DNA of 64,000 nt, from positions 2,133,263-2,197,262 of the forward strand of contig CAWCEA010000003.1 of assembly GCA_963794455.1 (NCBI GenBank). Reading direction: 5' to 3'. The translations under genes and the position numbers were made by a program. The notes beneath the pieces are model-generated. The model saw only the letters and a list, made by a program, of their open reading frames with translations. It had not been told where the DNA came from and searched no databases. How positions within the stretch are numbered: the first letter of the stretch is position 1; the number at the start of each line of letters is the position of its first letter. Source of the DNA: an uncultured Acidobacteriaceae bacterium (GTDB taxonomy: Bacteria > Acidobacteriota > Terriglobia > Terriglobales > Acidobacteriaceae). This document shows, piece after piece, positions 1 to 64,000 of the stretch.

Positions 1-2
1 AT

Positions 3-449
3 TTCGCGAACGTGTTTTGCCAGCGCTTGCTGGACCTGCCAGATGGACACGATCTCGCTTCCTTTGCGCACTATGGTTCTGGAAACTTCCATGCCAACGT
101 ATTGACCGGCGAGTGCAGCTTCAACGGCAGGTCAATTCCCACCCTGCGACTCTGCAACACCTACAGAGACTGGCTGCGCGAACAGTCCGAAAAGCACAGG
201 GTTCCCTTCGAGCAGATTGAGGCTGTAGATTTCGAGATGCAGGTGGTGGTGAAAGATGTCAATCTGCGTTCGTCTTACGGACACCGTTTTGCCTCGGCCC
301 ACTTCCTTTTCCAATGTCGAAGTGAAATCAAGACCGACGAAAGGTCATACGTCGGACAAATGGCTGGAGACAAGGAATGGGGTTTTGATTGGTATTACGA
401 GCGGTTGTATGGAGCACTTCCAGACGTGTGGCCAGCGACAACCTGTTAG
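3..449 (+). CDS. hypothetical protein, 5' end cut by window edge
   Basis: Reading frame is open from base 3 into ORF-track entry 12..449. No motif I recognise. Confidence 0.3.
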   Translation, partial: FANVFCQRLLDLPDGHDLASFAHYGSGNFHANVLTGECSFNGRSIPTLRLCNTYRDWLREQSEKHRVPFEQIEAVDFEMQVVVKDVNLRSSYGHRFASAHFLFQCRSEIKTDERSYVGQMAGDKEWGFDWYYERLYGALPDVWPATTC

Positions 450-526
450 GGTTTAAATCAAGGCGATTGCACGTTTTGTACCGGGCGGCGGTCAATGAGC
501 GCTATGGAGATTTTTCGCCAAGTAAG

Positions 527-919
527 TCAGCGCACTACGGAACGGTGTGATGCCGTGACAATCGACACGTGCACAAGGCCTATGAGAACCGCCAGCGCGA
601 GTGAGACAGCCAAGGCTACAACCAGACGTGTGACGAACCGCGGAAACCACACTGCTTCTTCATATATCGAGGTCGATAACGCCCCTGACAGACTTGAAAC
701 TCCCAAGCAAGACGCGGCGGTAATCAACCAAACCATGGCCCAACGGTGCGCGTAGGCTACATCCCCCTCGCGTCCACGTAGGCCAATCAAATCACCAGCC
801 GCGATCCCGTAGCCCATGGAATGCAGATAGCTGAACGCTGCACCGGCGGAGAGGAGGACGGCAAGAGCGCCCAGTGCCCAGAATCTAATGGCGTCTTGTC
901 GATCAGTGGCGTTTTTCAT
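527..919 (-). CDS. hypothetical small membrane protein
   Basis: 130-aa ORF with several hydrophobic segments (ALGALAVLLSAGAAF, MVWLITAASCLGV, LVVALAVSLALAVLIGLV). No family recognised. Confidence 0.4.
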   Translation of the reverse strand: MKNATDRQDAIRFWALGALAVLLSAGAAFSYLHSMGYGIAAGDLIGLRGREGDVAYAHRWAMVWLITAASCLGVSSLSGALSTSIYEEAVWFPRFVTRLVVALAVSLALAVLIGLVHVSIVTASHRSVVR

Positions 920-1083
920 TTGAGACGGAGATTACGCCCGAACAAGTGGAAATTCCAGATCGCTGACGAAACCAGGACGCCGCACTCAATTGCCCGGTGC
1001 GAGAGAATGGTGATGATAGTCTTTGATTGCCGCCTCGCCTCAGCTTCCTCTGATACCGTCCGCGTTTCCTTTGTCAGGTAGCC

Positions 1084-1377
1084 ATGAATAGTGGGGACAA
1101 CCAGGGTCCGGATCGCGATGTGCGCGCAAGAATCGGGAACCTGATGCAGTCGATCGAGAAGGGACCAAAGCGGCCGATCCCAGCCGAGGAACTGCAGAAA
1201 CTCAAGAGCGCAGCCAGCCGCCTCGATCAGATTTTGAAAGCTGCTGCGAACGCCGATCAGCAAACACTAAAGAGCGCGGCGGCGAGGCTCGACCAGTTGC
1301 TGTCTGACATCCGAGCGGGCAAAGACGTCACCGGCAACCTCAAGCGCAGAGAGAATTCTGAAACCCGAGATGTCTGA
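1084..1377 (+). CDS. hypothetical helical protein with internal 15-residue duplication
   Basis: LKSAASRLDQILKAA / LKSAAARLDQLLSDI repeat and protein-like composition. Competes with antisense ORFs 916..1263 and 1267..1554. Confidence 0.3.
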   Translation: MNSGDNQGPDRDVRARIGNLMQSIEKGPKRPIPAEELQKLKSAASRLDQILKAAANADQQTLKSAAARLDQLLSDIRAGKDVTGNLKRRENSETRDV

Positions 1378-1627
1378 GATTTCTTGAGCAAGCGATACGC
1401 GGCACTCCATGTGCTTCGTTCCGGCACATTCCCCGTTTACATTCTCTGACGGGTCTACGAACTCGCCGTAGCCGCCGCTGATCATCAGTCCAGAGATGAT
1501 TGTTGAAAACGGCGTTAACACGGATTGATGCTCAGTGCGTGAAATCGATGTCACGCCAATGGCATGAGGGCGCGAGGCGTCAATCTTTCAGCCGACTCTA
1601 CTCAGGTGCCCGCGCAAAACTGGGATC

Positions 1628-2497
1628 TCAGAGAGGGAACTTCTTCTGGCGATAGCGTCGATCAAAGATCCAAGCCATGAGCGCGATTACGACAAAGATC
1701 ATCCAGCTGGCTTCAGGACCGAGCAGGCCTCCGGTGAGCCATGGCGGGCCCGGCCAGCGGGTTTCGAGAAGGTGACCGACGGCGTACTCACCGGCATTTT
1801 GCCCTGACCATACGAACAAGTTGGCGAAATCAAAAGCGGCATGGAAGCCGATGGCGAAGGCCAGCGAGCCGGTGCGGCGCAGTGTGAGGCACACGAACAA
1901 CGCGAGCAGAGCGGTGGAGGCGAAATCTTCCCAGCGCTCGTGTGGCTTGAGGAAATAGTGGAGCGCACCGAATCCGATGGAGAGCAAAATGGATGCTGGC
2001 CAGAATCCGATCCCGTCGGCGAGCGTGGCGAGGAGATAGCCACGGAATTGGAGCTCCTCGGAAAATCCGATGAGCACATTGGCAAGGATCCAGAGGGCAG
2101 AGAAGTACCAGATCGCGCTGCCGTGGAGGGCGAGCCCGAGGATGCGATAGCCGCCGAAGATTGCGATCAATCCCATGAGCAAAGAAGTGGAAGCCGCGCC
2201 CCACGCAAGTCCCACGCGGAAATCGATTCCAAAGGCGTTGCGAACCGGGATGCCGTAATCGGGGAAGCGACGGCGCTCGATGCGCGCCATAGTCCAAGTT
2301 GCAATCAGCACCTGGATGAGCGTCTGCAATTCGTCGAAGATGGTGCCCACGGGATCAAGGAATGGCCGGTCCTTGAGATGGAAGATCTCTGGAATGATCC
2401 AGTTCGCCAGGAATTGGAGTCCCACGAAAATGCCGACAAAAATGAGGAGACGCCAACCGGCACGTAAGCTACGGGAATTGAAGAATATTCTTCTCAT
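1628..2497 (-). CDS. CPBP family intramembrane glutamic endopeptidase (CAAX protease-like)
   Basis: Polytopic membrane ORF carrying the CPBP motifs SEELQFRGYL (EExxxR), FGALHYF (FxxxH) and FHAAFDF (HxxxD). Confidence 0.8.
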   Translation of the reverse strand: MRRIFFNSRSLRAGWRLLIFVGIFVGLQFLANWIIPEIFHLKDRPFLDPVGTIFDELQTLIQVLIATWTMARIERRRFPDYGIPVRNAFGIDFRVGLAWGAASTSLLMGLIAIFGGYRILGLALHGSAIWYFSALWILANVLIGFSEELQFRGYLLATLADGIGFWPASILLSIGFGALHYFLKPHERWEDFASTALLALFVCLTLRRTGSLAFAIGFHAAFDFANLFVWSGQNAGEYAVGHLLETRWPGPPWLTGGLLGPEASWMIFVVIALMAWIFDRRYRQKKFPL

Positions 2498-2606
2498 ATC
2501 GCGGCAGCCCGCGGCTGAGACGTTTCGGTCCGCGTTGTGAAACCGTCACAGGCAGAGCCAATCAGACGCAGCGGTTTGACGAGTATCCTAATACGGAAGT
2601 TGGCCG

Positions 2607-3386
2607 TTGACGGAAAGAGAGCATTTCATCAAGGGCCCTGCCGGGGATTTTGGGCGTAATGGAATCGTGCGCCAGCTGACGATAGCGGTTGCGGGTGACG
2701 CCAAACTCCGTCTTATAATTGCTCCGCAGAAGGACCCACCTGTGCTGACTCCCACGGAATTGACGGAGATCTCCGTCAGGCATGGACGTGACAAGAAGCG
2801 AAGAAATGCGATTACTGCACTGTTGTGCGGAACTGCGCTGGCGGTGTTGTTTGGCCTTCATCCTGGCGCTCATGCCAGTTGGGAGCGTTGGATTCTTGAA
2901 TTGATCGTCGGTCTGATTATCGGTCTGGTCTGGGGTGATGGTTTCGAGTACGTCTACCATCGCTGGCTGCTGCACCGGCCTCGGAGCCTGATGGCAGGTG
3001 GACATCACGAGCACCATGCGCAGATCGGGACTCAAGAGGAAGCAGAACACGTGGCGCTCATCAGTTCGCCCCTGAATATTCTTCTCTTGTTCGTGATCAA
3101 CGGAGTTCCAGCATTTCTGATTGCTTCGCGCGTGGGAGAGTGGGGAATTCTTTCAGGCGTGTTCATTGGTTGGGCGATCTACGTGATTGTGACGGAAGAG
3201 ATCCACTGGCGTATTCACATGAACGGGTGGCTTCCTCGCGGACTGCGATTTGCCCGCGCTCATCACCTGAGCCATCACGACATTCCGAACAGCCGCTATA
3301 ACGTGTTCTTACCGATCTTTGATTTGCTGTTTGGAAGTGCGGGGCAGGGAAGAAGCAAACTGCCGGTGCAACCTGCGGGAAACTAG
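2607..3386 (+). CDS. fatty acid hydroxylase / sterol desaturase family membrane protein
   Basis: Histidine boxes YHRWLLH, HHEHH, HWRIH and HHLSHH in a membrane protein. The true start is probably internal (TTG/GTG candidates), so the N-terminus is uncertain. Confidence 0.65.
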   Translation: MTEREHFIKGPAGDFGRNGIVRQLTIAVAGDAKLRLIIAPQKDPPVLTPTELTEISVRHGRDKKRRNAITALLCGTALAVLFGLHPGAHASWERWILELIVGLIIGLVWGDGFEYVYHRWLLHRPRSLMAGGHHEHHAQIGTQEEAEHVALISSPLNILLLFVINGVPAFLIASRVGEWGILSGVFIGWAIYVIVTEEIHWRIHMNGWLPRGLRFARAHHLSHHDIPNSRYNVFLPIFDLLFGSAGQGRSKLPVQPAGN

Positions 3387-3476
3387 GCTGGCATAAGAGA
3401 ACCTTGCGGCCGCGCCTATCGCAATTTCAGCTGTGTCTCGCTTGCTCTTCCGCCGATCTTCATCGCGTTTTCAATA

Positions 3477-3998
3477 TTACGGTGCGTAGCGAGTAAAGAC
3501 GAGGTCGGTTGCTGGGGTCTTTTCGTGGCAAGGGAAGCAGCTTTTCATGAATGCCGCGGCGCCAGGTTTGCCGTCCTGGAAGTGAGCGAAGCCCCAACCA
3601 CCAGTTGCGGCGTACTTGATTGAGTCCTTGACCATGAACTGAATGTTCGTGGGAGCGCCGGGAACGAAAGATTGGACCTGGCCAAAGACTTTATTGTTTT
3701 CGTCTGACGCGACGTTACGGTAATGCAAGGCAGCCAGGATCGAGCCGTCAGGAAATGGGAGTTTCCCTTCACGAAAGGCTTTGATCGCCACGTCGTTGCC
3801 CAGCACTGCACCTAGGCTGTTGAGATTGCCGGCCTCGTGGGCCGAGGAAATCCATTGCCAGTCGCGGTATCCCTGAGGAATTTCGGTAACGAACGTCGGA
3901 GCGGGTTCCGCACCTGCGCGTCCTGGCGCCGGGGCAATGAGGGTGACGAGAGCGGCCATGGCTGCAACTGCAATTAACGAGAATATGTAGCGTTTCAT
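3477..3998 (-). CDS. cytochrome P460 family protein (periplasmic)
   Basis: Start trimmed to MKRYIFSLIAVAAMAAL, which has a signal peptide and a GGAG Shine-Dalgarno. Family-typical GYRDW, LGNDVA, FMVKDS, TGGWGF and a C-terminal haem site CFPCH. Confidence 0.75.
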   Translation of the reverse strand: MKRYIFSLIAVAAMAALVTLIAPAPGRAGAEPAPTFVTEIPQGYRDWQWISSAHEAGNLNSLGAVLGNDVAIKAFREGKLPFPDGSILAALHYRNVASDENNKVFGQVQSFVPGAPTNIQFMVKDSIKYAATGGWGFAHFQDGKPGAAAFMKSCFPCHEKTPATDLVFTRYAP

Positions 3999-4294
3999 CG
4001 GGCTGCTCCACTCGTTGAGAGTCATGTCGGACATCCTCTTCTCTCGCTGCGGATCTCCGACTGCATCGGCTGCGATGACCGAATCACAACAGAAGGGTGG
4101 TGGCGACACAATTGGACGATGGTATTGCCGACACCTAAGTATGAGACGAGCCGCAGCTTCACACCTTCCGCCGAGCGCAGGCCCGGCATTCCGAGCACGG
4201 CCACAACGCCGGCATCATGAGCCACACCATGCCCACTAGTCGTTAGCGCCCTCAGGGGTCGATCTCTGGCCGGGTCTGAGCTATCCTGTTCACG

Positions 4295-5398
4295 ATGCGT
4301 CTAGCTGCAGCGATGATCGCGTTATGCGCCACACTCGCCGTGGCGCAACAGTCGGACCCGGATCAACTTCTCAAGACTGCGATCTCGGAGCAGCAGGGCG
4401 GAGATTACCGAGCAGCCATCCGCGACTACCGGAAAGTTCTCGAGTTGCGTCCAAACCTTGTCGAGGCCAAAGTGAATCTCGCCGCCGCGCTCGTTCACGT
4501 CGGCGAATACGATACTGCCATCGCAATGTACCGTGCGGCTCTTCCGGCGTTATCGTTCAAGAATCCGGTGCTTCTGAATCTCGGCCTCGCGTACTACAAA
4601 AAAGGCGATTTTGAAAACGCACGCGAACAATTTGAAACTCTTCACAAGGCGCAACCGGGCGAGGTGCGGGTGGTGGTCCTTTTGGCAGATTCCGAGCTCC
4701 ACTTAAATAAATCGACGGAAGCCCTCGAGCTGCTCGAGCCTCTGGCCGCTTCGAACTCGCAGAATCTGGATTTCGATTTCGTTTTAGGATCGGCCCTCAT
4801 CAAGAGCGGCCGGCGTCGTGATGGCGTGCCGCTCATTGAAAAAGTTGCTCAATCGGGAAAGAGCGCCGACGCCTACTTTCTGGCCGGTACCACCCTTATG
4901 CAACTGAATGACTACGAACAGGCCCGAAAAGACTTGGAGGCAGCTCTCCGCCTCGATCCAAAGCTCCCCGGAATTTACACTCTCGTCGGGACTGCGAGAG
5001 ACAAGAATGGCGACATCAAAGACGCGGAGGCTGCTTTCCGCGAGGCTCTAAAATCCAACCCTGACGACTTCGATGCGAATCTCTATCTTGGCGCCATTCT
5101 GTCGAAGCGGCGCGACCTGGAGGAGTCGAAGCCATATCTCGAGCGGGCGCTTCGCCTCAATCCCTCCTCGACGATGGCCCGCTACGAAATGGGTTTGATG
5201 GAAAGCGCGTCCGGGCAGTACCAGGCGGCCGCTGACGATCTGGAAAAAGTAGCGAAGGAGGACCCCGGCTGGCTCGAACCCCACGTCGAGTTAGCCTCCC
5301 TGTATTACCGCCTGCATCGCCCCGAGGATGGCCTCAAGGAGCGCCAGATCGTAGACCGCCTTACCGCCGAGCAGCAAGAAAAAGGGCCTGGAAAATAG
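4295..5398 (+). CDS. TPR repeat protein with signal peptide
   Basis: N-terminal signal peptide (MRLAAAMIALCATLAVAQQ) followed by repeated 34-residue TPR-like units (AxxxYxxALxLxP pattern). Confidence 0.75.
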   Translation: MRLAAAMIALCATLAVAQQSDPDQLLKTAISEQQGGDYRAAIRDYRKVLELRPNLVEAKVNLAAALVHVGEYDTAIAMYRAALPALSFKNPVLLNLGLAYYKKGDFENAREQFETLHKAQPGEVRVVVLLADSELHLNKSTEALELLEPLAASNSQNLDFDFVLGSALIKSGRRRDGVPLIEKVAQSGKSADAYFLAGTTLMQLNDYEQARKDLEAALRLDPKLPGIYTLVGTARDKNGDIKDAEAAFREALKSNPDDFDANLYLGAILSKRRDLEESKPYLERALRLNPSSTMARYEMGLMESASGQYQAAADDLEKVAKEDPGWLEPHVELASLYYRLHRPEDGLKERQIVDRLTAEQQEKGPGK

Positions 5399-5507
5399 TG
5401 CAGAGATTTTCATTGTCCGGTATACGTTGCATTGGTCCTTAGGCCTGCTGTAAGGTCATGCTGCGAGGCGAACCCCCGGCCACGCTGCTCCGCCGCGAGC
5501 ACTGCCA

Positions 5508-6641
5508 ATGAACAAGAGCGTTACGCTGTTCGACATTGCTGAGGCCTTAGGTGTATCGACCGGTACTGTTCACCGTGCTCTTCATGACCACCCCGGTGTC
5601 AACGCCAAGACTAAGGCCAGAGTTCTCGAGACGGCCAAAGCCCTCGGCTACCGTCCGAATTTGGCGGCGCGCCTCTTGTCTTCCAAACGAAGTCTGAAGA
5701 TCTGCGTCAACACTCTCAAAGGCACCACATCCTTCTGGGACGAAGTTCGCGCCGGCATCAGCGAAGAAGCCCAATCCTCACTCATGGAAAACATCGACCT
5801 CGAATTCTGCACCTATCCGAGGTTAGGCGAGGGAGAGGAAGAATCGTTTGACGCGGCGCTCAAGGCAGAGGTGGATGGCATCATTGTTTTCCCCAGCCGT
5901 CCTGAAAAGCTGCGGACGCGCATCCGGCGCGCCTCGCGCCGCGGGATCCCGGTGATGTGTGTTACCACCGATGCGCCCGACTCGGGCCGTCTCGCGGTGG
6001 TCTCGATCGATACGCTGGCCAGTGGAGCGCTCGCCGCCGATTTACTTGGGCGTTTCCTTCATGGCGAGGGCACCGTCGCCGTTACTCTGAGCGACATGCG
6101 AATCATCGAGCATGCCGAAAAATATTCTGGATTTGAGAAGACTCTGCATGCCCTTTATCCCAAGATGCGTGTTCTGCCTCCGCTCGAGGATCATGACATC
6201 GAGCCCGAGGCGTACGAGAAATGCCGCAGGTTATTAGAGGCGCATCCTGACCTGGCCGGGATTTACGTTACGACCGAGGCCTCCATTCCGGTCATCAATG
6301 CCGCACAGGACGCTGGCGTGCTCCATAAGCTGACAATCATTACCACCGACCTGTTCTCTGCGCTGGTGCCGCAGATTCGTTCCGGCACCGTGTTCGCAAC
6401 CATCTACCAGCGCCCCCGCACTCAGGGGCGAATGGCGTTCCGCGTACTGCGCGAGTTTCTGGCCGAAGGCGAGTGTGCATCACGCCAGGTGACGCTGCCC
6501 CCGCACCTCGTTATGCGCGGGAACCTCGATTTTTTTCTTGAAAGACAGTCTGGCGAAGGCAACGGAAACCATCGCCGCGAGGGCCAGACCGAATCGTCTC
6601 CAGACGCTCCCGCAGAGGACATCATCGCCACGCGAAGCTGA
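5508..6641 (+). CDS. LacI family transcriptional regulator
   Basis: N-terminal HTH VTLFDIAEALGVSTGTVHRALHDHPGVNAKTKARVLETAKALGYRPN plus a periplasmic-binding-protein-like sugar-binding core. Confidence 0.85.
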   Translation: MNKSVTLFDIAEALGVSTGTVHRALHDHPGVNAKTKARVLETAKALGYRPNLAARLLSSKRSLKICVNTLKGTTSFWDEVRAGISEEAQSSLMENIDLEFCTYPRLGEGEEESFDAALKAEVDGIIVFPSRPEKLRTRIRRASRRGIPVMCVTTDAPDSGRLAVVSIDTLASGALAADLLGRFLHGEGTVAVTLSDMRIIEHAEKYSGFEKTLHALYPKMRVLPPLEDHDIEPEAYEKCRRLLEAHPDLAGIYVTTEASIPVINAAQDAGVLHKLTIITTDLFSALVPQIRSGTVFATIYQRPRTQGRMAFRVLREFLAEGECASRQVTLPPHLVMRGNLDFFLERQSGEGNGNHRREGQTESSPDAPAEDIIATRS

Positions 6642-6653
6642 AGCGGCCCGTGT

Positions 6654-6667
6654 TGTAATCGTTTACG
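6654..6667. promoter_or_regulatory. candidate LacI-family operator
   Basis: TGTAATCGTTTACG matches the TGTAAnCGnTTACA palindrome consensus at 13 of 14 positions. It lies between the LacI gene and the GH31 gene. Confidence 0.45.
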
Positions 6668-6726
6668 TTAACGGGTAAGATTCTGGCGGGCTAGCCGTAT
6701 TTATTCTGTCCTCGTCGCGAAAATTC

Positions 6727-9075
6727 ATGACAAAGAAATCTTGCCTGGCATTGCAGTTCTTCGTTGCGATTCTCGTTTTCCTTTCACTTGCTGAAGCGCA
6801 ATGGGCCCCGCGCAATCCAGTTACAGGCGTTCAGCAGCAGCCCGACGGCGTCGTTCTCACTTTGCAATCTGGCGCGCTCAAGATTCAGGTCTGCACGGAT
6901 TCCATTGTTCGAGTCCTTTATTCCGCGAGCGCAACGTTTCCGGAGCCGCCGGACTATGTCGTCATCAAGAAAGACTGGCCTGGCGCAAAATTTGATCTTC
7001 AATCCGGCAACGACGAGATCACGCTGTCGACCACGGCGCTAAAAATTGTCGTAGCCCGCATCGATAGCTCGATCACCTTCCGCTCGGCAGACGGCTCCCA
7101 ACTCCTGCAGGAAGGTTCTCGCAAACTGACTCCAGTCGAAGTGAACGGCGAGAACACGCACCGTGCTGAATCGTTCTTCAGCATCTACGGCTCACATGAG
7201 GCCCTCTACGGATTAGGTCAGCATCAGGCGGGCGTCTGGAACTATCGCGGCGAGTCGGTCGACATTTCGCAAGACAACAGCAACATTTCTATCCCGTTCC
7301 TGGTTTCGAGCAAGGGGTACGGCGTTTACTGGAACAACGATTCGCGCAGCCGCTTCAACAACCGGTTCGCCAATTATTTGTATGTCAGCTCCGAAGTGGC
7401 CGATGTCATCGACTACTACTTTTTCTACGGCCCCGATCTCGACAAAGTTGTCGCCGACTACCGCGAACTGACTGGCCAGGCTCCCATGTTCGGCCGCTGG
7501 GCCTATGGTTTCTGGCAGTGCAAGAATCGCTACAAGTCGCAGGACGAAATTCTCGGTGTCGCCAAGAAATACCGCGACCTTCACATCCCGGTCGACAATA
7601 TCGTGCAGGACTGGTTCTGGTGGAATCGCAAGGGTGAATTCGTTTTCAACAAGAACTATCCCGACCCCAAGGGCATGGTCGACGAACTGCACCGCGAAGA
7701 TTTTCACCTGATGATTTCCATCTGGCCGTTCTTTGAGCCGGGATCGAAAAACTATGACTATATGGACCAGCACGGCTGGTTCGTCGACAAATTCAAGTTC
7801 GCGAAGCCGCCCTATCACACCAACGCGATGGCGGTGTACGACGCAACGAATCCGGAAGCGCGCAAGTACTACTGGAACGAGATCGACAAAGCGTTGTTCA
7901 GTATCGGCATCGATGCCTGGTGGATGGACACGACCGAGCCCGAGACCGAGGGCCAGGAAGAAAACATCCTGCTGAATCACAAGCTCTACGTGGGCAGCGG
8001 TAACCGCTATTTGAATATCTATCCTTTAATGGATACCGGAGCGGTCTACGAGGGCCAGCGCAGTGCGAGCGACAAGAAGCGCGTTTACATTCTGTCGCGG
8101 TCAGCCTTCTCGGGTGAACAGCGGAATTCGGTGACCGCCTGGTCGGGAGATGTCGTTTCCGATTTCGTTACCTTCCGCCGACAAATTCCTGGAGGCCTGA
8201 ACTTCGCGCTCTCCGGTATTCCTTACTGGACGACCGACATTGGAGGCTTCGTTTTCGGAAGTCCGGCCGACCCGAAGTTCCGCGAGCTATTCGTGCGCTG
8301 GTTTCAGTTCGGCACCTTTAGTCCGGTGATGCGAGTGCACGGCACGCGCAATCCCGACGAGAACGAACTGTGGTCGTACGGTCCCGACGCACAAAAGATC
8401 CTTGTCAGCTTCGATCGGCTGCGTTACCGGTTGCTACCTTATATCTACTCGCTCGCGTGGAAGACCACGAGCGAGGCCTACACGCCAATGCGCCCGTTGG
8501 TCATGGATTTCCGCACGGACGAGCGCGCCGAGAACATTGGCGATCAGTTCATGTTCGGTCCGGCCTTTCTCGTGAGCCCGGTTACCGAGCCGGCGGCAAG
8601 CATGCGGCAACTCTATTTGCCCAACGCGAAGTGGTATGACTTCTGGGGGGGAACCTCGTCGCAAGGCGGCAAGATGATCGAAGCGGCGGCGCCCCTGGAG
8701 CGGATTCCTCTATACATTCGCGCGGGATCGATTCTGCCTCTTGGACCTGAGATGGAGTGGTCCACCGAGAAGCCTGCCGACCCGATTGAACTCCGCATCT
8801 ACCGCGGCGCTGACGGCGACTTCACTCTCTACGAAGACGAGAACGACAACTACAACTACGAGAAAGGTGTTTACGCGACGATCCCTCTTCACTGGGACGA
8901 CAGCAACGGAACTCTTACTATCGGCGACCGCAAGGGCGAGTTCCCCGGAATGCTCCAGAACCGTACTTTCCGCGTAGTAATTGTCCGCGAGAACCACGGA
9001 GTTGGCGTCGGCCCATCGGACGAACCCGACAAGATTGTCCAGTACTCCGGAACCAAACTTGAAGTGAAACCATAA
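6727..9075 (+). CDS. glycoside hydrolase family 31 (alpha-xylosidase / alpha-glucosidase-like), secreted
   Basis: 782 aa with a signal peptide. GH31 signatures KNRYKSQDEILGV, HIPVDNIVQDWFWW, GIDAWWMDTTEP and WSGD. Confidence 0.85.
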   Translation: MTKKSCLALQFFVAILVFLSLAEAQWAPRNPVTGVQQQPDGVVLTLQSGALKIQVCTDSIVRVLYSASATFPEPPDYVVIKKDWPGAKFDLQSGNDEITLSTTALKIVVARIDSSITFRSADGSQLLQEGSRKLTPVEVNGENTHRAESFFSIYGSHEALYGLGQHQAGVWNYRGESVDISQDNSNISIPFLVSSKGYGVYWNNDSRSRFNNRFANYLYVSSEVADVIDYYFFYGPDLDKVVADYRELTGQAPMFGRWAYGFWQCKNRYKSQDEILGVAKKYRDLHIPVDNIVQDWFWWNRKGEFVFNKNYPDPKGMVDELHREDFHLMISIWPFFEPGSKNYDYMDQHGWFVDKFKFAKPPYHTNAMAVYDATNPEARKYYWNEIDKALFSIGIDAWWMDTTEPETEGQEENILLNHKLYVGSGNRYLNIYPLMDTGAVYEGQRSASDKKRVYILSRSAFSGEQRNSVTAWSGDVVSDFVTFRRQIPGGLNFALSGIPYWTTDIGGFVFGSPADPKFRELFVRWFQFGTFSPVMRVHGTRNPDENELWSYGPDAQKILVSFDRLRYRLLPYIYSLAWKTTSEAYTPMRPLVMDFRTDERAENIGDQFMFGPAFLVSPVTEPAASMRQLYLPNAKWYDFWGGTSSQGGKMIEAAAPLERIPLYIRAGSILPLGPEMEWSTEKPADPIELRIYRGADGDFTLYEDENDNYNYEKGVYATIPLHWDDSNGTLTIGDRKGEFPGMLQNRTFRVVIVRENHGVGVGPSDEPDKIVQYSGTKLEVKP

Positions 9076-9119
9076 AGCAACGCGGAGGCCGCGCACTTGG
9101 CAGCCGCATCCGCTTGCAC

Positions 9120-10626
9120 ATGACGGAGAACTACCATCAAACTTCTAGGCATTGACGTTGGAACTGGGGGCACGCGCGCACTCATTATCGATGAGCAAGG
9201 GCGCTTGATCGCCTCCGCCACCGAAGAACACGCACCGTTCGCTTCTCCTCAAATCGGATGGGCCGAGCAGGATCCTGAAGACTGGTGGCGCGCTTGCGGA
9301 ATCGCGATTCGAAAGGCTCTTAGCAGCGCGAACGTCGGCGCGAATGAGATCGCGTGCGTGGGCCTGTCAGGTCAGATGCATGGCGCGGTCATGCTCGACG
9401 AGCAAGACCGGGTCGTCCGTCCGGCGCTGATCTGGTGCGATGTCCGTACGGAGAAGCAATGCCGCGATCTCACCGAGAAGATCGGCGCCGACCGTCTGAT
9501 CCAGCTCACCTGCAATCCGGCGCTGCCTAATTTCACCCTGACCAAGTTTCTCTGGGTGCGCGAGCACGAACCGGAGAACTGGAAGCGCGTTCGTTCCGTG
9601 ATGCTCCCGAAAGATTACGTGCGATTCCGCATGACGGGTGACCGCGCGATCGATGCGGCTGACGCATCAGGAACTCTTCTGCTGGACGTCGCTCATCGCC
9701 GCTGGTCTCGCGAAATGCTTGAAGCGACACAAATCGACGAGCGCATTCTGCCCAAGGTTTACGAATCTCCAGATGTCTGTGGCCAAATTTCCGCCGACGG
9801 CGCTGCGGCCACAGGTCTCAAACCTGGCACTCCCGTTGTCGCTGGCGCTGGAGATCAAGCCGCAGGCGCCACAGGTATGGGCATTGTGGTTCCCGGTGCG
9901 GTCAGCGCGACGATTGGAACTTCCGGTGTGGTCTTCGCCGCGACCGATCGTCCGGCGCTGGATCCCAAGGGGCGCCTTCATACTTTCTGCCACGCGATCC
10001 CAGGCCGCTGGCACGTCATGGGAGTCACGCAGGCCGCGGGCCTGTCGCTGCGCTGGTTCCGCGATACCCTCTGTTCGACCTCAGACTCGTACGACAAACT
10101 CACTGCCGAAGCCGCCAAGATCAATCCAGGCTCGGATGATCTTCTCTGGACGCCCTACCTTATGGGCGAGCGCACTCCCCATCTCGATGGCCAGGCTCGC
10201 GCGGCTTTAGTAGGGCTGACCGCGTCTCACACGCGCGGACACATTGTTCGCGCGATTCTCGAAGGCGTGGCTTTCAGCTTGCGAGATTCGTTCACGATTT
10301 TCGAAGAAATGCGTGTGCCGGTTCGAAGTATTCGTCTCGGCGGCGGAGGCGCGCGTTCCAATCTGTGGCGGCAGATCCAGGCCGACGTCTACGGTCACGA
10401 AGTCGAGATCGTCGAAGCCGAAGAGGGCGCAGCTTACGGTGCCGCCATTCTCGCTGGAGTGGGCGCGGCGTTGTGGCCTTCGGTCGACGCTGCTTGCAAT
10501 GCCGTTATTCGCGTGACCGAACGTGTGCCCGCGAGGCCGGATGTAGTGTCGAAGATGAATGCCTCGTACGCAGCATACCGTCGCGTCTACCCCGCCACGC
10601 GAGCGATCTTCGCGCCGGGAACTTAG
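9120..10626 (+). CDS. xylB: xylulokinase (FGGY family), with an N-terminal frame problem
   Basis: FGGY kinase body ([31 protein letters not shown]). The conserved phosphate-1 motif [13 protein letters not shown] (9142..9180) lies upstream of the first ATG/GTG/TTG in that frame (TTG 9205). The only ATG (9120) is in frame -1 relative to it. Confidence 0.8.
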
Positions 10627-10674
10627 AGAAGTCGCGGCGAGGACACCGTCCCTTCTGCGAGGCGCTGCGACAGG

Positions 10675-11704
<1,030 letters not shown>

Positions 11705-11800
11705 ATTACGTCCTCACGGCATTCTACGACGAGCCGATGCCAAGCTGATCCGTCAGAGGACGTACTAGCTAGTTATCACAAGAGTTCAATCGGAAGGACG

Positions 11801-12736
11801 TCATGGGTGCAGGGCGTTGCCCATCATCAAGGCAAATAACAATGGAAGATAGATGACTGTGGCCTGCAGAACGTGGCGTGCGCGCATTTTCGAAGCGGCG
11901 GTTGCCAGTGGCAGCTTCAGAAACGCCAGTCGAATTCCGAAATACAAAAGCGCAAAGCCGAGCACGATCGCGCCTACCAGGTAAATCCTTCCAGCCATGC
12001 CCATGAAACTGGGAAGCAGGCTGATAGGGATCAATGCAATCGAGTAGATCAAAATCCTGCGAGCGGTCGAGCGTCCATCCTCTTCGACAACCGGCAGCAT
12101 CCGAACTCCGCCGTTCGCGTAGTCCTCGCGATAGAGCCACGCAATGGAGAAGAAGTGCGGGAACTGCCATACGAAGAGAATGGCGAACAACACCAGCGTG
12201 CCCCATTCGAGATGGCCGCGAGCCGCGGTCCAGCCCAGAACTCCGGGCATCGCTCCAGGAAAGGCGCCAACAAATGTGCACACAGGGGAAACGCGCTTCA
12301 ACGGAGTGTAAGCAGCCAAATAAACGACTGCCGTCAGGAACGTCAGCACTCCCGTCAGAGGATTCGTAAAGACTGCCAGATAGATCGATCCGCCAATCGC
12401 CGCCAGCAGCCCTACGGCAGTGGCATGAAACAAGCTCATGCGGCCAGTCGGAAGGGGGCGCAATGCGGTCCGGCGCATGTGGGCATCGACATCGTGCTCC
12501 ATGACTTCGTTCAAAGCCGCGGTGCCGCTCGATGCCAGGCCAATCCCCAGCAGAGAATGAAACAATCCCCAACTGAACCATGAAACGCCGGCCTTATGCG
12601 CTCCGAAGAAATATCCGCACCAAGCGGTCATCACAATCAACGACGTGACCCGGAGCTTCGTCAGTTCGGCGTAATCGCGGAGAAGGGAAGTCGCCCGTGT
12701 GCGGAAGGCAGAAAGAGGCAATGTCATCGTGCTCAT
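11801..12736 (-). CDS. ctaB: protohaem IX farnesyltransferase (haem O synthase), copy 1
   Basis: UbiA-family polytopic protein with YAELTKLRVTSLIVMTAWCGY, NEVMEHDVDAHMRRT and WQFPHFFSIAWLYREDY. Confidence 0.85.
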   Translation of the reverse strand: MSTMTLPLSAFRTRATSLLRDYAELTKLRVTSLIVMTAWCGYFFGAHKAGVSWFSWGLFHSLLGIGLASSGTAALNEVMEHDVDAHMRRTALRPLPTGRMSLFHATAVGLLAAIGGSIYLAVFTNPLTGVLTFLTAVVYLAAYTPLKRVSPVCTFVGAFPGAMPGVLGWTAARGHLEWGTLVLFAILFVWQFPHFFSIAWLYREDYANGGVRMLPVVEEDGRSTARRILIYSIALIPISLLPSFMGMAGRIYLVGAIVLGFALLYFGIRLAFLKLPLATAASKMRARHVLQATVIYLPLLFALMMGNALHP

Positions 12737-12926
12737 GATTTAAGTTGTGTCGATCGCACCCAAGGACTGCCCGGCTGTGGAACGAGCACCCCGGACCCCA
12801 CACCGGCAGATGCTCAAGGACTGCATAGGTACTCTGATCGTTTTCCGAAGTCAAGGGAAAACGCCCAGCCCAAATTGCCGGATCAGCGTAACACATCGCG
12901 CGGTCGTGGTGGGGAGTGTTGGCGGA

Positions 12927-14321
12927 CTATTGACTTGCTGCAGGCCCCGCCGCGTCAAACGTCTCCGGAGGATCGAAGAAACATTTGTGCCAGAGCGCGG
13001 AATCGGTCAGAGTTCCTGCTTTCCACTGCTGCAGCATTTCGAATGTCGCGGCAATCATGCCGCCGTCGGCGGAATCAAAAATCACTACCACTCCTGCCAA
13101 CTCCTGAGGCTTCTGGGCCAACTCTGTGTAGCCTTTGTCGAAAAGAGATTTTGCATACTCGAGACGCTGCTTCGGTCCAGCATCTTTCGCGTTCTCGTCA
13201 ACTTTTTGCACGGAGATGATCTTCACATTCTTTCCCCGCAGCGGCGCCCAATCTCCCGGAAATTGCGCGGTTTCCTCGCGCTCCACGTGGAACATATCGG
13301 CGGCCGGCAACTGCGCGGCTGCCGTGGGAATATCGGTGTCGGGGATGCCATCGGGCATCTCAACGCTGTCGCGCCAAATCCAACCTCGCGATAATCCAGA
13401 AATACGCACGTGCACCCAGTCCCGGTTGAAATCCAGCATTTCGAACTCATCGTGCATGCTGGCGAGAAACTCCGGTTTCGCTGTCAGGCTTGGAGTTGCA
13501 ACCACCGGCGTCCCGGATTTCTTCACGGCGACAAGATTCTTGGGATGACCCTGGTTCTTGAGGATTTCTTCCAGCGTTTCAACTTCGGTCTGCAGATTGG
13601 TGTCCCGCTTGTCCGCGTTCGGTTGCTCCGCGATTTGCCGGCTGGCGCGCTCCTGTTCCGCCAGGCTCTTGTTCATCGACGAGGAAATCGCCTGATCTAC
13701 ATCGGGGCGACTGGGCGTCGGAGACGACTTTTTTGTTTCACTGTTCGCGGTCGTCGCGGCGGAGGGCTTGGTGGTTGACGGTTTAACAGGTGGGGTCGGA
13801 GGAGCGGACGGTGAACTCTCGCTAGCACCTTTGGCCACCGGCTCTGCCTTAGCTAATCGATCTGCAAGTTGATCCAACAAGTCAGATTCGAGTCGGCCAT
13901 TCGACGGCAGCAACTGGTATCCCGAACGTGATGCGACGGGATCGTTGTACCATGCAGTCACCTTCACCGCGATGTGGACCAGCGATCCACCCGACGCGGT
14001 CGCGCTAACCTCGGCTGTCGCCTGATAGAACCCGCGCTGATACCGGTCAAGGGGATGTTCGGCAGTATCGGCAAATCCATCGAGGACCGGGAGATGGCCA
14101 GACATGCTCCCCGACAAGGTCTTCAATGCTCTTTCGACGGTCGCTTTCGATTGCGGAAAAGCGCGTTCCGAGGGGCCAATCTGTGCAGAAAGGCACGGAA
14201 CGGTGAGAAGAAGAGTAAGAACAACAGATACGAGGGATGCGACGACCCAGAAGCGATGCTCGATTGGCGGTCTCAAAATCCGTATTCTCAAAATCCAGGG
14301 TTCAGGAATCCAGGCTTTCAT
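12927..14321 (-). CDS. secreted protein with Pro/Ser/Thr/Ala-rich linker and C-terminal SH3b-like segment
   Basis: Signal or anchor segment, low-complexity linker (SSPSAPPTPPVKPSTTKPSAATTA), then DWVHVRISGLSRGWIWRDSV. The start overlaps the upstream gene's stop by 4 nt. Confidence 0.55.
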   Translation of the reverse strand: MKAWIPEPWILRIRILRPPIEHRFWVVASLVSVVLTLLLTVPCLSAQIGPSERAFPQSKATVERALKTLSGSMSGHLPVLDGFADTAEHPLDRYQRGFYQATAEVSATASGGSLVHIAVKVTAWYNDPVASRSGYQLLPSNGRLESDLLDQLADRLAKAEPVAKGASESSPSAPPTPPVKPSTTKPSAATTANSETKKSSPTPSRPDVDQAISSSMNKSLAEQERASRQIAEQPNADKRDTNLQTEVETLEEILKNQGHPKNLVAVKKSGTPVVATPSLTAKPEFLASMHDEFEMLDFNRDWVHVRISGLSRGWIWRDSVEMPDGIPDTDIPTAAAQLPAADMFHVEREETAQFPGDWAPLRGKNVKIISVQKVDENAKDAGPKQRLEYAKSLFDKGYTELAQKPQELAGVVVIFDSADGGMIAATFEMLQQWKAGTLTDSALWHKCFFDPPETFDAAGPAASQ

Positions 14322-15362
14322 GGTACCTGCTCAAGCTCGTCGCGCAACATCCATCCGTGCTGTCCCTCGTGTGTCTCCACTCCGAGCCAATAAGGCGTCG
14401 AAATGACAATCAGGACGTCAGTTCCGGCGGTAAGAGATTGCAAAGTGCTGGCGGTGTGAAACGGAGCGGACTTGAGCGGAGCCCCGGGTGCCTTTACCCG
14501 CCGTTCCACCTGCAACCGAAGTTTCTTCACCCGCTCCTCGATCGTTTCTGGGGGTCCATTTTCTGGGCTGCCGATCGCCGGCGCACCGGCACTGCTGGAG
14601 TCATCCGGCGCCGCTTGCACGGCAGGAGGTGGGAGTGCTTGCGCGGTAGACGTCGGCGCCGCTGCCTCTTTTATCGGAGCGGACGAGGACTGGCCGGGCT
14701 CTTGCTTTTTCCTCCCCAGTTCAGCTTTTTCCTTTTTTTCCTTCTCAGCTTCTACAGTCTCAGCTTTCATCGACTCGATGGCATCAAGCCGGTCGTGGAT
14801 ATCTTTGTATTCGGCGCCTTCAACCGAACCATTGGAGAGATGCCTAACGCGACGGAAATCCTCAACAAATACAGCATCAATGTGTAAGACCGTATTTTTC
14901 TCGCCTTGCGGCTGAAGCACGTAGCGGACCGCCAGCGTCCCTACGTCTCCGCTGTCCTTGAAATTTCGTGGGTCCAGCGCGTGCAGCCGTACTTTATAAA
15001 AGACTTTGCCGCCTTCGTTCCATTCCTTGAATGCATGGGTAGAGTTGGCTGAAACGGCTCCTCCAACGTACTCGTCCTCTGTTGTATTCCTTGGTGCCCC
15101 GGATGATGCCGTTTTGAACCACTTCCTCGACGACCTGCTCGACTTCGTTCTCAGGAAGAGGAATACTGACGGTCAGCCCGGCTCCGTAGCTGGCAGTATC
15201 TTTCTCGCGCCCAAAGAGCGGTAGAGCTGACATCGCAAGCATCAGGACTAAGCAGGCGCCAGTGCGACAGCTCTGCGCTAAGCCCACCCGGGAAGCACAC
15301 TTTATCCTGGCGAACCCCACGAACTTGGAACTGCACCTCGGAGGCGGCACCTGTTTTCTCAT
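14318..15362 (-). pseudogene. secreted SH3b-like paralogue, split by a +1 frameshift near 15075..15090
   Basis: ORF 14994..15362 supplies the signal peptide and the N-terminus up to GIIRGTKEYN. The frame of ORF 14318..14920 is open upstream (EDEYVGGAVSANSTHAFKEWNEGGKVFYKVRLHALDPRNFKD...) with no start codon, so the two pieces join. Confidence 0.55.
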
Positions 15363-15496
15363 CTTCGCAAGAAAGACTCTCAGCTCTGGCCTTGGCTGTC
15401 AACTTAGGATTCGTTTCCAAGATACTGAATGGCCAGATAGAACATGAGTTGGACGTGACCTTGTAAAAAAAATGTAAAAAAATTATATTTTCCACC

Positions 15497-15526
15497 TTGC
15501 AAGTTGCTCTTGACCGGTAGTAGGAT
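15497..15526 (+). promoter_or_regulatory. candidate sigma70-type promoter of the respiratory cluster
   Basis: TTGCAA-N18-TAGGAT preceded by two A-tracts (TGTAAAAAAAA TGTAAAAAAA, 15462..15482) that could act as an UP element. Judged by eye only. Confidence 0.25.
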
Positions 15527-15719
15527 CGAAAACCGGTAAGGTGGTAGGACCGTTCATGGGAAAAAAGCTGGACACTTTGCCGCCAAAGCAAACATGTGGA
15601 GGGGTTCACGTGGATTGCTTCTCTTAGTCGGTTGCTTTCGTCGTTGTCTCGTCTGCCTTGTCTTTGCATTGCGTGGGAAATGCAAGTTGTTCAAAACAAG
15701 AATTGCTGAGGAGTCCGGC

Positions 15720-17129
15720 ATGCACATTGGGACGCGGTCTAGCCTTTGTGGGAAGCTGCCGTGGATGCAAGTTGTTGCAACCACGGCTCTGGTAGTGATC
15801 TTTTTGATCTTGAGTACCAGTCAGCGTGCGAACGCCCTCCCGGCTTTTGCCCGCAAGTATGGTCTGCGCTGTTCAGCCTGCCACGAATCTTGGCCGATGT
15901 TGAACTACTTCGGTCAGAAGTTTAAAGACAACGGATACCAGCTCATGAATGATCGGGATTCCCCGATCTGGCAGAATCCAGGCTATTGGCCTGTCACCTT
16001 CCGCATTACTCCCTTTTGGAGCCGCGAAAGCACCAACAAGGTCGCTACCGACACCGCTCCCAGTGGTGAACAAAAAATCACGACAACCGGCTTCAATCTC
16101 AGTGGGTTGGACATTTTGACCGGCGGCACCCTTGAGAAGAACATTTCGTTCCTCCTGGTGCCTTCGGCTGACGAAACCGGCGCATTTCACTTCGAGTCGG
16201 TCAATGTTCGCTTTGACAACCTGTTGAACAGTCCCTGGTTGAACGTCAAAGTGGGCAAATTTGAGCTGGACAATATCATTTCGGAGAAGAGGATCCTCAC
16301 CATCTCGGCGAATAGTGGCGGTTTTCAGCTCTACCACTTCATCCCGGTCAATGACGGCAATATCTTCGGCCAGATTGGCGACAACCAACTCGGTGCCGAA
16401 TGGATGGGGCACTCCTTGAACGACCGTACTCGGCTGTCTGCGGCCGTGTTTAGTTCCGTGGATGGCAACGTGGATCTGCCTTACGGCCAGAACTCCTACA
16501 CGGCGTTCTTTGCCGGCAGCCAGGCCTTCGATGCCGGTAAGCTGGGCGTGGAGCGCATCGGCGGCTACGCCATGGTCGGCCAGGCCCCAACCACCTACCT
16601 GACCCAGGGAGGCGTCCCGCTGCCGGGATCCGGCATTGGGAACAAGAGTTTCAGCCGGTATGGTTTCACCGGGCTGTTCTACGTCACCAACAAGCTTGAT
16701 TTCCAGGTGTACACCCAACACGGTGAGGACAGCGCCTGGTTTGGGGCTTGCTACGGAGACATCATCGACGGAGCCACCCCTTGTAGCAACAACAATACCG
16801 GCGGTGCGACCCTCCCGGCGGGAGCGCGCAATCCTACATGGAATGGCGCATTCGTCGAGACGCACTACATTTTCAGCCCTCAGCTTATCTTTATCCAACG
16901 CTCCGAATGGGTCCGCATGTCTCAACAGGCATTGCCGGGGGTCCCTTCGAACCTCGGCGACATCGACAACTATGTGATCGGGTACCGCTATAACCCGTTT
17001 ATGACCAGCCGCGCCGGCTTCGCTTTCCACAACGAGTATGCGTGGCTACGGCAGCGGGGGACGTCGCCGGTAACCGGAACCGACTTGACTTCGAGCAGTC
17101 TGATGCTCGGTTTTGATTTCGACTTCTAG
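15720..17129 (+). CDS. fused monohaem cytochrome c / outer-membrane beta-barrel porin (Cyc2-like)
   Basis: ATG 15720 follows a GAGGAG Shine-Dalgarno. Signal peptide ends in ANA|LP. A single CxxCH (CSACH, 15870..15884) sits 12 residues after the predicted cleavage site. About 400 aa of alternating beta-strand-like sequence follow, ending in the OMP-type terminus GFDFDF. Confidence 0.7.
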   Translation: MHIGTRSSLCGKLPWMQVVATTALVVIFLILSTSQRANALPAFARKYGLRCSACHESWPMLNYFGQKFKDNGYQLMNDRDSPIWQNPGYWPVTFRITPFWSRESTNKVATDTAPSGEQKITTTGFNLSGLDILTGGTLEKNISFLLVPSADETGAFHFESVNVRFDNLLNSPWLNVKVGKFELDNIISEKRILTISANSGGFQLYHFIPVNDGNIFGQIGDNQLGAEWMGHSLNDRTRLSAAVFSSVDGNVDLPYGQNSYTAFFAGSQAFDAGKLGVERIGGYAMVGQAPTTYLTQGGVPLPGSGIGNKSFSRYGFTGLFYVTNKLDFQVYTQHGEDSAWFGACYGDIIDGATPCSNNNTGGATLPAGARNPTWNGAFVETHYIFSPQLIFIQRSEWVRMSQQALPGVPSNLGDIDNYVIGYRYNPFMTSRAGFAFHNEYAWLRQRGTSPVTGTDLTSSSLMLGFDFDF

Positions 17130-17141
17130 AAAGGAACACAC

Positions 17142-18008
17142 ATGCGGACAAGATTGCAGAAGTGGTCGCTTCAGATTGGCGCAGCTGCGGTTTTGGTGTT
17201 CCCGTTGGCTGCCCACGCGCAACTCACAACGGCGCAAATTGAGTCGCGCATCGGCACGGAAAGCCACATCGGCAACGTGACCGGCCATGCCAAGGATGGC
17301 GCGCCCGGTTACCGCCGCTATTGCGTTGGCTGCCACGGCGATTTAGGCGACGGCAACGGCGAGAACGCCCCTTGGGTTGATCCCAAGCCCCGGGATTTCC
17401 AGTTGGGAGTTTTCAAGTGCCGCTCGACTCCGACCGGAACCTTGCCCACGGACGAAGATCTGTTTGATACCATCGGGCGCGGTCTGGATCGGTCGAACAT
17501 GCCGCAATGGAGCACCTTCTCCAATCAAGAGCGTGCTGATTTGGTGGCATGGGTCAAACACTTCTCGCCACGATTTGTGAGTGAGAAGCCTGGAGCGCCG
17601 ATCACGATTCCTCCCGAGCCCGAGGTGACTGCAGAACGAATCAAGGCCGGCAGGGAAGTATTCGCACACGTACAGTGCTGGAAATGCCACGGCGTTGAAG
17701 GCAAAGCCAATGGCCCGTCGGCCGCTACTCTCACTGACGATCTCGGGCGGCCGATTCTGCCCTTTAACTTCACTGAAGGTGCCCGCCCCAAGTGCGGTTC
17801 CACCGATCAGGACCTCTACCGGATCTTCATGACCGGCCTGGACGGCACTCCAATGCCGTCCTTTGCCGACAACATCAAGCCCGACGAGGCTTGGGATCTC
17901 GTTTTCTACCTGAAAACCTTGGAACCTCAGCGGAGCAAAGAGAAAGAGATGGCGAAACAGCTTGGGCTGAAGCCGGTCGATCCGAATGCTCCCGCGGGCC
18001 AACAATAG
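17142..18008 (+). CDS. periplasmic dihaem c-type cytochrome
   Basis: Signal peptide and two CxxCH sites (CVGCH, CWKCH), each followed by a G-rich class-I cytochrome c context. Begins 12 nt after the upstream gene. Confidence 0.85.
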   Translation: MRTRLQKWSLQIGAAAVLVFPLAAHAQLTTAQIESRIGTESHIGNVTGHAKDGAPGYRRYCVGCHGDLGDGNGENAPWVDPKPRDFQLGVFKCRSTPTGTLPTDEDLFDTIGRGLDRSNMPQWSTFSNQERADLVAWVKHFSPRFVSEKPGAPITIPPEPEVTAERIKAGREVFAHVQCWKCHGVEGKANGPSAATLTDDLGRPILPFNFTEGARPKCGSTDQDLYRIFMTGLDGTPMPSFADNIKPDEAWDLVFYLKTLEPQRSKEKEMAKQLGLKPVDPNAPAGQQ

Positions 18009-18083
18009 ATTAACGATGAACAACCATCGCGCGGAGTTGGAGCGGGTCGCCAACTCCGCCGGTCGTACGGAGGATCTTCTCTT

Positions 18084-18830
18084 ATGAATAACCGATTCAA
18101 GCAAGCGTCCATGGCAGTACTATCCGCGCTAGTTCTTGTCAGCTGCGGTGCGTTGCTTCTCGGCCGGCAGGTCAGCGCGGCCGCAGAAGGCAAGATCACG
18201 GGCAGCGTGAAACTCAACGGAACGGCTCCGCACATGAAGGGCATCGACATGTCCAAGGACCCGTATTGCGTAAAGGCCAATCCCACGCCGGTACACCTTC
18301 AAACAGTGGAGGTTGGACAGGGCAACGGCTTGGAGAACGTCGTTCTCTACATCTCCGAAGGTTTGCCCGCCAGCGCCCTCAGTGAAGTTCCAACTACGAT
18401 CCCTGTGTTCGATCAAAAGAACTGCATGTATACCCCGCACGTGCTGGCGATGGACGTCAACCAGAAGTTTAAGGTTGAAACCAGCGATCAGACCGCTCAC
18501 AATATCCATCCGCTCCCCAACCCGATGACGGGCAACATCCCGTGGAATCAGTCGCAGCCGCCGGGCGCTCCTCCCATCGAAAAAAGCTGGAAGGCGACCG
18601 AAATGATCCCCGTCCAGTGCAACATTCATCCCTGGATGCATGGATGGTTTGTCGTAGTGAAAGGACCCTACGCGACCACCGATGCGAACGGCTCCTACAC
18701 CATCAACAACGTGCCACCGGGAAACTACACGGTGACTGCGTGGCAAGAGGATTACGGAACTCAAACTCAGAAGGTGACTGTGGCTGGCGGCCAATCCGCG
18801 ACCGCTGACTTCACCTTCAAGGCGAAATAG
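18084..18830 (+). CDS. type-1 copper cupredoxin-like protein flanked by CarboxypepD_reg-like beta-sandwich segments
   Basis: Signal peptide, upstream His (TAHNIH) and a Cys-x2-His-x2-Met loop (CNIHPWM), the same spacing as the amicyanin CTPHPFM loop. C-terminal GSYTINNVPPGNYTVTAW motif. Confidence 0.65.
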   Translation: MNNRFKQASMAVLSALVLVSCGALLLGRQVSAAAEGKITGSVKLNGTAPHMKGIDMSKDPYCVKANPTPVHLQTVEVGQGNGLENVVLYISEGLPASALSEVPTTIPVFDQKNCMYTPHVLAMDVNQKFKVETSDQTAHNIHPLPNPMTGNIPWNQSQPPGAPPIEKSWKATEMIPVQCNIHPWMHGWFVVVKGPYATTDANGSYTINNVPPGNYTVTAWQEDYGTQTQKVTVAGGQSATADFTFKAK

Positions 18831-18852
18831 AGATTTCTCCTCAACTTAATCG

Positions 18853-18876
18853 GCCGCCACGCAGTCGAGTGGCGGC
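18853..18876 (+). other. intercistronic hairpin between the cupredoxin gene and coxB
   Basis: GCCGCCAC-(8 nt)-GTGGCGGC is a perfect 8-bp stem with no clear U-tract. Possible attenuator or processing site. Confidence 0.3.
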
Positions 18877-18921
18877 TCTCCTAATTCGGGCTGTTCGGAA
18901 CAACCGCAAGCGAGGGCGTCA

Positions 18922-19725
18922 ATGGCGAAGTTCTTTGCAGTCACCATCGTTTTGATTGCGATTGCATCTGCGATTCCTATCGTGATGCATACCTGGCCTA
19001 CGCCGCAGGACATCTCCACTCACGGCGTACTGATTGACGAGCAGACGAACGAGACCATGTTGGAAGCGGGCATTTCGTTCCTGGTCTCGCAATTCATTCT
19101 CGCCTTCTTCATCTGGAAATTCTCCAGTTGGGGCCCCAACAACAAGCTGAAGACATTCCCCGGCGGAGCGAAGGCGATGGTTTGGGCGGCCTTCCTGCTG
19201 GTGGGCACCGAAGTCTTGGCTCTCGGAGTCTTCGGCGTCAAGGCGTGGGCGAACGTTTACCTCACGCCCCCTGCGGCCAACGCCCTCCCCGTACAGGTGC
19301 AGGCTGGACAATTCGCTTTCTACTTCCGCTATCCGGGTCCCGACGGCAAGTTCGGTTTTCTTCATCCGGAGATGATTAACGAAGCTTCCGAGAATTTCTT
19401 CGGAATCGACCAGACCAACGACCCCGCCGCAAAGGATGACATCGTCACTGCGGAGATGGCTATTCCAGTGAACCGCGAGATCCATCTGCTCATGCATTCC
19501 AAAGACGTCGGGCACTCGTTCTTTGTGCCGGAGTTGCGGGTTCAGCAGGACTTCGTCCCCGGTCTGGATTTGTCGGTACACTTCACCGCAACCAAGATCG
19601 GTCGCTACGAGATTGTCTGTACTCAGCTTTGTGGTTTGGGACACTACAACATGAAGGCATACCTCAGTGTGCTGTCCCAGCAAGACTACGATGACTGGCT
19701 CAAGAAGCAGGCTGCTCTGCAGTAG
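18922..19725 (+). CDS. coxB: cytochrome c oxidase subunit II (CuA, no fused cytochrome c domain)
   Basis: Two N-terminal TM helices and a complete CuA site: GHSF ... CTQLCGLGHYNM (C-x3-C-x3-H-x2-M). Confidence 0.9.
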   Translation: MAKFFAVTIVLIAIASAIPIVMHTWPTPQDISTHGVLIDEQTNETMLEAGISFLVSQFILAFFIWKFSSWGPNNKLKTFPGGAKAMVWAAFLLVGTEVLALGVFGVKAWANVYLTPPAANALPVQVQAGQFAFYFRYPGPDGKFGFLHPEMINEASENFFGIDQTNDPAAKDDIVTAEMAIPVNREIHLLMHSKDVGHSFFVPELRVQQDFVPGLDLSVHFTATKIGRYEIVCTQLCGLGHYNMKAYLSVLSQQDYDDWLKKQAALQ

Positions 19726-19779
19726 GTAGCAGATTTCGGTCGTTAATCACTGACGAATCACATTTCTCCGAGGTCGACC

Positions 19780-21564
19780 ATGCACGATACGTCTGCACAC
19801 GCAGTACATCACGCGCCTCCGACGAGCTTTATCGCCAAGCACGTCTTCAGCCTCGACCACAAGGTGATCGGAAAGCAGTATTACGGCATGGCTTTGATCG
19901 CCGCCTTCGTAGGTATGTTCCTCTCCTGGCTGATGCGCATTCACCTCGGTTGGACCAACGCCGCCATCCCCGGGCTGCAGCTGCTTTCCAAGACCGGAGC
20001 GCCCGGCGGCGTGATGACGCCCGAGTACTACCTGCAGCTCATGACCATGCACGCGACCATCATGGTCTTCTTTGTGCTGACCACGGCTCCCTTCGCGGCG
20101 TTCGGCAACTACTTTCTGCCGATCCAGGTCGGCGCGGAAGACATGCCTTTCCCGCACTTCAACATGATGTCGTTCTGGGTCACCTTCAGCGGATTCCTGG
20201 TGCTGATGTCGTCGTTCTTTGTGGCTGACGGGCCCACTCTGGGTGGCTGGACGCAATATGCCCCTCTAAGCGCCGTCGGCGCAGTCTCTGGTCCTGGACA
20301 GGGCACTGGCGTCATCTTGTGGGCGATTGCCATCGGCTTGTTCTGTGTCGGCCAGTTATTCGGCTCGCTGAACTTCATCACCACTACTCTCGACATGCGT
20401 ACCAAAGGCATGAGCATGTGGCGCCTGCCGTTAACCGTATGGGGCTGGTTCATCACCTCGATCATGGGCCTCACGGCTTTCGCAGTCCTGATGCCGGCCT
20501 GTATTCTGCTCATCCTCGACCATGTGGCCGGCACCAGCTTCTTTGTGCCCGCCGGTCTGGTGTTCAATGGCCAGCTCCAGCCGCACTCCGGCGGTTCGAC
20601 GCTTCTCTGGCAGCACCTGTTCTGGTTCTTCGGACATCCGGAGGTCTATATCGCGATCGTGCCCGGAATGGGGATTGTTTCCCACGTTCTGACGACGTCC
20701 ATGCGTAAGCCGTTGTTGAGTCATCGCGTCATGGTTTACGCCATGGGTTCGTTGGCCGTCCTCAGCTATATGGTCTATGGCCACCATATGTTCGTCAGCG
20801 GCATGAATCCGGTATCGTCGCTCGTGTTTTCCTTCCCGACACTCATCATCACCATTCCTTCAACGATTGTCGTTTTGATCTGGGTGGGAAGTTTGTACGG
20901 ATCGAGGCTGCGGATCAACTCCGCGTCGCTCTTTGCCCTGGGATTCATCTCGATGTTCATTAGCGGCGGGATCAGCGGATTCTTTTTGGCTCAGCCCTCC
21001 ATCGACATCATGCTGCACGCCACCTACTTCGTGGTCGGTCACTTCCACCTCGTGATGGCGGTGGCGGCGATGTTCGGCATCTTCGCCGGAACCTACTTCT
21101 GGTTCCCCAAGATGTTCGGCCGGATGATGAGCGAGCCCCTGGGCAAACTTCATTTCTGGTTGAGTTTCGTCGGCGCCTACTGCATCTTCATGCCGTTCCA
21201 CTACCTGGGATTGGCCGGCAACGTCCGCCGCTATCAGGCGTTCACCGATGATTACCTGCAGCCGCTGCTTCCGCTGCACAAGTTCATCACCGTCGCAGCC
21301 ATCGTCACTGGAGCGGCTCAGCTCATCTTCTTGTACAACCTGATCTATAGCCGGTTCTGGGGCAAGCCTGCACCCGACAATCCGTGGGAGGCGACGTCGC
21401 TGGAGTGGAGCACTCCTTCGTCTCCGCCGCCGTTCGATAATTTTGGCGGCACATTCCCCGAAGTCCATCATGACCCATACCAGTACGGCGTCGAAGGCGC
21501 TTCGGCCGACTACGTGATGCAGACTTCGCCAGAGGTGCTCAAGAGCGGGCACGACGAGTCTTAA
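19780..21564 (+). CDS. coxA: cytochrome c oxidase subunit I (A-family haem-copper oxidase)
   Basis: 594 aa with WFFGHPEVYIAIVPGMG, GHHMFVSGM and HFHLVMA signatures. Confidence 0.95.
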   Translation: MHDTSAHAVHHAPPTSFIAKHVFSLDHKVIGKQYYGMALIAAFVGMFLSWLMRIHLGWTNAAIPGLQLLSKTGAPGGVMTPEYYLQLMTMHATIMVFFVLTTAPFAAFGNYFLPIQVGAEDMPFPHFNMMSFWVTFSGFLVLMSSFFVADGPTLGGWTQYAPLSAVGAVSGPGQGTGVILWAIAIGLFCVGQLFGSLNFITTTLDMRTKGMSMWRLPLTVWGWFITSIMGLTAFAVLMPACILLILDHVAGTSFFVPAGLVFNGQLQPHSGGSTLLWQHLFWFFGHPEVYIAIVPGMGIVSHVLTTSMRKPLLSHRVMVYAMGSLAVLSYMVYGHHMFVSGMNPVSSLVFSFPTLIITIPSTIVVLIWVGSLYGSRLRINSASLFALGFISMFISGGISGFFLAQPSIDIMLHATYFVVGHFHLVMAVAAMFGIFAGTYFWFPKMFGRMMSEPLGKLHFWLSFVGAYCIFMPFHYLGLAGNVRRYQAFTDDYLQPLLPLHKFITVAAIVTGAAQLIFLYNLIYSRFWGKPAPDNPWEATSLEWSTPSSPPPFDNFGGTFPEVHHDPYQYGVEGASADYVMQTSPEVLKSGHDES

Positions 21565-21610
21565 GTCGCGACCGGTCAGCCCGAAACGGTAAACGAAAGC
21601 GGTTATCTTT

Positions 21611-22285
21611 ATGGCAACTACAGTTCACGAACCACCAAAATCCGGAATGGGCGCGGAGTTTCCGCTGCGGCCGAGCAATACTGGCGGCGGAAGCACCCTG
21701 ACTCCCTCTGGCGGAGATCTGCGGGCAGTGAAGAAGTATTCGCCGCCTCCCGCTTCCACCGGAATTTGGGTTGTGTTGGCCTCGATCACGATGAGCTTTC
21801 TGGCATTCACCAGCGCTCTCGTGGTGCGCCAAGGCTCGGGCTTGGACTGGCAACACCTGACTCTTCCCCCGATCCTTTATTTCAATACGCTGCTGTTAAT
21901 AGGCAGCAGTGTTGCGCTCGAAGTGGGCCGGCGCCAGGTTCGCGGATTCATGACCGCGAAGACTCTGGTCGCGAATCCGGCTCGCTGGCTGTACGTCGCG
22001 CTGTTTCTCGGCATGCTGTTTGTGGCTGGGCAGTTTACGGCGTGGTTGCAACTGCGCGCGCAGGGACTTTACCTGGCCACCAATCCCAACGCTTCGTTTT
22101 TTTACGTGCTTACCGTAATGCATGCATTGCACGTTTTCGGCGGCCTGGGTGGATTGACTCGAGTGATTCTCAAGCTGAAGCATTCGACCCTGCGCAAGAG
22201 CACGCTGGATGCGACCTCCCATTACTGGCATTTTATGGATGGTCTTTGGATCTTTTTGTTGTGGTTGTTGTGGTCGCGATTGTAA
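21611..22285 (+). CDS. coxC: cytochrome c oxidase subunit III family protein
   Basis: Five-TM subunit III pattern ending in HYWHFMDGLWIFLLWLLW. Confidence 0.85.
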   Translation: MATTVHEPPKSGMGAEFPLRPSNTGGGSTLTPSGGDLRAVKKYSPPPASTGIWVVLASITMSFLAFTSALVVRQGSGLDWQHLTLPPILYFNTLLLIGSSVALEVGRRQVRGFMTAKTLVANPARWLYVALFLGMLFVAGQFTAWLQLRAQGLYLATNPNASFFYVLTVMHALHVFGGLGGLTRVILKLKHSTLRKSTLDATSHYWHFMDGLWIFLLWLLWSRL

Positions 22286-22324
22286 CCCTGAAGCTGTAGC
22301 ACAACGAGCAGTCTAGGAGGCGAC

Positions 22325-22942
22325 TTGAGCTACGCCAGTCTACATGTACACGGACACGCCGCGGATGGAGTTCCGCCCGCGTTTGCCATTCCCGCCAAGA
22401 AAATGGCGATGTGGCTATTCATCATTGCCGATTCGGCTACCTTTGCCGCTTGTCTGGTCGCCTACGGTTTTCTCCGCATCTCCGATCCCCATTGGCCGCG
22501 ACCGTTCCATAGCATTACGAATGTGGCCGTCATGACCCTCATCTTGGTGACCAGCAGCCTCACGATGCTGCTTGGGATCGACGCGGCCAAGGCCGGCAAC
22601 AAAGCCAAAGCTTTCCGATGGACCATGATCACAGCGGTCTTCGGGATTCTCTTCGCCATCCTGCACATTCGTGAGTGGCTTGGCCTGATCGACGAAGGCA
22701 TGCGCATGTTCCAGAATCCCTGGGGCTCGGCTTTGTTCGGTGCATCCTTCTTCAGCATCACGGGTCTGCACCTCTTACACGTTACCTCCGGAGTCATCGC
22801 ACTCATCGTGGTGGGCATTCGCTTTCAGGGCGGCCGCTACAACTCCGATGACCTGGAAATCACCGGCCTTTACTGGCACTTTGTCGACCTCGTGTGGATG
22901 TTCGTTGTGCCGCTGGTCTATCTTTTGAACTTCTCCCGCTGA
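22325..22942 (+). CDS. second cytochrome c oxidase subunit III family protein
   Basis: TTG start 5 nt after an AGGAGG Shine-Dalgarno. ITGLHLLHVTSGV and GLYWHFVDLVWMFVVPLVY. Confidence 0.8.
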   Translation: MSYASLHVHGHAADGVPPAFAIPAKKMAMWLFIIADSATFAACLVAYGFLRISDPHWPRPFHSITNVAVMTLILVTSSLTMLLGIDAAKAGNKAKAFRWTMITAVFGILFAILHIREWLGLIDEGMRMFQNPWGSALFGASFFSITGLHLLHVTSGVIALIVVGIRFQGGRYNSDDLEITGLYWHFVDLVWMFVVPLVYLLNFSR

Positions 22943-22978
22943 TTTTTGCCCGGAGAGACTACGTTAGGAGAATGAATC

Positions 22979-23290
22979 ATGGCAACGGCCGAACAACATC
23001 AAAGCAGCATCGGGAAATACCTCGTCGTCTACGTTTGCATTCTGGTGATTGCCGGACTGCAATTTGTAGTCGCCTACTCGAATGTCGATGGATCCCAGAT
23101 GTTGACCCGCATGCTCATTCTGGCGTGTGCGGAGGCGCTTCTGGCGGTCTTGTTCTTCATGCATCTGTGGGTGGAAAGTCGTGGGCTCCTCTGGTTTGTG
23201 GCAATCTTCACGTTATTCGTGCTCTTCGCCATGCAATACAGTTGGACCGATAGCCTCAGGCTGCTCAACGGCGTACCCTGGGCAAGGTAG
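22979..23290 (+). CDS. coxD: cytochrome c oxidase subunit IV (prokaryotic COX4 family)
   Basis: 103 aa with three TM segments, YLVVYVCILVIAGLQFVVAY and EALLAVLFFMHL. Confidence 0.7.
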   Translation: MATAEQHQSSIGKYLVVYVCILVIAGLQFVVAYSNVDGSQMLTRMLILACAEALLAVLFFMHLWVESRGLLWFVAIFTLFVLFAMQYSWTDSLRLLNGVPWAR

Positions 23291-23334
23291 AATCGGAACC
23301 GGCAATGTTCCGAAGGTAGAGAGGTAGGAGAAAA

Positions 23335-23610
23335 ATGAGAGCTCACAGGTCGCTACGATGGATGGGCCTCTTGTTCGCTGGCCTGGTCTTGTTTTTGGCG
23401 CCGCTGCCGCTGTTCTCGCAGAATTGCGCGCTTTGCTACACGCAGGCCGCTTCTGCCGGCGGTCGGATGATCCAGGCCCTGCGCAGCGGAATTCTCATCC
23501 TTATCATTCCTCCTACCTTCATGTCAGTTGGACTGATCTTTGTCGTCTTTCGCAAAAATAATCAGGTCCGCCACACCGATGACAATGGCGATTCCGGACA
23601 AGACTGGTAA
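23335..23610 (+). CDS. small membrane protein with CxxC motif, oxidase-operon-embedded
   Basis: 91 aa. Signal or TM segment followed by QNCALCY, a second TM, and an acidic tail. The stop is 1 nt before the ctaB start. Confidence 0.5.
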   Translation: MRAHRSLRWMGLLFAGLVLFLAPLPLFSQNCALCYTQAASAGGRMIQALRSGILILIIPPTFMSVGLIFVVFRKNNQVRHTDDNGDSGQDW

Positions 23611-23611
23611 A

Positions 23612-24511
23612 ATGGCCTCTGCACACGTGATGGATACCCGGGTTTCACCGCTGACGCTGAAGTCCAAACTTCGGGACTACTACACCCTTACCAAGCCCGA
23701 AGTGAACCTGCTGATCTTGATGACAACGTCGGCGGGATACTATTTGGCTTCCCGCGGCCCCTTCCACATCGTTGGCCTGGTCAACACTCTCGTAGGAACT
23801 TTGCTGGTCGCCAGCGGCACCGCGACTCTGAATCAATGGTACGAGCGCCGCTGGGATGGCCAGATGTTGCGGACCGCCTCGCGTCCCTTGCCGGCAGGGC
23901 GCTTGAGCGCTCGCGAAGCTTTTTGGTTTGGAATGCTGCTCAGCATCGCCGGGGGCATCTATCTCGCTGTCGCTGTGAACGGACTGGCGGCCCTTCTGGC
24001 GGTTTCGACGTTGCTCTCCTACCTCTTGGTTTACACCCCACTCAAGCGCAAGACGCCGCTCTGCACCATGTTGGGCGCCATCCCCGGCGCCATGCCTACA
24101 CTCATCGGCTGGGCCGGCGCTGCAGGGGCAATCGACCGCAACGCATGGTTCCTCTTCGCCGTCCTCTTTCTGTGGCAGTTCCCGCATTTCCTGGCCATTG
24201 CGCTCATGTATCGCGATGACTACGCCCGCGCGGGTTACCGGATGTTGCCACACTTCGATCTCGACTCGCGCTTCACTCGCGCTGAGATTCTAGGTTTCAC
24301 AGTCGTCCTGATCTTGACGACGCTCTTGCCGCTTGCCGGTCACGTTGGCCCGGTGTATCTCTCGGTGGTGTCTCTGGCGAGCGTGTACCTGCTCTATCAC
24401 GTAGGCAAGCTGATGAAGTCCACCTCGAAGGTCATGGCCAGCCGGGTGGTGCATGCTTCCGTCCTTTATCTACCAGTTGTGCTCGTGATGATGATTGTCT
24501 GCAAGGCCTAA
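23612..24511 (+). CDS. ctaB: protohaem IX farnesyltransferase (haem O synthase), copy 2
   Basis: Start trimmed to ATG 23612 (MASAHVMDTRV...). YYTLTKPEVNLLILMTT, NQWYERRWDGQMLRT and WQFPHFLAIALMYRDDY. Confidence 0.85.
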   Translation: MASAHVMDTRVSPLTLKSKLRDYYTLTKPEVNLLILMTTSAGYYLASRGPFHIVGLVNTLVGTLLVASGTATLNQWYERRWDGQMLRTASRPLPAGRLSAREAFWFGMLLSIAGGIYLAVAVNGLAALLAVSTLLSYLLVYTPLKRKTPLCTMLGAIPGAMPTLIGWAGAAGAIDRNAWFLFAVLFLWQFPHFLAIALMYRDDYARAGYRMLPHFDLDSRFTRAEILGFTVVLILTTLLPLAGHVGPVYLSVVSLASVYLLYHVGKLMKSTSKVMASRVVHASVLYLPVVLVMMIVCKA

Positions 24512-24637
24512 ACGTCCGGAGACCGCGGTTTCGGTTCATGGGCTGGACTCATTGCATGCCGAGTCTAACCCGCACGCGTTCCCTTCGAATCAGAGTCGAC
24601 CATCGACGACCGACTCCGGGGTCAGTTGAGACTCGAA

Positions 24638-25825
24638 ATGCGACAGAAACTTGGATTTGCCCTCTCGATCATGCTGGTCGGCTGCATTATTCTAGGGACC
24701 CGTTATTACGAGGTGGACCTTCCCGTATGGCACTTCCTCGGCGGCGGCAAAGGACTGGACCCCATCTCGTTGCACCTGGCCGGCGAGTTCGTCGAGAGCA
24801 ATCTGGGCACGGCTGAAAACCCAGATGGCTCGTTCACCGTGCGCATGATCGCGCAGCAATATCTCTTCGTGCCGCAATGCGTCGTTGTTCCTGCCGGTGT
24901 GCCCGTGCAATTTCGAATCACTAGCGCGGACGTTTCTCACTCATTCAATATCACCGGCACTCACGACTCCATAAAAGTAGTCCCTGGCACGGTCAGCACG
25001 GCCACCTTTACGTTCTCAACGCCCGGTGACTTCGACGCGCCCTGCAACGAATTTTGCGGCGCCGGACACTTCGCCATGCGCGGCCATCTGAGAGTAGTTC
25101 CGGCGGGCCAATTCGCTGCCTTGCGCGGTGACGAGAGGAGGAGTTGTGATTCTTCGTCCGTTCGCATTCCCTCCAACGTCGAATGGACTCCTGCAACCAT
25201 CCACCAGGCTTCCAGTGGAGATGCGTTTCGCGGATTGTTGATCGCGCGGCGATGCGACCACTGTCACGGAGCTGAAGGCTTCAGTGCTGAGCCCATGATT
25301 CCGAACCTTGCCGGCATGGATCGGCTGTCGGTTTGGAAACAGCTGGAAGATTTTCGCTCGGGTAAGCGCCTGTCGCGAATGATGCAACCGATCGCAGCCC
25401 AACTCCCGGCTCAGGATGTTGTGGATGTTGCAGCTTACTATTCAATGCTCCCGACCGCTCCCGATCCACAGGACAACCGGTCGTTTCCTCAAGCCATGCT
25501 CGATCCGGAGAAAGCGCGGATGGCCGAGGATTTGATCGTCTTCGGAGACGGGCACCGCGGCATCCCGCCCTGTCAGGCGTGTCATGGTCCCGTCGGCTAC
25601 CTGAAGGGCGCGCCTCCTCTCATCCCGCAGAACGGCGATTACCTGCTTACGCAGTTGAAGCATTTCACGGACGGCAGTCGTACCAACGATATCGATGTCG
25701 TAATGCGCAGCATCGCGAAGCAGTTAACCGATGAAGAAAAGGCCGCAGTCTCCGAGTACTACGGCGCAGGCCGTGGACCTGCGGCAGGAACGCCCCACCC
25801 TGCCGGAGTTCCCGTGCAGCACTGA
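24638..25825 (+). CDS. CuA-cupredoxin (oxidase subunit II-like, single TM) fused to a dihaem cytochrome c4-like domain
   Basis: One TM, then SHSF ... CNEFCGAGHFAM (full CuA ligand set, ba3-type spacing). Two CxxCH sites follow (CDHCH, CQACH). No cognate subunit I gene is adjacent. Confidence 0.75.
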   Translation: MRQKLGFALSIMLVGCIILGTRYYEVDLPVWHFLGGGKGLDPISLHLAGEFVESNLGTAENPDGSFTVRMIAQQYLFVPQCVVVPAGVPVQFRITSADVSHSFNITGTHDSIKVVPGTVSTATFTFSTPGDFDAPCNEFCGAGHFAMRGHLRVVPAGQFAALRGDERRSCDSSSVRIPSNVEWTPATIHQASSGDAFRGLLIARRCDHCHGAEGFSAEPMIPNLAGMDRLSVWKQLEDFRSGKRLSRMMQPIAAQLPAQDVVDVAAYYSMLPTAPDPQDNRSFPQAMLDPEKARMAEDLIVFGDGHRGIPPCQACHGPVGYLKGAPPLIPQNGDYLLTQLKHFTDGSRTNDIDVVMRSIAKQLTDEEKAAVSEYYGAGRGPAAGTPHPAGVPVQH

Positions 25826-25928
25826 AGTGGTCGTCCCTCCTGACAACTCCCTGTCTCAACAAACCTCGTCGCATCTCCCTGGTCGCGTGGCATAATCTTC
25901 GGCAACGTCTTCCAGTCAGGTGCCAACC

Positions 25929-26960
25929 ATGCGTCAAGTTCTGATAGCCGTGCTGTGCTTCTCTGCCTTCTTCGTGACCAATCCCTTGCACGATGCGACC
26001 GCCAACTCCAAGCCCCTGCAGATTTATTTCATCGACGTCGAAGGCGGGCAGTCGACCTTGGTCGTGACCCCGTCCGGGCAGTCGTTGCTGATCGACGCAG
26101 GTTGGCCGGGTTACGAGGGCCGCGACGCCGACCGCATTCTGACCGCTGCCCATCAGGCCGGAATCAAGCAGCTCGACTACGTCCTCATCACGCACTACCA
26201 CCGCGACCACGTTGGCGGCGTTCCGCAGTTGGTCGATGGCATGAAGGTCGGAACCTTTGTCGATCACGGTCCGAACCTCGAAGACTCCGAAGTGACCCGC
26301 ACCGACTACGCCGCTTACGAGAAAGCGATCGCCGGCCACGCTCACGTGATCGTTAAACCCGGATGGGGACTTCCGCTCAAAGGCGTCGAAGTCCACGTCA
26401 TAACCGCCGCCGGAGATCACATCAAGAGCCCATTACCCGGGGCCGGAGAAGCGAATCCCTACTGCGGCTCCGAACCGGTCGCGGCTGTCGACGACAGCGA
26501 GAATGCCCGCTCCATCGGTCTTCTCATCACCTACGGCCATTTTCGTTTCCTCGATCTGGGTGATCTCACCAAGAAGAAGGAATTGGAAATCGCCTGCCCC
26601 AACAATCTGCTCGGTACCGTCGACCTTTTCCTCGTAACTCACCACGGGATGGATCTTTCAAACTCGAAATCCCTGGTGTGGGCGGTGCATCCGCGAGTCG
26701 CGATTTTCGACAACGGCGCTCGCAAGGGAGCGAGTCCTGCGGCCTGGCAAATCGTCCACGATTCTCCCGGCATTGAGGATGTCTGGCAGCTTCACTACGC
26801 CGCCCAGTCCGACAAAGACCACAACGTCGCCGACGACCGAATCGCCAACGTGAAAGAGAACTGCGAAGGAAAGTACCTCAAAGTTTCCGCGCAAGCCGAC
26901 GGCACGTTCACAGTAACAAACAGCCGCACGGGCGCCGAAAAAACGTACTCGAAACCATAA
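25929..26960 (+). CDS. secreted MBL-fold metallo-hydrolase
   Basis: Signal peptide, THYHRDHVGG metal-binding motif and a ComEC/lactamase_B-like layout. Confidence 0.8.
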   Translation: MRQVLIAVLCFSAFFVTNPLHDATANSKPLQIYFIDVEGGQSTLVVTPSGQSLLIDAGWPGYEGRDADRILTAAHQAGIKQLDYVLITHYHRDHVGGVPQLVDGMKVGTFVDHGPNLEDSEVTRTDYAAYEKAIAGHAHVIVKPGWGLPLKGVEVHVITAAGDHIKSPLPGAGEANPYCGSEPVAAVDDSENARSIGLLITYGHFRFLDLGDLTKKKELEIACPNNLLGTVDLFLVTHHGMDLSNSKSLVWAVHPRVAIFDNGARKGASPAAWQIVHDSPGIEDVWQLHYAAQSDKDHNVADDRIANVKENCEGKYLKVSAQADGTFTVTNSRTGAEKTYSKP

Positions 26961-26973
26961 TTTGTACGCAAAC

Positions 26974-27019
26974 GTAGCGCCGCCGTCCCGGCGGCTGTCG
27001 GGGAGGCGTCTCGCCCCCG
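26974..27019 (+). repeat. double-hairpin intergenic repeat, family 1, copy 1
   Basis: GTAGC-GCCGCCG-TCC-CGGCGGC-TGTCG-GGGAGGCG-TCT-CGCCCCC-G. It shares its architecture with the copies at 51146, 52900, 59757 and 59931. Confidence 0.7.
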
Positions 27020-27041
27020 CGCCCAAAGCAGTCGGAGCGCT

Positions 27042-27554
27042 ATGAATATGAAACCGCAATCCTCCACCATGATCGTGATTGTGATGGGAGTCGTCGGCGC
27101 CGGAAAGACGACCGTCGGCCGCATGCTGGCCACGCAACTCGGATGGCTGTTCGCCGATGCCGACGATTTTCATCCGCAGCCGAACGTTGAGAAAATTAGC
27201 CACGGCATCCCCCTCACTGACGACGATCGACGACCCTGGCTGGAACATCTCCGCGCCGCCATCGACAATTGGATAGCCCAAAGAAGCAGCGTCGTCCTCG
27301 CATGCTCGGCGTTGAAACGCAGCTATCGGCAGGAACTCGAAGCTGGCCCCGAGGTCCGCTTTGTATACCTGAAGGGAAGTGCAAACCTGATCGCAGAGCG
27401 CCTGCGCGAGCGTCACGGACACTTCGCTGGCGAACAAATCCTCGCCAGCCAATTCGCAGATCTGGAAGAACCGAAACACGCGGTTGTTGTAAGCATCTCC
27501 CAAACTCCAGAAGAAATTGCGGCCGAGATTCGGCAAAAGCTCGGATTAGCGTAG
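27042..27554 (+). CDS. gntK: gluconokinase
   Basis: P-loop GVVGAGKTTVG, then ADADDFHP and PLTDDDRRPWL, typical of GntK/IdnK. Confidence 0.85.
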   Translation: MNMKPQSSTMIVIVMGVVGAGKTTVGRMLATQLGWLFADADDFHPQPNVEKISHGIPLTDDDRRPWLEHLRAAIDNWIAQRSSVVLACSALKRSYRQELEAGPEVRFVYLKGSANLIAERLRERHGHFAGEQILASQFADLEEPKHAVVVSISQTPEEIAAEIRQKLGLA

Positions 27555-27603
27555 AATCCTCGCACCGCCCACAAGGCTTCTCACGGACGATCACAAAACG
27601 CCC

Positions 27604-28902
27604 TTGGAAACCACTCCCCACCCCCTCGAATCCGGCGCTGTTTCGCGACTGATGTGGCGGCTGATGCCGTTTCTCTTTCTCCTCTACATCGTCGCCTACC
27701 TCGATCGCATCAACGTCAGCTTCGGCGTTCTGCAGATGCGGGGACAGCTTGGTCTGAGCGAGCGCGTGATTGGGCGTGCCTCAGGAATCTTCTTTATCGG
27801 CTACTTCTTTTTCCAACTCCCCAGCAATCTGGTGCTGGAGAAGTTCGGCGTCCGGCGCTGGATCTCAGCCTTAATGATTACTTGGGGCGTCATCTCTTGC
27901 CTCATGATCTTCATCCGGGGACCGCTGAGCTTTTACACGATGCGCTTCCTGCTAGGTGCCGCCGAAGCAGGATTTTTTCCCGGCATCATTCTCTACATGA
28001 AGCACTGGTTTCCGGCCCGCGCTCGGGCGCGAGCCGTGGCATGGTTCATGACGGCGAACCCGCTGGCCGGCATTATCGGCAGCCCAATCTCCGGGGCCTT
28101 GCTCGGCCTTCACGGAAGCGGCCTCTCGGGATGGCAGTGGATGTTCCTGATCGAAGGCATGCCCGCCATTCTGCTCGGCGCCGCTGTATTTTGGACCCTT
28201 GCCGACACGCCCCGAGACGCCAAATGGTTGCAACCCGAAGAGCGAGACTTGCTGCTCAAGAACCTGGCCACCGAGCGGCAATCCGACGCGGGACTAACCA
28301 AGAGCAGCGTCTTGGCCGCCATCTTCAGCCTCAGGATTTGGCTCTTGTCGCTGGTCTACTTCGGCGTCTCGACCACGATGTACGGCGTTACCTTGTGGCT
28401 GCCGAGCGTGATCAAGTCGCTATCCGGACTCGGCAATTTCGCGATCAGCCTGATCGCGATTCTTCCGTTCCTCGTGACCACGATCATCATGGTGCTGGTT
28501 GGCCTGCACTCTGATCGCAGCGGTGAGCGTCGCTGGCACACCGCGGTTCCGGCCTTCGTGGCGGGCGCGGCGCTAATATGCGCGGCTTACGGGAGTTCCA
28601 CTGCGGTGGTGGTAGCCGCGATTGGCCTTGGCCTGGCTGGCGCCGAAGCCATGGTAGGCCCCTTCTGGGCAATGGCAACGTCGCGGATGGAAGGCCTGTC
28701 AGCTGCCGCCGGAATCGCGGTTATCAACTCCATCGCCAACCTCGGAGGCTACTTCGGCCCAGATATTATCGGCTTCTTCCGAAGCGTGGGAGGCGGCTTC
28801 CGCGGCGGCCTGCTGGCGATCGGCGCCACCGTAGCTGTGAGTGGCATAATCGCGCTCGTAGTGGGGCGCCGGGCGGCCTCCCGGACCGCGCCCCTACATT
28901 GA
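27604..28902 (+). CDS. MFS transporter (anion:cation symporter-like)
   Basis: 432 aa with about 12 TM segments. DRINVSF and RRW motifs match ACS-family MFS. Confidence 0.8.
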   Translation: METTPHPLESGAVSRLMWRLMPFLFLLYIVAYLDRINVSFGVLQMRGQLGLSERVIGRASGIFFIGYFFFQLPSNLVLEKFGVRRWISALMITWGVISCLMIFIRGPLSFYTMRFLLGAAEAGFFPGIILYMKHWFPARARARAVAWFMTANPLAGIIGSPISGALLGLHGSGLSGWQWMFLIEGMPAILLGAAVFWTLADTPRDAKWLQPEERDLLLKNLATERQSDAGLTKSSVLAAIFSLRIWLLSLVYFGVSTTMYGVTLWLPSVIKSLSGLGNFAISLIAILPFLVTTIIMVLVGLHSDRSGERRWHTAVPAFVAGAALICAAYGSSTAVVVAAIGLGLAGAEAMVGPFWAMATSRMEGLSAAAGIAVINSIANLGGYFGPDIIGFFRSVGGGFRGGLLAIGATVAVSGIIALVVGRRAASRTAPLH

Positions 28903-28944
28903 TGGGCTGCTGACCGCGTTCAGCACTTCGTTCCGCCTCGTTGA

Positions 28945-31353
28945 TTGATTACAATAGGAGTTTCGTCCGGCTACCCTTACCGGAGCCGTAGAGGGAAGAG
29001 GGACGATCAGCTTTTGGAAGAGACAAACCACAATTCCAGTCCGGCCCCCAGCGTTTACTGGCGGGTCGAAGGCAGCCTTCTCGACCTGACCGTCGTGGAG
29101 CCGGTGGCGTTCTTTACCTGGAACGCCCAGACCTTCGCTGAGCGCTTCCGGCGGCGCGGCCTCATCTTCTTAATGGCACTGCTCCGGCCATTTCTTTACT
29201 CCACGAATCGCAAGTTCGCCACGCGCGTGGTGCACACCGTTTTGCGCGGAGTTACCCGCGACCGCCTCGACCTGCTCGGCGAAGAATATTTCCAATATAA
29301 ATTGAAGCCGCGTCTGAAGCTGAGCGGCGTCGAGAAAGTACAGGAACTTGTCCGCTCCGGCGCCGAGGTCATTCTGGTCAGCCAGGGCTTGGAGCACGTC
29401 ATGCGTCCTCTAGCCCAGCATTTGGGAGTGAAGCGCATAGTGGCGAACCGCCTCGACTTCCGCGACGGCACCGCGACCGGCAGACTGCTCGAGCCCGTGA
29501 TTCGTCCGCGCGGCGCCTTTGCCCTCATTCGCGAGCAGAATCCAGACGGACGAAAAGCTCCGAAGACGTTGGCGCGGCATCTCGATATTTCTGTCGAAGA
29601 GCTTCGTTCCGCGGTCATCCCGGCGGAGCGGCAGGTCGCTGCACCCGCGCAGCCCATCGTTCACTTCGACGGTCAGCGCCAAGCACCTGGATTTTCCGTT
29701 CGCCGCGCATTCTCCGGCAAGCACGTGATGCTGGTCGGAGTCACCGGATTCATCGGCAAAGTCTGGCTCGCAAATACGCTTCTGGACTTGCCCGATGTGA
29801 AGCGGATCTATCTGCTAATCCGCAGGCAGAAGTCGAATCCCGCGGAACGGCGTTTCGAAAAGATGCTGGAAGAGTCGCCCGTCTTCGACCCGCTCTTCGA
29901 AAAGCACGGCGACGCCCTCGCCGACTTCCTGCGCGAGAAAGTCGAAGTCGTTGAAGGCGACGTAACCCAGCCCGGCCTCGGCCTTGTGCCCGACACAGCT
30001 CGCCGCCTGCAGAAGAATCTCGACCTGATCGTCAATAGCTCGGGATTGACCGATTTCAATCCCGACTTGCGCGACGCGCTCACCACCAACACCGACGCGC
30101 CGCTCAATATCCTCGAATTTGTACGCACTTCCGACCACGCCAGCCTGCTGCATCTTTCCACTTGCTACGTAGCTGGAGAGCAGGATGGGCGCGTCGGAGA
30201 GAAACTGGTCCAGAACTACAATCCGCGCGGCTTAGCCGACTTCGACGCCGATCGCGAATGGAATGCTCTGCACGAGTTAGTCCGCCAGGCCGACGCGCAA
30301 TCCGAGAGCGAAGAAGTCACCTCCGGCCTCCGTATGCAGGCAATGGCCAAAGAACACGCGGCGAAAGGCTTGCAGGGCGCGGCTCTCGACAATCAGATTC
30401 GCAAAAACCGCGTCCGCTGGTTGAAGACCTACCTCACCGAGGCCGGGACTCGCCGCGCCAAAGAACTCGGTTGGCCCAACACCTACACGCTCACCAAGAG
30501 TCTTGCCGAATCGCTCATCGCGAAACGTGGCGCCGGACTGCCCGTCGCGGTCGTTCGTCCCGCGATCGTCGAAACCTCCGTCGACAAGCCCTTTCGCGGA
30601 TGGAATGAAGGCATCAATACCTCCGCCTCGCTTTCCTATCTGCTCGGAACCTATTTCCGCCAGTTGCCTTCGAACGAAAGCAAGCGCCTCGACATCATTC
30701 CCGTAGACGCAGTTTGCGGCGGGATGACTTTGATCGCCGCCGCCCTCATGGAACGCCGGCACGATCCGCTCTACCAGCTCGCTACCTCTGTGACCAACCC
30801 GTGCGATATGGGACGCTCCATCGAGTTGACCTCGCTCGCTCACCGCAAGCACTATCGCGCGCAGGAGGGGCTGGAATCATGGCTGCGCCTGCGTTTTGAC
30901 GCGATTCCCGTTTCCAAGACTCGCTACAACCGCATGTCGGCCCCGGCGCAGAAGGCAATCGTAAAATCGATTCAGCGCATCATGTCGCCGCTGCCCTTGA
31001 AGAAAGCGCCGCTGGTTAAGACCGAGCGCAGTCTGGAACGTCTGGAAAAACTCATCGAACTGTTCGAGCCCTTCATCCTGCTCCACGAACATGACTTCGC
31101 CGCTGAGAATATCGAGAAGCTTTCGTACGCGCTTGTGCCGGAAGAAAAATCCACCTTCGCCTACGACACACGCTCGCTCGACTGGTGGGAATACTGGATC
31201 AACATTCACATCCCGGCCCTGCGCCGCTGGACTTATCCTTTGATTGAAGGGCGGCCGCTCGAAGCGCGGCCTCCCCGCAACTTTCAACTCGCCCCCGCGA
31301 ATGGAGACGCCGTGAAGACCGGCACCAATGGAGCAACGTGGCGATATTCCTGA
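28945..31353 (+). CDS. HAD-IB-like domain fused to fatty acyl-CoA/ACP reductase (NAD_binding_4 / male-sterility type)
   Basis: N-terminal ~230 aa are HAD-IB-like. They are followed by [15 protein letters not shown] (GxTGFxG Rossmann), [20 protein letters not shown] and a FAR C-terminal domain. The start is TTG 28945 or TTG 29014. Confidence 0.7.
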
Positions 31354-32471
31354 CCGGGTCGACCGGATACATCGGCGCTCACGTGGCGTCCAATTTGTTA
31401 GAAGGCCACGGCGCGGCCCTGAACCTGCTCGTGCGAGCTCGTGATCCGCAGGAAGCGCAACTCCGCCTGTGGCGTGCCTTGCAGCTGCATCTGGAATTTC
31501 CGCGCTTCTTTGAATATCTCCAGACCAAGGTGCGTATCTTTTGCGGGGACCTGACCTCGCCCGGTTTCGGTCTCGGCCGCGATGAGTATGATCGCCTCGT
31601 TCACACCACGGATTCCGTGATCCACTGCGCCGCGTCGCTCAATCGCAAGTCGGAAAAGAGTTGTCTGAACGTGAATCTGCGCGGCACACTCGAAGTGCTC
31701 ACGCTGGCGCGGCATGCCGAGCACTATCACGGTCTCCGCCGCTTCAGCGAAGTCAGCACCGTGGCCGTCGCCGGCAAGCGCAGCAACGAGATCGTGACGG
31801 AAGATCGCTCCATCGAATGGGACCGCTCCGACTACGATCCCTACGCCCGCACGAAGAAATTTTGTGAGCACATGACGCGGGTGCTCCTTCCGGACACGCC
31901 AAAGACTGTCTTCCGTCCGAGCATCGTTCTCGGGGACAGCCGGCATGCTGAGACAACCCAGTTCGACATGGTCAAAGCCTTCGTATTTCTGGCGGGCCTG
32001 CGCGTGCTGCCGTTTCGCCCCACCGACAAAATCGACATCGTGAATGTTGACTTCGTCGCCGACGCGATCGCGACTCTTCATCAGAAAGACCAGCCGAAGT
32101 TCGATACGTATCACCTGTCTTCGGGAACTTCCTCGCAAACGTTCCGTGAACTGACGACCGCCCTCGCATCTGCACAGCAGAAGCGCAGCCCCTTGTTCTT
32201 GCCCTTTGCCGAAAAGCCGTTCGCCGGATCCGTGAACTTCCTCTCAAATCGCAGTGGATCGCTCGCCCGCGGCGCCTCGCTCCTGAAAGTATTCATGCCC
32301 TATCTGGTGTGGAACACGGTGTTCGACAACACACGCGTCACCGCCGAGCTCGGGCAGAAGCCGGTTCCGTTTTCGCAATACAGTTTCCCGCTGTTGAAAT
32401 TCAGCCGCGAAAATAATTTCGAATACAAGTACAAACCGTGGCCCGCGGCCGCCGGAGGTACCGCCGCATGA
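31338..32471 (+). CDS. SDR-type thioester/acyl reductase (NAD_binding_4-like)
   Basis: [13 protein letters not shown] Rossmann motif and IHCAASLN. The GTG start overlaps the upstream gene by 16 nt. Confidence 0.65.
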
Positions 32472-33877
32472 TGGACCTTATCTTGGAGGCGTGGGTCAGC
32501 AGCAACATCGAGCGCGCCAAAGCTGGATGGATGCTCGGGGCAGGGAAGCCCTGGCAACCGGGCGAGAAGCTCAAGCTGCTGTTTGCCGGCTACAACGGCA
32601 CGCGCAATATGGGTTCAGACGTGCGAGTAGAAGAGATGCTGCGGCAGATTCGCCACATTCTCGGAGCCGAACGCGTCGACTTCACCGCGATGACCTTCGA
32701 CTTCGAACGCTCCAAAGGATATTTCGCAGAGACGGCTCAAGTTCGCCTGCCTGATATTTTCCCGCCATTCTTGTCAGATGAAGTGCCGCGGCATCACGGA
32801 GTGGTCGCCTGCGAAGGCTCCATGTTCAAGAGCAAATTCGCCAACGCCCTCACGACCATGATGATCGGCTCTCTGGGCATTGCCGCCGCGCAGAACAAGC
32901 TCTCCGTAGGCTATGGCGGCGAGGCGGGCCACATGGATCCCCTGCTCGCGAAGATGTGCGCGCGCTATTGCAAAGACTCGCTCGTGATCACGCGCAACGA
33001 AGAGTCCCGCACCGTGCTCCGCGAACTCGGCGTCCCCACCGAGTTGGGTACGGATACTGCCTGGACGTTTGAGCCGCGCTCCGCCGAGTACGGTCAGAGC
33101 GTCTTGCGGCAAGTTGGATGGGACGGCCGCACTCCGATACTAGTCGTCTGCCCGATCAATCCCTTCGAGTGGCCGGTGAAGGCCTCTGTCGCGAAACTTG
33201 CGTTGCACAGCACGGTCGGCGCCTATAAGAAGAGTCACTATCGTGGGCCCTACTTCCACAACGCAGGTCCGGCCGCCGATCGCGCCTACGAACATTACCT
33301 CACCTCGATCGCTAACGCCGTCGACGCATTCCGCAAGCAGCGTAGCGTCTTCGTCATCCTCGCCGCGACCGAGCGCCTCGACGCTCGTCCCGCGAAGCGC
33401 ATCTCCGACAAACTCGGCGGAGTGCCGATCCTCACCTCCGACGAATACAACATGTACGAACTCGTTAGTATTCTGCGTTCCTGCCACATGATGGCGTCGT
33501 CGCGCTATCACGGTATCGTGACCTCCATGCCGGCGCTCGTGCCTTCAGCCGGCATCACCATGGACGAACGTATTCGCAACCTCATGCGCGAGCGCGGCCA
33601 TCAGGAATTACTGATGAACGTCGACGACGCCGACCTCGAACAGAAGTTACTCCTTGCCCTCGAAACGCTGGCCACGCAAGGCGAGCGCATTGCCGACGGC
33701 ATAGCACGCACCGTTGTCAGGAACTTAAAAGTCATGGCGCGGATGGGCGTTTATTTTGAAGAGGAATTGCAGCGCCGCTATCCCGCATTCCCAACGCGCC
33801 AGGGCGAATGGAGTTGGGAAGATTACCTGCCGCCCATGAACGCCTCGCTGCGCCAGTTGGTCGCGGCCTACAGCTGA
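32468..33877 (+). CDS. polysaccharide pyruvyl transferase family protein
   Basis: [13 protein letters not shown]-terminal motif and SSRYHGIV C-terminal motif. ATG 32468 overlaps the upstream stop (ATGA). Confidence 0.6.
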
Positions 33878-33900
33878 TTCCGGCTTTCCGGTCCTAAACC

Positions 33901-35566
33901 ATGCCATTTGTCGGCGACATATTTTCGCAACTCAAAGCGGCTGCAGACACCGTCGTTCTGCAGGAAATCCGCGAAGGCCAAGTCACAGGAGTCACGGGCC
34001 AACAACTCCTCGACCTGATCGCCAAGGCGCGAACTTTCCTTGCCTCGAAGGGACTGAACAAAGGCGACCGCTGTGGAGTTGCTTGCCGCCAACAGCATTC
34101 GCTGGATCGCCCTCGACCTCGCAGCCATGGCCGAGGGGTTGATCGTTGTCCCCCTATATTTTCGCCAGGCTCCTGCTGAGTTGATCGCGATGATGAAAGA
34201 CAGCACTCCGTTATTACTCTGCTGCGGTGATGTCGCGCTGCGCGATGCAATTCAGCAGAACTGGCCCGCGGTAAACAAAGCTGAAATGCCACCGCAATTT
34301 CTCTTCGACGAGATTTTTGCCGGCGCCGACGGAGTCGCACTCGATCGCCCGCAAGTCCGCGACGCCGACCCCGTCACCATCATCTACACCTCCGGCACCT
34401 CCGGTGAAGCCAAGGGTGTGGTGCTGACCGCGGCCAACGTAGGATTCATGCTCGGCTGCACCTCGGCGCGCCTCGACTCGCTCATGGGCGGACGCTCCGG
34501 GCAAGACAGCATCTTCCATTACCTCCCGTTCAGTTTTTGCGCATCATGGATCGCCGTCCTGACGTTTATTCTTCGCGGAAGCCTGATCACGTTGAACACC
34601 GATTTGACGAGGATTGCGACTGACATGCCTGCGACCGCTCCGCACTATTTCCTCAACGTGCCGCAGTTACTTGAGCGCATGAGACGAGCCGTCGACGATC
34701 AGATCGCCCAGAAAGGCGGCATTGCCCAGGCAATTTACTCGCGAGCAAAAGACGCCAAGATCCGCGAGAAAGAGAAGCATCCGCAATCGACCGACGCCAT
34801 CTGGCTCTGGCTTGCGAATTCTCTCGTCTTTCCCACGATTCGCAAGAAGATGGCCGGTGAAAATCTGAAGGCCCTCATCTGCGGATCTGCCCCGCTCACG
34901 CAAGAGACGCAGGATTACTTTGCCATGCTCGGCATTCCCGTGCTTCAGGTCTACGGACTGACCGAGACCACCGGCATCTGCACGATGGACGATCCCCAAA
35001 ACCCGGCGCCCGGACGCGTCGGCCCTGCGATTCCTGGCATCGAGATGCGACTCGGAGACAACGACGAAATCGTCATCCGCGGCCCCAATGTTTTTCCGGG
35101 ATATTGGAATCGTCCCCAGCAAACCGCCGACGTTCTGCGCGACGGATGGTTTCACACCGGCGATCAAGGGGAAATGGACGCCTCCGGCAACTGGCGCATC
35201 GTTGGCCGACTCAAGAATCTGATCGTCCTCGGCTCGGGCCACAAGATCGCTCCGGAAACCGTCGAAGAAGAAATTGCGCGCCATTTGCCGGGAACGCCGC
35301 AAGTCGTTGTCGTAGGCAACGGCCGTGGATATCTCTCAGTGATCGTGACGGGAAGCGCGAGCGATGAACAAGTGCAAGCCGCGCTCGATGCGGTCAATCC
35401 GCACCTTCCGCACTACAAGCAAGTGCGAGCCTTCGTCGTGCGGCAGGAGCTTTTCTCCATCGAGAACGGCCTACTTACGGCGAACGGGAAATTAAAGCGC
35501 GATCTAATCTCGGCGCGCATGAAGAGCGAAATCGAAGAAATGTATCAAGTGAAGCAAGCAGTCTAA
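33901..35566 (+). pseudogene. long-chain fatty acid-CoA ligase (AMP-binding), split by a +1 frameshift near 34063..34076
   Basis: ORF 33901..34179 encodes a typical ligase N-terminus up to LASKGLNKGDR. ORF 34073..35566 continues with ELLAANSIRWIALDLAAMAEGLIVVPLY, then YTSGTSGEAKGV and GWFHTGD. Confidence 0.8.
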
Positions 35567-35576
35567 GCACTAGTTT

Positions 35577-35629
35577 TTCTTCGCGTCCTTTGCGAGGTTT
35601 TCTCAGCGACCTTTGCGATAAAGGGTTTT
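35577..35629 (+). repeat. CTTNGCG-phased intergenic repeat, family 2, copy a
   Basis: TTCTTCGCGTCCTTTGCGAGGTTTTCTCAGCGACCTTTGCGATAAAGGGTTTT. Confidence 0.6.
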
Positions 35630-35690
35630 GGAAAGCGCAAAGCAGGCCCATGGCTGCTAGAAGGGAAGCATCGGGAAATTCAAACTGCGC

Positions 35691-36494
35691 ATGAAACAAT
35701 TTCAAGGCAAAACGCTGTCCTGGGACCTGAAAGACGGCGTCATCGAACTAGCACTCCACCGCGAGCCCTGCAACGAATTGGGATCGCTGTCGCTCGAGGA
35801 ACTCGAGCAGTTCGCGTCCGCCCTCGACGATCTTGAACCAGAGGCTCATGCGCTCATCATCTATAGCGAGTTGAAGTCCGGCTTTTGCGCCGGTGCCGAC
35901 CTGCGTGAACTGTACGAGCGCGCGCAGTCAATGGAGAAGGCGCAGGCGACGCGTGGTGTCCGCGACTTTCTCGAACGCATTCACCGCGTCCTCAATCGAA
36001 TCGATGCCGCTGCGGTGACCACAATCGCCGCGGTTCATGGCGTGACATTCGGTGGCGGCTTTGAACTCGCCTTAGTCTGCGACCTCATCATCGCCGACAA
36101 GCTTGCCCGCTTTTGCTTTCCCGAACTTCGACTGGGCCTGATCCCCGGATTCGGCGGAATCCCGCGCCTGAAGCGCGATCTCGGGAACGCCGTCGTTCGT
36201 GACCTGCTGCTGACCGGCCGCAGTTTCAACGCCACGAAAGCCCAACAGATTGGTCTAGTGAGTCAAGTTGTGTCCGAAGGAGAGGCGTTGCGTGCCGCGC
36301 GAGCTACGGCCGCGCAGCTAGCCAAGTTCGACCGTCGCACCGCAGCAGCGGCCAAACGGTTCATCAAGCCCATTCCGCACGAAGAACTGCGCAAAGAAAT
36401 CGACCTCTTCTGCGAACTGTTTTCGTCGCCCGCGGTCGAGGCCGGCCTGAAGAAGTTTGTAGAGAGCACCGACGCTCAGCCGTATTTGCCATAG
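35691..36494 (+). CDS. enoyl-CoA hydratase/isomerase (crotonase) family protein
   Basis: FCAGADL, VHGVTFGGGFELALVCD and ELRLGLIPGFGG oxyanion-hole motifs. Confidence 0.85.
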   Translation: MKQFQGKTLSWDLKDGVIELALHREPCNELGSLSLEELEQFASALDDLEPEAHALIIYSELKSGFCAGADLRELYERAQSMEKAQATRGVRDFLERIHRVLNRIDAAAVTTIAAVHGVTFGGGFELALVCDLIIADKLARFCFPELRLGLIPGFGGIPRLKRDLGNAVVRDLLLTGRSFNATKAQQIGLVSQVVSEGEALRAARATAAQLAKFDRRTAAAAKRFIKPIPHEELRKEIDLFCELFSSPAVEAGLKKFVESTDAQPYLP

Positions 36495-36519
36495 TCAATC
36501 TGAATTAGAATAACTGCTT

Positions 36520-36762
36520 ATGGAAACAGCTGAAAAAACTCTGGACGAAATACTCACGCTCGCCGCGGCTCACTTCAAAGTGCCGCGCGAAAAGCTCTCG
36601 CCCGACGAAGACTTCTTCAAGGCACTGGGCATCGACAGCCTGCAAACGCTCGATTTGTTGACCAAGCTGGAGAATCATTTCCGGGTCGAGTTGCCCGACT
36701 ATGAACTCCAAGGCGTGACCGATTTCCGTACCTTGGCCGCGAAAATTCAAGCGCGGCTGTGA
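36520..36762 (+). CDS. free-standing acyl carrier protein
   Basis: 80 aa with the phosphopantetheine attachment motif LGIDSLQTLDL. Confidence 0.8.
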   Translation: METAEKTLDEILTLAAAHFKVPREKLSPDEDFFKALGIDSLQTLDLLTKLENHFRVELPDYELQGVTDFRTLAAKIQARL

Positions 36763-36843
36763 AAGATGGCTCGCAATTCCAGCACGAGATGTCTTTGAAG
36801 CTTGGAGTGAGTTTGGGCGAGTAACGAATTGATAACTAAAGCA

Positions 36844-36882
36844 TTTCTCTGTGCCTCCGTGGCTCTGTGGTGAAATAGCGTC
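36844..36882 (+). repeat. family 2 repeat, GTG variant
   Basis: TTTCTCTGTGCCTCCGTGGCTCTGTGGTGAAATAGCGTC has the same phased CTnnGTG/GCG layout as 48244..48286. Confidence 0.4.
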
Positions 36883-36885
36883 TTG

Positions 36886-38595
36886 ATGCTCGATCTCCGC
36901 CAATACACTTGTCTCGGCGCCGCGCTGCGCGATGCGCTTGAGCGCTTTTCCGCACAGACCTGCCTCATCGAGGCCGATCGCGATCGCGAAAAAGTTCGTC
37001 TCACCTACTCCGATTTCAAAGAGATTGCGTTGCCGCTTGCCCGCGCCCTCGAAGACGCCGACTTCGACGCCGGCGACCGCGCCGCCATCATCATGACGAA
37101 TCAGTCGAAGTGGCTGATTTCCGCCTACGCGATCTTCTACTCTGGCGGCGTCCTCGTTCCAATCGACTACAAGCTCACCGCCGCCGAGCACCTTCAACTG
37201 CTGGCGCACTCGAGATCCAAGGTGCTCGTTGTCGAGTACCACCTGTGGCGCGCCATCATGCAGGCTCCCGATTTTCAGAAGATCGGAACCAAGATCGTGC
37301 TTGTCACGGAAGCCCCGCTAGGCGCGGATTTGGCCGGGGCCTTCCGCTGGGAAGATTTCAAGCGCAAGGGCGCTCCCGACTTCGTCATGCGCCAGAAGGA
37401 AGACGTCGCCTGCATCGTCTATTCTTCTGGAACCGGCGGCCGCCCCAAGGGTTGCGTTCTCACGCATGAGAACTATCTCGAACAATGTCGCTCGCTCACC
37501 GCGTGGTATCCCTTCTGGCCGGGAGTGCGCTACCTGAGCATCCTGCCCACCAATCACGCCATCGATTTCATGGTCGGCTTCATTGGTCCATTCGTCTGTG
37601 GAGCCTGCGTCGTGCATCTGCGCACCCTGCGTCCCGAGTTCGTTCGAGACGCCTTCGTCCGTTATCGCATTACTTACGTAGCGCTGGTTCCGATGATTGT
37701 TAAGAATCTGGAACGCGGCCTGCGCGCGAAGTTCGACGAACTGCCGTCGTGGAAGCGGGCCTTCCTCAACACAATGATCGCGACCAACCGTCTTTTGACG
37801 CGCGGCCATCCCAGAGTGAAGCTCAGTCGCATGCTGCTCGGGAGCGTGCACCGCGGTTTCGGCGGTCAACTGCTTGCACTGATCACAGGCGGCGCCTTCA
37901 TGGAGCCGTCGACCATGCAGTTCTTCTATGATCTTGGCATTCCCGTGGTCAACGGCTACGGCCTAACCGAGGCCGGAACAGCTCTCACGCTCAACGACCT
38001 CAAACCATTTCGAGCGGATACCGTCGGCAGGCCGCTGCCCGGGGTCGAACTGCGCATTCTGAATCCCGACGCCGACGGCATCGGAGAAGTCGCCGTCAAC
38101 AGCAAAACCGTCATGTCGCATTACCTCGACGATCCGGAACTCACGCTTGAAACCATCGTCGATGGCTGGCTCCTGACCGGCGATCTCGGCCGCTTCGAGC
38201 GTCACGGCCATCTTCAGCTCTTCGGACGCAAGAAGAACATGATCGTCACCGAGGGTGGCAAAAACATTTATCCCGAGGACATCGAAACTGTTTTCGACGG
38301 TATGCCCGTCAAAGAGTACAGCGTGTTTGCGACGAATTACATTTGGCCGCAGAAGGAACTCGGTCGCGAGAGTCTCATCGTTGTCTTGCGCCTCGAACAA
38401 AATCAGAAATTCGACGACAAGCTGCTCGAGGAAATTTCCGTGCGCAACCGGCGCCTGCCCGACTTCAAGCGGGTCGCGGGATATTTGATCTGGGAGAAAG
38501 ATTTTCCCCGCACCGCCTCGATGAAAATCAAAAGGCAGGCGTTGGCGGAAGAAATCGGTAAATCGGTCGAGCGGGCCGCAATCGTGGGATTGTGA
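36886..38595 (+). CDS. AMP-dependent synthetase/ligase (fatty acyl-AMP/CoA/ACP ligase)
   Basis: [29 protein letters not shown] and a C-terminal TASMKIKR. Confidence 0.85.
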
Positions 38596-38654
38596 TCCGC
38601 CGCTGAATTGGCGCTGGCCGCAGCACGCGCTCGCAAATCAGCCACGCGGGCAGA

Positions 38655-39590
38655 TTGCAAATCACCAAAGTGAAACAGGTTCAGAACTTGGGGCAAAACT
38701 ATCTTGCGATTGTGAATCCGGCGGCAGGAGGCGGACGCAGCCGCAAACTCCTCGGCCCGGCCTTGGCTCGCTTGCAGGCGGGCGGCATCGAAGTGAAGGT
38801 CGCCCTGACACACGCGCCAGGTGACGCCACGAAAATCGCAAGCGACGCTTACGCCCGCGGCACGCGGAACTTCATCGCCGTCGGCGGCGATGGCACTTCT
38901 TATGAAATCGTGAACGGCCTCTATCCGCAGGCTCTGACCGGCGGGCGTCCCACCCTGGCATTCCTCCCACTCGGTACGGGCAATTCTTTCCTTCGCGATT
39001 TCAGCGATCGCGGCGTCGAACACGCCATCGACTCTCTCCTGGCGCAAAAGACTCGCCTGTGCGACGTGATCCGCCTGCGCCACCGCGAAGGCGTGATTTA
39101 CTTCATCAACCTCCTGAGCATGGGTTTCTCGGCCGACGTCGCTACCCTGCGCGCTCGCCGCTTCAGTTCCTGGGGAGAACTCGGCTACATCATCTCCATC
39201 TTCCTCACTCTGGCGCGCTTCAACCGGCGCTCGTTTCCCGTTCGCACCGGAGGCCAGACCGACTTCGACAGCCGTCGCTGCCTCTTCCTCACTTTCAACA
39301 ACAGCAAGTACACCGGCGGCACGATGATGATCGCCCCCAAGGCCGAGATCAACGACGGCCTCATCGAGTACGTTCGTTGGGGACCGATCGGGCGCTTGGG
39401 GTTGATCCGAAATTTGCCGGGTCTCTACGACGGCACGCACATTGAGCACCCGCTGGCCGAGCGCAATGCCTCGCCGCGAATCGAGTTCAAACTGGACGCT
39501 CCCATCGACGTCATGGTGGACGGCGAAGTGCTCACCCTGCACTGCGAGGAACTCGACGTACTTCCCGCGGCGCTCAGTGTTGTCCTCTAA
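38655..39590 (+). CDS. diacylglycerol kinase-family lipid kinase (YegS/BmrU type)
   Basis: IVNPAAGGGRS, IAVGGDGTSYEIVNGL and PLGTGNSF. Confidence 0.8.
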   Translation: MQITKVKQVQNLGQNYLAIVNPAAGGGRSRKLLGPALARLQAGGIEVKVALTHAPGDATKIASDAYARGTRNFIAVGGDGTSYEIVNGLYPQALTGGRPTLAFLPLGTGNSFLRDFSDRGVEHAIDSLLAQKTRLCDVIRLRHREGVIYFINLLSMGFSADVATLRARRFSSWGELGYIISIFLTLARFNRRSFPVRTGGQTDFDSRRCLFLTFNNSKYTGGTMMIAPKAEINDGLIEYVRWGPIGRLGLIRNLPGLYDGTHIEHPLAERNASPRIEFKLDAPIDVMVDGEVLTLHCEELDVLPAALSVVL

Positions 39591-39613
39591 CCTCCGTGAT
39601 ATAAGGATGAATC

Positions 39614-40036
39614 ATGTCTGAAGAGCGACGAAAGCGCCAGCAGGAACGCGAAGGCAGTTCCGCCGATGGAAAAATGAAAAACATCCTGATGTACGGGGGC
39701 ATCGTGGTGCTTCTTGCCGTTGCCTATTACGCCGGCTGGCACTACAAGAATCATAAATACGATGCCTTCGCCGAGTGCCTCGCCACGAAACACGCCAAGA
39801 TGTATGGACTCTACTGGTGCCCGCATTGCATCGAGCAAAAAGAAATGTTCGGTAAAGCCTTTCACTACGTCCCCTACCAGGAGTGCGCGATCAAAGGTTC
39901 ATCGGAAATGGCTCCGGAGTGCAAAGTCGCCGGCGTGAAATTGTTTCCCAGTTGGCAATTTGGATTGGATCCGCCAAAAGAAGGCGTTTTGTCTCTGGAA
40001 GCTTTGAGCCAGAAGACCGGGTGCAGCCTGCCATGA
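39614..40036 (+). CDS. membrane-anchored thioredoxin-like protein (VKOR partner domain)
   Basis: One TM, then AKMYGLYWCPHCIEQKEMFG (CxxC), a second Cys pair and the PSWQF motif. Matches the Trx-like domain fused to VKOR in other bacteria. Confidence 0.7.
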   Translation: MSEERRKRQQEREGSSADGKMKNILMYGGIVVLLAVAYYAGWHYKNHKYDAFAECLATKHAKMYGLYWCPHCIEQKEMFGKAFHYVPYQECAIKGSSEMAPECKVAGVKLFPSWQFGLDPPKEGVLSLEALSQKTGCSLP

Positions 40037-40497
40037 CTGCCGCGACAGCGTTGCCCTCCAAGTCGCCCGCCCGTCATCGCGTCCTGTTCGCAATCATCGC
40101 CGTGCTCGCGCTCGCGGGCGTCGTCGATTCAGCCGTCGCACTGCAGCGCCACTACGCGAAGTCAGCGACCGACTTTTGCGATTTCAACCAGAAGTTCAGC
40201 TGCGACATCGTGAACCGTAGCGAGCAGTCGACCCTTGCTGGAATTCCTGTCGCGGCGATCGGCGTCGCGGGCTACGCCGTTTTGTTCGTCTTATCGACCA
40301 TCTGGAAGGCGCGTTCCGATACGCCCCTCCGCCTCCTGGCTGCGAGCCTTGTCGGATTAGCCTTCGCACTCTATCTCACCTATGTCGAAGCCTATGTCCT
40401 CGACTCCTGGTGCATTCTGTGCCTGACATCGCTCGGTCTGATCTCTCTCATCAGCGTTCTCGCCATCGTGCTGAAGGTCCGGGACGCCAAGGCATGA
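40033..40497 (+). CDS. vitamin K epoxide reductase (VKOR) family protein
   Basis: ATG 40033 overlaps the upstream stop (ATGA). Loop cysteines CDFNQKFSC and active-site WCILC in a 4-5 TM protein. Confidence 0.8.
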   Translation: MTAATALPSKSPARHRVLFAIIAVLALAGVVDSAVALQRHYAKSATDFCDFNQKFSCDIVNRSEQSTLAGIPVAAIGVAGYAVLFVLSTIWKARSDTPLRLLAASLVGLAFALYLTYVEAYVLDSWCILCLTSLGLISLISVLAIVLKVRDAKA

Positions 40498-40536
40498 TCG
40501 GCTGCGTCGTTGTATCCTGATAGGGCTCTTTTCCGG

Positions 40537-41391
40537 ATGGAAGAAATCCAAAAAACTGAAAAGCAGGGACCTGGGATCGTCTCCAGCGTCATCCGCGCCG
40601 ACCATGCCACGGGAGACCTGCGTCTCCACGAATTTCGCAGCCGCATTTTTCGTAACAGCCGATTCCTGCGGGTGTGGCTGCCTCCCGGCTACGACGATCC
40701 CGCCAACGCTGGCTTGCGTTATCCGGTCTTCTACTTGAATGATGGGCAGAATCTGTTCGAGCCCGAGACCTCCTTCACCGGCGTCGAGTGGCAAGTGGAC
40801 GAGACCGGGGAGCGCCTCATTCGTGAAGGCAGAGTTCCTCCTATGATTTTCGTCGGCCTCGACAACGCCAGCAAAGATCGCATTCGCGAGTACATGCCGC
40901 ACCGTTCCCTGAATCCCATGATGTTGCGTGTCTACGGCAGTCGCTATCCGAGCTTCTTGATCAAAGAAGTCATGCCCTTCATGGCGCGCACCTACCGCGT
41001 CGCGACTGGGCCCGACAACACAGGCCTCGGCGGATCATCTCTGGGAGCGCTCATCGCCCTCTACACCGTGTCCGTGTGCCCCGGCGTGATCGGCCGGTTG
41101 CTCGTCGAGAGTCCATCATTGTGGGCGTCGAACCGGCAAATCATTCGACAGAGCCGCAGCGTCCAACGCTGGCCCCTTAGAGTTTTCCTTGCGGCCGGCA
41201 CAAACGAAGCAGGAAGAAAAGACAAAGATCAAAGCGTGGTCGATGATGTCCGTGAGCTAGCCGCGATCCTGCGCCGTGCCGGACTCGACGAGAAACGCCT
41301 CCGACTTGTTATCGAAGAAGGAGGCACGCATCACGAGTCCGCGTGGGCCCGACGCTTCCCCGAAGCGCTGGCGTTCTTGTTCGGAAAATAA
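40537..41391 (+). CDS. esterase family alpha/beta hydrolase (enterochelin-esterase-like)
   Basis: RVWLPPGYD, YPVFYLNDGQNLF and the nucleophile elbow GLGGSSLGAL. Confidence 0.7.
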   Translation: MEEIQKTEKQGPGIVSSVIRADHATGDLRLHEFRSRIFRNSRFLRVWLPPGYDDPANAGLRYPVFYLNDGQNLFEPETSFTGVEWQVDETGERLIREGRVPPMIFVGLDNASKDRIREYMPHRSLNPMMLRVYGSRYPSFLIKEVMPFMARTYRVATGPDNTGLGGSSLGALIALYTVSVCPGVIGRLLVESPSLWASNRQIIRQSRSVQRWPLRVFLAAGTNEAGRKDKDQSVVDDVRELAAILRRAGLDEKRLRLVIEEGGTHHESAWARRFPEALAFLFGK

Positions 41392-41431
41392 TGATCCGAA
41401 ATCGAGCGCGCTGTCGAACCAGGCAGAAGCG

Positions 41432-41473
41432 CTCTTCTTTGCGTTCTCAGCGTCCTTAGCGTTTCAAGCTTTT
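41432..41473 (+). repeat. family 2 repeat, copy b
   Basis: CTCTTCTTTGCGTTCTCAGCGTCCTTAGCGTTTCAAGCTTTT. Confidence 0.55.
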
Positions 41474-42702
41474 CGCTCGTTGACCGAAGACTCAGGAGCG
41501 GCGCTGATAGCCCAAATCACCCACACTCCCGCCACCATAGCCACAACCGTCAACTGAACATGCGTCCACCGCGCAAGCGGACCCACTAGCGGCAACATAT
41601 AGATCAGATACAACAGAATTCCCAACCATCCACTAGACGCGGTCCGTACTCCGGTCGCGAGCCAATCAGCCAGAAGAAGAAATGCCGGCGCCAGGATCAC
41701 CAGATCGTAAACCGTGAGATGCGGTGCAACCAGCACCGTCGCTAAGAGCAGGGAAGAATACCGTAATGCCAACGGGACACTCTGCCCGCGCCTCCAAACC
41801 GCAATCGCCAGCCCGAGCGTGACACAAGCGCTCAGAACATATAACCCAAGAGCGAAATCATGCGAGGGCACGATCATCGACCAAAATGTTCGCAACGAGT
41901 AAGTCTGATAAGGCTTCGGTTCGAGCAGCGGCAGAATCGTGCGCGAGTTCCACAGCAGGTGCAGCCACTGCCGTAACGGTTGTAACCCGTAACAAAGAAC
42001 TCCCACAATAAGCTGCGCACCCGCCGACAGAACCGCTCCAACCACAATCTTCCCAGCTCCAATCGCCACAAAAGCAATCGCGGCCGCCAGCCCCAACTGC
42101 GGCTTAAAGATGAGGCAACCAAGCACCACCCCAGCAAGGAATTCCCGTCGATCGCGCAGCAGAAAGTACATCAAGGAGAAGCAGGCCAGCGCGAGAGCCG
42201 ATGTCTGTCCCCACGCAATCAAATGAAAGAATGCCGGAAACGCCGCCGCCACAATAAGAACCGTTCCACCGTGATCCCGCAGGTTCGGACACGCCCGCCA
42301 AATGCCGTAGCAGCAGACCCCATAAATTGCCGCGCTGAACCCCCACCACAAAGCCAGCGCCCACCCATACGAAAGTCGCGCCAGCGGCGCAAACAGAACC
42401 GAAACCTGCGGCGGATAGAGCGGTAAATATCGAATGCCGGTAGCCTCTGGCACTCGCCGAGCAGCGAGTGCCGCCTGCGCGTTCATGTCATACAAATCCG
42501 CGCCGCGATGTTCGACCGCCAATGTTCCCAGCGTATAAAAATGCAGAAAATCCGTGCCCTTGAGATTGCCGCTCCGATCGCGCAGCCCTGGCGTTGCCAA
42601 ATTCCATCCGTACACCAACCAAAGGCACAGTGCGAGAATCGTTGCATGGGCTCGCAAGCGCCTGGCAGTAAGCCAACTGCTCGGATTGCTCGTGATCGCC
42701 AT
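41464..42702 (-). CDS. polytopic membrane glycosyltransferase-like protein (GT87/DUF2029-like)
   Basis: 412 aa with more than 10 TM segments and an N-terminal loop motif GNLKGTDFLHFYTLG. Confidence 0.55.
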   Translation of the reverse strand: MAITSNPSSWLTARRLRAHATILALCLWLVYGWNLATPGLRDRSGNLKGTDFLHFYTLGTLAVEHRGADLYDMNAQAALAARRVPEATGIRYLPLYPPQVSVLFAPLARLSYGWALALWWGFSAAIYGVCCYGIWRACPNLRDHGGTVLIVAAAFPAFFHLIAWGQTSALALACFSLMYFLLRDRREFLAGVVLGCLIFKPQLGLAAAIAFVAIGAGKIVVGAVLSAGAQLIVGVLCYGLQPLRQWLHLLWNSRTILPLLEPKPYQTYSLRTFWSMIVPSHDFALGLYVLSACVTLGLAIAVWRRGQSVPLALRYSSLLLATVLVAPHLTVYDLVILAPAFLLLADWLATGVRTASSGWLGILLYLIYMLPLVGPLARWTHVQLTVVAMVAGVWVIWAISAAPESSVNERKA

Positions 42703-42742
42703 GTCGTGGGCGGGACAATCAGCTTGAAGACGATATCAGTAT

Positions 42743-44455
42743 TTATTTCGCGGAGAGCGCGTTGCCATAAGGTTCAAGCTTCGGCGAAGGATCATCGGCA
42801 GCAATCCTCCAAGCTCGACGATCTTTGAAATAACGTAGCACTTCTTGATTGTCGTTTTCGCCCATATCGCGCGCCCACACGATTTTCGCCGTATCGATCG
42901 ATGCCTCGTTCCAGACCCACTCCCGATCGACATCGTGCGGGACACCGTAGCGGACAAATACCAGTTGGCCACCACTAAGGCGGCGAAGTTCGCGTACCTT
43001 GGTGGCTCTTTCCAGATTTCCACGCGGCCAGTCTGGCTCGATGTGGGTATTGGTCGCGGCCGCCGTAACGCGCAACAGAATCATGGCGCAAGCGAGTAAT
43101 GGGATAGCTCGAACGACAGAAAGGCCAATCGCGCTCCCCCGTCTGCGCCACAACCGTAGATGGCGCAAGCCCTGTACGAGAACAATGTAGAGCGCGCACG
43201 CGAATGGGGAAAAGTAGTGCGGGAACGTCCAGGTTTGGACTGCAAAGCCGGCCATGATTACACCGCACAGCGTGAGCGGCAGAGCCAGTTTCCTCTGCCG
43301 GACGATCCAAGGCAGCGCAAGCAAAGGCAGGGTTAGAAGCGGGCCCAGATAGAATAGCCACCAAATCTCAATCTTGTCCGCCGCTCGTTCAACGTATCCT
43401 TGGAACGTTAAGTTCCGTTCGAACTCGCCCAGTTCCCAGCGGTAATAATCGCGCATCACGGCATGGTGATATTCCGGCTCCGGACGTGGCTTTTGCCAGA
43501 TGAAGTATGGGGCCATCGCATACTGATTCCGATCGACCTGATACGTCATCTCGACTGGAGATCCGGTGACGCGATCGTAGTACCATGCCATCATCAACCC
43601 ACCGAGTAGAAGTACGGCAAGCACCGGGAATACCACGCTCGACAATGCTTGCTTTAGCGGCGGATGATTCCGCCCGGCTAACCAGAACAACATGGCGAGT
43701 GCCATGGGAATCGCGAAAACGAATCCCTCGTAAGGGCGGCTGTTCGCCAGAATCAACAGCCCCCCTGCAAAAAGCAGAGCATTGCGCAAAGATGGTCTCT
43801 TGCGCAGCCGTGGCCACGCGCCCAACACCAGTGCTCCCCCCAAGGCCGCCACCGAAGCGCACCAGTAAGTGTTCATCCAGTAACTGAGAATCCCCAGTCG
43901 TAACACCGCCAGCACTCCGCCGAGCAGCGCCCACCTCGGTGTCAGCCAGCCCTGCAGCATCCAACACAGCGCCGCGCACATCGCAGCGGTAATGAGCAAT
44001 TGTCCGATCCAGGGATGCCCGAGCAGTTTCCCCGCGGCCAGAACCAGCCCCTGCGCGGGAGGATACATCGACATATAGGTTGGCCGTTCGATGAAGTCGA
44101 AGCCTTCGAAATGAATCCACATCGGATGAGTCGGATTCGTGACCCTTCCGTGAGCGAATGTGTCAGCGGCCAGAAGGTAGCTGAACTCGTCGTTCCATCG
44201 GGGCTCCGGGACCCCCAGTGCTGGGATGAACGTGACTCGTATTACGACCACGCTCGCTCCAACCGCCACTATGGATAGCCACTTTCGTCGCGCCAGGCGC
44301 CGTAAACTACGCTCCACCGAGCCGAAGGCCGAGGTCTGTTTGCGTACTGACCTTCGCCGCTCAGAAAGGACAATGAGCAACCCCGCCGCGCTCATCAAAA
44401 CGAATTCAATGATCGCAAGCGAAAAAGGCGCAAGCCGGACGTAGATGTTCTGCAT
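42743..44455 (-). CDS. polytopic membrane protein, GT-C (ArnT/PMT-like) glycosyltransferase candidate
   Basis: 570 aa. First-loop acidic motif [14 protein letters not shown], many TM segments and a soluble C-terminal domain. Confidence 0.45.
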
Positions 44456-44500
44456 GGTAAAGGTGAGCTCCGCAGTACTTTATTCCCGCGGGTGAGTGGC

Positions 44501-44537
44501 AAGAAAAACCTCCACCCGCCGGGAAGCACGTGGAGGT
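44501..44537 (-). terminator. candidate Rho-independent terminator of pfkA
   Basis: On the minus strand, ACCTCCAC-(14 nt)-GTGGAGGT forms an 8-bp stem followed by TTTTTCTT. It lies 15 nt after the pfkA stop. Confidence 0.45.
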
Positions 44538-44551
44538 CGGACGACAAACTC

Positions 44552-45619
44552 CTACTTATTCGCAGTTTCTTTCACGCCGATTTCTTCGAACAATCCATCC
44601 ACGATCTGAATCATCTCGTTGTCGACGACGCGATTCTTCGAGATCGCTTCCTTCAGCGGGATCGACACGATCTTGTTCGACCGCAGCGCTGCCATGCACC
44701 CAAACTCGCCGCGATGCACCATGTCGATCGCGCCCAGTCCATAGCGTGTGGCTAGCACACGGTCAAACGCACTCGGCGAGCCGCCGCGCTGGATGTGTCC
44801 CAGGACCACGGCGCGCGTTTCGAATCCGGTACGCTTCTCAATTTCACGCGCGAGAATGTTCGCGATGCCGCCCAGCTTGGCGTGCCCGAATTCGTCCTTC
44901 CCCATATCCTGCAGGATCGGAGATCCCGAGCCTTCCGAGGAAAACTTCGCCCCTTCTGCGACCACGACAATCGAAAAGTAGCGTCCGCGTTCGTGCCGCT
45001 GCCGAATCGACTCGGCAACTTTGTCGACATCGAACGGCCGCTCCGGAATCAGAATCACATCCGCGCCACCGGCCACGCCGCTGTACAGCGCGATCCAGCC
45101 CGCATCGCGCCCCATAACCTCGACCACCATCACGCGGTTGTGCGCCTCTGCCGTCGTATGAATACGGTCAATCGCTTCGCAGACGATGTTGCACGCCGTA
45201 TCGAATCCAAACGTGTAGTCCGTTCCGCCGAGATCGTTGTCGATGGTTTTAGGAACACCTACGATCTTGAGTCCTTTTTCGTGCAACTTCTGCGCAACCG
45301 ACAACGTGTCGTCCCCGCCAATCGCGATCATAGCGTCGACTTTGTGTTTGTCGATCGTGGCCAGGCACCGCTCTACGCCGTCGGGACGCTTCGAAGGATT
45401 CGTCCGCGATGTGCGCAGAATCGTTCCTCCCCGCGGCAGAATTCCGCCCACCGCGTCCAGATCGAGGGGCATCGTCATATCTTCGATCAGACCGCGCCAG
45501 CCCTCCATGAAGCCAATAAATTCGTCGTGATAATGAAATATTCCCTTGCGGACCACGGCGCGGATGACTGCATTCAGGCCCGGGCAGTCGCCCCCGCCAG
45601 TTAACATGCCAATCTTCAT
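44552..45619 (-). CDS. pfkA: 6-phosphofructokinase
   Basis: MKIGMLTGGGDCPGLNAVIRAVV, GGDDTL and PKTIDNDL motifs. Confidence 0.9.
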   Translation of the reverse strand: MKIGMLTGGGDCPGLNAVIRAVVRKGIFHYHDEFIGFMEGWRGLIEDMTMPLDLDAVGGILPRGGTILRTSRTNPSKRPDGVERCLATIDKHKVDAMIAIGGDDTLSVAQKLHEKGLKIVGVPKTIDNDLGGTDYTFGFDTACNIVCEAIDRIHTTAEAHNRVMVVEVMGRDAGWIALYSGVAGGADVILIPERPFDVDKVAESIRQRHERGRYFSIVVVAEGAKFSSEGSGSPILQDMGKDEFGHAKLGGIANILAREIEKRTGFETRAVVLGHIQRGGSPSAFDRVLATRYGLGAIDMVHRGEFGCMAALRSNKIVSIPLKEAISKNRVVDNEMIQIVDGLFEEIGVKETANK

Positions 45620-45866
45620 TGTTTGCTCCTAAGATAAGTTCGGAATGAATCCTCGGAATGCACCCCCAGTACAGGGGTTTGACGAAATGGCCCAGAACAC
45701 AAGGGTGGCAGTCGTTCGGAACAAATAGAGTAACACTAAATCGAGCACTACCGAAGTAAAGTCTGCAAGACACAACCGTAGTGACTCACTGCAGATTTGC
45801 TGACAGGCCTGACACTCGGCGTCATCCCGAAGCCCCGCGTTTCTTGTCCAGCAATCGCTCCCAAGC

Positions 45867-45918
45867 CCTTCTTGGCGACCTTTGCGCACCCTTAGCGTCC
45901 TTCGCGTTTTAAGGTTTT
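45867..45918 (+). repeat. family 2 repeat, copy c
   Basis: CCTTCTTGGCGACCTTTGCGCACCCTTAGCGTCCTTCGCGTTTTAAGGTTTT. Confidence 0.55.
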
Positions 45919-46020
45919 GTTCTTTGCTCGGGAAAGCTGTCGTCCGAACCGTTCCGACATTAAACATTGCGCTCCCGCCTCAGATTCGCCACAATGCTGC
46001 GAACCAAAATTAATCCATCC

Positions 46021-48063
46021 ATGAAAAAGGCTCTATCAGTTTTCACCTGGATCCTAGTCGCCCTGCTCGGCACCACAGCGGTCGGAGTCGTTGCCTTCCG
46101 CCGCGGCGAACCCATCAACGCTCTGTGGCTGGTCGCGGCAGCGACCTGCTGCTATGCCATCGGATATCGCTTCTACAGTAAGTTCATCGCGGCAAAAATT
46201 CTCGCCCTCGATGCTCTTCGCGCCACTCCCGCCGAGCGTCTCGAAAATGGCCGCGATTTCCTGGTCACCAACAAGTGGGTCGTCTTCGGACATCACTTCG
46301 CCGCCATCGCTGGCCCCGGCCCGTTAGTCGGCCCCGTCCTCGCCGCGCAGTTCGGCTATCTCCCCGGCACGCTCTGGGTTCTCGCCGGCGCCGTCTTCGC
46401 CGGTTGCGTGCAGGATTTCGTCATCCTCCTGTTCTCCGTCCGCCGCGACGGCAAATCGCTCACCGAAATGGCGAAGGAAGAAATCGGACGTGTCGGGGGA
46501 TTCGTCGCCTACGCCGCAGTCATCGCGATCCTCGTCATCTTGCTCGCCGTCGTCGCGCTGATCGTCGTCAACGCCCTGAAAGACAGTCCGTGGGCCACAT
46601 TCACCATCGCCATGACCATCCCCATCGCGCTTCTGATGGGCCTCTACCTGCGCCGCATTCGCCCCGGCAAAGTCCTGGAAGTCTCCGCTTTCGGTTTCAT
46701 CCTCGTACTTCTCGCGATCTGGGGAGGCCAGTGGGCTTCGCAAAACGCAGCGATGGCCCAACTCTTTACCCTGCGCGCCAACACCCTCGCGATTCTCATC
46801 ATCCTCTACGCCTTTGCCGCGTCGGCGTTGCCCGTGTGGCTGCTCCTCGCGCCGCGTGACTACCTCAGCACGTTCGTGAAGCTAGGCACGATCGGCCTTC
46901 TGGGCATCGGCATCGTCGCTCTGCATCCCACGCTTCACATGCCCGCCCTCACGCGCTTCATTGACGGCACCGGCCCCGTGTTTGCCGGGAAAGTCTTTCC
47001 CTTCGCCTTCATCACCATCGCCTGCGGCGCCATCAGCGGATTCCACTCCCTAATCTCCAGCGGAACGACGCCCAAACTCATCGCCCGTGAAACCCAGACT
47101 CGCATGGTTGGCTACGGCGCCATGATGGCCGAGTCCGCCGTCGCCGTCATGGCCATCATTGCCGCTTGCGCCCTGCAACCCGGTGTGTACTTTGCGATAA
47201 ATAGCCCCGCAGGCATCGTCGGACAGACAGCCGCGAGTGCCACCGCGACCATCTCTAACTGGGGATTCCCCGTGACCGCCGCCGAAATGCAAGCCCTCGC
47301 TCACGCCGTCGGCGAGCAGACGCTCTTCAACCGTACCGGAGGCGCCCCCGCATTTGCCGTCGGCATGGCCCACATTTTTTCGCAGAGTCTCGGCGGCGAA
47401 ACTGTCATGGCCCTCTGGTATCACTTCGCTGTCATGTTCGAAGCTTTATTTATTCTGACCATCCTCGACGCCGGCACCCGCGTCGCCCGCTTCATGCTGC
47501 AAGACGCTCTCGGCCACATCTACAAACCTCTCGGCCGCACCAGTTGGTATCCGTCGATCCTCGCCACCAGCGCGCTCATCGTCGCCGCCTGGGGATTCTT
47601 CCTCTGGCAAGGCGTGAAAGATCCCCTGGGCGGAATCAATTCTCTCTGGCCACTCTTCGGCATCGCCAACCAGTTACTCGCGACCGTCGCACTCTGCGTC
47701 GCCACGACCATCATCATCAAGTTGCATCGTACTCGTTACGCCGCCGTAACTCTGATTCCTCTGATGTGGCTTGTAGCGGTCACGTTCACCGCCTCGTGGG
47801 ACAAAATACTCGATCCCAGCCCGCGCATAGGATTTCTCTCTCAGGCCCGTGCATTAGCCAGCGGACCAGCCACCACCGCCACCGCGCGACTCATCTTCAA
47901 CAACCGTCTGGACGCCGCTGTCACCGCCGCTCTCGTCGTGATGGTCGCGCTAGTGTTGATCGAGTCAGCCCGTCAGTGGATCGGAGTTCTTACCGGCGCC
48001 AAAGAAGCCCGCGTGAAAGAAGCCCCATTCGTAATGACTCGTCTAGCCGAGGACAGAATATGA
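46021..48063 (+). CDS. cstA: carbon starvation protein A (peptide/pyruvate transporter)
   Basis: Start trimmed to MKKALSVFTWILVALLG. HHFAAIAGPGPLVGPVLAAQFGYLPG and CGAISGFHSLISSGTTPK. Confidence 0.9.
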   Translation: MKKALSVFTWILVALLGTTAVGVVAFRRGEPINALWLVAAATCCYAIGYRFYSKFIAAKILALDALRATPAERLENGRDFLVTNKWVVFGHHFAAIAGPGPLVGPVLAAQFGYLPGTLWVLAGAVFAGCVQDFVILLFSVRRDGKSLTEMAKEEIGRVGGFVAYAAVIAILVILLAVVALIVVNALKDSPWATFTIAMTIPIALLMGLYLRRIRPGKVLEVSAFGFILVLLAIWGGQWASQNAAMAQLFTLRANTLAILIILYAFAASALPVWLLLAPRDYLSTFVKLGTIGLLGIGIVALHPTLHMPALTRFIDGTGPVFAGKVFPFAFITIACGAISGFHSLISSGTTPKLIARETQTRMVGYGAMMAESAVAVMAIIAACALQPGVYFAINSPAGIVGQTAASATATISNWGFPVTAAEMQALAHAVGEQTLFNRTGGAPAFAVGMAHIFSQSLGGETVMALWYHFAVMFEALFILTILDAGTRVARFMLQDALGHIYKPLGRTSWYPSILATSALIVAAWGFFLWQGVKDPLGGINSLWPLFGIANQLLATVALCVATTIIIKLHRTRYAAVTLIPLMWLVAVTFTASWDKILDPSPRIGFLSQARALASGPATTATARLIFNNRLDAAVTAALVVMVALVLIESARQWIGVLTGAKEARVKEAPFVMTRLAEDRI

Positions 48064-48236
48064 CCCGCCTGATCAACGCAGCCCAAATCCTTCTAGCCAC
48101 GCTCCGCGAAATTTTCGACGAAGCACCCTACGCCCGATTCCTGACTCGCAACCGAATCGCGTCATCGCCCAAAGCTTACGCCGCGTTCCGCCAGGAATTC
48201 GAAGAGGCGAAAGGCCGCCGCCCCAAGTGCTGCTGA
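48060..48236 (+). CDS. YbdD/YjiX family small protein (CstA-associated)
   Basis: 58 aa. The ATG overlaps the cstA stop (ATGA). The protein reads MTRLINAAQILLATLREIFDEAPYARFL ... KCC. Confidence 0.7.
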   Translation: MTRLINAAQILLATLREIFDEAPYARFLTRNRIASSPKAYAAFRQEFEEAKGRRPKCC

Positions 48237-48243
48237 ACCAGAT

Positions 48244-48286
48244 TTCCTTCGTGGACCTTCGTGTCCTTAGTGGTTAACGCCTTTCG
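48244..48286 (+). repeat. family 2 repeat, GTG variant, copy d
   Basis: TTCCTTCGTGGACCTTCGTGTCCTTAGTGGTTAACGCCTTTCG. Confidence 0.5.
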
Positions 48287-48331
48287 AATTCGTAGGCCCG
48301 CGACCCTCAATCCGCGATAAACTTGCACTCA

Positions 48332-48835
48332 ATGCGCGTCCTGGGCATCGATTGCGGCGGAGAATATACGGGCTACGGCGTAGTCGAAATGTATTCTGCC
48401 GGAAAGCTCCACTGCCTGACCTGCGGCGCCATCAAACTTTCTCCGCGCGAAGCCCTGCCGCGCCGCCTCTCCCGAATCTTCACCCAACTCGGTGAGATCA
48501 TCAGCGAGCACCATCCCGACGAAGTCGCCATTGAAGATGTCTTCTATGCCCTGAACGTGAAGTCAGCCCTCAAACTCGGCCAGGTCCGCGGCGTTGCCAT
48601 GCTCGCCGCCGCCGCCGCCGGACTCGAGGTCGCCGAATACTCTCCGCTCACCATTAAATCCTCGGTCGTCGGCTACGGACGCGCCGAAAAGCAGCAGGTG
48701 CAGCACATGGTCACGCGCCTTCTGGAACTCTCCATCCCGCCTGAGCCCATGGACGCCTCCGACGCGCTGGCCATCGCCATCTGCCACCTGCACACCTCCG
48801 GCACTCTCAGCAGGCAACGCGCCCTGGCGCGATAG
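48332..48835 (+). CDS. ruvC: crossover junction endodeoxyribonuclease RuvC
   Basis: MRVLGIDCGGEYTGYGVVE, EVAIEDVFY and ASDALAIAICH catalytic-acid contexts. Confidence 0.9.
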   Translation: MRVLGIDCGGEYTGYGVVEMYSAGKLHCLTCGAIKLSPREALPRRLSRIFTQLGEIISEHHPDEVAIEDVFYALNVKSALKLGQVRGVAMLAAAAAGLEVAEYSPLTIKSSVVGYGRAEKQQVQHMVTRLLELSIPPEPMDASDALAIAICHLHTSGTLSRQRALAR

Positions 48836-48876
48836 CGTCCCATAGAAGCCGAACTTTTGGCATAATCTCACTACCC

Positions 48877-49632
48877 GTGGATGAGGCTGGTACGAGATCA
48901 AATCGCAAGAACTGCCTGAGGGCTGATGTGAGATCGCATCGCGTCGCGCCGTCGCTGTGGGCAGCGCGCGTTTTGCCGATGTTGTTCCTCGCCAGCTTTG
49001 TTCTGTTCTCCACTCACGCCGCTCACGCCGCCGATCCCGCCACCGTCACCTTCTCACTCGATTTCCCCAACTCCGACCCCGAGCACTATTCCATCTCCGT
49101 TCAGTCCGACGGTCGCGCGAAGTACGAGAGCTCAGGCAGAATCTCGGAAGACTCCGAAGATCGCCAGACCTATCAGACCGAATTCACAATCTCGGACGCA
49201 ACCCGCTCCCGCATCTTCGACCTCGCCGCCCAATCCCACTATTTCTCCGGCAAAGTCGATTCCGGAAAGAAAAAACTTGCTTTCACCGGGGCCAAGAAAC
49301 TCACCTACAAAGACAGCCAGCACGAAACCACTGCGGCATACAATTTCTCGCCGCAACCGGCCGTTGAGCAGCTGACTACTCTGTTTCAGAGCATCAGCGC
49401 CACCCTGGAGTTCGGCCGTCGCCTCGTCCATTTCCACCAATACCAGAAGCTCGCCCTTGACGATGAGTTGAAGCGCATGGAATCGGAAGCTCGTTCCGGG
49501 GAACTGGCCGAACTGCAGGCCGTCAAGCCGATCCTGCAGGCAATCTACGACGACAGCTCCGTGATGAACGTCGTCCGCGCCCGCGCCCAACGCATCATGG
49601 CAATGGAGTCCGCTGCGATCGCGGCACACTGA
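48877..49632 (+). CDS. hypothetical secreted protein
   Basis: Signal-peptide-like LPMLFLASFVLFSTHAAHA. The real start is probably GTG 48928 or ATG 48979. No family recognised. Confidence 0.45.
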   Translation: MDEAGTRSNRKNCLRADVRSHRVAPSLWAARVLPMLFLASFVLFSTHAAHAADPATVTFSLDFPNSDPEHYSISVQSDGRAKYESSGRISEDSEDRQTYQTEFTISDATRSRIFDLAAQSHYFSGKVDSGKKKLAFTGAKKLTYKDSQHETTAAYNFSPQPAVEQLTTLFQSISATLEFGRRLVHFHQYQKLALDDELKRMESEARSGELAELQAVKPILQAIYDDSSVMNVVRARAQRIMAMESAAIAAH

Positions 49633-49763
49633 CTTCCGGCCTGAATCCGCGTCTCTTCCTGATAAATGTCCTCTGGACCAACCTTTTACAATTCCCCCGG
49701 CCAAACCGTGTTCTAATAGCCATGTTCAACAGGCTTGTCCCAGAAAGACCTTCGGAGGCTGTC

Positions 49764-51074
49764 ATGTCCAAGGCATCCCTATCACCAGTCAATCTAGCTT
49801 TTCTGACGGCCGCCGCTTGCGCGCTTCTCGCGCTGCCTGCTCTGGCTGATTCGCAGGCCCGCATCGTTCGCCTCAGCGACGTGCAAGGTTCGGTCCAGAT
49901 CGACAAAAACACGGGCATCGGATTCGAGAATGCCTTCCTGAATCTCCCCATCACGCAGGGGACGCAGGTGAAGACTCTCGACCGCGGCCGCGCCGAAATC
50001 GAATTCGAAGACGGCAGCACCATGCGTCTCACTCCCAACTCGACTCTGCAGTTCTCCACGCTGAGTGTCGACGATTCCGGCAAGCACATCTCGGTCGTCA
50101 ATCTCGTCGATGGGATGGCCTACGTCAACTGGATTGGCAAGAGCGGCGACGAATTCACCATCAACTTCTCGCATGAGAAGATTGCGCTCGATCAGGGTGC
50201 TCACTTCCGCGTCGATATCTCGGCCCATTCCCCCATGCTCGCTGTTTTCAAGGGCGATGTCCAAGTCGACAGTCCCTCGGGCAACGTCAAAGTTTCCAAG
50301 AATAAAACCGCAACCTTCGATGCCTCCGACGACAAAGCCACGCTGGCAAACAAGGTCGAAGAAACCCCGTTCGACTCCTGGGATAAAGAAGCCATTTCCT
50401 ATCACGACCAGTACGCCCGAAACAACAACACCTCATCGCCCTACGGATACGGCCTGAGCGACCTCAACTACTACGGCTCTTACGCCAACGTCCCCGGCTT
50501 CGGCATGATGTGGCAGCCCTTCTTCGCAGGCGTTGGTTGGGATCCCTTCATGGACGGTGCCTGGGGATTTTATCCCGGCTTCGGCTACATGTTCGCTTCC
50601 GCCTACCCCTGGGGATGGCTGCCCTATCGCTACGGCAATTGGAACTTCATCCCCGGTCGCGGCTGGATGTGGCAACCCGGAGGATGGAATACATGGCTCA
50701 CCACGCCGCGCTACGCGGGCAGGATGCCGACCAACTTTCATCCGCTCGTCCCGCCAACTGTAGGCACCGTGAAGACGGTCGCGGTCGGGAGAGGCGGCAC
50801 CGTCCCCACTGCTACCACTTCGCGAATGGTCTTGCGCGCCGGTTCGGCGGGACTCGGTATTCAGCGAGGGTCAATGGACAATCTCAGGCACATGGACCAT
50901 CAGGTTGCAAAGAATGGATTCGCCGAAGTGCGGCCCGCACCACAGTTCTCGACGAGTTCCAGCCGGACCTCACCGGGCTTCAGCGGCCCGCGCAGCGGTC
51001 CCGCCCCGATGAGTGCCCCCATGAGCCGCGGCTCCTCGACCGGCCACACCTCAGGAGGCAGCGCGCACCACTAG
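49764..51074 (+). CDS. FecR-domain secreted protein with Trp/Gly/Pro/Tyr-rich C-terminal region
   Basis: ATG 49764 follows a GGAGG Shine-Dalgarno. Signal peptide, then the FecR-like pattern ARIVRLSDVQGSVQID...GRAEIEFEDGSTMRLTPNS, then an aromatic-rich region (GMMWQPFFAGVGWDPFMDGAWGFYPGFGYMF...). Confidence 0.6.
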   Translation: MSKASLSPVNLAFLTAAACALLALPALADSQARIVRLSDVQGSVQIDKNTGIGFENAFLNLPITQGTQVKTLDRGRAEIEFEDGSTMRLTPNSTLQFSTLSVDDSGKHISVVNLVDGMAYVNWIGKSGDEFTINFSHEKIALDQGAHFRVDISAHSPMLAVFKGDVQVDSPSGNVKVSKNKTATFDASDDKATLANKVEETPFDSWDKEAISYHDQYARNNNTSSPYGYGLSDLNYYGSYANVPGFGMMWQPFFAGVGWDPFMDGAWGFYPGFGYMFASAYPWGWLPYRYGNWNFIPGRGWMWQPGGWNTWLTTPRYAGRMPTNFHPLVPPTVGTVKTVAVGRGGTVPTATTSRMVLRAGSAGLGIQRGSMDNLRHMDHQVAKNGFAEVRPAPQFSTSSSRTSPGFSGPRSGPAPMSAPMSRGSSTGHTSGGSAHH

Positions 51075-51115
51075 ATCTGTATTTGTCGTCCGAACAATCA
51101 AAGTTAAAAAGAGCA

Positions 51116-51145
51116 GGGCGGCCGCAAGGCCGCCCGCTTCTTTTC
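51116..51145. terminator. bidirectional Rho-independent terminator between convergent genes
   Basis: GGGCGGCC-GCAA-GGCCGCCC is a perfect 8-bp GC stem. It is flanked by AAAAAGAGCA upstream and GCTTCTTTT downstream. Confidence 0.6.
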
Positions 51146-51191
51146 GTAGCGCCGGCGTCTCGCCGGCTGTCGCGGGGGCGTCTCGCCCCCG
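51146..51191 (+). repeat. family 1 double-hairpin repeat, copy 2
   Basis: GTAGC-GCCGGCG-TCT-CGCCGGC-TGTCGC-GGGGGCG-TCT-CGCCCCC-G, immediately after the terminator. Confidence 0.7.
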
Positions 51192-51252
51192 TGCCCGCAG
51201 AGCCCGATCAAGATCCTTCAACGCGAACTCGCACGGACCGCCGCCGCCCTTC

Positions 51253-52728
51253 TCACGGCAGCCGCAGCGAATTCACCAGCGTCGTGCACAGCGCTTCTGC
51301 ATCCGCAAAATGTTCCTCCGGCGCCGTACAGCCTACAAGAAACTCCCCACTCCGGTTCTGGACCAAAACTCTCTCGCCCACCCACCACCGCTTCTCATCT
51401 CGCTGGTAACGAAATCGTGTCATCAGCGCGTACCTGTCTTCGATGGTCAATTCCTGCGTGCTCACTCCGTCGGCCTTTTCTCGCGACCCTCCGCTCGCAT
51501 TCGCCAGGTCTCTCATTCGGATATAGTCCGGGTCCGTCAGGCTCCGATAAGGCGCATTCACATCCGCCGGCCCGGCATATAGGAAGATCGGCTCGCCATC
51601 GAGCACCGTCTTGAAAATGTGTTGTCCGTTCGTGCGCGAAACTACTTCGGCTTTCTCCGGGATGCTTACCGTCGCCTCCGAGCACTGCCGCGGATTCTGG
51701 CAATACTGCAGAACGAAAGATTGGAAGCCTGCCAGCGCACTGCTTCCCTCAGAATTGTTGAGCGACGCCTCAGGTTTAGCGTGCGCTGCTTGTCGGGTCC
51801 GCCGAGCCAACTCCGCGAGCGACGGCCCCTGTGACCCCGAGTCGCCCTGCGTCTGATCCTGCACTGCCGCCACCGCGAGGACCTTACTCGCTCTGCTGCC
51901 AGAAATCGTCGCCGCCTGCGCGCTCACCTCTTCCTTCAATTGAATCGATGGATAGATCACCTCCTCGCACACCTGCGCCGTGGTTCGCTCATCCCGATCG
52001 CTCCCATCCGCCGCCTGCGCCTTCCCTTGATCCCCGCCGGAGAACTGCGCTTCATGGCCGCTGCACGTATTGCGTCCGTACGTGTCACGGACCACGCAAG
52101 TCTGATGCACATCATTCGGGCTCACGCACATCACCGGAATCAGACGGTCCGATGCCACCACGAATTCCATCGATCCCCAAACCTCGTGACCCAGCAGACG
52201 CGGACTCGTCTGCCACGAGCAGCGAAACGCTTTGTGCACGCCTTCCTTAATAGCAGAGCAATCAGCCGACGCCCCGCGCATGCTGGCGACTTGCCGCGCA
52301 ATGTTGATCAGATCGTTGTCGCTGCTGTTGGGCGGGATCGGAATCGCAGTCCCCGCCATCACTTCAGTGTTCGTGATCCCCGGCCGCGATCCCAGCAACA
52401 CAGCACCGCCATCCTCGCGTCCCTCAAGACTGAAAGGGAACGGCACGTACAGCCGGTAGTCGCCCGCATCGTAGTTCTTGAAGCCCGCAGGAGCGTTGTC
52501 CGCCGCCTCCTGCTCATGCGTGCCGCTCGCCAGTTCGCGCGCTTCGGAGGATATTCCTTCACCCGCAGAGGCATGCTGCGCCCGGGTTTGCCGCGCAATG
52601 TCGCCCAGCGAGTCGCCCGGATTCTCTGAGGGATAGCTTGACGAGTTCTGCGCCCCGGCAAGAGTGCCAGCGCACCCTATCCAAACCACAAACGCCAATC
52701 CCACCCGAACTGGAAACCAGAGTTTCAT
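51253..52728 (-). CDS. hypothetical secreted protein
   Basis: Long ORF with a signal peptide from MKLWFPVRVGLAFVVWIGCAGTLAGAQ (ATG 52728; the ORF track extends to 52755). No family recognised. Confidence 0.45.
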   Translation of the reverse strand: MKLWFPVRVGLAFVVWIGCAGTLAGAQNSSSYPSENPGDSLGDIARQTRAQHASAGEGISSEARELASGTHEQEAADNAPAGFKNYDAGDYRLYVPFPFSLEGREDGGAVLLGSRPGITNTEVMAGTAIPIPPNSSDNDLINIARQVASMRGASADCSAIKEGVHKAFRCSWQTSPRLLGHEVWGSMEFVVASDRLIPVMCVSPNDVHQTCVVRDTYGRNTCSGHEAQFSGGDQGKAQAADGSDRDERTTAQVCEEVIYPSIQLKEEVSAQAATISGSRASKVLAVAAVQDQTQGDSGSQGPSLAELARRTRQAAHAKPEASLNNSEGSSALAGFQSFVLQYCQNPRQCSEATVSIPEKAEVVSRTNGQHIFKTVLDGEPIFLYAGPADVNAPYRSLTDPDYIRMRDLANASGGSREKADGVSTQELTIEDRYALMTRFRYQRDEKRWWVGERVLVQNRSGEFLVGCTAPEEHFADAEALCTTLVNSLRLP

Positions 52729-52899
52729 GTCGATAAGGCAGTTTTTCCCGAGCAAATCCCTCTCGCTCAGGTTAATCCGGGTCCGTTGCCCGAGAAAGTT
52801 ACCTATGGACCTGTTCGAATGCGAGTTTTCCCCCGCAAACTCCGTCTTTTGCCGGTCAAACCTGGATTTTCCGGAAACTAAGAAAGGAAGAGCCGTAAC

Positions 52900-52945
52900 G
52901 TAGTGCCGGCGTCCCGCCGGCTGTCGAGGGGGCGTCTCGCCCCCG
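52900..52945 (+). repeat. family 1 double-hairpin repeat, copy 3
   Basis: GTAGT-GCCGGCG-TCC-CGCCGGC-TGTCGA-GGGGGCG-TCT-CGCCCCC-G. Confidence 0.7.
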
Positions 52946-52971
52946 ACCCACCCGCCAGCACGATCAAACTC

Positions 52972-53847
52972 TCACCGCACCACGACCCCCGCATACCCCA
53001 CCACCATATTCCGATCGCCCGAAACATCCCCCGACGTCGCATACTTCACCAACTCCGCCGATTTCGCCCCCAGTTTTCGTGCCGCCGTAAGCATCGCCAC
53101 CGCCGGACCGAACCCGCACATCGTTACATTCTGTTGCGTCACTACGTCGTAAAGCCCCCGCGCATCCAGTGTAAGAATCCGCTCAATCGCCCGATGATCC
53201 TTCACCCTCGTCACCGCGTCCGACTCGTAATGATTCATATCGCTCGACGCCACCATCAGCACAGGATCCTTCTGTGCCGCGATCACATCCGCCAGCGCCC
53301 AGCCCAGTTGTTCCAGCACCTCAAACTGTCCCGTCCCCAGCGCAATCGGCACAAACGTCAATTCCTTTTGACGCAACTGCAGAAACGGAAGCTCCACCTC
53401 CGCCGCATGTTCCGCCCGATGCGCCGAGGAATCGTCCTCCAAAGCAGGGAAGCGCTGCTTCAAGAGCCCCGCCAACTCCGTATCAATTGCCACATCGCCC
53501 AGCGGAGTCTCCCATGAACCTTCGCTCATCATTGCGAGCGCCCGCCCAACCCCCGTATGGTTCGGACACATCACCACGCATCGCCGCGGAATCTCCACCC
53601 GCGCAAAGACCGCGCCCGCCACATGTCCCGAATACATGTATCCCGCATGCGGAGCAATGCACCCCACCGCTTGCACCGGTGCCCCATTCTCAGGATTGAC
53701 TTGAGATAGATATCCGCGCACGTCCGTGCGCAGTTCTTCCGCGTTTCGTGGATAAAACCGTCCCGCCACCGCAGGATGTCGAAGGATGGTAGTAGACACA
53801 ATCCCTCCTTCCGAAAGTCTGATGGACGAACTTCCTAAGCGAGCCAC
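52972..53847 (-). CDS. AmmeMemoRadiSam system protein B (MEMO1 family)
   Basis: RHPAVAGRFYP, APHAGYMYSG and SSDMNHY motifs. Confidence 0.8.
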   Translation of the reverse strand: MARLGSSSIRLSEGGIVSTTILRHPAVAGRFYPRNAEELRTDVRGYLSQVNPENGAPVQAVGCIAPHAGYMYSGHVAGAVFARVEIPRRCVVMCPNHTGVGRALAMMSEGSWETPLGDVAIDTELAGLLKQRFPALEDDSSAHRAEHAAEVELPFLQLRQKELTFVPIALGTGQFEVLEQLGWALADVIAAQKDPVLMVASSDMNHYESDAVTRVKDHRAIERILTLDARGLYDVVTQQNVTMCGFGPAVAMLTAARKLGAKSAELVKYATSGDVSGDRNMVVGYAGVVVR

Positions 53848-53864
53848 ACGATTCCCAGTAGCTT

Positions 53865-53918
53865 TTCTTAGCGATCTTCGCGGTCTTTCTTAGCGTTCTT
53901 AGCGTCCAAAGATTTTTT
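53865..53918 (+). repeat. family 2 repeat, copy e
   Basis: TTCTTAGCGATCTTCGCGGTCTTTCTTAGCGTTCTTAGCGTCCAAAGATTTTTT. Confidence 0.65.
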
Positions 53919-54010
53919 GGTCGGCAGCCGGTAACCTGCAAGTACCACAACACGGCACTCCTCAAAAATGCCAGTCCATAGATTCCGACAACCTAGCGCG
54001 CAGTCAGCTC

Positions 54011-54062
54011 TTCTTAGCGATCTTCGCGGCCTTTCTTAGCGTGCTTTGCGTCTAAAGATTTT
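54011..54062 (+). repeat. family 2 repeat, copy f (near-identical to copy e, 146 bp downstream)
   Basis: TTCTTAGCGATCTTCGCGGCCTTTCTTAGCGTGCTTTGCGTCTAAAGATTTT. Confidence 0.65.
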
Positions 54063-54104
54063 CGCCGGCGGCCCGAAATTGTTCCAGTCGCACCCCCGAA
54101 AATC

Positions 54105-54962
54105 CTAAGCGCCCCCATCCCGCAGCCCCCGATAGATCGCCGCACTTTCTTCCAGCGTTAACGTCTCTGCCCGAGCCGTCCCCTTCACCCCTGCCGCAGC
54201 CAGCGCCCGTTTCAACTCCGCTCCGTCATACTTCTCCTTCAAATTGTTCCACAGCGTCTTCCGCTTCTGCCCGAACGAGAGCCGCAGAAACTCGATGAAT
54301 CCATCCCCGGCCACTCCCAACTTCTCCTGCTGTGGATCGATCGTCAACCGCAGCACCGCCGACACCACTTTCGGCGGAGGCACAAACGCTCCCGGCGGCA
54401 CCGTAAACAGTTTTTCCACGTGCCCATACAGCTGCGCCGTTGCCGAAAGCATTCCATAGTCGCGCCCTCCTGGCTGCGCCGCAATGCGGTCCGCCACCTC
54501 GCGCTGCACCATGATCACAATGCTCTCGAAGTATTTCGAAAACTCAAACAGCCGCAGCAGAATGTCCGACGTAATGTAATAAGGAAGATTGCCGACCACC
54601 CGGATCGGCTCGGGCTTGAGCTCGATCCCCGGGCGCCCCAATCCCGGCTTCGGTCCAAACAGAGAATCGAAGTCGATCGACAGAACGTCGGCCTCGATGA
54701 CCTCGACATTCCGCGCCATCCCGAATTTCAACCGAAGCTGCGCCGCCAGCACGCGGTCAAGCTCCACCGCAATCAACCGCCGCGCCCGCTTCGCCAGCAG
54801 AGATGTCAGAATGCCCCGCCCCGGGCCGATTTCCAGCACCGTACTCTGCGATACATCCCCCACCGCATCGACCACGCGCCCCGCGAACTCTTCGCTGGCC
54901 AGAAAATGTTGTCCCATTTTAGGCTTGGTTTGCGGACGACGTGCAGAAGCTACCTTTGGCAC
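54105..54962 (-). CDS. rsmA: 16S rRNA (adenine1518/1519-N6)-dimethyltransferase
   Basis: GQHFL, VLEIGPGRGILT (SAM site) and VVGNLPYYITS. Confidence 0.9.
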   Translation of the reverse strand: MPKVASARRPQTKPKMGQHFLASEEFAGRVVDAVGDVSQSTVLEIGPGRGILTSLLAKRARRLIAVELDRVLAAQLRLKFGMARNVEVIEADVLSIDFDSLFGPKPGLGRPGIELKPEPIRVVGNLPYYITSDILLRLFEFSKYFESIVIMVQREVADRIAAQPGGRDYGMLSATAQLYGHVEKLFTVPPGAFVPPPKVVSAVLRLTIDPQQEKLGVAGDGFIEFLRLSFGQKRKTLWNNLKEKYDGAELKRALAAAGVKGTARAETLTLEESAAIYRGLRDGGA

Positions 54963-55097
54963 ATTGACCCCCCATTTCCTAGGGAAGTAGACTTTGAGGT
55001 CGGTCCTCGCATCCTAGCTGCCGGACCCCCGGTCCCGATTCATATTCATAATAGCGTGCGCCGCGAAAAACGTCCGCGTACGGGAGGTTTCTCTTTC

Positions 55098-56582
55098 ATG
55101 CACATCGCATTTGCTGCTTCGGAAGGTGTTCCATTCTCCAAGACCGGTGGTCTCGCCGATGTTGTCGGCGCCCTGCCTCGCGCCCTGGCCGCCCTGGGCC
55201 ATCAAGTCAGCGTCTACCTGCCCCGTTATCGGCAAACCAAGCTCACTGACCCCGCCACGGTGGTTCGCAGTATTACCGTCCCTTTCGACGACCAGTATCG
55301 GTTCTCTTCCGTTGTGACAGCGGGCAGCCAGGGCGGTGTGCATTTTTACTTCATCGAGTATCCGCAATATTTCGATCGCGATGCCCTCTATGGAACGCCT
55401 GCCGGCGACTATCCTGATAACGCCGAACGCTTCGCTCTTTTTTCCCGCTCCGTTCTCGAGGCCTCAAAAATTCTCGGAGTCCCGCAAGTATTCCACTGTC
55501 ACGACTGGCAATCTGCCCTCATCCCCGTGCTCCTCCGCACCGTCTACGCTGAAGATCCCGCCTTCCGCGACGTCGGCACCGTTTTCACGATTCACAACAT
55601 GGGCTACCAGGGATTATTCCCGCCCGATACTCTCCCGCTTCTCATGCTCCCGTGGGACCTGTTCACCATGTCGAAGATGGAGTTCTTCGGCCAGGTCAAT
55701 TTCCTCAAAGGCGCGCTGACTTATTCCGACTACATCACCACCGTCAGCAAGAAATACAGCCAGGAAATTCAAACTGCCGAATATGGATTCGGCCTCGAAG
55801 GCGTTCTTCGCGATCGCGCCTCGACTGTCACCGGAATTCTCAACGGCGTCGACTATGACGAGTGGAGCCCGCAGACCGACAAGTTCACTGTCGCCAAATA
55901 TTCTCCGCAAGATCTTTCCGGCAAAGGCAAAGACAAGCAGGATCTTCTCGCCGCTTTTGGAATCAAGAATGCCGATCCCAAACTTCCCGTCATCGGAATC
56001 GTCTCCCGCTTCGCCGCCCAAAAAGGTTTCGACCTGATTTCGCAGATCGCCGACCGCCTCGTCCGCGAAGAAATGATCATCGTCGCCCTCGGCGCCGGCG
56101 ACAAATCCTACGAAGAAATGTTCCTTCGCCTGAATAAACAATTCCCCAACAAGATCGCGGTCAAGGTCGCCTACGATAACGCCATCGCGCACAAAATCGA
56201 GGCCGGCGCCGACATGTTCCTCATGCCATCGCGCTACGAACCCTGCGGCCTGAATCAGATCTACAGCCTCAAATTCGGCACCGTTCCCATCGTCCGCGCC
56301 ACCGGAGGCCTCGACGACACTATCGAACCATGGGACGCCCGCGCAGGCAAGGGCACCGGCTTCAAGTTCACCGAATACAACGGCGAGTCGCTTCTGCTCA
56401 CCATCAAGGAAGCGCTGCAAGCCTTCCAGGACCAGACTTCCTGGCAGGTCCTGATGCGCAATGGCATGAACAAAGATTTTTCCTGGAACGCGTCCGCCCG
56501 CGAATACGGCAAGATCTACGAAAAAGTCCGCCACCTTCGCGCCGCGACGACACCCCCGTCTCCAGAAAAAGTACTGGTCTAA
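55098..56582 (+). CDS. glgA: glycogen synthase (ADP-glucose type)
   Basis: ATG 55098 follows a GGGAGG Shine-Dalgarno. MHIAFAASEGVPFSKTGGLADVVGALPRAL, HCHDWQSAL and PSRYEPCGLNQ. Confidence 0.9.
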   Translation: MHIAFAASEGVPFSKTGGLADVVGALPRALAALGHQVSVYLPRYRQTKLTDPATVVRSITVPFDDQYRFSSVVTAGSQGGVHFYFIEYPQYFDRDALYGTPAGDYPDNAERFALFSRSVLEASKILGVPQVFHCHDWQSALIPVLLRTVYAEDPAFRDVGTVFTIHNMGYQGLFPPDTLPLLMLPWDLFTMSKMEFFGQVNFLKGALTYSDYITTVSKKYSQEIQTAEYGFGLEGVLRDRASTVTGILNGVDYDEWSPQTDKFTVAKYSPQDLSGKGKDKQDLLAAFGIKNADPKLPVIGIVSRFAAQKGFDLISQIADRLVREEMIIVALGAGDKSYEEMFLRLNKQFPNKIAVKVAYDNAIAHKIEAGADMFLMPSRYEPCGLNQIYSLKFGTVPIVRATGGLDDTIEPWDARAGKGTGFKFTEYNGESLLLTIKEALQAFQDQTSWQVLMRNGMNKDFSWNASAREYGKIYEKVRHLRAATTPPSPEKVLV

Positions 56583-56687
56583 ACGGGATCGGTCTAACCG
56601 CAGCCACCGTCTGAACTGACGCTCATGTGGCGATAGCCGCCTTGGCTGTCCGGGGCGAAGCGGCCTGCGCACACGGCTCGCCGTCGC

Positions 56688-56730
56688 GTTCTTTGCGGCA
56701 TTTCTTAGCGCTCTTTGCGTGAAGGCTTCG
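56688..56730 (+). repeat. family 2 repeat, copy g
   Basis: GTTCTTTGCGGCATTTCTTAGCGCTCTTTGCGTGAAGGCTTCG, preceded at about 56625..56685 by a degenerate family-1-like segment (...GCCGCCTTGGCTGTCCGGGGCGAAGCGGCC...). Confidence 0.5.
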
Positions 56731-56843
56731 CCTTTTCGTCCCTGCTCCCGCCATTCCGTACCGCCGACAGTCTGCCCACAAATAAAACTGGGTGGTTCGC
56801 CAAGCGAACCACCCAGATCATTCAAACGGACTCTCGTCGCGCC

Positions 56844-58055
56844 CTAGTGGCAGACCGCTCCAGCCCCACTCGTGAACGTGCCATTGCTCGAATACAAGGC
56901 ACCCGCGCCAATGGACGGACTCACTCGGAAGAACCAGTCAAAGAATGCCAGTTCCTGCAAGTGGTACGTATAGCCGTTCGGCATTTTCACGGTCGGCATC
57001 AGCGTTCCTGACAGCGGATCTCCTACTTCCAGATTTCCCTGGCAGCCGCTGACCTGTCCAATGTGCCCCCACGCCGGAGTCCCGTTGGTGACCACCGGAT
57101 CGTCCATCCATTCTCCAAGTTCGTGGGCCATGATCGACGTATCCGCTGTCCCCCCGAATAGCGTCTGGTTTCGCCCTTCGAACTCCGCCTGACCATACGT
57201 CTGCGCCCCCACGAAATCGTGATAGCCCAGGATGCAGCACGTGTTGAGATTGACCGGAGTCCCGCCCGACATCACCGAGTTGTAGAACAGGAAGAACACA
57301 AAACTGTTAGGTGTGATCCCCAGTTTCGTGATCAGTGACCGCGCCTGCGTGTCCCAGAAAGCCTGAGTCATGACGCCGAGCGCCCCGGGAATATTGATAT
57401 TGGATGTGTTCGTGCCGCACATTCCCGTGAAGCCGTACACAGTTCCGTTCGGGTTTCCCGTGTTCGCGCTGGTCACCGTCACAATTTGCACCGGTAGATA
57501 AGCCGCTCCCAGCAGGGTATGGTAGTTGGCTCCGCCCGTTGCCGACACGTCGCCCCAGAACTCGCCTCGCCGGAACGCATCGATGTACTGCGTAGTCCCC
57601 GTGGTCACCCCGTTCATCACGAACTTCGCATCGTTGAACAGCGGCGAACCTTGGGTCAGCTTGAAAGCGTTATTCCCTACGCCGAGGCAGCCCGCATCGT
57701 TCACCGTCGGATCAAAAATGTAGCTTGTGGTCGAGCTGTACTTGAATACGAGACGCACCGGAACCACCACTGTGGGGATCACCGCGATCTTTCCCGGCTT
57801 GGTCGCAGGATCGTTTCCGATCATCACGCCTGTATACGTCTTGCCGTCCACAGGCGCCACCACGCTGTAGTTGAATGTGGGAATCGTGGAACCCGTGAGA
57901 GGCGGCTGCAGTGCATCATTCTGATTTGAAGCGGGACGAAAATGATATTGATGCAACATTTCCGGTGTTGCCGGAATGGGCTGATCGTCCTGGGCGAAAC
58001 CGGCCGTGGCCAGCAGGGCCGTACACACGATCAGCGCGAAACGAGCGAACTTCAT
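56844..58055 (-). CDS. hypothetical secreted protein
   Basis: Start trimmed to MKFARFALIVCTALLATAGFAQ, which has a GGAGGA Shine-Dalgarno. Contains the conserved-looking IMAHELGEWMDDP and CCILGYHDF. No family recognised. Confidence 0.5.
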   Translation of the reverse strand: MKFARFALIVCTALLATAGFAQDDQPIPATPEMLHQYHFRPASNQNDALQPPLTGSTIPTFNYSVVAPVDGKTYTGVMIGNDPATKPGKIAVIPTVVVPVRLVFKYSSTTSYIFDPTVNDAGCLGVGNNAFKLTQGSPLFNDAKFVMNGVTTGTTQYIDAFRRGEFWGDVSATGGANYHTLLGAAYLPVQIVTVTSANTGNPNGTVYGFTGMCGTNTSNINIPGALGVMTQAFWDTQARSLITKLGITPNSFVFFLFYNSVMSGGTPVNLNTCCILGYHDFVGAQTYGQAEFEGRNQTLFGGTADTSIMAHELGEWMDDPVVTNGTPAWGHIGQVSGCQGNLEVGDPLSGTLMPTVKMPNGYTYHLQELAFFDWFFRVSPSIGAGALYSSNGTFTSGAGAVCH

Positions 58056-58402
58056 TTGGATATCCTCCATCACAGTGTTGATTTTGTCAGGGGTCGGTTG
58101 CCGGAGAGGGAGCGGATCGGTACCGAGTCGAGTGATTATGCTTTCGTCACAATCAAGTGTCAAGCAGGTATTCGTCTTCGCCTCATTTTGAGGTATCTAA
58201 AAGTACAGCGGAGTGCACGAATTTGCATACTCCGCTTCAACCCCGCGTCTTCGTCTCGATTCCGATCCGCGCCTCCGTTCCCCGCCTGTGCAATAACACG
58301 CGCGCGCCGCCGTCTTGCAGCGACCCACCCTCCATCGGGCCCAGACTTTCCTCAGCGGAAACCTTGGTAAAATTTCACCGCAGGTCGGAGCCGTTTCATT
58401 CC

Positions 58403-59656
58403 ATGCAGGCCGCCGCCAGACTCATCTTCCACGTCGATATGGACGCGTTCTTCGTCTCCGTCGAAGAACTCTTCGACCCGTCGTTGAAAGGAAAAGCTGT
58501 CGTCGTCGGAGGTCAACGCGACGAGCGCGGCGTCGTCTCTGCCGCTTCCTACGAAGCCCGCAAGTTCGGCGTCCACTCTGCCATGCCTCTCCGCACCGCC
58601 GCCAAGATGTGCCCGCACGCCGTCTTCGTCAACGGACATCCCGAGCGCTACCGCGAATGTTCGCAGAAGGTCTACAAAGTTCTCGACGCATTTTCCCCGC
58701 AAGTCGAGATGGCTTCCATCGACGAGGCCTACATCGACATGACCGGAACCGACCGCCTGCACGGTCCGCCGCTCAAAGCCGCCCACGCTCTGCACCAGCG
58801 CATGAAAACCGACACCGGTCTCAACTGTTCCGTCGGCATCGGAAGCTCGCGCCTTATCGCCAAAGTTTCCTCAGCCCAGGCCAAGCCTAACGGCGTTCTA
58901 TGGATCATCTCGGGCGAAGAATCCAAGTTCCTCGCTCCGCTCGACGTCCGCGAAATTCCCGGCGTTGGCAAAGTCATGGAGACCCACCTCCACGCTCTCG
59001 GTATCAAGAAAGTTGGAGACCTCGCTCGGCTCGAAGACTCCGAACTCGAAGACCGCTTCGGAAAATGGGGCCTCGCCCTCGCCGGCAAAGCTCGCGGCGA
59101 AGATGCTGGCGGATGGTTCGACAACGAAGTCGGCGCCGATCTCGAAGCCAAATCCATCAGCCACGAACACACCTACAACGAAGACACCGCCGACGTCAGC
59201 CAGCTCGAATCCACACTAACGCGTCTTTCAGAGATGGTCGGTCGTCGCCTTCGCGAGTCCAATTTTTACGCCCGCACCGTTCAACTCAAACTGCGATACA
59301 AAGATTTCACTACGATCACGCGCGCCCACACTCTCCCCGCGCCCACGCAGCTCGACACCGAAATCTTCGAAGCCATTCGCGCGCTCTTTCGTAAGAATTG
59401 GAAGAAGGGAATTCAAGTCCGCCTGCTGGGAGTGCAAGCGTCGTCGTTCACCACGGCTCAACCCGATCAGATCAATTTGCTGGAAGGAAACCGCCAACAG
59501 CGCTGGAAAGACGCGCTAGCCGCCGCCGACCGCCTGCGCGACAAATTCGGCGAATCCACGGTCGGCCTCGCCGCCGGCCTCCGCGGCAGCTTCCGCGAAC
59601 GCACCCACGAAAATCCCGCCGGTCTCCCAGGCAAAGGAAAGAACAAAACGACCTAG
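58403..59656 (+). CDS. dinB: DNA polymerase IV (Y-family)
   Basis: Start trimmed to MQAAARLIFHVDMDAFFVSVEE. SIDEAYIDMT and GIGSSRLIAKVSS. Confidence 0.9.
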   Translation: MQAAARLIFHVDMDAFFVSVEELFDPSLKGKAVVVGGQRDERGVVSAASYEARKFGVHSAMPLRTAAKMCPHAVFVNGHPERYRECSQKVYKVLDAFSPQVEMASIDEAYIDMTGTDRLHGPPLKAAHALHQRMKTDTGLNCSVGIGSSRLIAKVSSAQAKPNGVLWIISGEESKFLAPLDVREIPGVGKVMETHLHALGIKKVGDLARLEDSELEDRFGKWGLALAGKARGEDAGGWFDNEVGADLEAKSISHEHTYNEDTADVSQLESTLTRLSEMVGRRLRESNFYARTVQLKLRYKDFTTITRAHTLPAPTQLDTEIFEAIRALFRKNWKKGIQVRLLGVQASSFTTAQPDQINLLEGNRQQRWKDALAAADRLRDKFGESTVGLAAGLRGSFRERTHENPAGLPGKGKNKTT

Positions 59657-59658
59657 CC

Positions 59659-60115
59659 CCACCCAGAACTGAGGGTGCCCCATTTCTCGCATCTTTTGCG
59701 AGAAGTGGGGAATTCGAAGATTGCGCCATAGCGCGTCCCACATCCACCCGCGCAATGTAGCGCCGGCGTCCCGCCCCCGCTGATCTGGTCGCCGGAAAAT
59801 AAGCGCCTCAACTCCCCATCCTTCTTCCCGAATAAGATCCTCTTCGCGCCTTTTGCGCGCTCTCCTTCGCGATCTTTGCGATAAGCCTTTACGAATCCCA
59901 CCCAGAACACTCCGCAACTCCGCCCGCAACGTAGCGCCGGCGTCCCGCCGGCTGTCGCGGAGCCGTCTCGCCCCCGCTGATCTGGCGGCTGAAAATAAGC
60001 GCCTCGACTCCCCATCCCTCTTCTCGAATAAGATTTTCTTCGCGACCTTTGCGCGATCTCCTTCGCGATCTTTGCGATAAGCTTTTACGAAAAACTCCAC
60101 CCAGAATACTCCGGA
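59659..60115 (+). repeat. tandem composite repeat array (2 full units plus a partial third)
   Basis: CCACCCAGAA anchors at 59659, 59898 and 60097 give periods of 239 and 199 bp. Each full unit contains a family 1 element (59757..59779 truncated; 59931..59976 full) followed about 60 nt later by a family 2 element (59839..59893; 60034..60089). Confidence 0.7.
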
Positions 60116-60199
60116 ATTCACATCCCAACTCCCGACAGCCTTGACCCTGCTCCGCTCGACGCACTAAGATTCCGCTTCGCCACAAACAGCAGGAGCCCC

Positions 60200-63100
60200 A
60201 TGCCCAAACTCTTCGCCGTGATCTTGCTCGCCTTCGTCTCGACAAGTTTTCAGAACGCCGCACCTCAATCCGCTCCTCCGCTTCTCCTCCGCTTTCCCAC
60301 CGTCAGCAAGACGCAAATCGTCTTCGAGTACGGCGGCGATCTCTGGATCGTCTCTCGCGACGGCGGTGACGCTCGCCGTCTCACCTCCGGCGTCGGCATC
60401 GAAGTCCTCCCACACTTCTCACCTGACGGCTCCATGATCGCTTTCACCGGTGAATACGACGGCAATCGCGACGTCTACGTCGTCCCCGCAGCTGGCGGCG
60501 AGCCGCGGCGTCTCACGTATCATCCCGCTGAAGAGTACGTCGCCGGCTGGACCCCCGACGGCAAGAAGGTCCTCTTCAATTCCTGGGGCAACAGCTTCAT
60601 GCACATCGAAGACCAGCTCTACACCGTCCCCGTCGAGGGCGGTTTCCCCACCGAGCTTCCCATTCCCATCGTCGAAGACGCCAGCCTCTCCCCTGACGGT
60701 ACCCACCTCGCCTACGTCCCGCACCCCAAGTGGCAGGAAGCCTGGAAGCGCTATCACGGAGGCCAGACCACGCCCATCTGGATTCTCGATCTCAAAGATT
60801 CCAGCACGGTAAAAATCCCTCGCGACAACTCGAACGATCACCACCCCATGTGGGTCGGCGATACCATCTATTTCCTCTCCGATCGCAACGGCCCCGTCAG
60901 TCTCTTCGCCTACGACACCAAAACCAAAGAAGTCTCCGAAGCCCTGCACAGCGACGGCCTCGATTTCAAAACCGCCACCGCCGGACCCGACGCCATCGTT
61001 ATCGAACAATTCGGAGCGATCAAGCTCTACGACCTGCAGACGCATCAGGCGAAAAATATCTCGATTCACGTTGCTGGCGACATTGAGGCCATCCGCCCGC
61101 ACTTCTCCAAAGTCGATCCCAAGCGAATCCAGAATTTCAGTATCTCTCCCACCGGCGCTCGCGCCGTCTTCGAGGCTTGGGGAGAAATCTTCACCGTCCC
61201 CACCGATAAGGGCGACATTCGCAACATCACCCACAGTCCCGCTGTCGCCGATCGCGACCCCTCTTGGTCACCCGACGGCAAATCCATCGCTTATTTCTCC
61301 GATGAGTCCGGCGAATACGAACTCACCATCCGCGATCAGAACGGCATCGGCGCCGCTCGCCGCATCAACCTCGGCAATCCGCCGTCCTTCTTCTACACGC
61401 CAGTTTGGTCGCCCGATAGCAAGAAGATTACGTATTCCGACAAGCGACTGCAGTTGTGGTACGTCGATCTCGACAATCCCGCTCCCAAGCTCATCGACGC
61501 CGACTACTTCGGAGGCTTCGGCCCCACGCAGCTCAACCAGAATTGGGCTCCCGACAGCAAGTGGATCGCTTACACCAAACAGCTCCGCAGCGGCATGCAT
61601 GCTGTGTTCGTCTACTCGCTTGATCAAGGCAAAGCTTTCCAGATCACCGATGGCATGAGCGATGCGCTCTATCCCAGCTTCGACAAAAACGGCAAATATC
61701 TCTACTTCACCGCGTCTACCGACATCGCCCTTGCCACCGCTGGTCTCGACATGACGAGCGATGAGCATCGCGTCTCTCGCAGCGTCTATGTCGCCGTCCT
61801 AAGCAAAGACGAAAAATCCCCGCTCGCTCCCGAGAGTGATGAGGAGAAGCCAAAAGACGAAAAGAAAGCCGATCAGGATAAAGATAAAGACAAAGACAAA
61901 TCCCGCGACAAAGATCAATCAAAGGAGAAAGACAAATCCAAAGACAAGAAGGCCGACGACAAATCATCCGCTGACAAAGATAAAGATAAAGACAAGAAGG
62001 GCGAGCCCGTCGTCGTCAAAATCGACATCGAGGGCATCAGCCAGCGCATTCTCTCTCTTCCTATTCCCGCCAAGAATTACACCAACATGCTCTCCGGCAA
62101 GTCCGGCATCCTGTTCCTCTCGGAAGCTCTGCCAGCACTCACCGAGGATGATCAGCAGAATCTCACTCAGACCATCCAGAAATTCGATCTGAGTAAACGC
62201 AAGCTCGACAAGTTCATGGACGAAGTCAGCGACTTCACCATCTCCTTCGACGGCGAAAAACTTCTTCTCCGAAAAGGAGATGCCTGGTTGACGGCCTCTG
62301 CCGACGACGGTCCTGGAGCCCCACCGAAGCCCGGCTTCGGCCCGCTTAAACTCGATGGATGGGAGGTCTACGTCGAGCCTCGCGCCATGTGGAAGCAGAT
62401 CTACAACGAGACTTGGCGCATCGAGCGCGACTTCTTCTACGATCCGCACTATCACGGCCTCGATCTCGACAAGGCCCAGAAGAAATACGCGCCGTACCTC
62501 GATGGCATTGCATCCCGCGGCGAACTCACTTATCTCTTCGAAGAATGTCTCGGCGAACTCACCGTCGGCCACATGTTCGTCGGCGGAGGCGAAACACCTG
62601 AACCGAAAAAACTCAAAGGCGGTCTCCTCGGCGCCGATTACAGCCTCGAAAACGGCCGCTATCGCGTCGCTAAAGTCTACGACGGCGAAAACTGGAATCC
62701 CGGCAACCAGGCTCCACTCACTCAACCCGGTCGTTAACGTTAAAGCTGGAGATTACATCCTCGCCGTCAATGGCCGCGAACTGCACTCCTCCGACAACAT
62801 CTACAGCTTCTTCGAAGAGACAGCAGGAGAAGCAGGTCGTCCTGAAAGTCGGTGCCAATCCTGATGGCAAAGACTCACGCGACGTTACTGTCGTTCCCGT
62901 TGAGAGCGAAGAAAATCTTCGCCACCTCGCCTGGATCGAAAACAATCGTCGCCGCGTCGATGAGGCTACCGGAGGCCGCATCGCCTATGTCCACATCCCC
63001 AACACCGCTGGCGCCGGTTACACCAGCTTCAATCGCTACTTCTTTTCGCAAGTTGGGCAAGGAGGGCGCCATCATCGACGAGCGCTTCAACGAAGGTGGA

Positions 63101-63601
63101 CAACTCGCCGACTACATCATCGAATACCTTCGCCGGCCCATGATGAGTAAGGTCGTCACTCGCGAAGGCCACGACTGGTCCAGCCCGTCCGAAGCCATCT
63201 ACGGCCCCAAGGTCATGATCATCAACGAAATGTCCGGCTCCGGCGGCGATGCGTTGCCCTGGTATTTCCGCAAAGCCGGCATCGGCCCACTCATCGGCAA
63301 ACGCACCTGGGGCGGTCTTGTCGGTATCGGCGGATATCCCGAGTTGATCGATGGTGGCCGCGTCACCGCGCCCCGCGCCGCCATCTACGGCCTCAAAGGC
63401 GAATGGGAGGTCGAGAACCATGGCGTCCCTCCCGACTACGAAGTCGATCTCGATCCCTTCGCCTGGCGACAGGGACATGACGCCCAGCTCGAAAAAGCGA
63501 TCGACGTCGTCATGCAGGAATTAAAAGATCATCCGCTCCCCGAAATCAAGCGTCCTCCCTATCCCAACTATCACGAGCATGACGGCCTGGGCGTCAAATA
63601 G
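60200..63601 (+). pseudogene. tricorn protease homologue (S41 family, beta-propeller + PDZ + catalytic domain), interrupted by three +1 frameshifts
   Basis: N-terminus LLRFPTVSKTQIVFEYGGDLWIV...FSPDGSMIAFTGEYDGNRDVYV. The PDZ segment VNVKAGDYILAVNGRELH is in frame 3. KQVVLKVGANPDG...GRIAYVHIPNT is in frame 1. KEGAIIDERFNEGG...NEMSGSGGDALP...GKRTWGG is back in frame 2. Confidence 0.8.
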
Positions 63602-63618
63602 ATGGGCCTCTTTGGCCA

Positions 63619-63696
63619 GTCACCCAATAATGGGTGACTTTCCTCCAGTCACCCAAATATGGGTGACTACTTGAAAATCACCCAATTTTGGGTGAC
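63619..63696. promoter_or_regulatory. three phased 20-bp palindromic operator-like sites overlapping a candidate promoter
   Basis: GTCACCCA-ATAA-TGGGTGAC (63619..63638), GTCACCCA-AATA-TGGGTGAC (63648..63667) and ATCACCCA-ATTT-TGGGTGAC (63677..63696). Spacing is exactly 29 bp. TTGAAA (63671..63676)-N17-GACAAT (63694..63699) brackets site 3. Confidence 0.6.
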
Positions 63697-63735
63697 AATA
63701 CCTGTGGCTCTCATCTCTCCGTCACGGAGGTCCCA

Positions 63736-64000
63736 TTGGCCCGCCCATCTCCGCGCTACATCGCGGTTATTGCTGACATGGTGCGCTCGCGCGATCTGCC
63801 GCCCCCCCGGCGCCGCCTCCTGCAGAAGCGGTTCAGTCGCCTCATCGCCAATCTCAACCGGGACTACCGCAAGGCCCTCTCATCCAGATTCATCATCACC
63901 CTGGGTGATGAGTTTCAAGGCATCCTGAACTCGGCAGGCTCGATCCCTGATCTGATCTGGCATCTCGAGCATGACTTCCCCGAACGACAACTCCGAGTCG
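63736..64000 (+). CDS. SatD family protein, 3' end cut by window edge
   Basis: This frame-1 ORF is not in the ORF track because it has no stop inside the window. TTG 63736 gives (M)ARPSPRYIAVIADMVRSRDL...FIITLGDEFQGIL, which matches my memory of the SatD N-terminal pattern (YIALIGDIVxSR ... TLGDEFQGL). Confidence 0.5.
   Translation, partial: MARPSPRYIAVIADMVRSRDLPPPRRRLLQKRFSRLIANLNRDYRKALSSRFIITLGDEFQGILNSAGSIPDLIWHLEHDFPERQLRV

Follow-up and report, generated by a model that had tools for sequence, protein, structure and literature searches.

A conserved operon of Terriglobia links a Cyc2-family porin gene to aa3 oxidase genes and may encode an outer membrane-to-oxidase electron path

The rus operon, which has been studied experimentally, has the gene order cyc2-cyc1-cup-coxBACD-rus-ctaT-ctaB-ctaA (PMC10654088). 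Cyc2 proteins are recognised by the motif AxPxFAR[Q/K][T/Y]…CxxCH…PxL (Keffer et al. 2021, PMC8406198). For Cyc2 of M. ferrooxydans PV-1, Fe(II) oxidation and an Em of +208 mV have been reported, and all three Cyc2 proteins that were tested biochemically oxidise Fe(II); the pore is predicted to be narrow and to favour a hydrated metal ion, and a Cyc2 with its single haem is unable to reach solids across the membrane (PMC8406198). Many organisms not known as Fe oxidisers, e.g. Ralstonia and Burkholderia, also have homologues (PMC8406198). Acidobacterial Cyc2/Cyc572 homologues have been mentioned (PMC10654088), and in a published network Cyc572 of Leptospirillum connects to homologues from Acidobacteria and Nitrospira. 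Among the putative Fe oxidisers named by FeGenie surveys there are already MAGs of Acidobacteriota (PMC13594681). Ca. Sulfotelmatobacter MAGs, on the other hand, were described without dissimilatory iron genes and with 'low-affinity terminal oxidases' only (Hausmann et al. 2018).

We analysed a stretch of 64,000 nucleotides (the window) from an uncultured Acidobacteriaceae bacterium, which carries the following features:

11801..12736, − strand: second UbiA-family (haem O synthase-like) gene (Pfam UbiA, E 6e-49)
12927..14321, − strand: 'upA', conserved neighbour, 464 aa, secreted or anchored
14318..15242, − strand: 'upB', conserved divergent neighbour, about 307-316 aa in relatives
15462..15551, + strand: conserved upstream region, candidate promoter/operator (alignment of upstream regions)
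15720..17129, + strand: gene 1, Cyc2-family fused monohaem cytochrome c-porin, 469 aa (motif and profile homology)
17142..18008, + strand: gene 2, periplasmic dihaem cytochrome c, 288 aa (Pfam Cytochrome_CBB3/Cytochrom_C)
18084..18830, + strand: gene 3, amicyanin-like type-1 cupredoxin nested in CarboxypepD_reg (profile search, Pfam)
18922..19725, + strand: coxB, aa3 oxidase subunit II (Pfam COX2; TIGR02866 CoxB, E 3e-33)
19780..21564, + strand: coxA, A-family haem-copper oxidase subunit I (Pfam COX1, E 8e-125)
21611..22285, + strand: coxC-like subunit III paralogue 1, 224 aa (COX3, E 2.9e-5; NF050119, E 8e-21)
22325..22942, + strand: coxC subunit III paralogue 2, 205 aa (COX3, E 4.6e-12; TIGR02842, E 8e-27)
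22979..23290, + strand: coxD subunit IV, 103 aa (Pfam COX4_pro, E 7e-8)
23335..23610, + strand: small conserved membrane protein, 91 aa (synteny)
23612..24511 (ORF from 23540), + strand: ctaB/cyoE-type haem O synthase, UbiA family (Pfam UbiA, E 2e-54)
24638..25825 (ORF from 24626), + strand: single-TM CuA (COX2-like) and dihaem cytochrome c fusion (COX2, Cytochrome_CBB3)

Between 15720 and 25825, eleven ORFs lie co-directionally on the + strand, with intergenic gaps from gene 1 to gene 11 of 12, 75, 91, 54, 46, 39, 36, 44, 1 and 126 nt when ATG 23612 is taken as the start of ctaB and ATG 24638 as that of the last gene. The coordinates and spacing given in the first-pass annotation agree with these ORFs, and its domain assignments for the dihaem cytochrome, the oxidase subunits, haem O synthase and the CuA/dihaem fusion were recovered with Pfam and NCBIfam, that for the cupredoxin with a profile. 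Its inclusion of the eleventh gene in the unit was not upheld: the CuA/dihaem fusion is missing in all 80 related loci, occurs at the same place only in the close relative L094 and stands solitary in L093, and full-length fusions are rare. It is a lineage-specific addition outside the conserved operon. No mobile elements were found beside the operon.

By motif and profile, gene 1 is a member of the Cyc2 family, as had been proposed. The protein has a signal peptide ending in ANA, with LP following, a single CxxCH at residue 51 and the C-terminal beta-signal LMLGFDFDF. Its sequence ALPAFARKY-GLR-CSACH-ESW-PML follows the published motif, which our alignment also revealed in every distant homologue. 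Furthermore, hhalign matched the gene 1 profile to Cyc2-like proteins of Ralstonia, Caballeronia and Methylocystis at 98.7% probability (E 1.9e-16, 278 columns), and tblastn found a Methylocystis plasmid (E 8e-8). The protein matched no Pfam or NCBIfam entry and no porin family, and its low-confidence AF2 model (pLDDT 32), with about 15 strands, does not confirm a barrel. The family reaches Nitrospiria, in agreement with the reported network of Cyc572, acidobacterial and Nitrospira homologues. Across the best 80 species-level genomes the porin is 64-88% identical to the window protein, an unusual conservation that could reflect a housekeeping role. Between this acidobacterial clade and even its own distant relatives, identity is no higher than 27-39%.

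Gene 2 encodes a protein with a Sec signal peptide and CxxCH motifs at residues 61 and 179. Its best PDB match is 6H5L chain B from Kuenenia (E 1.3e-56, 214 residues), presumably the dihaem protein that exchanges electrons with an octahaem enzyme resembling hydroxylamine oxidoreductase and thus a dedicated periplasmic electron partner. With this as the closest structure, and with no cytochrome c4 structure among the five PDB matches at E <= 0.01, an assignment to the c4/Cyc1 type was rejected. The match to NCBIfam cytochrome579 was weak (49 bits, cutoff 280). In most contexts inspected, distant ones included, the dihaem cytochrome gene follows the cyc2 homologue; next to three distant cyc2 homologues it is absent, and in one distant lineage the gene 2 homologue is fused to an OmpA domain.

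Single-sequence HMM searches with gene 3, which has an N-terminal signal peptide or anchor, matched only CarboxypepD_reg (transthyretin-like) at residues 196-245. When paralogues and a distant orthologue were included, the profile matched amicyanin with E 2e-5 to 6e-5 over 85 columns. The cupredoxin domain spans about residues 100-193, and its ligands H139, C179, H182 and M185 are invariant in 32 orthologues as well as in the paralogues and the distant orthologue. The profile match and the aligned ligands thus bear out an amicyanin-like cupredoxin, predicted to bind copper, to which we can add that it is nested in a transthyretin-like domain. In the AF2 model the insert has low confidence and Foldseek detected only the prealbumin-like part; structure-database searches gave no AcoP/Cup or rusticyanin match.

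Downstream, coxB encodes a protein with two TM helices that carries a CuA site (H...CTQLCGLGHYNM). Neither Pfam and NCBIfam searches nor the sequence revealed a cytochrome c domain, so external electron donors are needed. CoxA has the full catalytic set, and its HPEVY, HH and HFH motifs and D-channel residues are present. PDB alignments placed a Val at the canonical K-pathway lysine, a position that is V, I, M or L in about 75 operon-linked CoxA orthologues. The 91-aa membrane protein, with its signal peptide and single TM helix, contains the motif CALC and gave no match in Pfam or NCBIfam; its gene lies 3′ of coxD in nearly all loci.

The neighbourhood survey confirmed a strongly conserved synteny for genes 1-10, the order of which recurs in the majority of about 80 species-level MAGs of Terriglobia (the best 80 genomes, none from a culture). 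Because the ten-gene order recurs in most of these genomes, the arrangement is not due to chance. It is also kept in Ca. Acidoferrales, where coxC-like paralogue 1, syntenic in the Terriglobia loci, is missing. The downstream ctaB is found at its operon position in about half of the related loci; the second UbiA gene is kept in many, most of them without downstream ctaB. At identities of only 31-35%, homologues of the cyc2-dihaem pair are once more joined to a cox operon, in two further gene orders, giving three orders across 31-88% identity. This repeated linkage in different orders is better explained by functional coupling than by inherited adjacency. The pair also occurs without cox, and some distant members of the cyc2 family stand alone or without cox neighbours.

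The region upstream of gene 1 contains a direct repeat, TGTAAAAAAAA/TGTAAAAAAA at 15462-15482, which is unique within the window (chance expectation 0), together with TTGCAA-18 nt-TAGGAT and two copies of GGTRGTAGGAYC at 15516-15527 and 15540-15551. In related loci the TGTAAA repeat (59/89), GTAGTAGGAT (66/89) and GGTGGTAGGACC (51/89) mostly keep a constant position relative to the ATG of cyc2 (about −230, −180 and −155, respectively). A generic scan gave no terminator or promoter signal above chance. The conservation of this repeat region suggests that expression may be regulated. In addition, the divergent genes 'upA' and 'upB', absent from the first-pass annotation, are conserved together with the operon. 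'upA', which adjoins it in most loci, Acidoferrales included, has a low-complexity linker and an SH3-like C-terminus with a weak SH3_3 match here and an SH3_3 match on record for the Acidoferrales orthologue. In the window 'upB' appears to be frameshifted, with its N-terminal part in another frame.

Taken together, the conserved operon probably encodes a chain that carries electrons from the outer membrane to the oxidase, most probably from Fe(II) to O2 in a heterotroph, a reading to which we give a probability of roughly 60%. The Cyc2-type porin would accept an electron from a small reductant in its pore, most probably dissolved Fe(II), and pass it to the soluble periplasmic dihaem cytochrome c. 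From there it would move to the amicyanin-like blue-copper protein and on to CuA of the A-family aa3 oxidase, where O2 would be reduced and proton-motive force built. The genes would be co-transcribed and their products loaded with haem and copper, with the operon haem O synthase providing the precursor of haem a. The genomic context (GH31, LacI, sugar kinase, GalT, PFK, CstA and glycogen synthase) bears out the heterotrophic host that had been considered, and because the host is a heterotroph, an uphill branch to NAD would be dispensable. The module may serve as an energy supplement (lithoheterotrophy), in removing Fe(II) from acidic soil or peat at transitions between oxic and anoxic conditions, or in both. 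Several observations speak against an Fe(II) chain: the many Cyc2 carriers not known as Fe oxidisers, the distant members that stand alone or lack cox, the unusual conservation of the porin, the model without a confirmed barrel, the missing K-pathway lysine of CoxA and the description of Ca. Sulfotelmatobacter MAGs without dissimilatory iron genes.

We consider it unlikely that these genes form a housekeeping aa3 oxidase operon, in which the dihaem cytochrome and the cupredoxin are ordinary carriers from bc1 or ACIII and the Cyc2-like porin is an accessory with a non-energetic role, e.g. in detoxifying Fe(II), sensing iron or redox state, or importing iron. A heterotrophic host would fit such an operon, as would the very high conservation of every operon protein, porin included, across species. 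The oxidase may moreover be one of the general oxidases in the Ca. Sulfotelmatobacter MAGs, which were described with no iron metabolism, and a CoxB without its own haem c domain would require soluble carriers anyway. However, bc1 or ACIII genes are not adjacent to the operon, its gene order copies that of the dedicated rus operon, and the pairing of cyc2 with the dihaem cytochrome gene across contexts, with and without cox, suggests that this cytochrome serves Cyc2 rather than bc1. The housekeeping role is partly compatible with an Fe(II) chain, because the oxidase could take electrons from both routes.

Less probable still is a path of the same architecture and direction with another donor, for instance Mn(II) or Cu(I), or else a small reduced shuttle molecule of organic or humic type, a kind common in peat and acid soil. 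The low identity of this clade even to its own distant relatives means that specificity could differ, and a Cyc2 homologue of cluster 2 is found in the cathode-oxidising Tenderia electrophaga. A comparative-genomics paper on Manganitrophaceae reportedly describes Cyc2 homologues in Mn-oxidising Ca. Manganitrophus. Nothing at the locus indicates handling of Mn or Cu, and both the three-out-of-three record of Fe(II) oxidation and a predicted narrow pore that suits a hydrated metal ion count against such donors (PMC8406198). An outward conduit, through which the Cyc2-like protein and the carriers would export electrons to Fe(III) or humics under anoxia (dissimilatory reduction) and whose cox adjacency would be regulatory or historical, is very improbable, given a single operon with an O2 reductase and its own haem O synthase, high-potential carriers (class I cytochrome c, type-1 copper) that suit O2 reduction and not quinol oxidation, and a monohaem Cyc2 unable to span the membrane to solids (PMC8406198).

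If the Fe(II)-to-O2 path holds, abundant sugar-eating soil acidobacteria may also respire dissolved iron(II). The claim that such a module is uncharacterised in this context stands for the operon itself, of which we found no description in the literature; it does not extend to the acidobacterial Cyc2/Cyc572 homologues, which were already known.

The components can be compared with known systems one by one. Gene 1 shares with the Cyc2 family (clusters 1-3, including Leptospirillum Cyt572) a signal peptide, a single N-terminal CxxCH and the identically spaced motifs AxPxFAR[Q/K][T/Y] and PxL; the proteins also agree in length (about 430-500 aa), in a C-terminal part rich in beta structure and in an aromatic beta-signal at the end. 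Within Terriglobia, however, the porin part varies much less than Cyc2 porins usually do. In Leptospirillum, unlike here, the genes for Cyt572 and Cyt579 do not cluster with those of an oxidase. Both haem motifs of gene 2 align with those of 6H5L_B of Kuenenia stuttgartiensis, while its partners here are presumably the Cyc2 porin and the oxidase. The gene 3 ligands H139, C179, H182 and M185 correspond to His53, Cys92, His95 and Met98 of Paracoccus denitrificans amicyanin (PDB 1AAC), with an identical C-x2-H-x2-M loop; only the gene 3 domain is inserted in CarboxypepD_reg and has an extra conserved Cys pair (C62/C114), and the genomic partner is an oxidase operon instead of methylamine dehydrogenase.

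The parallel with the rus operon is closer than first supposed. The placement of the cupredoxin before the cox genes had been taken as a difference, but the rus cup gene already lies between cyc1 and coxB (PMC10654088). The locus differs in a dihaem cytochrome that is not of the c4/Cyc1 type, an amicyanin-like copper protein nested in CarboxypepD_reg, a missing rusticyanin gene, two coxC paralogues, one additional small membrane protein, a CoxA without the K-pathway lysine, and a heterotrophic acidobacterial host. Since the dihaem cytochrome and the cupredoxin are not orthologous to the rus carriers, the data fit the earlier proposal that the module was assembled independently and not acquired as a rus operon. 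Position by position, the Cyc2 porin, dihaem cytochrome c, copper protein, coxBAC(C')D and haem O synthase nevertheless match, and they imply the same downhill logic, beginning at the outer membrane and ending at an aa3 oxidase.

Eleven open reading frames lie on the + strand between positions 15720 and 25825 of the window. In order, they encode a cyc2 homologue (gene 1), a dihaem cytochrome c (gene 2), a cupredoxin (gene 3), CoxB, CoxA, two CoxC paralogues, CoxD, a small protein, CtaB and a fusion of a CuA domain with a dihaem cytochrome. Their coordinates confirm the gene count and the intergenic gaps listed in the first-pass annotation, which had compared this cluster to the rus operon, the Acidithiobacillus gene set that carries electrons from Fe(II) to O2. 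Searches of Pfam and NCBIfam gave the following assignments, and no family match was found in either collection for the small protein (91 aa).

Gene products with Pfam/NCBIfam assignments
17142-18008, + strand, dihaem cytochrome c
18922-23290, + strand, CoxB, CoxA, two COX3 paralogues and COX4_pro
23612-24511, + strand, UbiA-family haem O synthase
24638-25825, + strand, COX2-like domain fused to two haem c motifs

The G+C content of the window is about 58% and the cluster shows no compositional break. The remaining genes, among them those for GH31, LacI, an FGGY kinase, GalT, PFK, CstA and glycogen synthase, form the set of a sugar-using heterotroph. Of the named relatives, MAGs of Ca. Sulfotelmatobacter, Acidobacteriaceae and Terriglobales are the closest, and a protein identical to gene 1 is also encoded in a metagenome assembly, on a contig of 435 kb. 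Two other loci were noted in this heterotrophic acidobacterium. One is a cytochrome P460 gene (3477-4109, - strand; Pfam E 2.7e-32); cytochromes P460 are haem proteins usually tied to hydroxylamine or NO chemistry. The other, downstream of the operon at 28945-32471, encodes a HAD plus fatty-acyl-reductase-like (NAD_binding_4/Sterile) protein and a second NAD_binding_4 protein. After these come genes for a pyruvyl transferase and AMP-binding enzymes, with matching neighbours in L094, a related locus from another genome, and together the genes possibly form a lipid or polysaccharide modification cluster.

Members of the Cyc2 family have been defined as proteins of 365 aa or more that combine a signal peptide, a 16-strand porin and a single CxxCH, with AxPxFAR[Q/K][T/Y] just upstream of CxxCH and PxL four residues downstream (Keffer et al. 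2021, PMC8406198). Gene 1 encodes 469 aa, and its only CxxCH (residue 51) follows a hydrophobic stretch that ends in ANA/LP and that we judged by eye to be a signal peptide. Its N-terminal region reads ANA/LPAFARKYGLRCSACHESWPML, and the motif string ALPAFARKY-GLR-CSACH-ESW-PML agrees with the Cyc2 motif, at the same spacing as in proteins of Ralstonia, Caballeronia and Methylocystis (FARQTGxxC). An exhaustive HMMER search yielded 2,292 representatives of the family (E <= 1e-3), and every full-length distant homologue (30+), down to 27% identity, has kept the motif. When PLSDB was searched by tblastn, genes of Ralstonia, Caballeronia, Paraburkholderia and Methylocystis matched gene 1, the best of them with an E value of 8e-8 over residues 25-170. 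These matches carry xPxFARQTGxxCxxCH...PEL with the same spacing, lie next to genes for a c-type cytochrome or HiPIP, and are the proteobacterial Cyc2 homologues mentioned by Keffer et al. (PMC8406198). Alignment of the acidobacterial family to the proteobacterial Cyc2-like proteins by hhalign gave a probability of 98.7% (E 1.9e-16) over 278 columns, well into the predicted barrel; these comparators, like those of the tblastn search, count as Cyc2-like because of their motif and because PMC8406198 mentions homologues in Ralstonia and Burkholderia, not on biochemical grounds. The family also includes one member from Nitrospiria (35% identity) and one from Ca. Acidoferrales (53%), which agrees with the published origin of Leptospirillum Cyc572 from a cluster of Acidobacteria and Nitrospira homologues (PMC10654088).

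The porin part of gene 1 is a putative barrel. No Pfam or NCBIfam model matches gene 1, PDB sequence and profile searches with its porin returned no match, and weak matches to porin families in Pfam were obtained for two family members only (BBP2, E 3e-4; OMP_b-brl, 0.019). An AlphaFold2 model built from 35 close homologues (77-88% identical), a shallow alignment, had a pLDDT of 32 and was unusable for a fold search; DSSP assigned it about 15 strands between residues 92 and 468. The C-terminus, LMLGFDFDF, is a typical outer-membrane beta-signal. By its motif and by profile homology, gene 1 belongs to the Cyc2 family of fused cytochrome-porins.

The dihaem cytochrome encoded by gene 2 carries a Sec signal peptide. 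Its best relative in the PDB is 6H5L chain B, a 'conserved hypothetical cytochrome' of Kuenenia (E 1.3e-56), and no structure of the c4/Cyc1 type was among its PDB matches at E <= 0.01. A score of 49 bits against the cytochrome 579 equivalog NF033864, for which the NCBIfam cutoff is 280, indicates domain-level similarity only, and gene 2 is not assigned to cytochrome 579, the periplasmic partner of Cyt572 in Leptospirillum. In two related loci of a 39%-identical lineage, L004 (11318-12520) and L005 (4337-5539), the cyc2 homologue is followed by a dihaem cytochrome that carries a fused OmpA domain, and cox genes were not found nearby. OmpA domains bind peptidoglycan, and such a fusion would tether the dihaem cytochrome beneath the outer membrane.

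Gene 3 has an unusual architecture. Its N-terminal strand and its C-terminal 50 residues form a CarboxypepD_reg domain, into which about 100 residues are inserted. The family search with the single sequence matched CarboxypepD_reg at the C-terminus and nothing else, and single-sequence Pfam and PDB searches with the cupredoxin part found nothing. Among 32 orthologues the putative ligands H139, C179, H182 and M185 (His...Cys-x2-His-x2-Met) are invariant, as are C62, C114 and H142, and the four ligands are also conserved in paralogues and in the distant locus L006. A profile that included the paralogues and a distant orthologue (28% identical) matched amicyanin over 85 columns (E 2e-5 to 6e-5) and brought all four ligands into register, which bears out the earlier description of the loop as amicyanin-like. 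The same profile matched nitrite reductase and CuA domains, and neither rusticyanin nor AcoP was matched in the profile and PDB searches. BLASTP against an amicyanin sequence aligned the 14-residue ligand loop alone. In the AlphaFold model only the CarboxypepD_reg part is confident; the cupredoxin insert is of low confidence, and Foldseek matched prealbumin-like folds only. On the profile evidence, we read gene 3 as an amicyanin-like type-1 cupredoxin nested in a transthyretin-like domain.

This nested architecture recurs in a family of paralogues about 270 aa long, with a C-x3-H-x2-M loop and an insertion of about 25 residues in the C-terminal domain. Its genes lie within 10 kb of the operon in the related loci L039, L045, L046, L049, L057, L066, L074, L077-L079, L082 and L083. 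On the contig of P0312, a distant Cyc2 homologue from a 31%-identical lineage, a 224-aa CarboxypepD_reg protein adjoins SCO1 (genes at 1997-3348, - strand) just upstream of a cox-cyc2 cluster. SCO1 is a CuA-assembly chaperone, and its adjacency raises the possibility that some nested-cupredoxin members deliver copper rather than transfer electrons.

The CoxA sequence contains the HPEVY, HH and HFH motifs, and its alignment to the mycobacterial and Paracoccus CtaD proteins shows the Asp and Asn residues of the D-channel. In CoxB a CuA site is present (H...CxxxCxxxHxxM) and a haem c domain is lacking, so that external electron donors would be needed. By these motifs, the operon oxidase is an A-family (aa3) haem-copper cytochrome c oxidase. 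Unexpectedly, the canonical K-pathway lysine of helix VIII (around CoxA residue 363) is replaced by Val ('ipstIVvliw' against 'vptgIKffnw' in 7RH6). Each of about 75 CoxA orthologues linked to the operon has V, I, M or L here, as does the distant L006. Our literature search found no specific description of A-family oxidases without the K-lysine. This oxidase clade and the transthyretin-nested cupredoxin are of biochemical interest in their own right.

To examine conservation, one genome per GTDB species was scanned with an alignment of eight sequences. At least 577 species-level genomes hold a relative, and the best 80 of these are Terriglobia MAGs except for one labelled Ca. Eisenbacteria. 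Gene order was read by tblastn of all window proteins against these 80 loci. In most of those long enough to judge, upA and upB on the - strand are followed divergently by cyc2, dihaem c, cupredoxin, coxB, coxA, coxC1, coxC2, coxD, the small protein and, variably, ctaB and an MBL gene. The conserved porin-cytochrome-cupredoxin-cox synteny, which the first-pass annotation had put forward for checking, is thus present. Ca. Acidoferrales have an equivalent operon with one coxC. The window carries two UbiA-family genes of the haem O synthase type, upstream (11801-12736, - strand) and downstream (23612-24511, + strand); many relatives have one only, usually the upstream one where ctaB is missing, or the reverse, and a few have both.

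More distant homologues show other arrangements. In a lineage with 35% identity, cyc2 and dihaem c are followed by COX3, COX4, a small protein, COX2, COX1, COX3 and cytochrome c. In one with 31% identity, cyc2 and dihaem c stand at the end, after the cox genes, and the cluster is accompanied by SCO1 and a CarboxypepD_reg protein. The 39%-identical lineage has just cyc2 and the dihaem c-OmpA fusion, and three further distant cyc2 homologues are standalone. The cyc2-dihaem pair is the core of the system. Its repeated joining to A-family oxidase operons, in differing orders, argues for functional coupling, and chance adjacency can be rejected since three different gene orders show this linkage.

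The eleventh gene (24638-25825) does not belong to this core, as it is absent from all 80 related loci. It encodes an orphan single-TM CuA domain with a dihaem cytochrome c and has no subunit I of its own adjacent. The full-length fusion is rare (about 15 clusters), follows ctaB in one close relative only (L094) and is standalone elsewhere; its C-terminal half corresponds to a 255-aa 'cytochrome c553' that is common in Terriglobia.

A conserved non-coding region lies at 15462-15551, about 150-260 nt upstream of cyc2. It contains a direct repeat, TGTAAAAAAAA/TGTAAAAAAA (TGTAAA), with 11-bp spacing, a TTGCAA-18-TAGGAT element and two copies of GGTRGTAGGAYC that are 24 nt apart. An Rfam scan of the window returned no family match. 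The region is a candidate promoter with regulator-binding sites. Its conservation at fixed distances from cyc2 in about 50-65 of 89 loci, a count obtained for the upstream repeats with a relaxed regular expression (a strict DNA pattern matched no locus), suggests specific regulation. The divergent neighbours upA (12927-14321, - strand) and upB (14318-15242, - strand) are conserved beside the operon in Terriglobales and Acidoferrales, and their products have low-complexity linkers and SH3-like C-termini. In the window upB is apparently frameshifted, with its N-terminal third in another frame, although in relatives the protein is 307-316 aa long; the window copy may be a pseudogene or reflect an assembly error.

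The best reading of the predicted gene products is an electron chain from the outer membrane to the oxidase. A small reductant, most likely Fe2+, would be oxidised at the Cyc2 haem, and electrons would reach the CuA site of the aa3 oxidase by way of the dihaem cytochrome and then the cupredoxin; the donor, the order of the carriers, cofactor loading and co-transcription are all presumed in this scheme. Cyc2 of M. ferrooxydans PV-1 has a potential of +208 mV (PMC8406198). A Cyc2 of similar potential, like an amicyanin-type copper centre, would fit Fe(II) chemistry at moderately acidic to neutral pH and not at pH 2.

Alternatively, the cell may use this oxidase as its ordinary, housekeeping aa3 enzyme, and the Cyc2-like protein would then have an accessory role. 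The very high conservation of the operon proteins supports this reading, as does the earlier annotation of these organisms: the founding description of Ca. Sulfotelmatobacter states that iron-metabolism genes are absent from these MAGs (Hausmann et al. 2018). The recurrent pairing of cyc2 and dihaem c with oxidase genes speaks for a dedicated chain. Within such a chain, Mn(II), Cu(I) or an organic shuttle could take the place of Fe(II) as donor. Since the genes are linked to an oxidase, electron export to Fe(III) is unlikely.

Terriglobia are among the most abundant bacteria of acidic soils and peatlands and are treated as polymer-degrading heterotrophs. With inward electron flow from Fe(II), the dominant Terriglobia of these habitats would be facultative aerobic Fe(II) oxidisers (lithoheterotrophs) that use an independently assembled rus-like supercomplex. 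We regard this as tentative, with a probability of roughly one in three. The supercomplex would consist of the Cyc2 porin, the Kuenenia-type dihaem cytochrome, the transthyretin-embedded amicyanin-like cupredoxin and the K-lysine-less aa3 oxidase, and would occur in hundreds of species, among them Ca. Sulfotelmatobacter, MAGs of Acidobacteriaceae and Ca. Acidoferrales. It would let them harvest energy from Fe(II), or detoxify it, once oxygen re-enters waterlogged soil. Fe(II) re-oxidation in acidic, redox-oscillating soils would then be carried out largely by 'ordinary' heterotrophs and not by specialist iron bacteria, with a bearing on iron, carbon and phosphorus cycling. Cyc2 homologues in Acidobacteria were mentioned in a sequence-network study (PMC10654088), and in surveys based on FeGenie, Acidobacteriota MAGs are listed among the putative Fe oxidisers (PMC13594681). 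Our literature search found no description of the operon, its breadth in Terriglobia, the nested cupredoxin or the Kuenenia-type dihaem partner. The finding, sequence inference throughout, is of real ecological interest.

The published rus order is cyc2-cyc1-cup-coxBACD-rus-ctaT-ctaB-ctaA (PMC10654088), and the window operon shares with it cyc2, a dihaem cytochrome c, a copper protein, coxBACD and (ctaB), position for position. The first-pass annotation had counted the position of the cupredoxin as a difference. This did not hold, as the rus operon too has a copper protein between cyc1 and coxB, which makes the position a further similarity. The carriers, on the other hand, differ: gene 2 is nearest to 6H5L_B and not to a c4-type Cyc1, no rusticyanin-like ORF is present in the cluster, and the cupredoxin is not an orthologue of AcoP/Cup. 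No mobile elements flank the operon, and it is vertically conserved in at least two orders. Together with the non-orthologous carriers, which led us to reject a transfer of the rus operon, this makes independent assembly the likelier origin, as had been proposed from the sequence. The operon would thus be a second, independently assembled example of the rus design with different carriers, and could help to identify which features are essential for connecting the outer membrane to an oxidase.

Follow-up and report, generated by a model that had tools for sequence, protein, structure and literature searches.

A Cyc2-family cytochrome-porin gene heads a putative extracellular-electron-uptake operon in an uncultured Acidobacteriaceae bacterium

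Introduction

Does a gene for a single-haem cytochrome fused to a β-barrel, carried by an uncultured member of the Acidobacteriaceae, belong to the Cyc2 family, and if so, where would its electrons go? Cyc2 is the chief genetic marker for inferring microbial iron oxidation from genomes, and Fe(II) oxidation has been biochemically shown for three members of the family, none of them from the acidobacterial branch. That branch includes MAGs of Terriglobales, Ca. Sulfotelmatobacter, and Ca. Solibacter and belongs to bacteria that dominate acid soils and peat and are considered organotrophic. In an earlier study of such MAGs from peat, no genes for iron metabolism were reported, and our search found no literature naming both cyc2 and Terriglobia. 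Here, we analyzed the gene within the whole 64,000-nt stretch of DNA that carries it (the window). The analysis points, with a probability of about 0.6, to a Cyc2-type porin that takes up extracellular electrons, most likely from Fe2+, and delivers them via periplasmic carriers to an aa3-type oxidase.

Results

The cyc2-like gene occupies positions 15720..17129 of the window and encodes 469 aa plus a stop; this gene and all features annotated below lie on the + strand. A Shine-Dalgarno sequence, GAGGAG (15708..15713), was read directly from the sequence 6 nt 5' of the ATG at 15720. The N termini of 25 homologues align to this start, and four public contigs carry a called 469-aa gene with a product identical to that of 15720-17129. 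Together, these observations support 15720 as the start codon; a longer ORF from 15594 and an antisense ORF (15873-17030) come without such support. The AT-rich part of the 480-nt divergent intergenic region contains a promoter-like TTGTAA-17-TATATT (15461..15489), a weak match to the consensus, and promoter-like sites are no more numerous in this region than in its shuffles.

The initial annotation had read a signal peptide ending in ANA|LP and a sole CxxCH placed 12 residues past the cleavage site, and both readings held. Residues 1-39 (15836 being the last nucleotide of 15720..15836) comprise n-, h-, and c-regions, the A-x-A site falling after residue 39, and the h-region aligns with those of homologues; by eye, the N terminus MHIGTRSSLCGKLPWMQVVATTALVVIFLILSTSQRANA|LPAFARKY follows the pattern of a Sec signal peptide and the start of a mature protein, with predicted cleavage after ANA. 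A motif scan identified CSACH (residues 51-55; 15870..15884) as the haem c attachment motif and the protein's single CxxCH, with C51 lying 12 residues after the A-x-A site. Across 34 sequences with identities down to 26%, C51, C54, and H55 do not vary, nor do P41, F43, and P59 in the alignment of diverse relatives. These 34 relatives were collected by profile search irrespective of whether they carried the motif. Placement in an unrelated porin family whose CxxCH is not conserved had been named as an observation that would count against the annotation; the motif is retained down to 26% identity. Furthermore, a back-translated P-x-F-A-R-x5-C-x2-C-H-x3-P-x-L matched once in the window and in none of 100 shuffles. 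Given this single match and the invariance of the CxxCH in 34 sequences, the haem-motif feature stands above chance. A conserved sixth haem ligand was sought across the cyc2-like subfamilies and none was found; H231 is conserved only within the branch of the window protein and its nearer relatives.

More than 5,450 homologues of the protein, counted as clusters at 90% identity, were recovered, and scans of the protein against Pfam and NCBIfam returned no match. Compared with a strain at 99.55% identity, all 10 nucleotide differences in six operon genes are synonymous, and none falls in the cyc2-like gene.

Beyond the haem motif, the annotation had proposed a β-barrel of about 400 residues with a C terminus of the outer membrane protein type, and the AlphaFold2 (AF2) model supports the barrel. 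The model (m72256a8c1b22; pLDDT 81.4, pTM 0.79), built without haem from a 34-sequence alignment, begins with a short helical haem domain and continues with 16 strands as assigned by DSSP, which form a predicted barrel spanning residues 92-468 (15993..17123). A diverse alignment was needed for this result, as the use of 26 sequences at 77-88% identity gave a pLDDT of 33. In Foldseek searches, porins were the best structural matches: OprP (2o4v) ranked first with an E value of 2e-13, OprO was third and fourth, and PorB came afterwards, with E values from 2e-13 to 4e-11 and TM scores of 0.47-0.68. OprP, OprO, and Neisseria PorB share 10-13% sequence identity with the cyc2-like barrel and, unlike the window protein, have no haem domain. 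Queried by sequence and by profile, the PDB yielded nothing useful for the cyc2-like protein, these porins being unmatched at the sequence level. The protein ends in LMLGFDFDF, in agreement with a G-x-x-aromatic-x-aromatic β-signal (GFDFDF, 17109..17126), and its homologues terminate in DF[AD][FYL].

Keffer et al. (2021) described AxPxFAR[Q/K][T/Y] upstream of CxxCH as unique to Cyc2 and defining for it; the criteria of Keffer et al. (2021) and FeGenie also include a length of at least 365 aa, a PxL 4 residues past the CxxCH, and a blastp hit at ≤1e-5 to a recognized Cyc2. The annotation's suggestion of the Cyc2 family was right, in that ANALPAFARKYGLRCSACHESWPML matches this defining motif. 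The signature (15834..15902) reads A39-L-P-A-F-A-R-K-Y47, GLR, C51-S-A-C-H55, ESW, and P59-M-L61, with FAR five residues before C51 and PxL reached from H55 through E-S-W. The other family hallmarks are present as well: 469 aa, a signal peptide (read by eye and aligned with homologue leaders), one CxxCH at the N-terminal residues 51-55, and, in the AF2 prediction, a C-terminal 16-strand porin resembling OprO/OprP. In comparisons with cyc2-like ORFs of MAGs in a small database, E values were 4e-10 for a Mariprofundus MAG, 3e-9 for a Zetaproteobacteria MAG, and 6e-7 for an Acidithiobacillus MAG. By hhalign, the match to the proteobacterial group (probability, 99%; E value, 6e-18) covered the haem domain and first strands, and matches to other cyc2-like groups ran nearly the whole length. 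Among the matches listed, the same motif occurs at the same N-terminal place in Mariprofundus, Zetaproteobacteria, and Acidithiobacillus genomes. Thus, the protein is very probably a Cyc2-family cytochrome-porin, with a monohaem c domain of ~50 residues N-terminal to a 16-strand barrel, and we infer that its haem is covalently bound and that it resides in the outer membrane. The gene sits in a large acidobacterial branch, apart from the biochemically characterized members. Since FeGenie surveys had already reported Cyc2 homologues in Acidobacteriota MAGs, it adds to a known family.

The neighboring genes, a context beyond what the initial annotation could see, form an apparent operon. Only 12 nt past the cyc2-like stop begins a gene for a periplasmic dihaem cytochrome c (17142..18008; CVGCH and CWKCH), which is syntenic in relatives and was recognized by Pfam Cytochrome_CBB3 and Cytochrom_C and by similarity to PDB entry 6h5l_B (E value, 1e-56). 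The next gene (18084..18830; the start may be 18111) encodes a blue copper protein composed of a cupredoxin and a C-terminal CarboxypepD_reg domain. Pfam matched CarboxypepD_reg alone; the cupredoxin was assigned by its ligands and profile, as the type-1 Cu ligands H139, C179, H182, and M185 are invariant in homologues, a profile of the homologues matches amicyanin (E value, 2e-10), and 12 of 21 homologues match Copper-bind. These are followed by coxB for oxidase subunit II (18922..19725), coxA for haem-copper oxidase subunit I (19780..21564; Pfam COX1 E value, 8e-125), two tandem COX3-like genes (21611..22942; the first from 21611 or 21647 to 22285, the second at 22325-22942), coxD (22979..23290; COX4_pro), and a ctaB-like gene for a haem O synthase of the UbiA family (23540..24511). 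Because CoxB has a CuA site (CTQLCGLGHYNM) and carries no fused cytochrome c, the aa3 oxidase needs a soluble donor. Further downstream, a gene at 24626..25825 encodes a membrane-anchored protein in which a CuA cupredoxin domain (CNEFCGAGHFAM) is joined to a c4-like dihaem domain (CDHCH and CQACH), and its c4 half is ~30% identical to the gene 3' of proteobacterial QT-type cyc2, including that of an Acidithiobacillus MAG (L027). From the cyc2-like gene through coxA, all genes are on the same strand with gaps of 12, 75, 91, and 54 nt, and no convincing terminator was found between the first operon genes.

GTDB genomes were scanned with the back-translated motif, which yielded at least 120 loci; taxon counts among them represent a sample rather than a census. 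The order cyc2-like, dihaem cytochrome c, cupredoxin, coxB, coxA was found at all eight close loci whose block reaches that far and also in relatives down to about 46-48% identity. A relative at 26% identity keeps the cupredoxin, cyc2-like, and dihaem cytochrome c genes together with no oxidase. Some cyc2-like relatives are solitary, without such neighbors, and these speak against the proposed electron path. Among the matches listed, a cupredoxin homologue lies in the same block at 22 of the 55 non-QT-type cyc2 loci with enough downstream sequence; this recurring cupredoxin partner offers a new lead, if a modest one. We also considered a horizontally acquired island and rejected it, as the GC content of 0.54-0.58 falls inside the window range of 0.54-0.62.

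Discussion

How might the products of this locus work together? In the proposed path, a reductant dissolved outside the cell would reach the haem through the barrel or at it and pass on electrons one at a time, Fe2+ being the likeliest donor. Electrons would then go to the dihaem cytochrome c and the type-1 blue copper protein, both encoded directly downstream, and from these periplasmic carriers they could reach CuA of the aa3-type cytochrome c oxidase co-transcribed with them, by which O2 would be reduced. We infer the electron donor, the direction of flow, and the physical partners. That the cyc2-like protein feeds extracellular electrons into the operon's oxidase seems to us a slightly better than even proposition, and for Fe(II) as the physiological donor the odds fall a little short of even. 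Cyc2 homologues occur in many organisms with no known iron oxidation, such as nitrite-oxidizing Nitrospira, and the remainder of the window resembles that of an ordinary heterotroph; both observations argue against this path. In the rest of the window, no carbon-fixation genes were seen. Weighing on the same side are the lack of a conserved sixth haem ligand across the family and the fact that likeness to Cyc2 of known iron oxidizers extends no further than the haem domain and the first strands. Moreover, Keffer et al. (2021) considered function least certain for divergent homologues distant from the characterized proteins.

The same architecture with inward flow could serve another donor, such as Mn(II), reduced humic quinones, or Cu(I), or it could detoxify Fe2+ with little energy gain. 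Such a role is conceivable, since the cyc2 family is common among organisms that do not oxidize iron, the host itself seems heterotrophic, Cyc2 has been proposed as a candidate Mn(II) oxidase in Ca. Manganitrophaceae, and Keffer et al. (2021) allow for other functions. Yet Fe(II) oxidation is the sole activity biochemically shown for the family, and the MAGs of relatives originate in peat, palsa, and acid soil, where dissolved Fe(II) is presumably present. We regard another donor or purpose as unlikely. It is also conceivable that the dihaem cytochrome and the cupredoxin are the normal carriers from a quinol:cytochrome c reductase to the aa3 oxidase, with the porin unrelated to them.

Flow in the opposite direction, in which respiratory electrons would leave the cell under anoxic conditions for Fe(III) or humics outside it, could be entertained on the strength of the one distant relative in which the cyc2-like, dihaem c, and cupredoxin genes occur together but no oxidase accompanies them. 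Blue copper proteins, however, are typically high-potential carriers, and here one shares an operon with an O2-reducing aa3 oxidase; in addition, known outward conduits employ multihaem chains in 26-strand porins, as opposed to the single haem found here. An outward conduit is quite improbable. Still more improbable is an accessory role in oxidase biogenesis or uptake, for example as a possibly reductive outer membrane channel through which CuA, CuB, and the cupredoxin would receive their copper. The operon does include three copper proteins, but the three-gene set also exists apart from any oxidase, a redox cofactor defines the Cyc2 family, tested family members oxidize Fe(II), and known copper importers showed no similarity in Pfam, NCBIfam, and PDB searches. 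Lastly, the silence of Pfam and NCBIfam might be taken to mean an ordinary porin with an incidental CxxCH, or no real gene at all. Conservation effectively refutes this idea: the CxxCH and its flanking motif are invariant across highly diverged relatives, homologues number in the thousands, the motif has a single match in the window and none by chance, and the operon differences from the nearly identical strain are exclusively synonymous. Uptake of extracellular electrons by a Cyc2-type porin for the aa3 oxidase remains our preferred reading.

A wider and more tentative proposal, against which we would place the odds, is that 'FARKY-type' Cyc2, the dihaem cytochrome c, and the CarboxypepD_reg-fused blue copper protein constitute a conserved, undescribed module for extracellular electron uptake across Acidobacteriota, Nitrospirota, Gemmatimonadota, and Myxococcota, which in Terriglobia may be wired into an aa3 oxidase operon. 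In that case, facultative aerobic oxidizers of Fe(II), Mn(II), or reduced humics would be found among the most abundant 'heterotrophic' bacteria of soil and peat. With the cyc2-like gene physically linked to genes for a cytochrome c, a blue copper protein, and an aa3 oxidase, the locus offers a concrete, testable electron path. Should this path be active, Fe(II)-oxidizing agents at the oxic-anoxic interfaces of soils would be far more numerous than is now assumed, with consequences for iron-bound carbon and phosphorus; should it be inactive, FeGenie-type cyc2 calls over-predict iron oxidation in Acidobacteriota.

Among known electron systems, the rus operon of Acidithiobacillus (cyc2-cyc1-cup-coxBACD, with cyc1 encoding a cytochrome c4 and cup encoding AcoP) resembles the locus in that an outer membrane cytochrome-porin, a dihaem cytochrome c, a cupredoxin, and coxBACD follow in the same order. 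Nonetheless, we rejected the label 'Cyc1-like' for the dihaem gene, whose best solved relative, 6h5l_B from Kuenenia, is not a c4 cytochrome; in the window, the c4-like domain is encoded further downstream as a fusion with a CuA domain; and the window cupredoxin is amicyanin-like and fused to CarboxypepD_reg. No rusticyanin gene was found among the ORFs scanned (15720-27554), where the blue copper gene and the subunit II CuA domains are the only cupredoxins. Given these differences in dihaem family, c4 placement, and cupredoxin type, together with the lack of rusticyanin, the resemblance is an organizational analogy rather than a demonstrated orthology. Cytochrome 579 of Leptospirillum (NCBIfam equivalog NF033864) was not matched, as the C-terminal haem domain of the dihaem protein reached 49 bits where the cut-off asks for 280; by sequence, this haem domain appears distantly similar to cytochrome 579.

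MtoAB, PioAB, and MtrCAB likewise conduct electrons at the outer membrane by means of a barrel and c-type haem, but they place separate decahaem proteins in 26-strand barrels, whereas the window protein has one fused haem motif and 16 predicted strands, and thus neither a separate multihaem cytochrome nor a ~26-strand porin. A further comparison is with Cyc2 of Mariprofundus ferrooxydans PV-1 and Acidithiobacillus ferrooxidans and with Cyt572 of Leptospirillum. The proteobacterial and zetaproteobacterial members recovered here resemble it only in the haem domain and first strands, and the window protein carries the 'FARKY' rather than the 'FARQT' form of the motif. With these proteins it nevertheless shares a signal peptide, a CxxCH ~12 residues into the mature protein, AxPxFAR[Q/K][T/Y] and PxL, a predicted OprP-/PorB-like 16-strand barrel, and a length of more than 365 aa; OprP and OprO are also the porins reported as modelling templates for Cyc2 PV-1, and an SSN study placed the homologues from Acidobacteria and Nitrospira adjacent to Cyt572.

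Sequence and predicted fold of the cyc2-like protein

The cyc2-like ORF (15720-17129, plus strand) translates into 469 residues, and its start at 15720 is supported by a Shine-Dalgarno sequence, GAGGAG, 6 nt ahead of it, by the N termini of close homologs, which align with it, and by four public contigs on which the identical 469-aa product is called as a gene. The translation bore out three features listed in the initial annotation: a Sec-type leader closing in SQRANA, with cleavage predicted before LPAF; a sole CxxCH, C51-S-A-C-H55 (nt 15870-15884), 12 residues past the predicted cleavage site; and an OMP-type C terminus, LMLGFDFDF. The protein had no sequence-level match in Pfam, NCBIfam, or PDB. 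Among 8,000 candidates scored, more than 5,450 homolog clusters at 90% identity reached an E value of ≤1e-3, the named homologs all being "hypothetical protein" entries from Terriglobales, Ca. Sulfotelmatobacter, or Ca. Solibacter MAGs; an exhaustive profile search matched 2,697 clusters at 50% identity. In an alignment of 34 sequences, ranging from 88% down to 26% identity, the CxxCH, on whose conservation the initial annotation had made its proposal depend, was invariant (C51, C54, and H55), as were P41, F43, P59, G65, D70, and G72, while A44, R45, L61, N62, and Y73 were almost invariant. Cyc2 proteins have been described as having a signal peptide, one CxxCH, a 16-strand porin, an AxPxFAR[Q/K][T/Y] motif upstream of the heme site that is called unique to Cyc2, and a PxL motif four residues downstream of the CxxCH (Keffer et al. 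2021). The window sequence, A-L-P-A-F-A-R-K-Y-GLR-CSACH-ESW-P-M-L, fits these motifs exactly, and the back-translated motif occurred once in the window and in none of 100 shuffles.

AlphaFold2 gave a pLDDT of 33 with close homologs only and a pLDDT of 81.4 (pTM, 0.79) with a diverse alignment; the model has short helices at residues 41-70, followed by 16 beta-strands within residues 92-468. These predicted strands, together with Foldseek matches to porins, are consistent with the fused beta-barrel for which the initial annotation had suggested an AlphaFold check. Against PDB, Foldseek placed OprP (2o4v, E = 2e-13) first, followed by OprO (4rjw and 4rjx), BpsOmp38, and PorB. OprO and OprP are the reported modeling templates for Cyc2 PV-1 of Mariprofundus ferrooxydans, and PorB is the best structural match reported for Leptospirillum Cyt572. 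Low amino acid conservation is typical of porin domains (Keffer et al. 2021), whereas nine charged residues of the predicted barrel (E182, D184, R191, E227, H231, R238, R394, R423, and E439) are almost invariant, which suggests that the barrel may have a role beyond forming a hole.

Relation to Cyc2 of iron oxidizers

Scanning the species genomes of GTDB with the back-translated motif returned at least 120 loci, and all 120 listed have N termini of the same kind. Their block-complete ORFs are nearly all ~340 to 590 aa long, with an aromatic or hydrophobic last residue. Among the listed loci are one MAG each of Mariprofundus, Zetaproteobacteria, and Acidithiobacillus, together with Ca. Nitrospira defluvii and many Acidobacteriota, Gemmatimonadota, Ignavibacteria, and Proteobacteria. 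Among the matches listed, the FARQT form of the N-terminal motif was found at 32 loci, mostly Proteobacteria, Acidithiobacillus included, and the FARKY form with its variants at 88, including the window. At ten loci among these matches, the ORF aligned along the whole window protein with ≥46% identity; an eleventh (L103), whose ORF is cut by the block end, is 79% identical. Eight of the eleven are labeled Acidobacteriaceae, Terriglobales, Terriglobia, Sulfotelmatobacter, Solibacter, or Acidobacteriota, and the others Gemmatimonadales (two) and Chloroflexi (one). Many other FARKY-type proteins could be aligned over ~130 to 250 residues, and FARQT-type proteins mostly over the heme domain only; cross-cluster identities of 17 to 23% are normal for Cyc2. 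Profile-profile comparison with the proteobacterial group gave a probability of 99% (E = 6e-18, columns 24-167), and that with four other groups gave probabilities of 98.6 to 99.9% over 331 to 389 columns. In a published SSN study, homologs from Acidobacteria and Nitrospira adjoin Leptospirillum Cyt572.

Genes downstream of the cyc2-like gene

On the same strand follow genes for a diheme cytochrome c, a 248-aa protein, coxB, coxA, two COX3-like proteins, coxD, a short ORF, ctaB, and a CuA-diheme fusion; no convincing terminator was found between the cyc2-like gene and these genes. The diheme cytochrome c gene (17142-18008, plus strand) begins after a 12-nt gap. Its product matches PDB 6h5l_B, a "conserved hypothetical cytochrome protein" (E = 1e-56), the partner subunit of an anammox multiheme reductase complex, so that the same carrier family operates in very different electron-transfer settings. 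With 6h5l_B as its PDB relative, a c4 cytochrome was ruled out. Leptospirillum cytochrome 579 bears a distant likeness to its C-terminal domain (49 bits against a cutoff of 280).

For the 248-aa protein (18084-18830, plus strand), Pfam detected a CarboxypepD_reg domain only. A profile of the central region of 21 syntenic homologs matched the cupredoxin domain of a nitrite reductase (E = 9e-13) as well as amicyanin (E = 2e-10), and 12 of the 21 matched Pfam Copper-bind. Moreover, the ligands H139, C179, H182, and M185 are invariant, and the loop CNIHPWM is like CTPHPFM of amicyanin. Together, these sequence data indicate that the protein is a type-1 blue copper protein.

CoxB (18922-19725, plus strand) carries the CuA motif, and a check of the protein for heme motifs found no fused cytochrome c; the oxidase would thus need soluble donors, such as the diheme cytochrome c or the blue copper protein. 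The plus strand continues with coxA (19780-21564), the tandem COX3-like genes (21611-22285 and 22325-22942), the first barely above the Pfam cutoff (24.5 versus 23.8 bits), and the UbiA-family, CtaB-like ctaB (23540-24511). After ctaB, a single-TM protein (24626-25825, plus strand) combines a CuA-type subunit II domain (CNEFCGAGHFAM) with a c4-like diheme domain (CDHCH and CQACH); no subunit I gene is adjacent. Its c4 half is ~30% identical to the product of the gene that, in Proteobacteria, comes right after FARQT-type cyc2, at the position of cyc1; an Acidithiobacillus MAG (L027) is among the carriers of this gene.

Conservation of gene order

Among the matches listed, the cyc2-like, diheme c, cupredoxin, and coxB genes, plus coxA, were found in all eight close GTDB loci whose 8-kb block was long enough. 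At one Solibacter locus, the first three genes are present, but the next 2 kb contain no coxB. The layout, down to the divergent upstream gene pair, is shared by a relative of 48% identity whose cluster includes a Ca. Acidoferrales MAG. Nitrospira loci retain the cyc2-like, diheme c, and cupredoxin genes; a relative at 26% identity carries the trio of cupredoxin, cyc2-like, and diheme c genes without the oxidase, and in two other relatives the cyc2-like gene stands without such neighbors. Among the matches listed, a cupredoxin homolog lies in the same block at 22 of 55 non-QT loci with enough downstream sequence, whereas a c4 cytochrome gene follows at 10 of 32 QT-type loci. Cupredoxin homologs adjoin FARKY-type cyc2 genes in Acidobacteriota, Nitrospirota, Myxococcota, and Gemmatimonadota.

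Two Gemmatimonadales MAGs (L011 and L098) and a Chloroflexi MAG (L019) carry the run from cyc2 to coxB at 46 to 49% identity, extending to coxA in the former two. Its presence in MAGs labeled as other phyla points to operon transfer or mis-binning.

Upstream region and flanks

An ENA metagenome contig (ERZ25039458:contig_108724) matches the window at 99.55% identity over 21.4 kb, with 10 nucleotide changes, all synonymous, in the six operon genes compared. The GC content of the locus is like that of the rest of the window. A strikingly AT-rich stretch at 15455-15495 (cttgtaaaaaaaatgtaaaaaaattatatttt), in an intergenic region otherwise of ~55% GC, contains the one promoter-like match that was found ahead of the operon.

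The divergent upstream gene pair of unknown function (12927-14321 and 14318-15241, minus strand) gave weak SH3_3 matches only. A hydrophobic leader is predicted at the N terminus of the larger product, and in the 48%-identical relative (L125) the 440-aa counterpart of a divergent gene carries a recorded SH3_3 match. In L125 and at nine acidobacterial loci of GTDB, the cyc2-cox operon has homologs of one or both genes as neighbors. At ~15076, inside 14318-15241, the window has one extra C relative to the near-identical contig, which breaks the frame of a conserved 307-aa gene and leaves two ORFs (14318-14920 and 14994-15362); either the gene is a pseudogene or the assembly is wrong here. A UbiA-family, CtaB-like gene lies farther upstream (11801-12736, minus strand), so the oxidase operon is flanked by two such genes; in related loci, counterparts of the upstream copy keep its position and are 42 to 46% identical to the downstream ctaB. 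Three plus-strand genes at 28945-33877 encode an 802-aa HAD and fatty-acyl reductase ("male sterility") fusion, a reductase-like protein, and a polysaccharide pyruvyl transferase-like protein. Next come genes for two AMP-binding enzymes and an enoyl-CoA hydratase, and this cluster may make a lipid or alcohol product.

Proposed electron path and comparison with known systems

FeGenie-based surveys already name Acidobacteriota MAGs as predicted iron oxidizers, and Cyc2 is a known family; the window protein is thus probably a new member of a known family. According to a 2018 study, peat MAGs of the Sulfotelmatobacter type lack iron metabolism genes, and a literature search turned up no paper that mentions cyc2 together with Terriglobia. 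Modest new leads come from the conserved blue copper partner and from the linkage to an oxidase operon.

The gene set is read most economically as an inward electron path that runs through the cyc2-like protein to the aa3 oxidase. The heme at the outer membrane would take single electrons from a donor outside the cell, most likely Fe2+; the diheme cytochrome c, the blue copper protein, or both would take the electrons onward to CuA of the oxidase, where O2 would be reduced. What we observe is the set of parts and how it is conserved; from this we infer heme attachment, location, donor, direction, and partners. Several points count against a strong claim. The family is present in many organisms that are not iron oxidizers, and function is least certain in divergent Cyc2 homologs (Keffer et al. 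2021). Furthermore, the rest of the window encodes LacI, GH31, an FGGY kinase, GalT, PFK, CstA, and glycogen synthase, with no carbon fixation genes seen within it, so that the host looks like a sugar-using heterotroph.

The Acidithiobacillus rus operon, ordered cyc2-cyc1-cup-coxBACD-rus, follows a logic like that of the window operon. However, the cytochrome and cupredoxin families differ, and no rusticyanin gene was found among the ORFs scanned from 15720 to 27554. The resemblance is therefore one of organization, by analogy rather than by demonstrated orthology.

Follow-up and report, generated by a model that had tools for sequence, protein, structure and literature searches.

A conserved eight-gene operon in an uncultured Acidobacteriaceae bacterium combines a pyruvyl-transferase-family enzyme with fatty-acyl activation and reduction enzymes and may direct the synthesis of an unusual lipid

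The analysed window, a 64,000-nucleotide stretch of a contig of an uncultured soil Acidobacteriaceae bacterium, contains eight co-directional genes on the forward strand, designated g1 to g8. All of the domains that an earlier note, made from the sequence alone, had claimed for them were recovered with Pfam and NCBIfam, and its overlaps of 16 nt (g1/g2) and 4 nt (g2/g3) and gaps of 23, 25 and 59 nt agreed with the coordinates. Two further gaps were absent from that note, 124 nt between g4 and g5 and 120 nt between g6 and g7; both contain repeat elements in this genome. No wax synthase gene is present among the eight genes or their immediate neighbours, and no published description of the operon was found in the literature.

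The first gene, g1 (29014..31353), encodes an alcohol-forming fatty-acyl reductase that carries a fused HAD-IB-like domain at its N-terminus (HAD, NAD_binding_4 and Sterile in Pfam; TIGR01490 and TIGR01746, partial, in NCBIfam). Its longest reading frame opens at 28945, while the length of its relatives, 779 aa, supports a start at 29014. The second gene, g2 (31338..32471), encodes a stand-alone thioester-reductase-type SDR (NAD_binding_4, E=4.9e-41), which scores 125.9 bits against TIGR01746, under the cut-off of that model, and shares a median identity of 82% with its relatives. The GxxGxxG and YxxxK signatures are intact in both proteins, as GVTGFIG and YTLTK in g1 and GSTGYIG and YARTK in g2. 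These signatures and the NAD_binding_4 and Sterile domains are common to g1 and the alcohol-forming fatty acyl-CoA reductases of the FAR1/Maqu type, from which g1 differs by its fusion to a pseudo-HAD domain. In this domain, motif I has RxEG in place of DxDG, and the change is kept across phyla, including in the free-standing HAD proteins of loci L081 and L086. Lacking the nucleophile, the HAD-like domain of g1 is therefore probably non-catalytic or differently employed.

The third gene, g3 (32468..33877), whose ATG overlaps the stop codon of g2 (ATGA), codes for a 469-aa pyruvyl-transferase-family enzyme (PF04230, PS_pyruv_trans; 33.7 bits, cut-off 25.3). Its AlphaFold model (pLDDT 92.5) matched GT-B enzymes in Foldseek, the best matches being generic GT-B proteins. 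Like CsaB, WcaK and Pvg1, g3 scores above the gathering threshold of the family and has the two-domain GT-B fold and the conserved SSR-x-H motif; however, NCBIfam matches to the CsaB and WcaK models are partial, with equivalog scores far under the cut-offs, and at the sequence level the solved structure of Pvg1 gave no significant match (E=2.5). No glycosyltransferase, flippase or sugar-nucleotide genes were found near g3. The protein is matched by 240 representative clusters at E<=1e-30, and its identity to relatives (median 83%, minimum 80%) has the highest minimum among the enzymes of the operon. In some lineages it is fused to other members of the set: to a ligase-1-type domain in P0182/L087 and to the Sterile domain of the reductase in P0135/L088, where the NAD domain lies upstream in the same frame with a single stop codon between. 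These fusions to a reductase or a ligase indicate that g3 is central rather than accessory.

The fourth gene, g4 (33901..35566), encodes a FadD11/ACSL-like acyl-CoA ligase (AMP-binding and AMP-binding_C_3 in Pfam and NCBIfam), hereafter ligase 1. In this assembly it is split by one extra base near 34076-34078 relative to loci L001, L005 and L007: frame 1 holds the first 57 codons, and from 34073 onward the body is read in frame 2. The base is likewise absent from contigs that cover this position in two other soil metagenomes, so that an assembly error is the most likely cause. The protein encoded by g5 (35691..36494) is a crotonase-family enoyl-thioester hydratase (ECH_1, E=1.8e-43); alignment with M. 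tuberculosis EchA8 places both catalytic glutamates in the segments GGGFELAL and FPELRLG, giving a canonical hydratase site and a likeness to ordinary enoyl-CoA hydratases. A dedicated 80-aa acyl carrier protein (g6, 36520..36762; PP-binding, E=6.4e-12) carries the serine motif GIDSL and has a median identity of 86% to its relatives. It is followed by g7 (36883..38595), a second adenylate-forming ligase (ligase 2; AMP-binding, E=2.8e-66) with, like ligase 1, an intact YGLTE motif. Ligase 2 adjoins the ACP gene in every locus having both, except L100 and L102, in which no ACP was called in the tblastn map, and the two genes overlap in L081, L083, L085, L086 and L088; ligase 2 is therefore probably the ACP loader. 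Together with the ACP and g2 it resembles a split carboxylic acid reductase of the A-ACP-R kind, but both this set and the FAR-type reductase here sit among a pyruvyl-transferase-like enzyme, a crotonase and a kinase. The kinase, g8 (38655..39590), belongs to the YegS/DAGK family of lipid kinases (DAGK_cat and YegS_C; TIGR00147, 132.6 against a cut-off of 118.65) and has an intact GGDG motif.

Of 80 species-level Terriglobia genomes, 58 carry the complete set of g1 to g8 in colinear order; in each of the other 22, several of which have the region on short or cut contigs, one or more of the genes had no qualifying match. The same gene order occurs in a Myxococcota MAG (L081), with the HAD domain as a separate gene, and the core running from the transferase through ligase 1, crotonase, ACP and ligase 2 to the kinase is present in Planctomycetes (L083), Pseudomonadota (L085) and "Ca. 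Acidiferrales", as well as, in the same order, in many of the 80 metagenome loci. The flank upstream of g1 is variable, and the conserved unit therefore begins at g1. Co-conservation across relatives, which the earlier note had proposed to check, is thus borne out. The gaps of 120 and 124 nt with their repeat elements could suggest genes that are unrelated and only happen to lie side by side on one strand, but the colinearity, its spread over at least four phyla, the overlapping stop and start codons and the gene fusions contradict a chance neighbourhood, which has a negligible probability. The eight genes form a real operon, in an arrangement far beyond chance, and its carriers are almost only uncultured bacteria. 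Across the sampled Terriglobia genomes its inheritance looks vertical and its conservation high. Transcript evidence is limited to two small contigs, both from a single run that can only be guessed to be RNA. Downstream, a thioredoxin-like protein, a VKOR and a PF00756 esterase (39614..41391, forward strand; Pfam) recur at about 60-67 of the 80 loci from Terriglobia genomes and are absent from L081, L083, L085 and L086; this set is an operon neighbour only within Terriglobia and lies outside the cross-phylum core.

Several variants of the operon exist. Ligase 1 is missing from L088, L103, L108, L109 and L132, which have the order transferase-crotonase-ACP-ligase 2; the crotonase is missing from L086 and L087, and the kinase from L086. 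In seven loci (L083, L085, L094, L095, L132, L140 and L142) a PlsC gene directly follows the kinase, which implies that the kinase product keeps a free hydroxyl, like lysophosphatidate. Two of these, L140 and L142, are of the acidobacterial type, and the L142 protein has relatives that bear the name 'Ca. Acidiferrales'.

On the comparative evidence, there is about an even chance that the operon makes a precursor of a fatty-alcohol-derived phospholipid, with the pyruvyl-transferase-family enzyme acting on a lipid hydroxyl in a PEP-dependent reaction. The product would probably be an unusual fatty-alcohol-based, possibly ether-linked, phospholipid made by an undescribed route. In such a route, the acyl-CoA formed by ligase 1 would be reduced to a fatty alcohol by the FAR domain of g1, and g3 would couple the alcohol with the C3 unit of PEP to give a lipid carboxylic acid. 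This acid would be re-activated as a thioester and transferred by ligase 2 to the dedicated ACP, or, in the fused variant, re-activated by the ligase-1-type domain. The thioester could then be modified by the crotonase and reduced by g2 to an alcohol, which the YegS-type kinase would phosphorylate, before acylation by a PlsC. Sister lineages encode this enzyme within the operon; here a housekeeping PlsC would presumably take its place. The logic proposed in the earlier note, in which a chain is activated on CoA or ACP, reduced, coupled and phosphorylated, fits the comparative genomics, although the locus is not an elb locus. The fit of enzymes to steps is retrosynthesis and not evidence, and the data are compatible with more than one assignment of the ligases and reductases. 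To our knowledge, members of PF04230 have been shown to catalyse only the formation of ketals from two hydroxyls, the one lipid case included, and we know of no precedent for enol-ether release in a fold of the g3 type. This ketal-only precedent counts against the route, as do the variants without crotonase or kinase.

The leading specific version, which we put forward tentatively, is a route to 2-O-alkylglycerol phosphate. The product of g3 would be an alkyl enolpyruvyl ether (2-alkoxyacrylate), whose thioester would, like methacrylyl-CoA, carry a substituent at the alpha position of an acryloyl group and could be hydrated by the crotonase to a 2-O-alkylglyceroyl thioester. Reduction would give 2-O-alkylglycerol, and the kinase and PlsC a 1-acyl-2-O-alkyl analogue of phosphatidate. 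Among the Pfam-annotated genes of the annotated loci, none codes for an acyl-CoA dehydrogenase; the enoyl substrate of the crotonase is therefore not made by the operon, unless it is the transferase product. Locus L132, lacking ligase 1, retains two reductases, the kinase and PlsC, so that each enzyme would be used exactly once in the proposed route. In its favour, lipids of the 2-O-monoalkyl glycerol ether type do occur in bacteria (PMC5552659). Cultured Acidobacteria counter this version, their described ether lipids being ester- or 1-O-alkyl-linked and not 2-O-alkyl.

The main rival to the 2-O-alkylglycerol route is a ketal on a lipid diol. The earlier view that described lipid pathways offer no obvious place for the pyruvyl-transferase-like protein is partly outdated, since DxpH, a 477-aa PEP-dependent pyruvyltransferase of the dioxanopeptin cluster of Chitinimonas koreensis, installs a pyruvyl ketal on the 1,3-diol of a lipid tail in vitro with PEP as donor (PMC12964715 and its supplement). 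DxpH and the pyruvyltransferase of the mgp cluster share the Pfam family and length class of g3, the acceptor of DxpH is a hydroxylated lipid chain and not a sugar, and its C-terminus, LVARYG as read from a published primer, resembles the ends of members of the g3 clade. A sister clade of g3 (about 35-41% identity) occupies NRPS/TE/TPP/PKS clusters of the dxp/mgp type, such as L089 (MbtH, thioesterase, PPTase, transferase, TPP enzyme) and L084 (TPP enzyme, transferase, PKS), near which DxpH was placed from context, length and termini only. DxpH is, however, a late lipopeptide tailoring enzyme forming a 1,3-dioxane ketal, whereas g3 is central in an operon of ligases, reductases and a kinase and is followed by a ligase that would re-activate its product. 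In the ketal route, hydration of a trans-2-enoyl thioester by the crotonase would give a 3-hydroxyacyl thioester, a reductase would give an alkane-1,3-diol, and g3 would form the PEP-derived pyruvyl ketal (a 1,3-dioxane carboxylate) in the manner of DxpH. Activation, reduction and phosphorylation of the carboxylate could then yield a single-chain ketal phospholipid or a ketal acid. We consider this rather unlikely. It agrees with the only lipid chemistry shown for the family (PMC12964715), with the contexts of the sister clade and with the canonical site of the crotonase, and it too accommodates two activations and two reductions. Yet its enoyl substrate would have no source in the operon, and a dedicated hydratase would duplicate the housekeeping one. 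The gene order also puts the hydratase after the transferase, not before it. Reduction and phosphorylation would leave no free hydroxyl for the PlsC of the seven loci, and L132 would have no substrate for its kinase, its PlsC and one of its reductases unless ligase 2 acts twice.

Another reading compares the operon with elbABCDE of Myxococcus xanthus, in which ElbD combines reductase, ligase, ACP and acyltransferase, ElbB is HAD-like, and ElbA and ElbE belong to the NAD-dependent epimerase family (PMC9131029, PMC13012113). Both systems include a HAD-IB-like part, a FAR-type reductase, an adenylating ligase, an ACP and NAD-dependent SDR reductases, lack a condensing enzyme and presumably begin with reduction of a fatty acid to an aldehyde or alcohol. 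The likeness to elb suggested earlier thus holds for ElbB and parts of ElbD. However, the parts are here separate genes, with the HAD fused to FAR instead of free-standing, and the acyltransferase is paralleled only by the PlsC/AGPAT-type genes of sister loci, the window having none. With no fused ElbD, no ElbC-like gene and four core members foreign to elb as described (the transferase-like enzyme, crotonase, ligase 1 and YegS kinase; PMC9131029), identity with the elb locus was rejected. The ether-lipid role of elb is backed by genetics; for the present operon such a role is conjectural. That the operon makes ordinary 1-O-alkyl glycerol ether lipids, or fatty alcohols, in the way of elb, with ligase 2, ACP, reductase and PlsC as a split ElbD, appears improbable. 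All of the ElbD parts and an ElbB counterpart are represented (PMC9131029), and a preprint reports split elbD variants from Poribacteria and soil Acidobacteria as well as elb-like clusters that include DAG kinases and acyltransferases (bioRxiv 10.64898/2026.06.23.733905). The crotonase, ligase 1 and g3, which might not use PEP, would then be accessory or unrelated, against which stand the high minimum identity of g3 and its fusions. Moreover, all eight genes are assigned by Pfam and none is like the distinct ElbC-type protein, and the explanation yields little, the ether-forming step of elb itself being unknown.

Finally, the operon could belong to a specialised-metabolite or signal pathway, in which an NRPS-like ligase/ACP/reductase set would make a small molecule from a fatty aldehyde or alcohol, with pyruvylation as tailoring. 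Such stand-alone sets typify NRPS-like clusters, tailoring enzymes of lipopeptide clusters are the closest relatives that g3 has beyond its own clade (PMC12964715), and in both L085 and L102 a TetR regulator is encoded after the operon. This origin is very doubtful given the seemingly vertical inheritance and high conservation across the sampled Terriglobia genomes. Condensation, cyclase and export genes are not conserved with the block, and the lipid kinase and PlsC-type acyltransferase suggest phospholipid assembly instead.

The cluster at 28945-39590 consists of eight genes on the same strand (+), and Pfam and NCBIfam searches assigned to them the domains that had been read from the sequence in the earlier note. 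The first gene, g1 (29014-31353), encodes a 779-aa protein, of the same size in relatives, in which a HAD-IB-like domain is fused to a fatty-acyl reductase (FAR; NAD_binding_4 and Sterile domains). It is followed by genes for a stand-alone thioester-reductase-type SDR (g2, 31338-32471), a PS_pyruv_trans-family protein, hereafter the pyruvyl-transferase-like enzyme (PT; PF04230; g3, 32468-33877), a FadD11/ACSL-like ligase with an AMP-binding_C_3 domain (ligase 1; g4, 33901-35566), a crotonase (ECH; g5, 35691-36494), an 80-aa acyl carrier protein (ACP; g6, 36520-36762), a second adenylating ligase (ligase 2; g7, 36883-38595) and a YegS-type lipid kinase (g8, 38655-39590). The 16-nt and 4-nt (ATGA) overlaps and the gaps of 23, 25 and 59 nt reported for this cluster were all correct on re-reading. 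Two further gaps, of 124 nt (35567-35690) and 120 nt (36763-36882), carry repeat-like sequence; the former contains phased CTT-GCG units and a hairpin at 35579-35597. A scan for promoters and terminators was uninformative, with counts near the shuffled expectation. In one public run, whose RNA status was guessed, two small contigs match the window at 32341-32604 and 36945-37116 with at least 99% identity, one of them spanning the g2/g3 junction, which is too weak to demonstrate co-transcription.

The active-site motifs of most of the encoded enzymes are preserved. The reductase part of g1 matches NAD_binding_4 (178.7 bits) and Sterile (40.2 bits) in Pfam, and the GxxGxxG and YxxxK motifs are intact both in it and in g2. 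The crotonase aligned to EchA8 contains GGGFELAL and FPELRLG, with both catalytic glutamates, which we take to correspond to E144 and E164 of the rat enzyme, and the oxyanion-hole motifs. The ACP retains the DSL serine, both ligases retain YGLTE, and the kinase exceeds the TIGR00147 cut-off (132.6 versus 118.65 bits) and carries the GGDG motif within AVGGDGT. Comparison of the two ligases with the PDB and NCBIfam returned generic ANL matches alone (FadD13, MatB, FadD11), which give no clue to the substrate. The N-terminal domain of g1 matches PF12710 and the HAD-IB model TIGR01490, the latter below the NCBIfam cut-off, and its motif I reads RxEG in place of the DxDG of HAD phosphatases. This substitution does not vary between the Terriglobia and Myxococcota sequences (29014-29700 in the window, L081:6450-7130 and L086:6612-7298 in relative loci), so the canonical HAD nucleophile is absent in all of the lineages compared, and the domain looks like a conserved variant, either a pseudo-enzyme or an enzyme of different chemistry, rather than a product of decay.

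In the assembly, g4 is not a single open frame: codons 1-57 lie in frame 1 and the body of the gene continues in frame 2 from 34073. The break results from an extra base within 34060-34080, where the window has GGAGTTGCT and relatives have GGA-CTGCT. The extra base is missing from three close relatives, in which the frame is read straight through. Site-spanning contigs from two other soil metagenomes likewise omit one base at 34078; that of run X3 has at least 99% identity to the window, and that of run X4 is a close match differing at three bases. Most probably, therefore, the frame was broken by an error of the assembly or by a lesion private to this strain, the gene being presumably intact in the population.

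With g3 as the anchor, a scan of one genome per species returned at least 568 stretches encoding a g3 relative, and thousands of homologues occur in metagenomes. The best 80 of these stretches (L001-L080) are all from metagenome-assembled genomes (MAGs) of Terriglobia, labelled Ca. Sulfotelmatobacter, Acidobacteriaceae and similar. The grouping of the eight genes in the earlier note is borne out by their co-conservation, as all of them were found in 58 of the 80 loci and are colinear on one strand in every such case (58/58); in the remaining 22 at least one gene has no qualifying match, several of these loci being on short or cut contigs. Among the operon enzymes, g3 has the highest minimum identity to its relatives (80%), and its median identity (83%) is surpassed solely by the ACP (86%) and ligase 2 (85%). 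The operon is widespread, and it is strongly conserved in the dominant Acidobacteria of peat and soil.

The same arrangement was found in other phyla. A MAG of Myxococcota (L081) encodes the HAD protein as a separate gene and then FAR, thioester reductase, PT, ligase 1, ECH, ACP, ligase 2 and kinase in identical order. MAGs of Planctomycetes (L083) and Pseudomonadota (L085) have the run PT-ligase 1-ECH-ACP-ligase 2-kinase followed by a PlsC-type acyltransferase, and in L085 the genes of the operon are translationally coupled. A scan of metagenome contigs added 80 more loci with the same picture. In total, seven loci (L083, L085, L094, L095, L132, L140 and L142) have a PlsC gene after the kinase; two of them, L140 and L142, are of acidobacterial type, the relatives of the L142 protein being named "Ca. 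Acidiferrales". No PF01553 acyltransferase was found by Pfam in the window operon or its immediate neighbours, and tblastn with the PlsC proteins of L083 and L085 gave no match in the whole window or within 10 kb in L001-L080. Ligase 1 is missing from L088, L103, L108, L109 and L132, in which PT directly precedes ECH-ACP-ligase 2; of these, L132 retains both reductases, the kinase and PlsC. The crotonase is missing from L086 and L087. The former locus (L086:6612-16392) contains two ligase-2 paralogues and no kinase, with a MacB/FtsX-type permease gene downstream. No acyl-CoA dehydrogenase was found among the genes with a Pfam assignment in the annotated loci. All of the carriers found are MAGs or metagenome contigs, the one cultured exception being the cyanobacterium Leptothoe spongobia, which has a partial set. 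The L. spongobia set comprises the two reductases, PT and ligase 1; the ECH and ligase encoded upstream are weakly related, and a 74-aa ORF is not an ACP.

Two natural fusions concern the PT-like enzyme. In P0182 (967 aa; L087:553-3456) it is fused to a ligase-1-type domain, while P0135 (640 aa; L088:5754-8813) joins the C-terminal "Sterile" domain of FAR to PT, the NAD-binding part of FAR lying just upstream in the same frame with a single stop codon between. These fusions suggest that PT works beside a fatty-acyl reductase and beside a carboxylate-activating ligase. Both proteins match PF04230 better than g3 itself (33.7 bits, curated threshold 25.3), P0182 with 58.4 bits over profile positions 20-275 and P0135 with 48.8 bits over positions 1-278 of 280.

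The AlphaFold model of g3 (pLDDT 92.5, pTM 0.90) has a GT-B-like two-domain fold. Foldseek returned 240 matches at E<=0.001, and the best 50 listed are all GT-B-type enzymes save one complex I chain. It is a member of a distinct protein family with lengths of about 470-490 aa, of which 240 clusters, formed at 50% identity, match at E<=1e-30. R53, R176, D196, H348 and D366 are invariant, and an SSR-x-H motif is present. A sequence search of the PDB yielded one non-significant match, to Pvg1 (5ax7), so these residues are at most candidates for a PEP site. In a tree of representatives the operon clade stands apart from a large sister clade with support of 100/99. Two members of the sister clade have informative neighbours: that of L084 (2817-12960) lies beside a TPP-dependent enzyme and a PKS, and that of L089 (4443-8164) beside MbtH, a thioesterase, a PPTase and a TPP enzyme. 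On two short contigs the PT gene is directly preceded by a 215-aa ORF for which Pfam gave no significant match (L090:1216-1863 and L091:5197-5844), the PT of L090 being in the sister clade and that of L091 in a third, outlying one. In their arrangement the neighbourhoods of L084 and L089 resemble the mgp and dxp lipopeptide clusters, which were described in 2026 (PMC12964715). DxpH of the dioxanopeptin (dxp) cluster of Chitinimonas koreensis is a protein of 477 aa, adjoins the thioesterase DxpG, and in vitro forms a PEP-dependent pyruvyl 1,3-dioxane ketal on the diol of the lipid tail (PMC12964715). From just its length, annotation, thioesterase neighbour and primer-derived termini we infer that DxpH belongs with the sister clade; g3 falls in a different clade, well separated from that with the NRPS/PKS context.

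From the gene content, motifs, co-conservation, fusions and PlsC adjacency observed in these loci, we infer that the genes could form one operon for a single lipid route, a reading to which we give about even chances. A fatty alcohol would be made and joined by g3 to the C3 unit of PEP, the resulting acid would be re-activated as a thioester, which would be processed and reduced, and the new alcohol would be phosphorylated and, where PlsC is present, acylated. The version of this general reading that we favour, tentatively and with the chances still leaning against it, would pass through an enol ether and end in a 1-acyl-2-O-alkyl phosphatidate analogue. Here the alcohol and PEP would give a 2-alkoxyacrylate, the thioester of which would be an alpha-substituted acryloyl thioester, like methacrylyl-CoA, which is hydrated by an ordinary crotonase. 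Hydration by the crotonase would yield a 2-O-alkylglyceroyl thioester, and reduction, phosphorylation and acylation would lead to the phosphatidate analogue. This version is favoured because every enzyme acts exactly once in it, whether the operon has two ligases or lacks ligase 1; it also accounts for a dedicated hydratase without a dedicated dehydrogenase and for PlsC after the kinase, and fits the gene order PT-(ligase)-ECH. Monoalkyl glycerol ethers of the 2-O type occur in bacteria (PMC5552659). The fit of enzymes to steps is our own retrosynthesis and provides no support by itself. Two points count against the enol-ether version: to our knowledge, ketal formation is the sole chemistry shown for this fold, one lipid case included, and the ether lipids that we know from cultured Acidobacteria are not 2-O-alkyl.

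The main rival, which we rate as only slightly less probable, is a ketal route with biochemical precedent in DxpH. The crotonase would produce a 3-hydroxyacyl thioester, a reductase would convert it to a 1,3-diol, and g3 would cap the diol as DxpH does. This route requires an outside source of the enoyl thioester and offers PlsC no substrate; nor does it explain one reductase and the kinase in the loci that lack ligase 1. Under the enol-ether version, the g3 family would represent a new class of lipid enolpyruvyl transferases, which form an ether with a fatty alcohol and PEP as substrates. The other enzymes of the operon would then build the glycerol backbone around the ether bond, activating the acid as a thioester, hydrating it with the crotonase, reducing it and phosphorylating it; this assignment is doubtful at present.

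The earlier note had drawn a parallel with elb, the ether-lipid operon of Myxococcus xanthus. That operon encodes the HAD-like ElbB, ElbC of unknown function, the reductase-ligase-ACP-acyltransferase ElbD, and ElbA/ElbE of the NAD-dependent epimerase family (PMC9131029). The parallel stands for the shared reductase, ligase and ACP parts and, in other loci, the acyltransferase, and may also hold for the HAD-like part. It does not extend further, since a fused ElbD is absent here, the reductase, ligase and ACP being separate genes, and four conserved members without description in elb are added. The operon works partly like elb and is not a member of the elb family. The YegS-type kinase, ACP and ligase also brought to mind sphingolipid or ceramide-phosphoglycerate synthesis, as Caulobacter sphingolipid loci encode serine palmitoyltransferase together with an ACP, an ACP synthetase, a ceramide kinase and CpgC. 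This idea was rejected, as no aminotransferase-class serine palmitoyltransferase was found among the window ORFs scanned with Pfam and neither CpgA nor CpgC is related to g3, the former being PgsA-like and the latter lacking any conserved domain (PMC9393093).

A literature search found no paper describing this operon or PEP-dependent ether formation, and it was not until 2026 that the PF04230-type family of g3 was connected with lipid chemistry. The synthesis of non-canonical and ether membrane lipids in aerobic bacteria is only partly solved: we know of no assigned ether-forming step in the elb pathway, and the Ger/PlsA route is associated with anaerobes and facultative anaerobes. For iso-diabolic-acid lipids, the conversion of the sn-2 ester to an ether is an open question in the literature (PMC13274423). 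If g3 were an enolpyruvyl transferase, the operon would make sn-2 (2-O-alkyl) ether phospholipids by a route that tolerates oxygen and requires neither AGPS nor PlsA/Ger. Such a route would operate in abundant uncultured soil Acidobacteria and in Myxococcota, and could bear on the origin of the sn-2 ether bonds in bacterial di- and tetraether lipids. An ether made by g3 would mean a new ether-lipid pathway, and a ketal would define a new class of lipids headed by a pyruvate ketal; uncultured soil bacteria could gain a new biomarker in either case.

The genes upstream of the block, encoding MFS, gluconokinase and MBL proteins, were considered as members of the operon and ruled out. The MFS protein is of the galactonate-transporter type, the next gene encodes gluconokinase, and these genes are present beside the block in just 22-33 of the 80 genome loci, so that the conserved unit begins at g1. 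Downstream, genes for a Trx-like protein, VKOR and an esterase of PF00756 (39614-41391) are kept in about 60-67 of the 80 Terriglobia loci and are absent in other phyla, and are therefore treated as lineage synteny; we take the PF00756 'putative esterase' family to include mycolyltransferases. In two loci unrelated to each other, the operon is followed by a gene for a TetR-family regulator with a TetR_C_24 domain (L085:8443-9072 and L102:16436-17275). In the window, a GT87-family glycosyltransferase and a 570-aa protein without a Pfam or NCBIfam match are encoded on the opposite strand (41464-44455, -), converging on the cluster.
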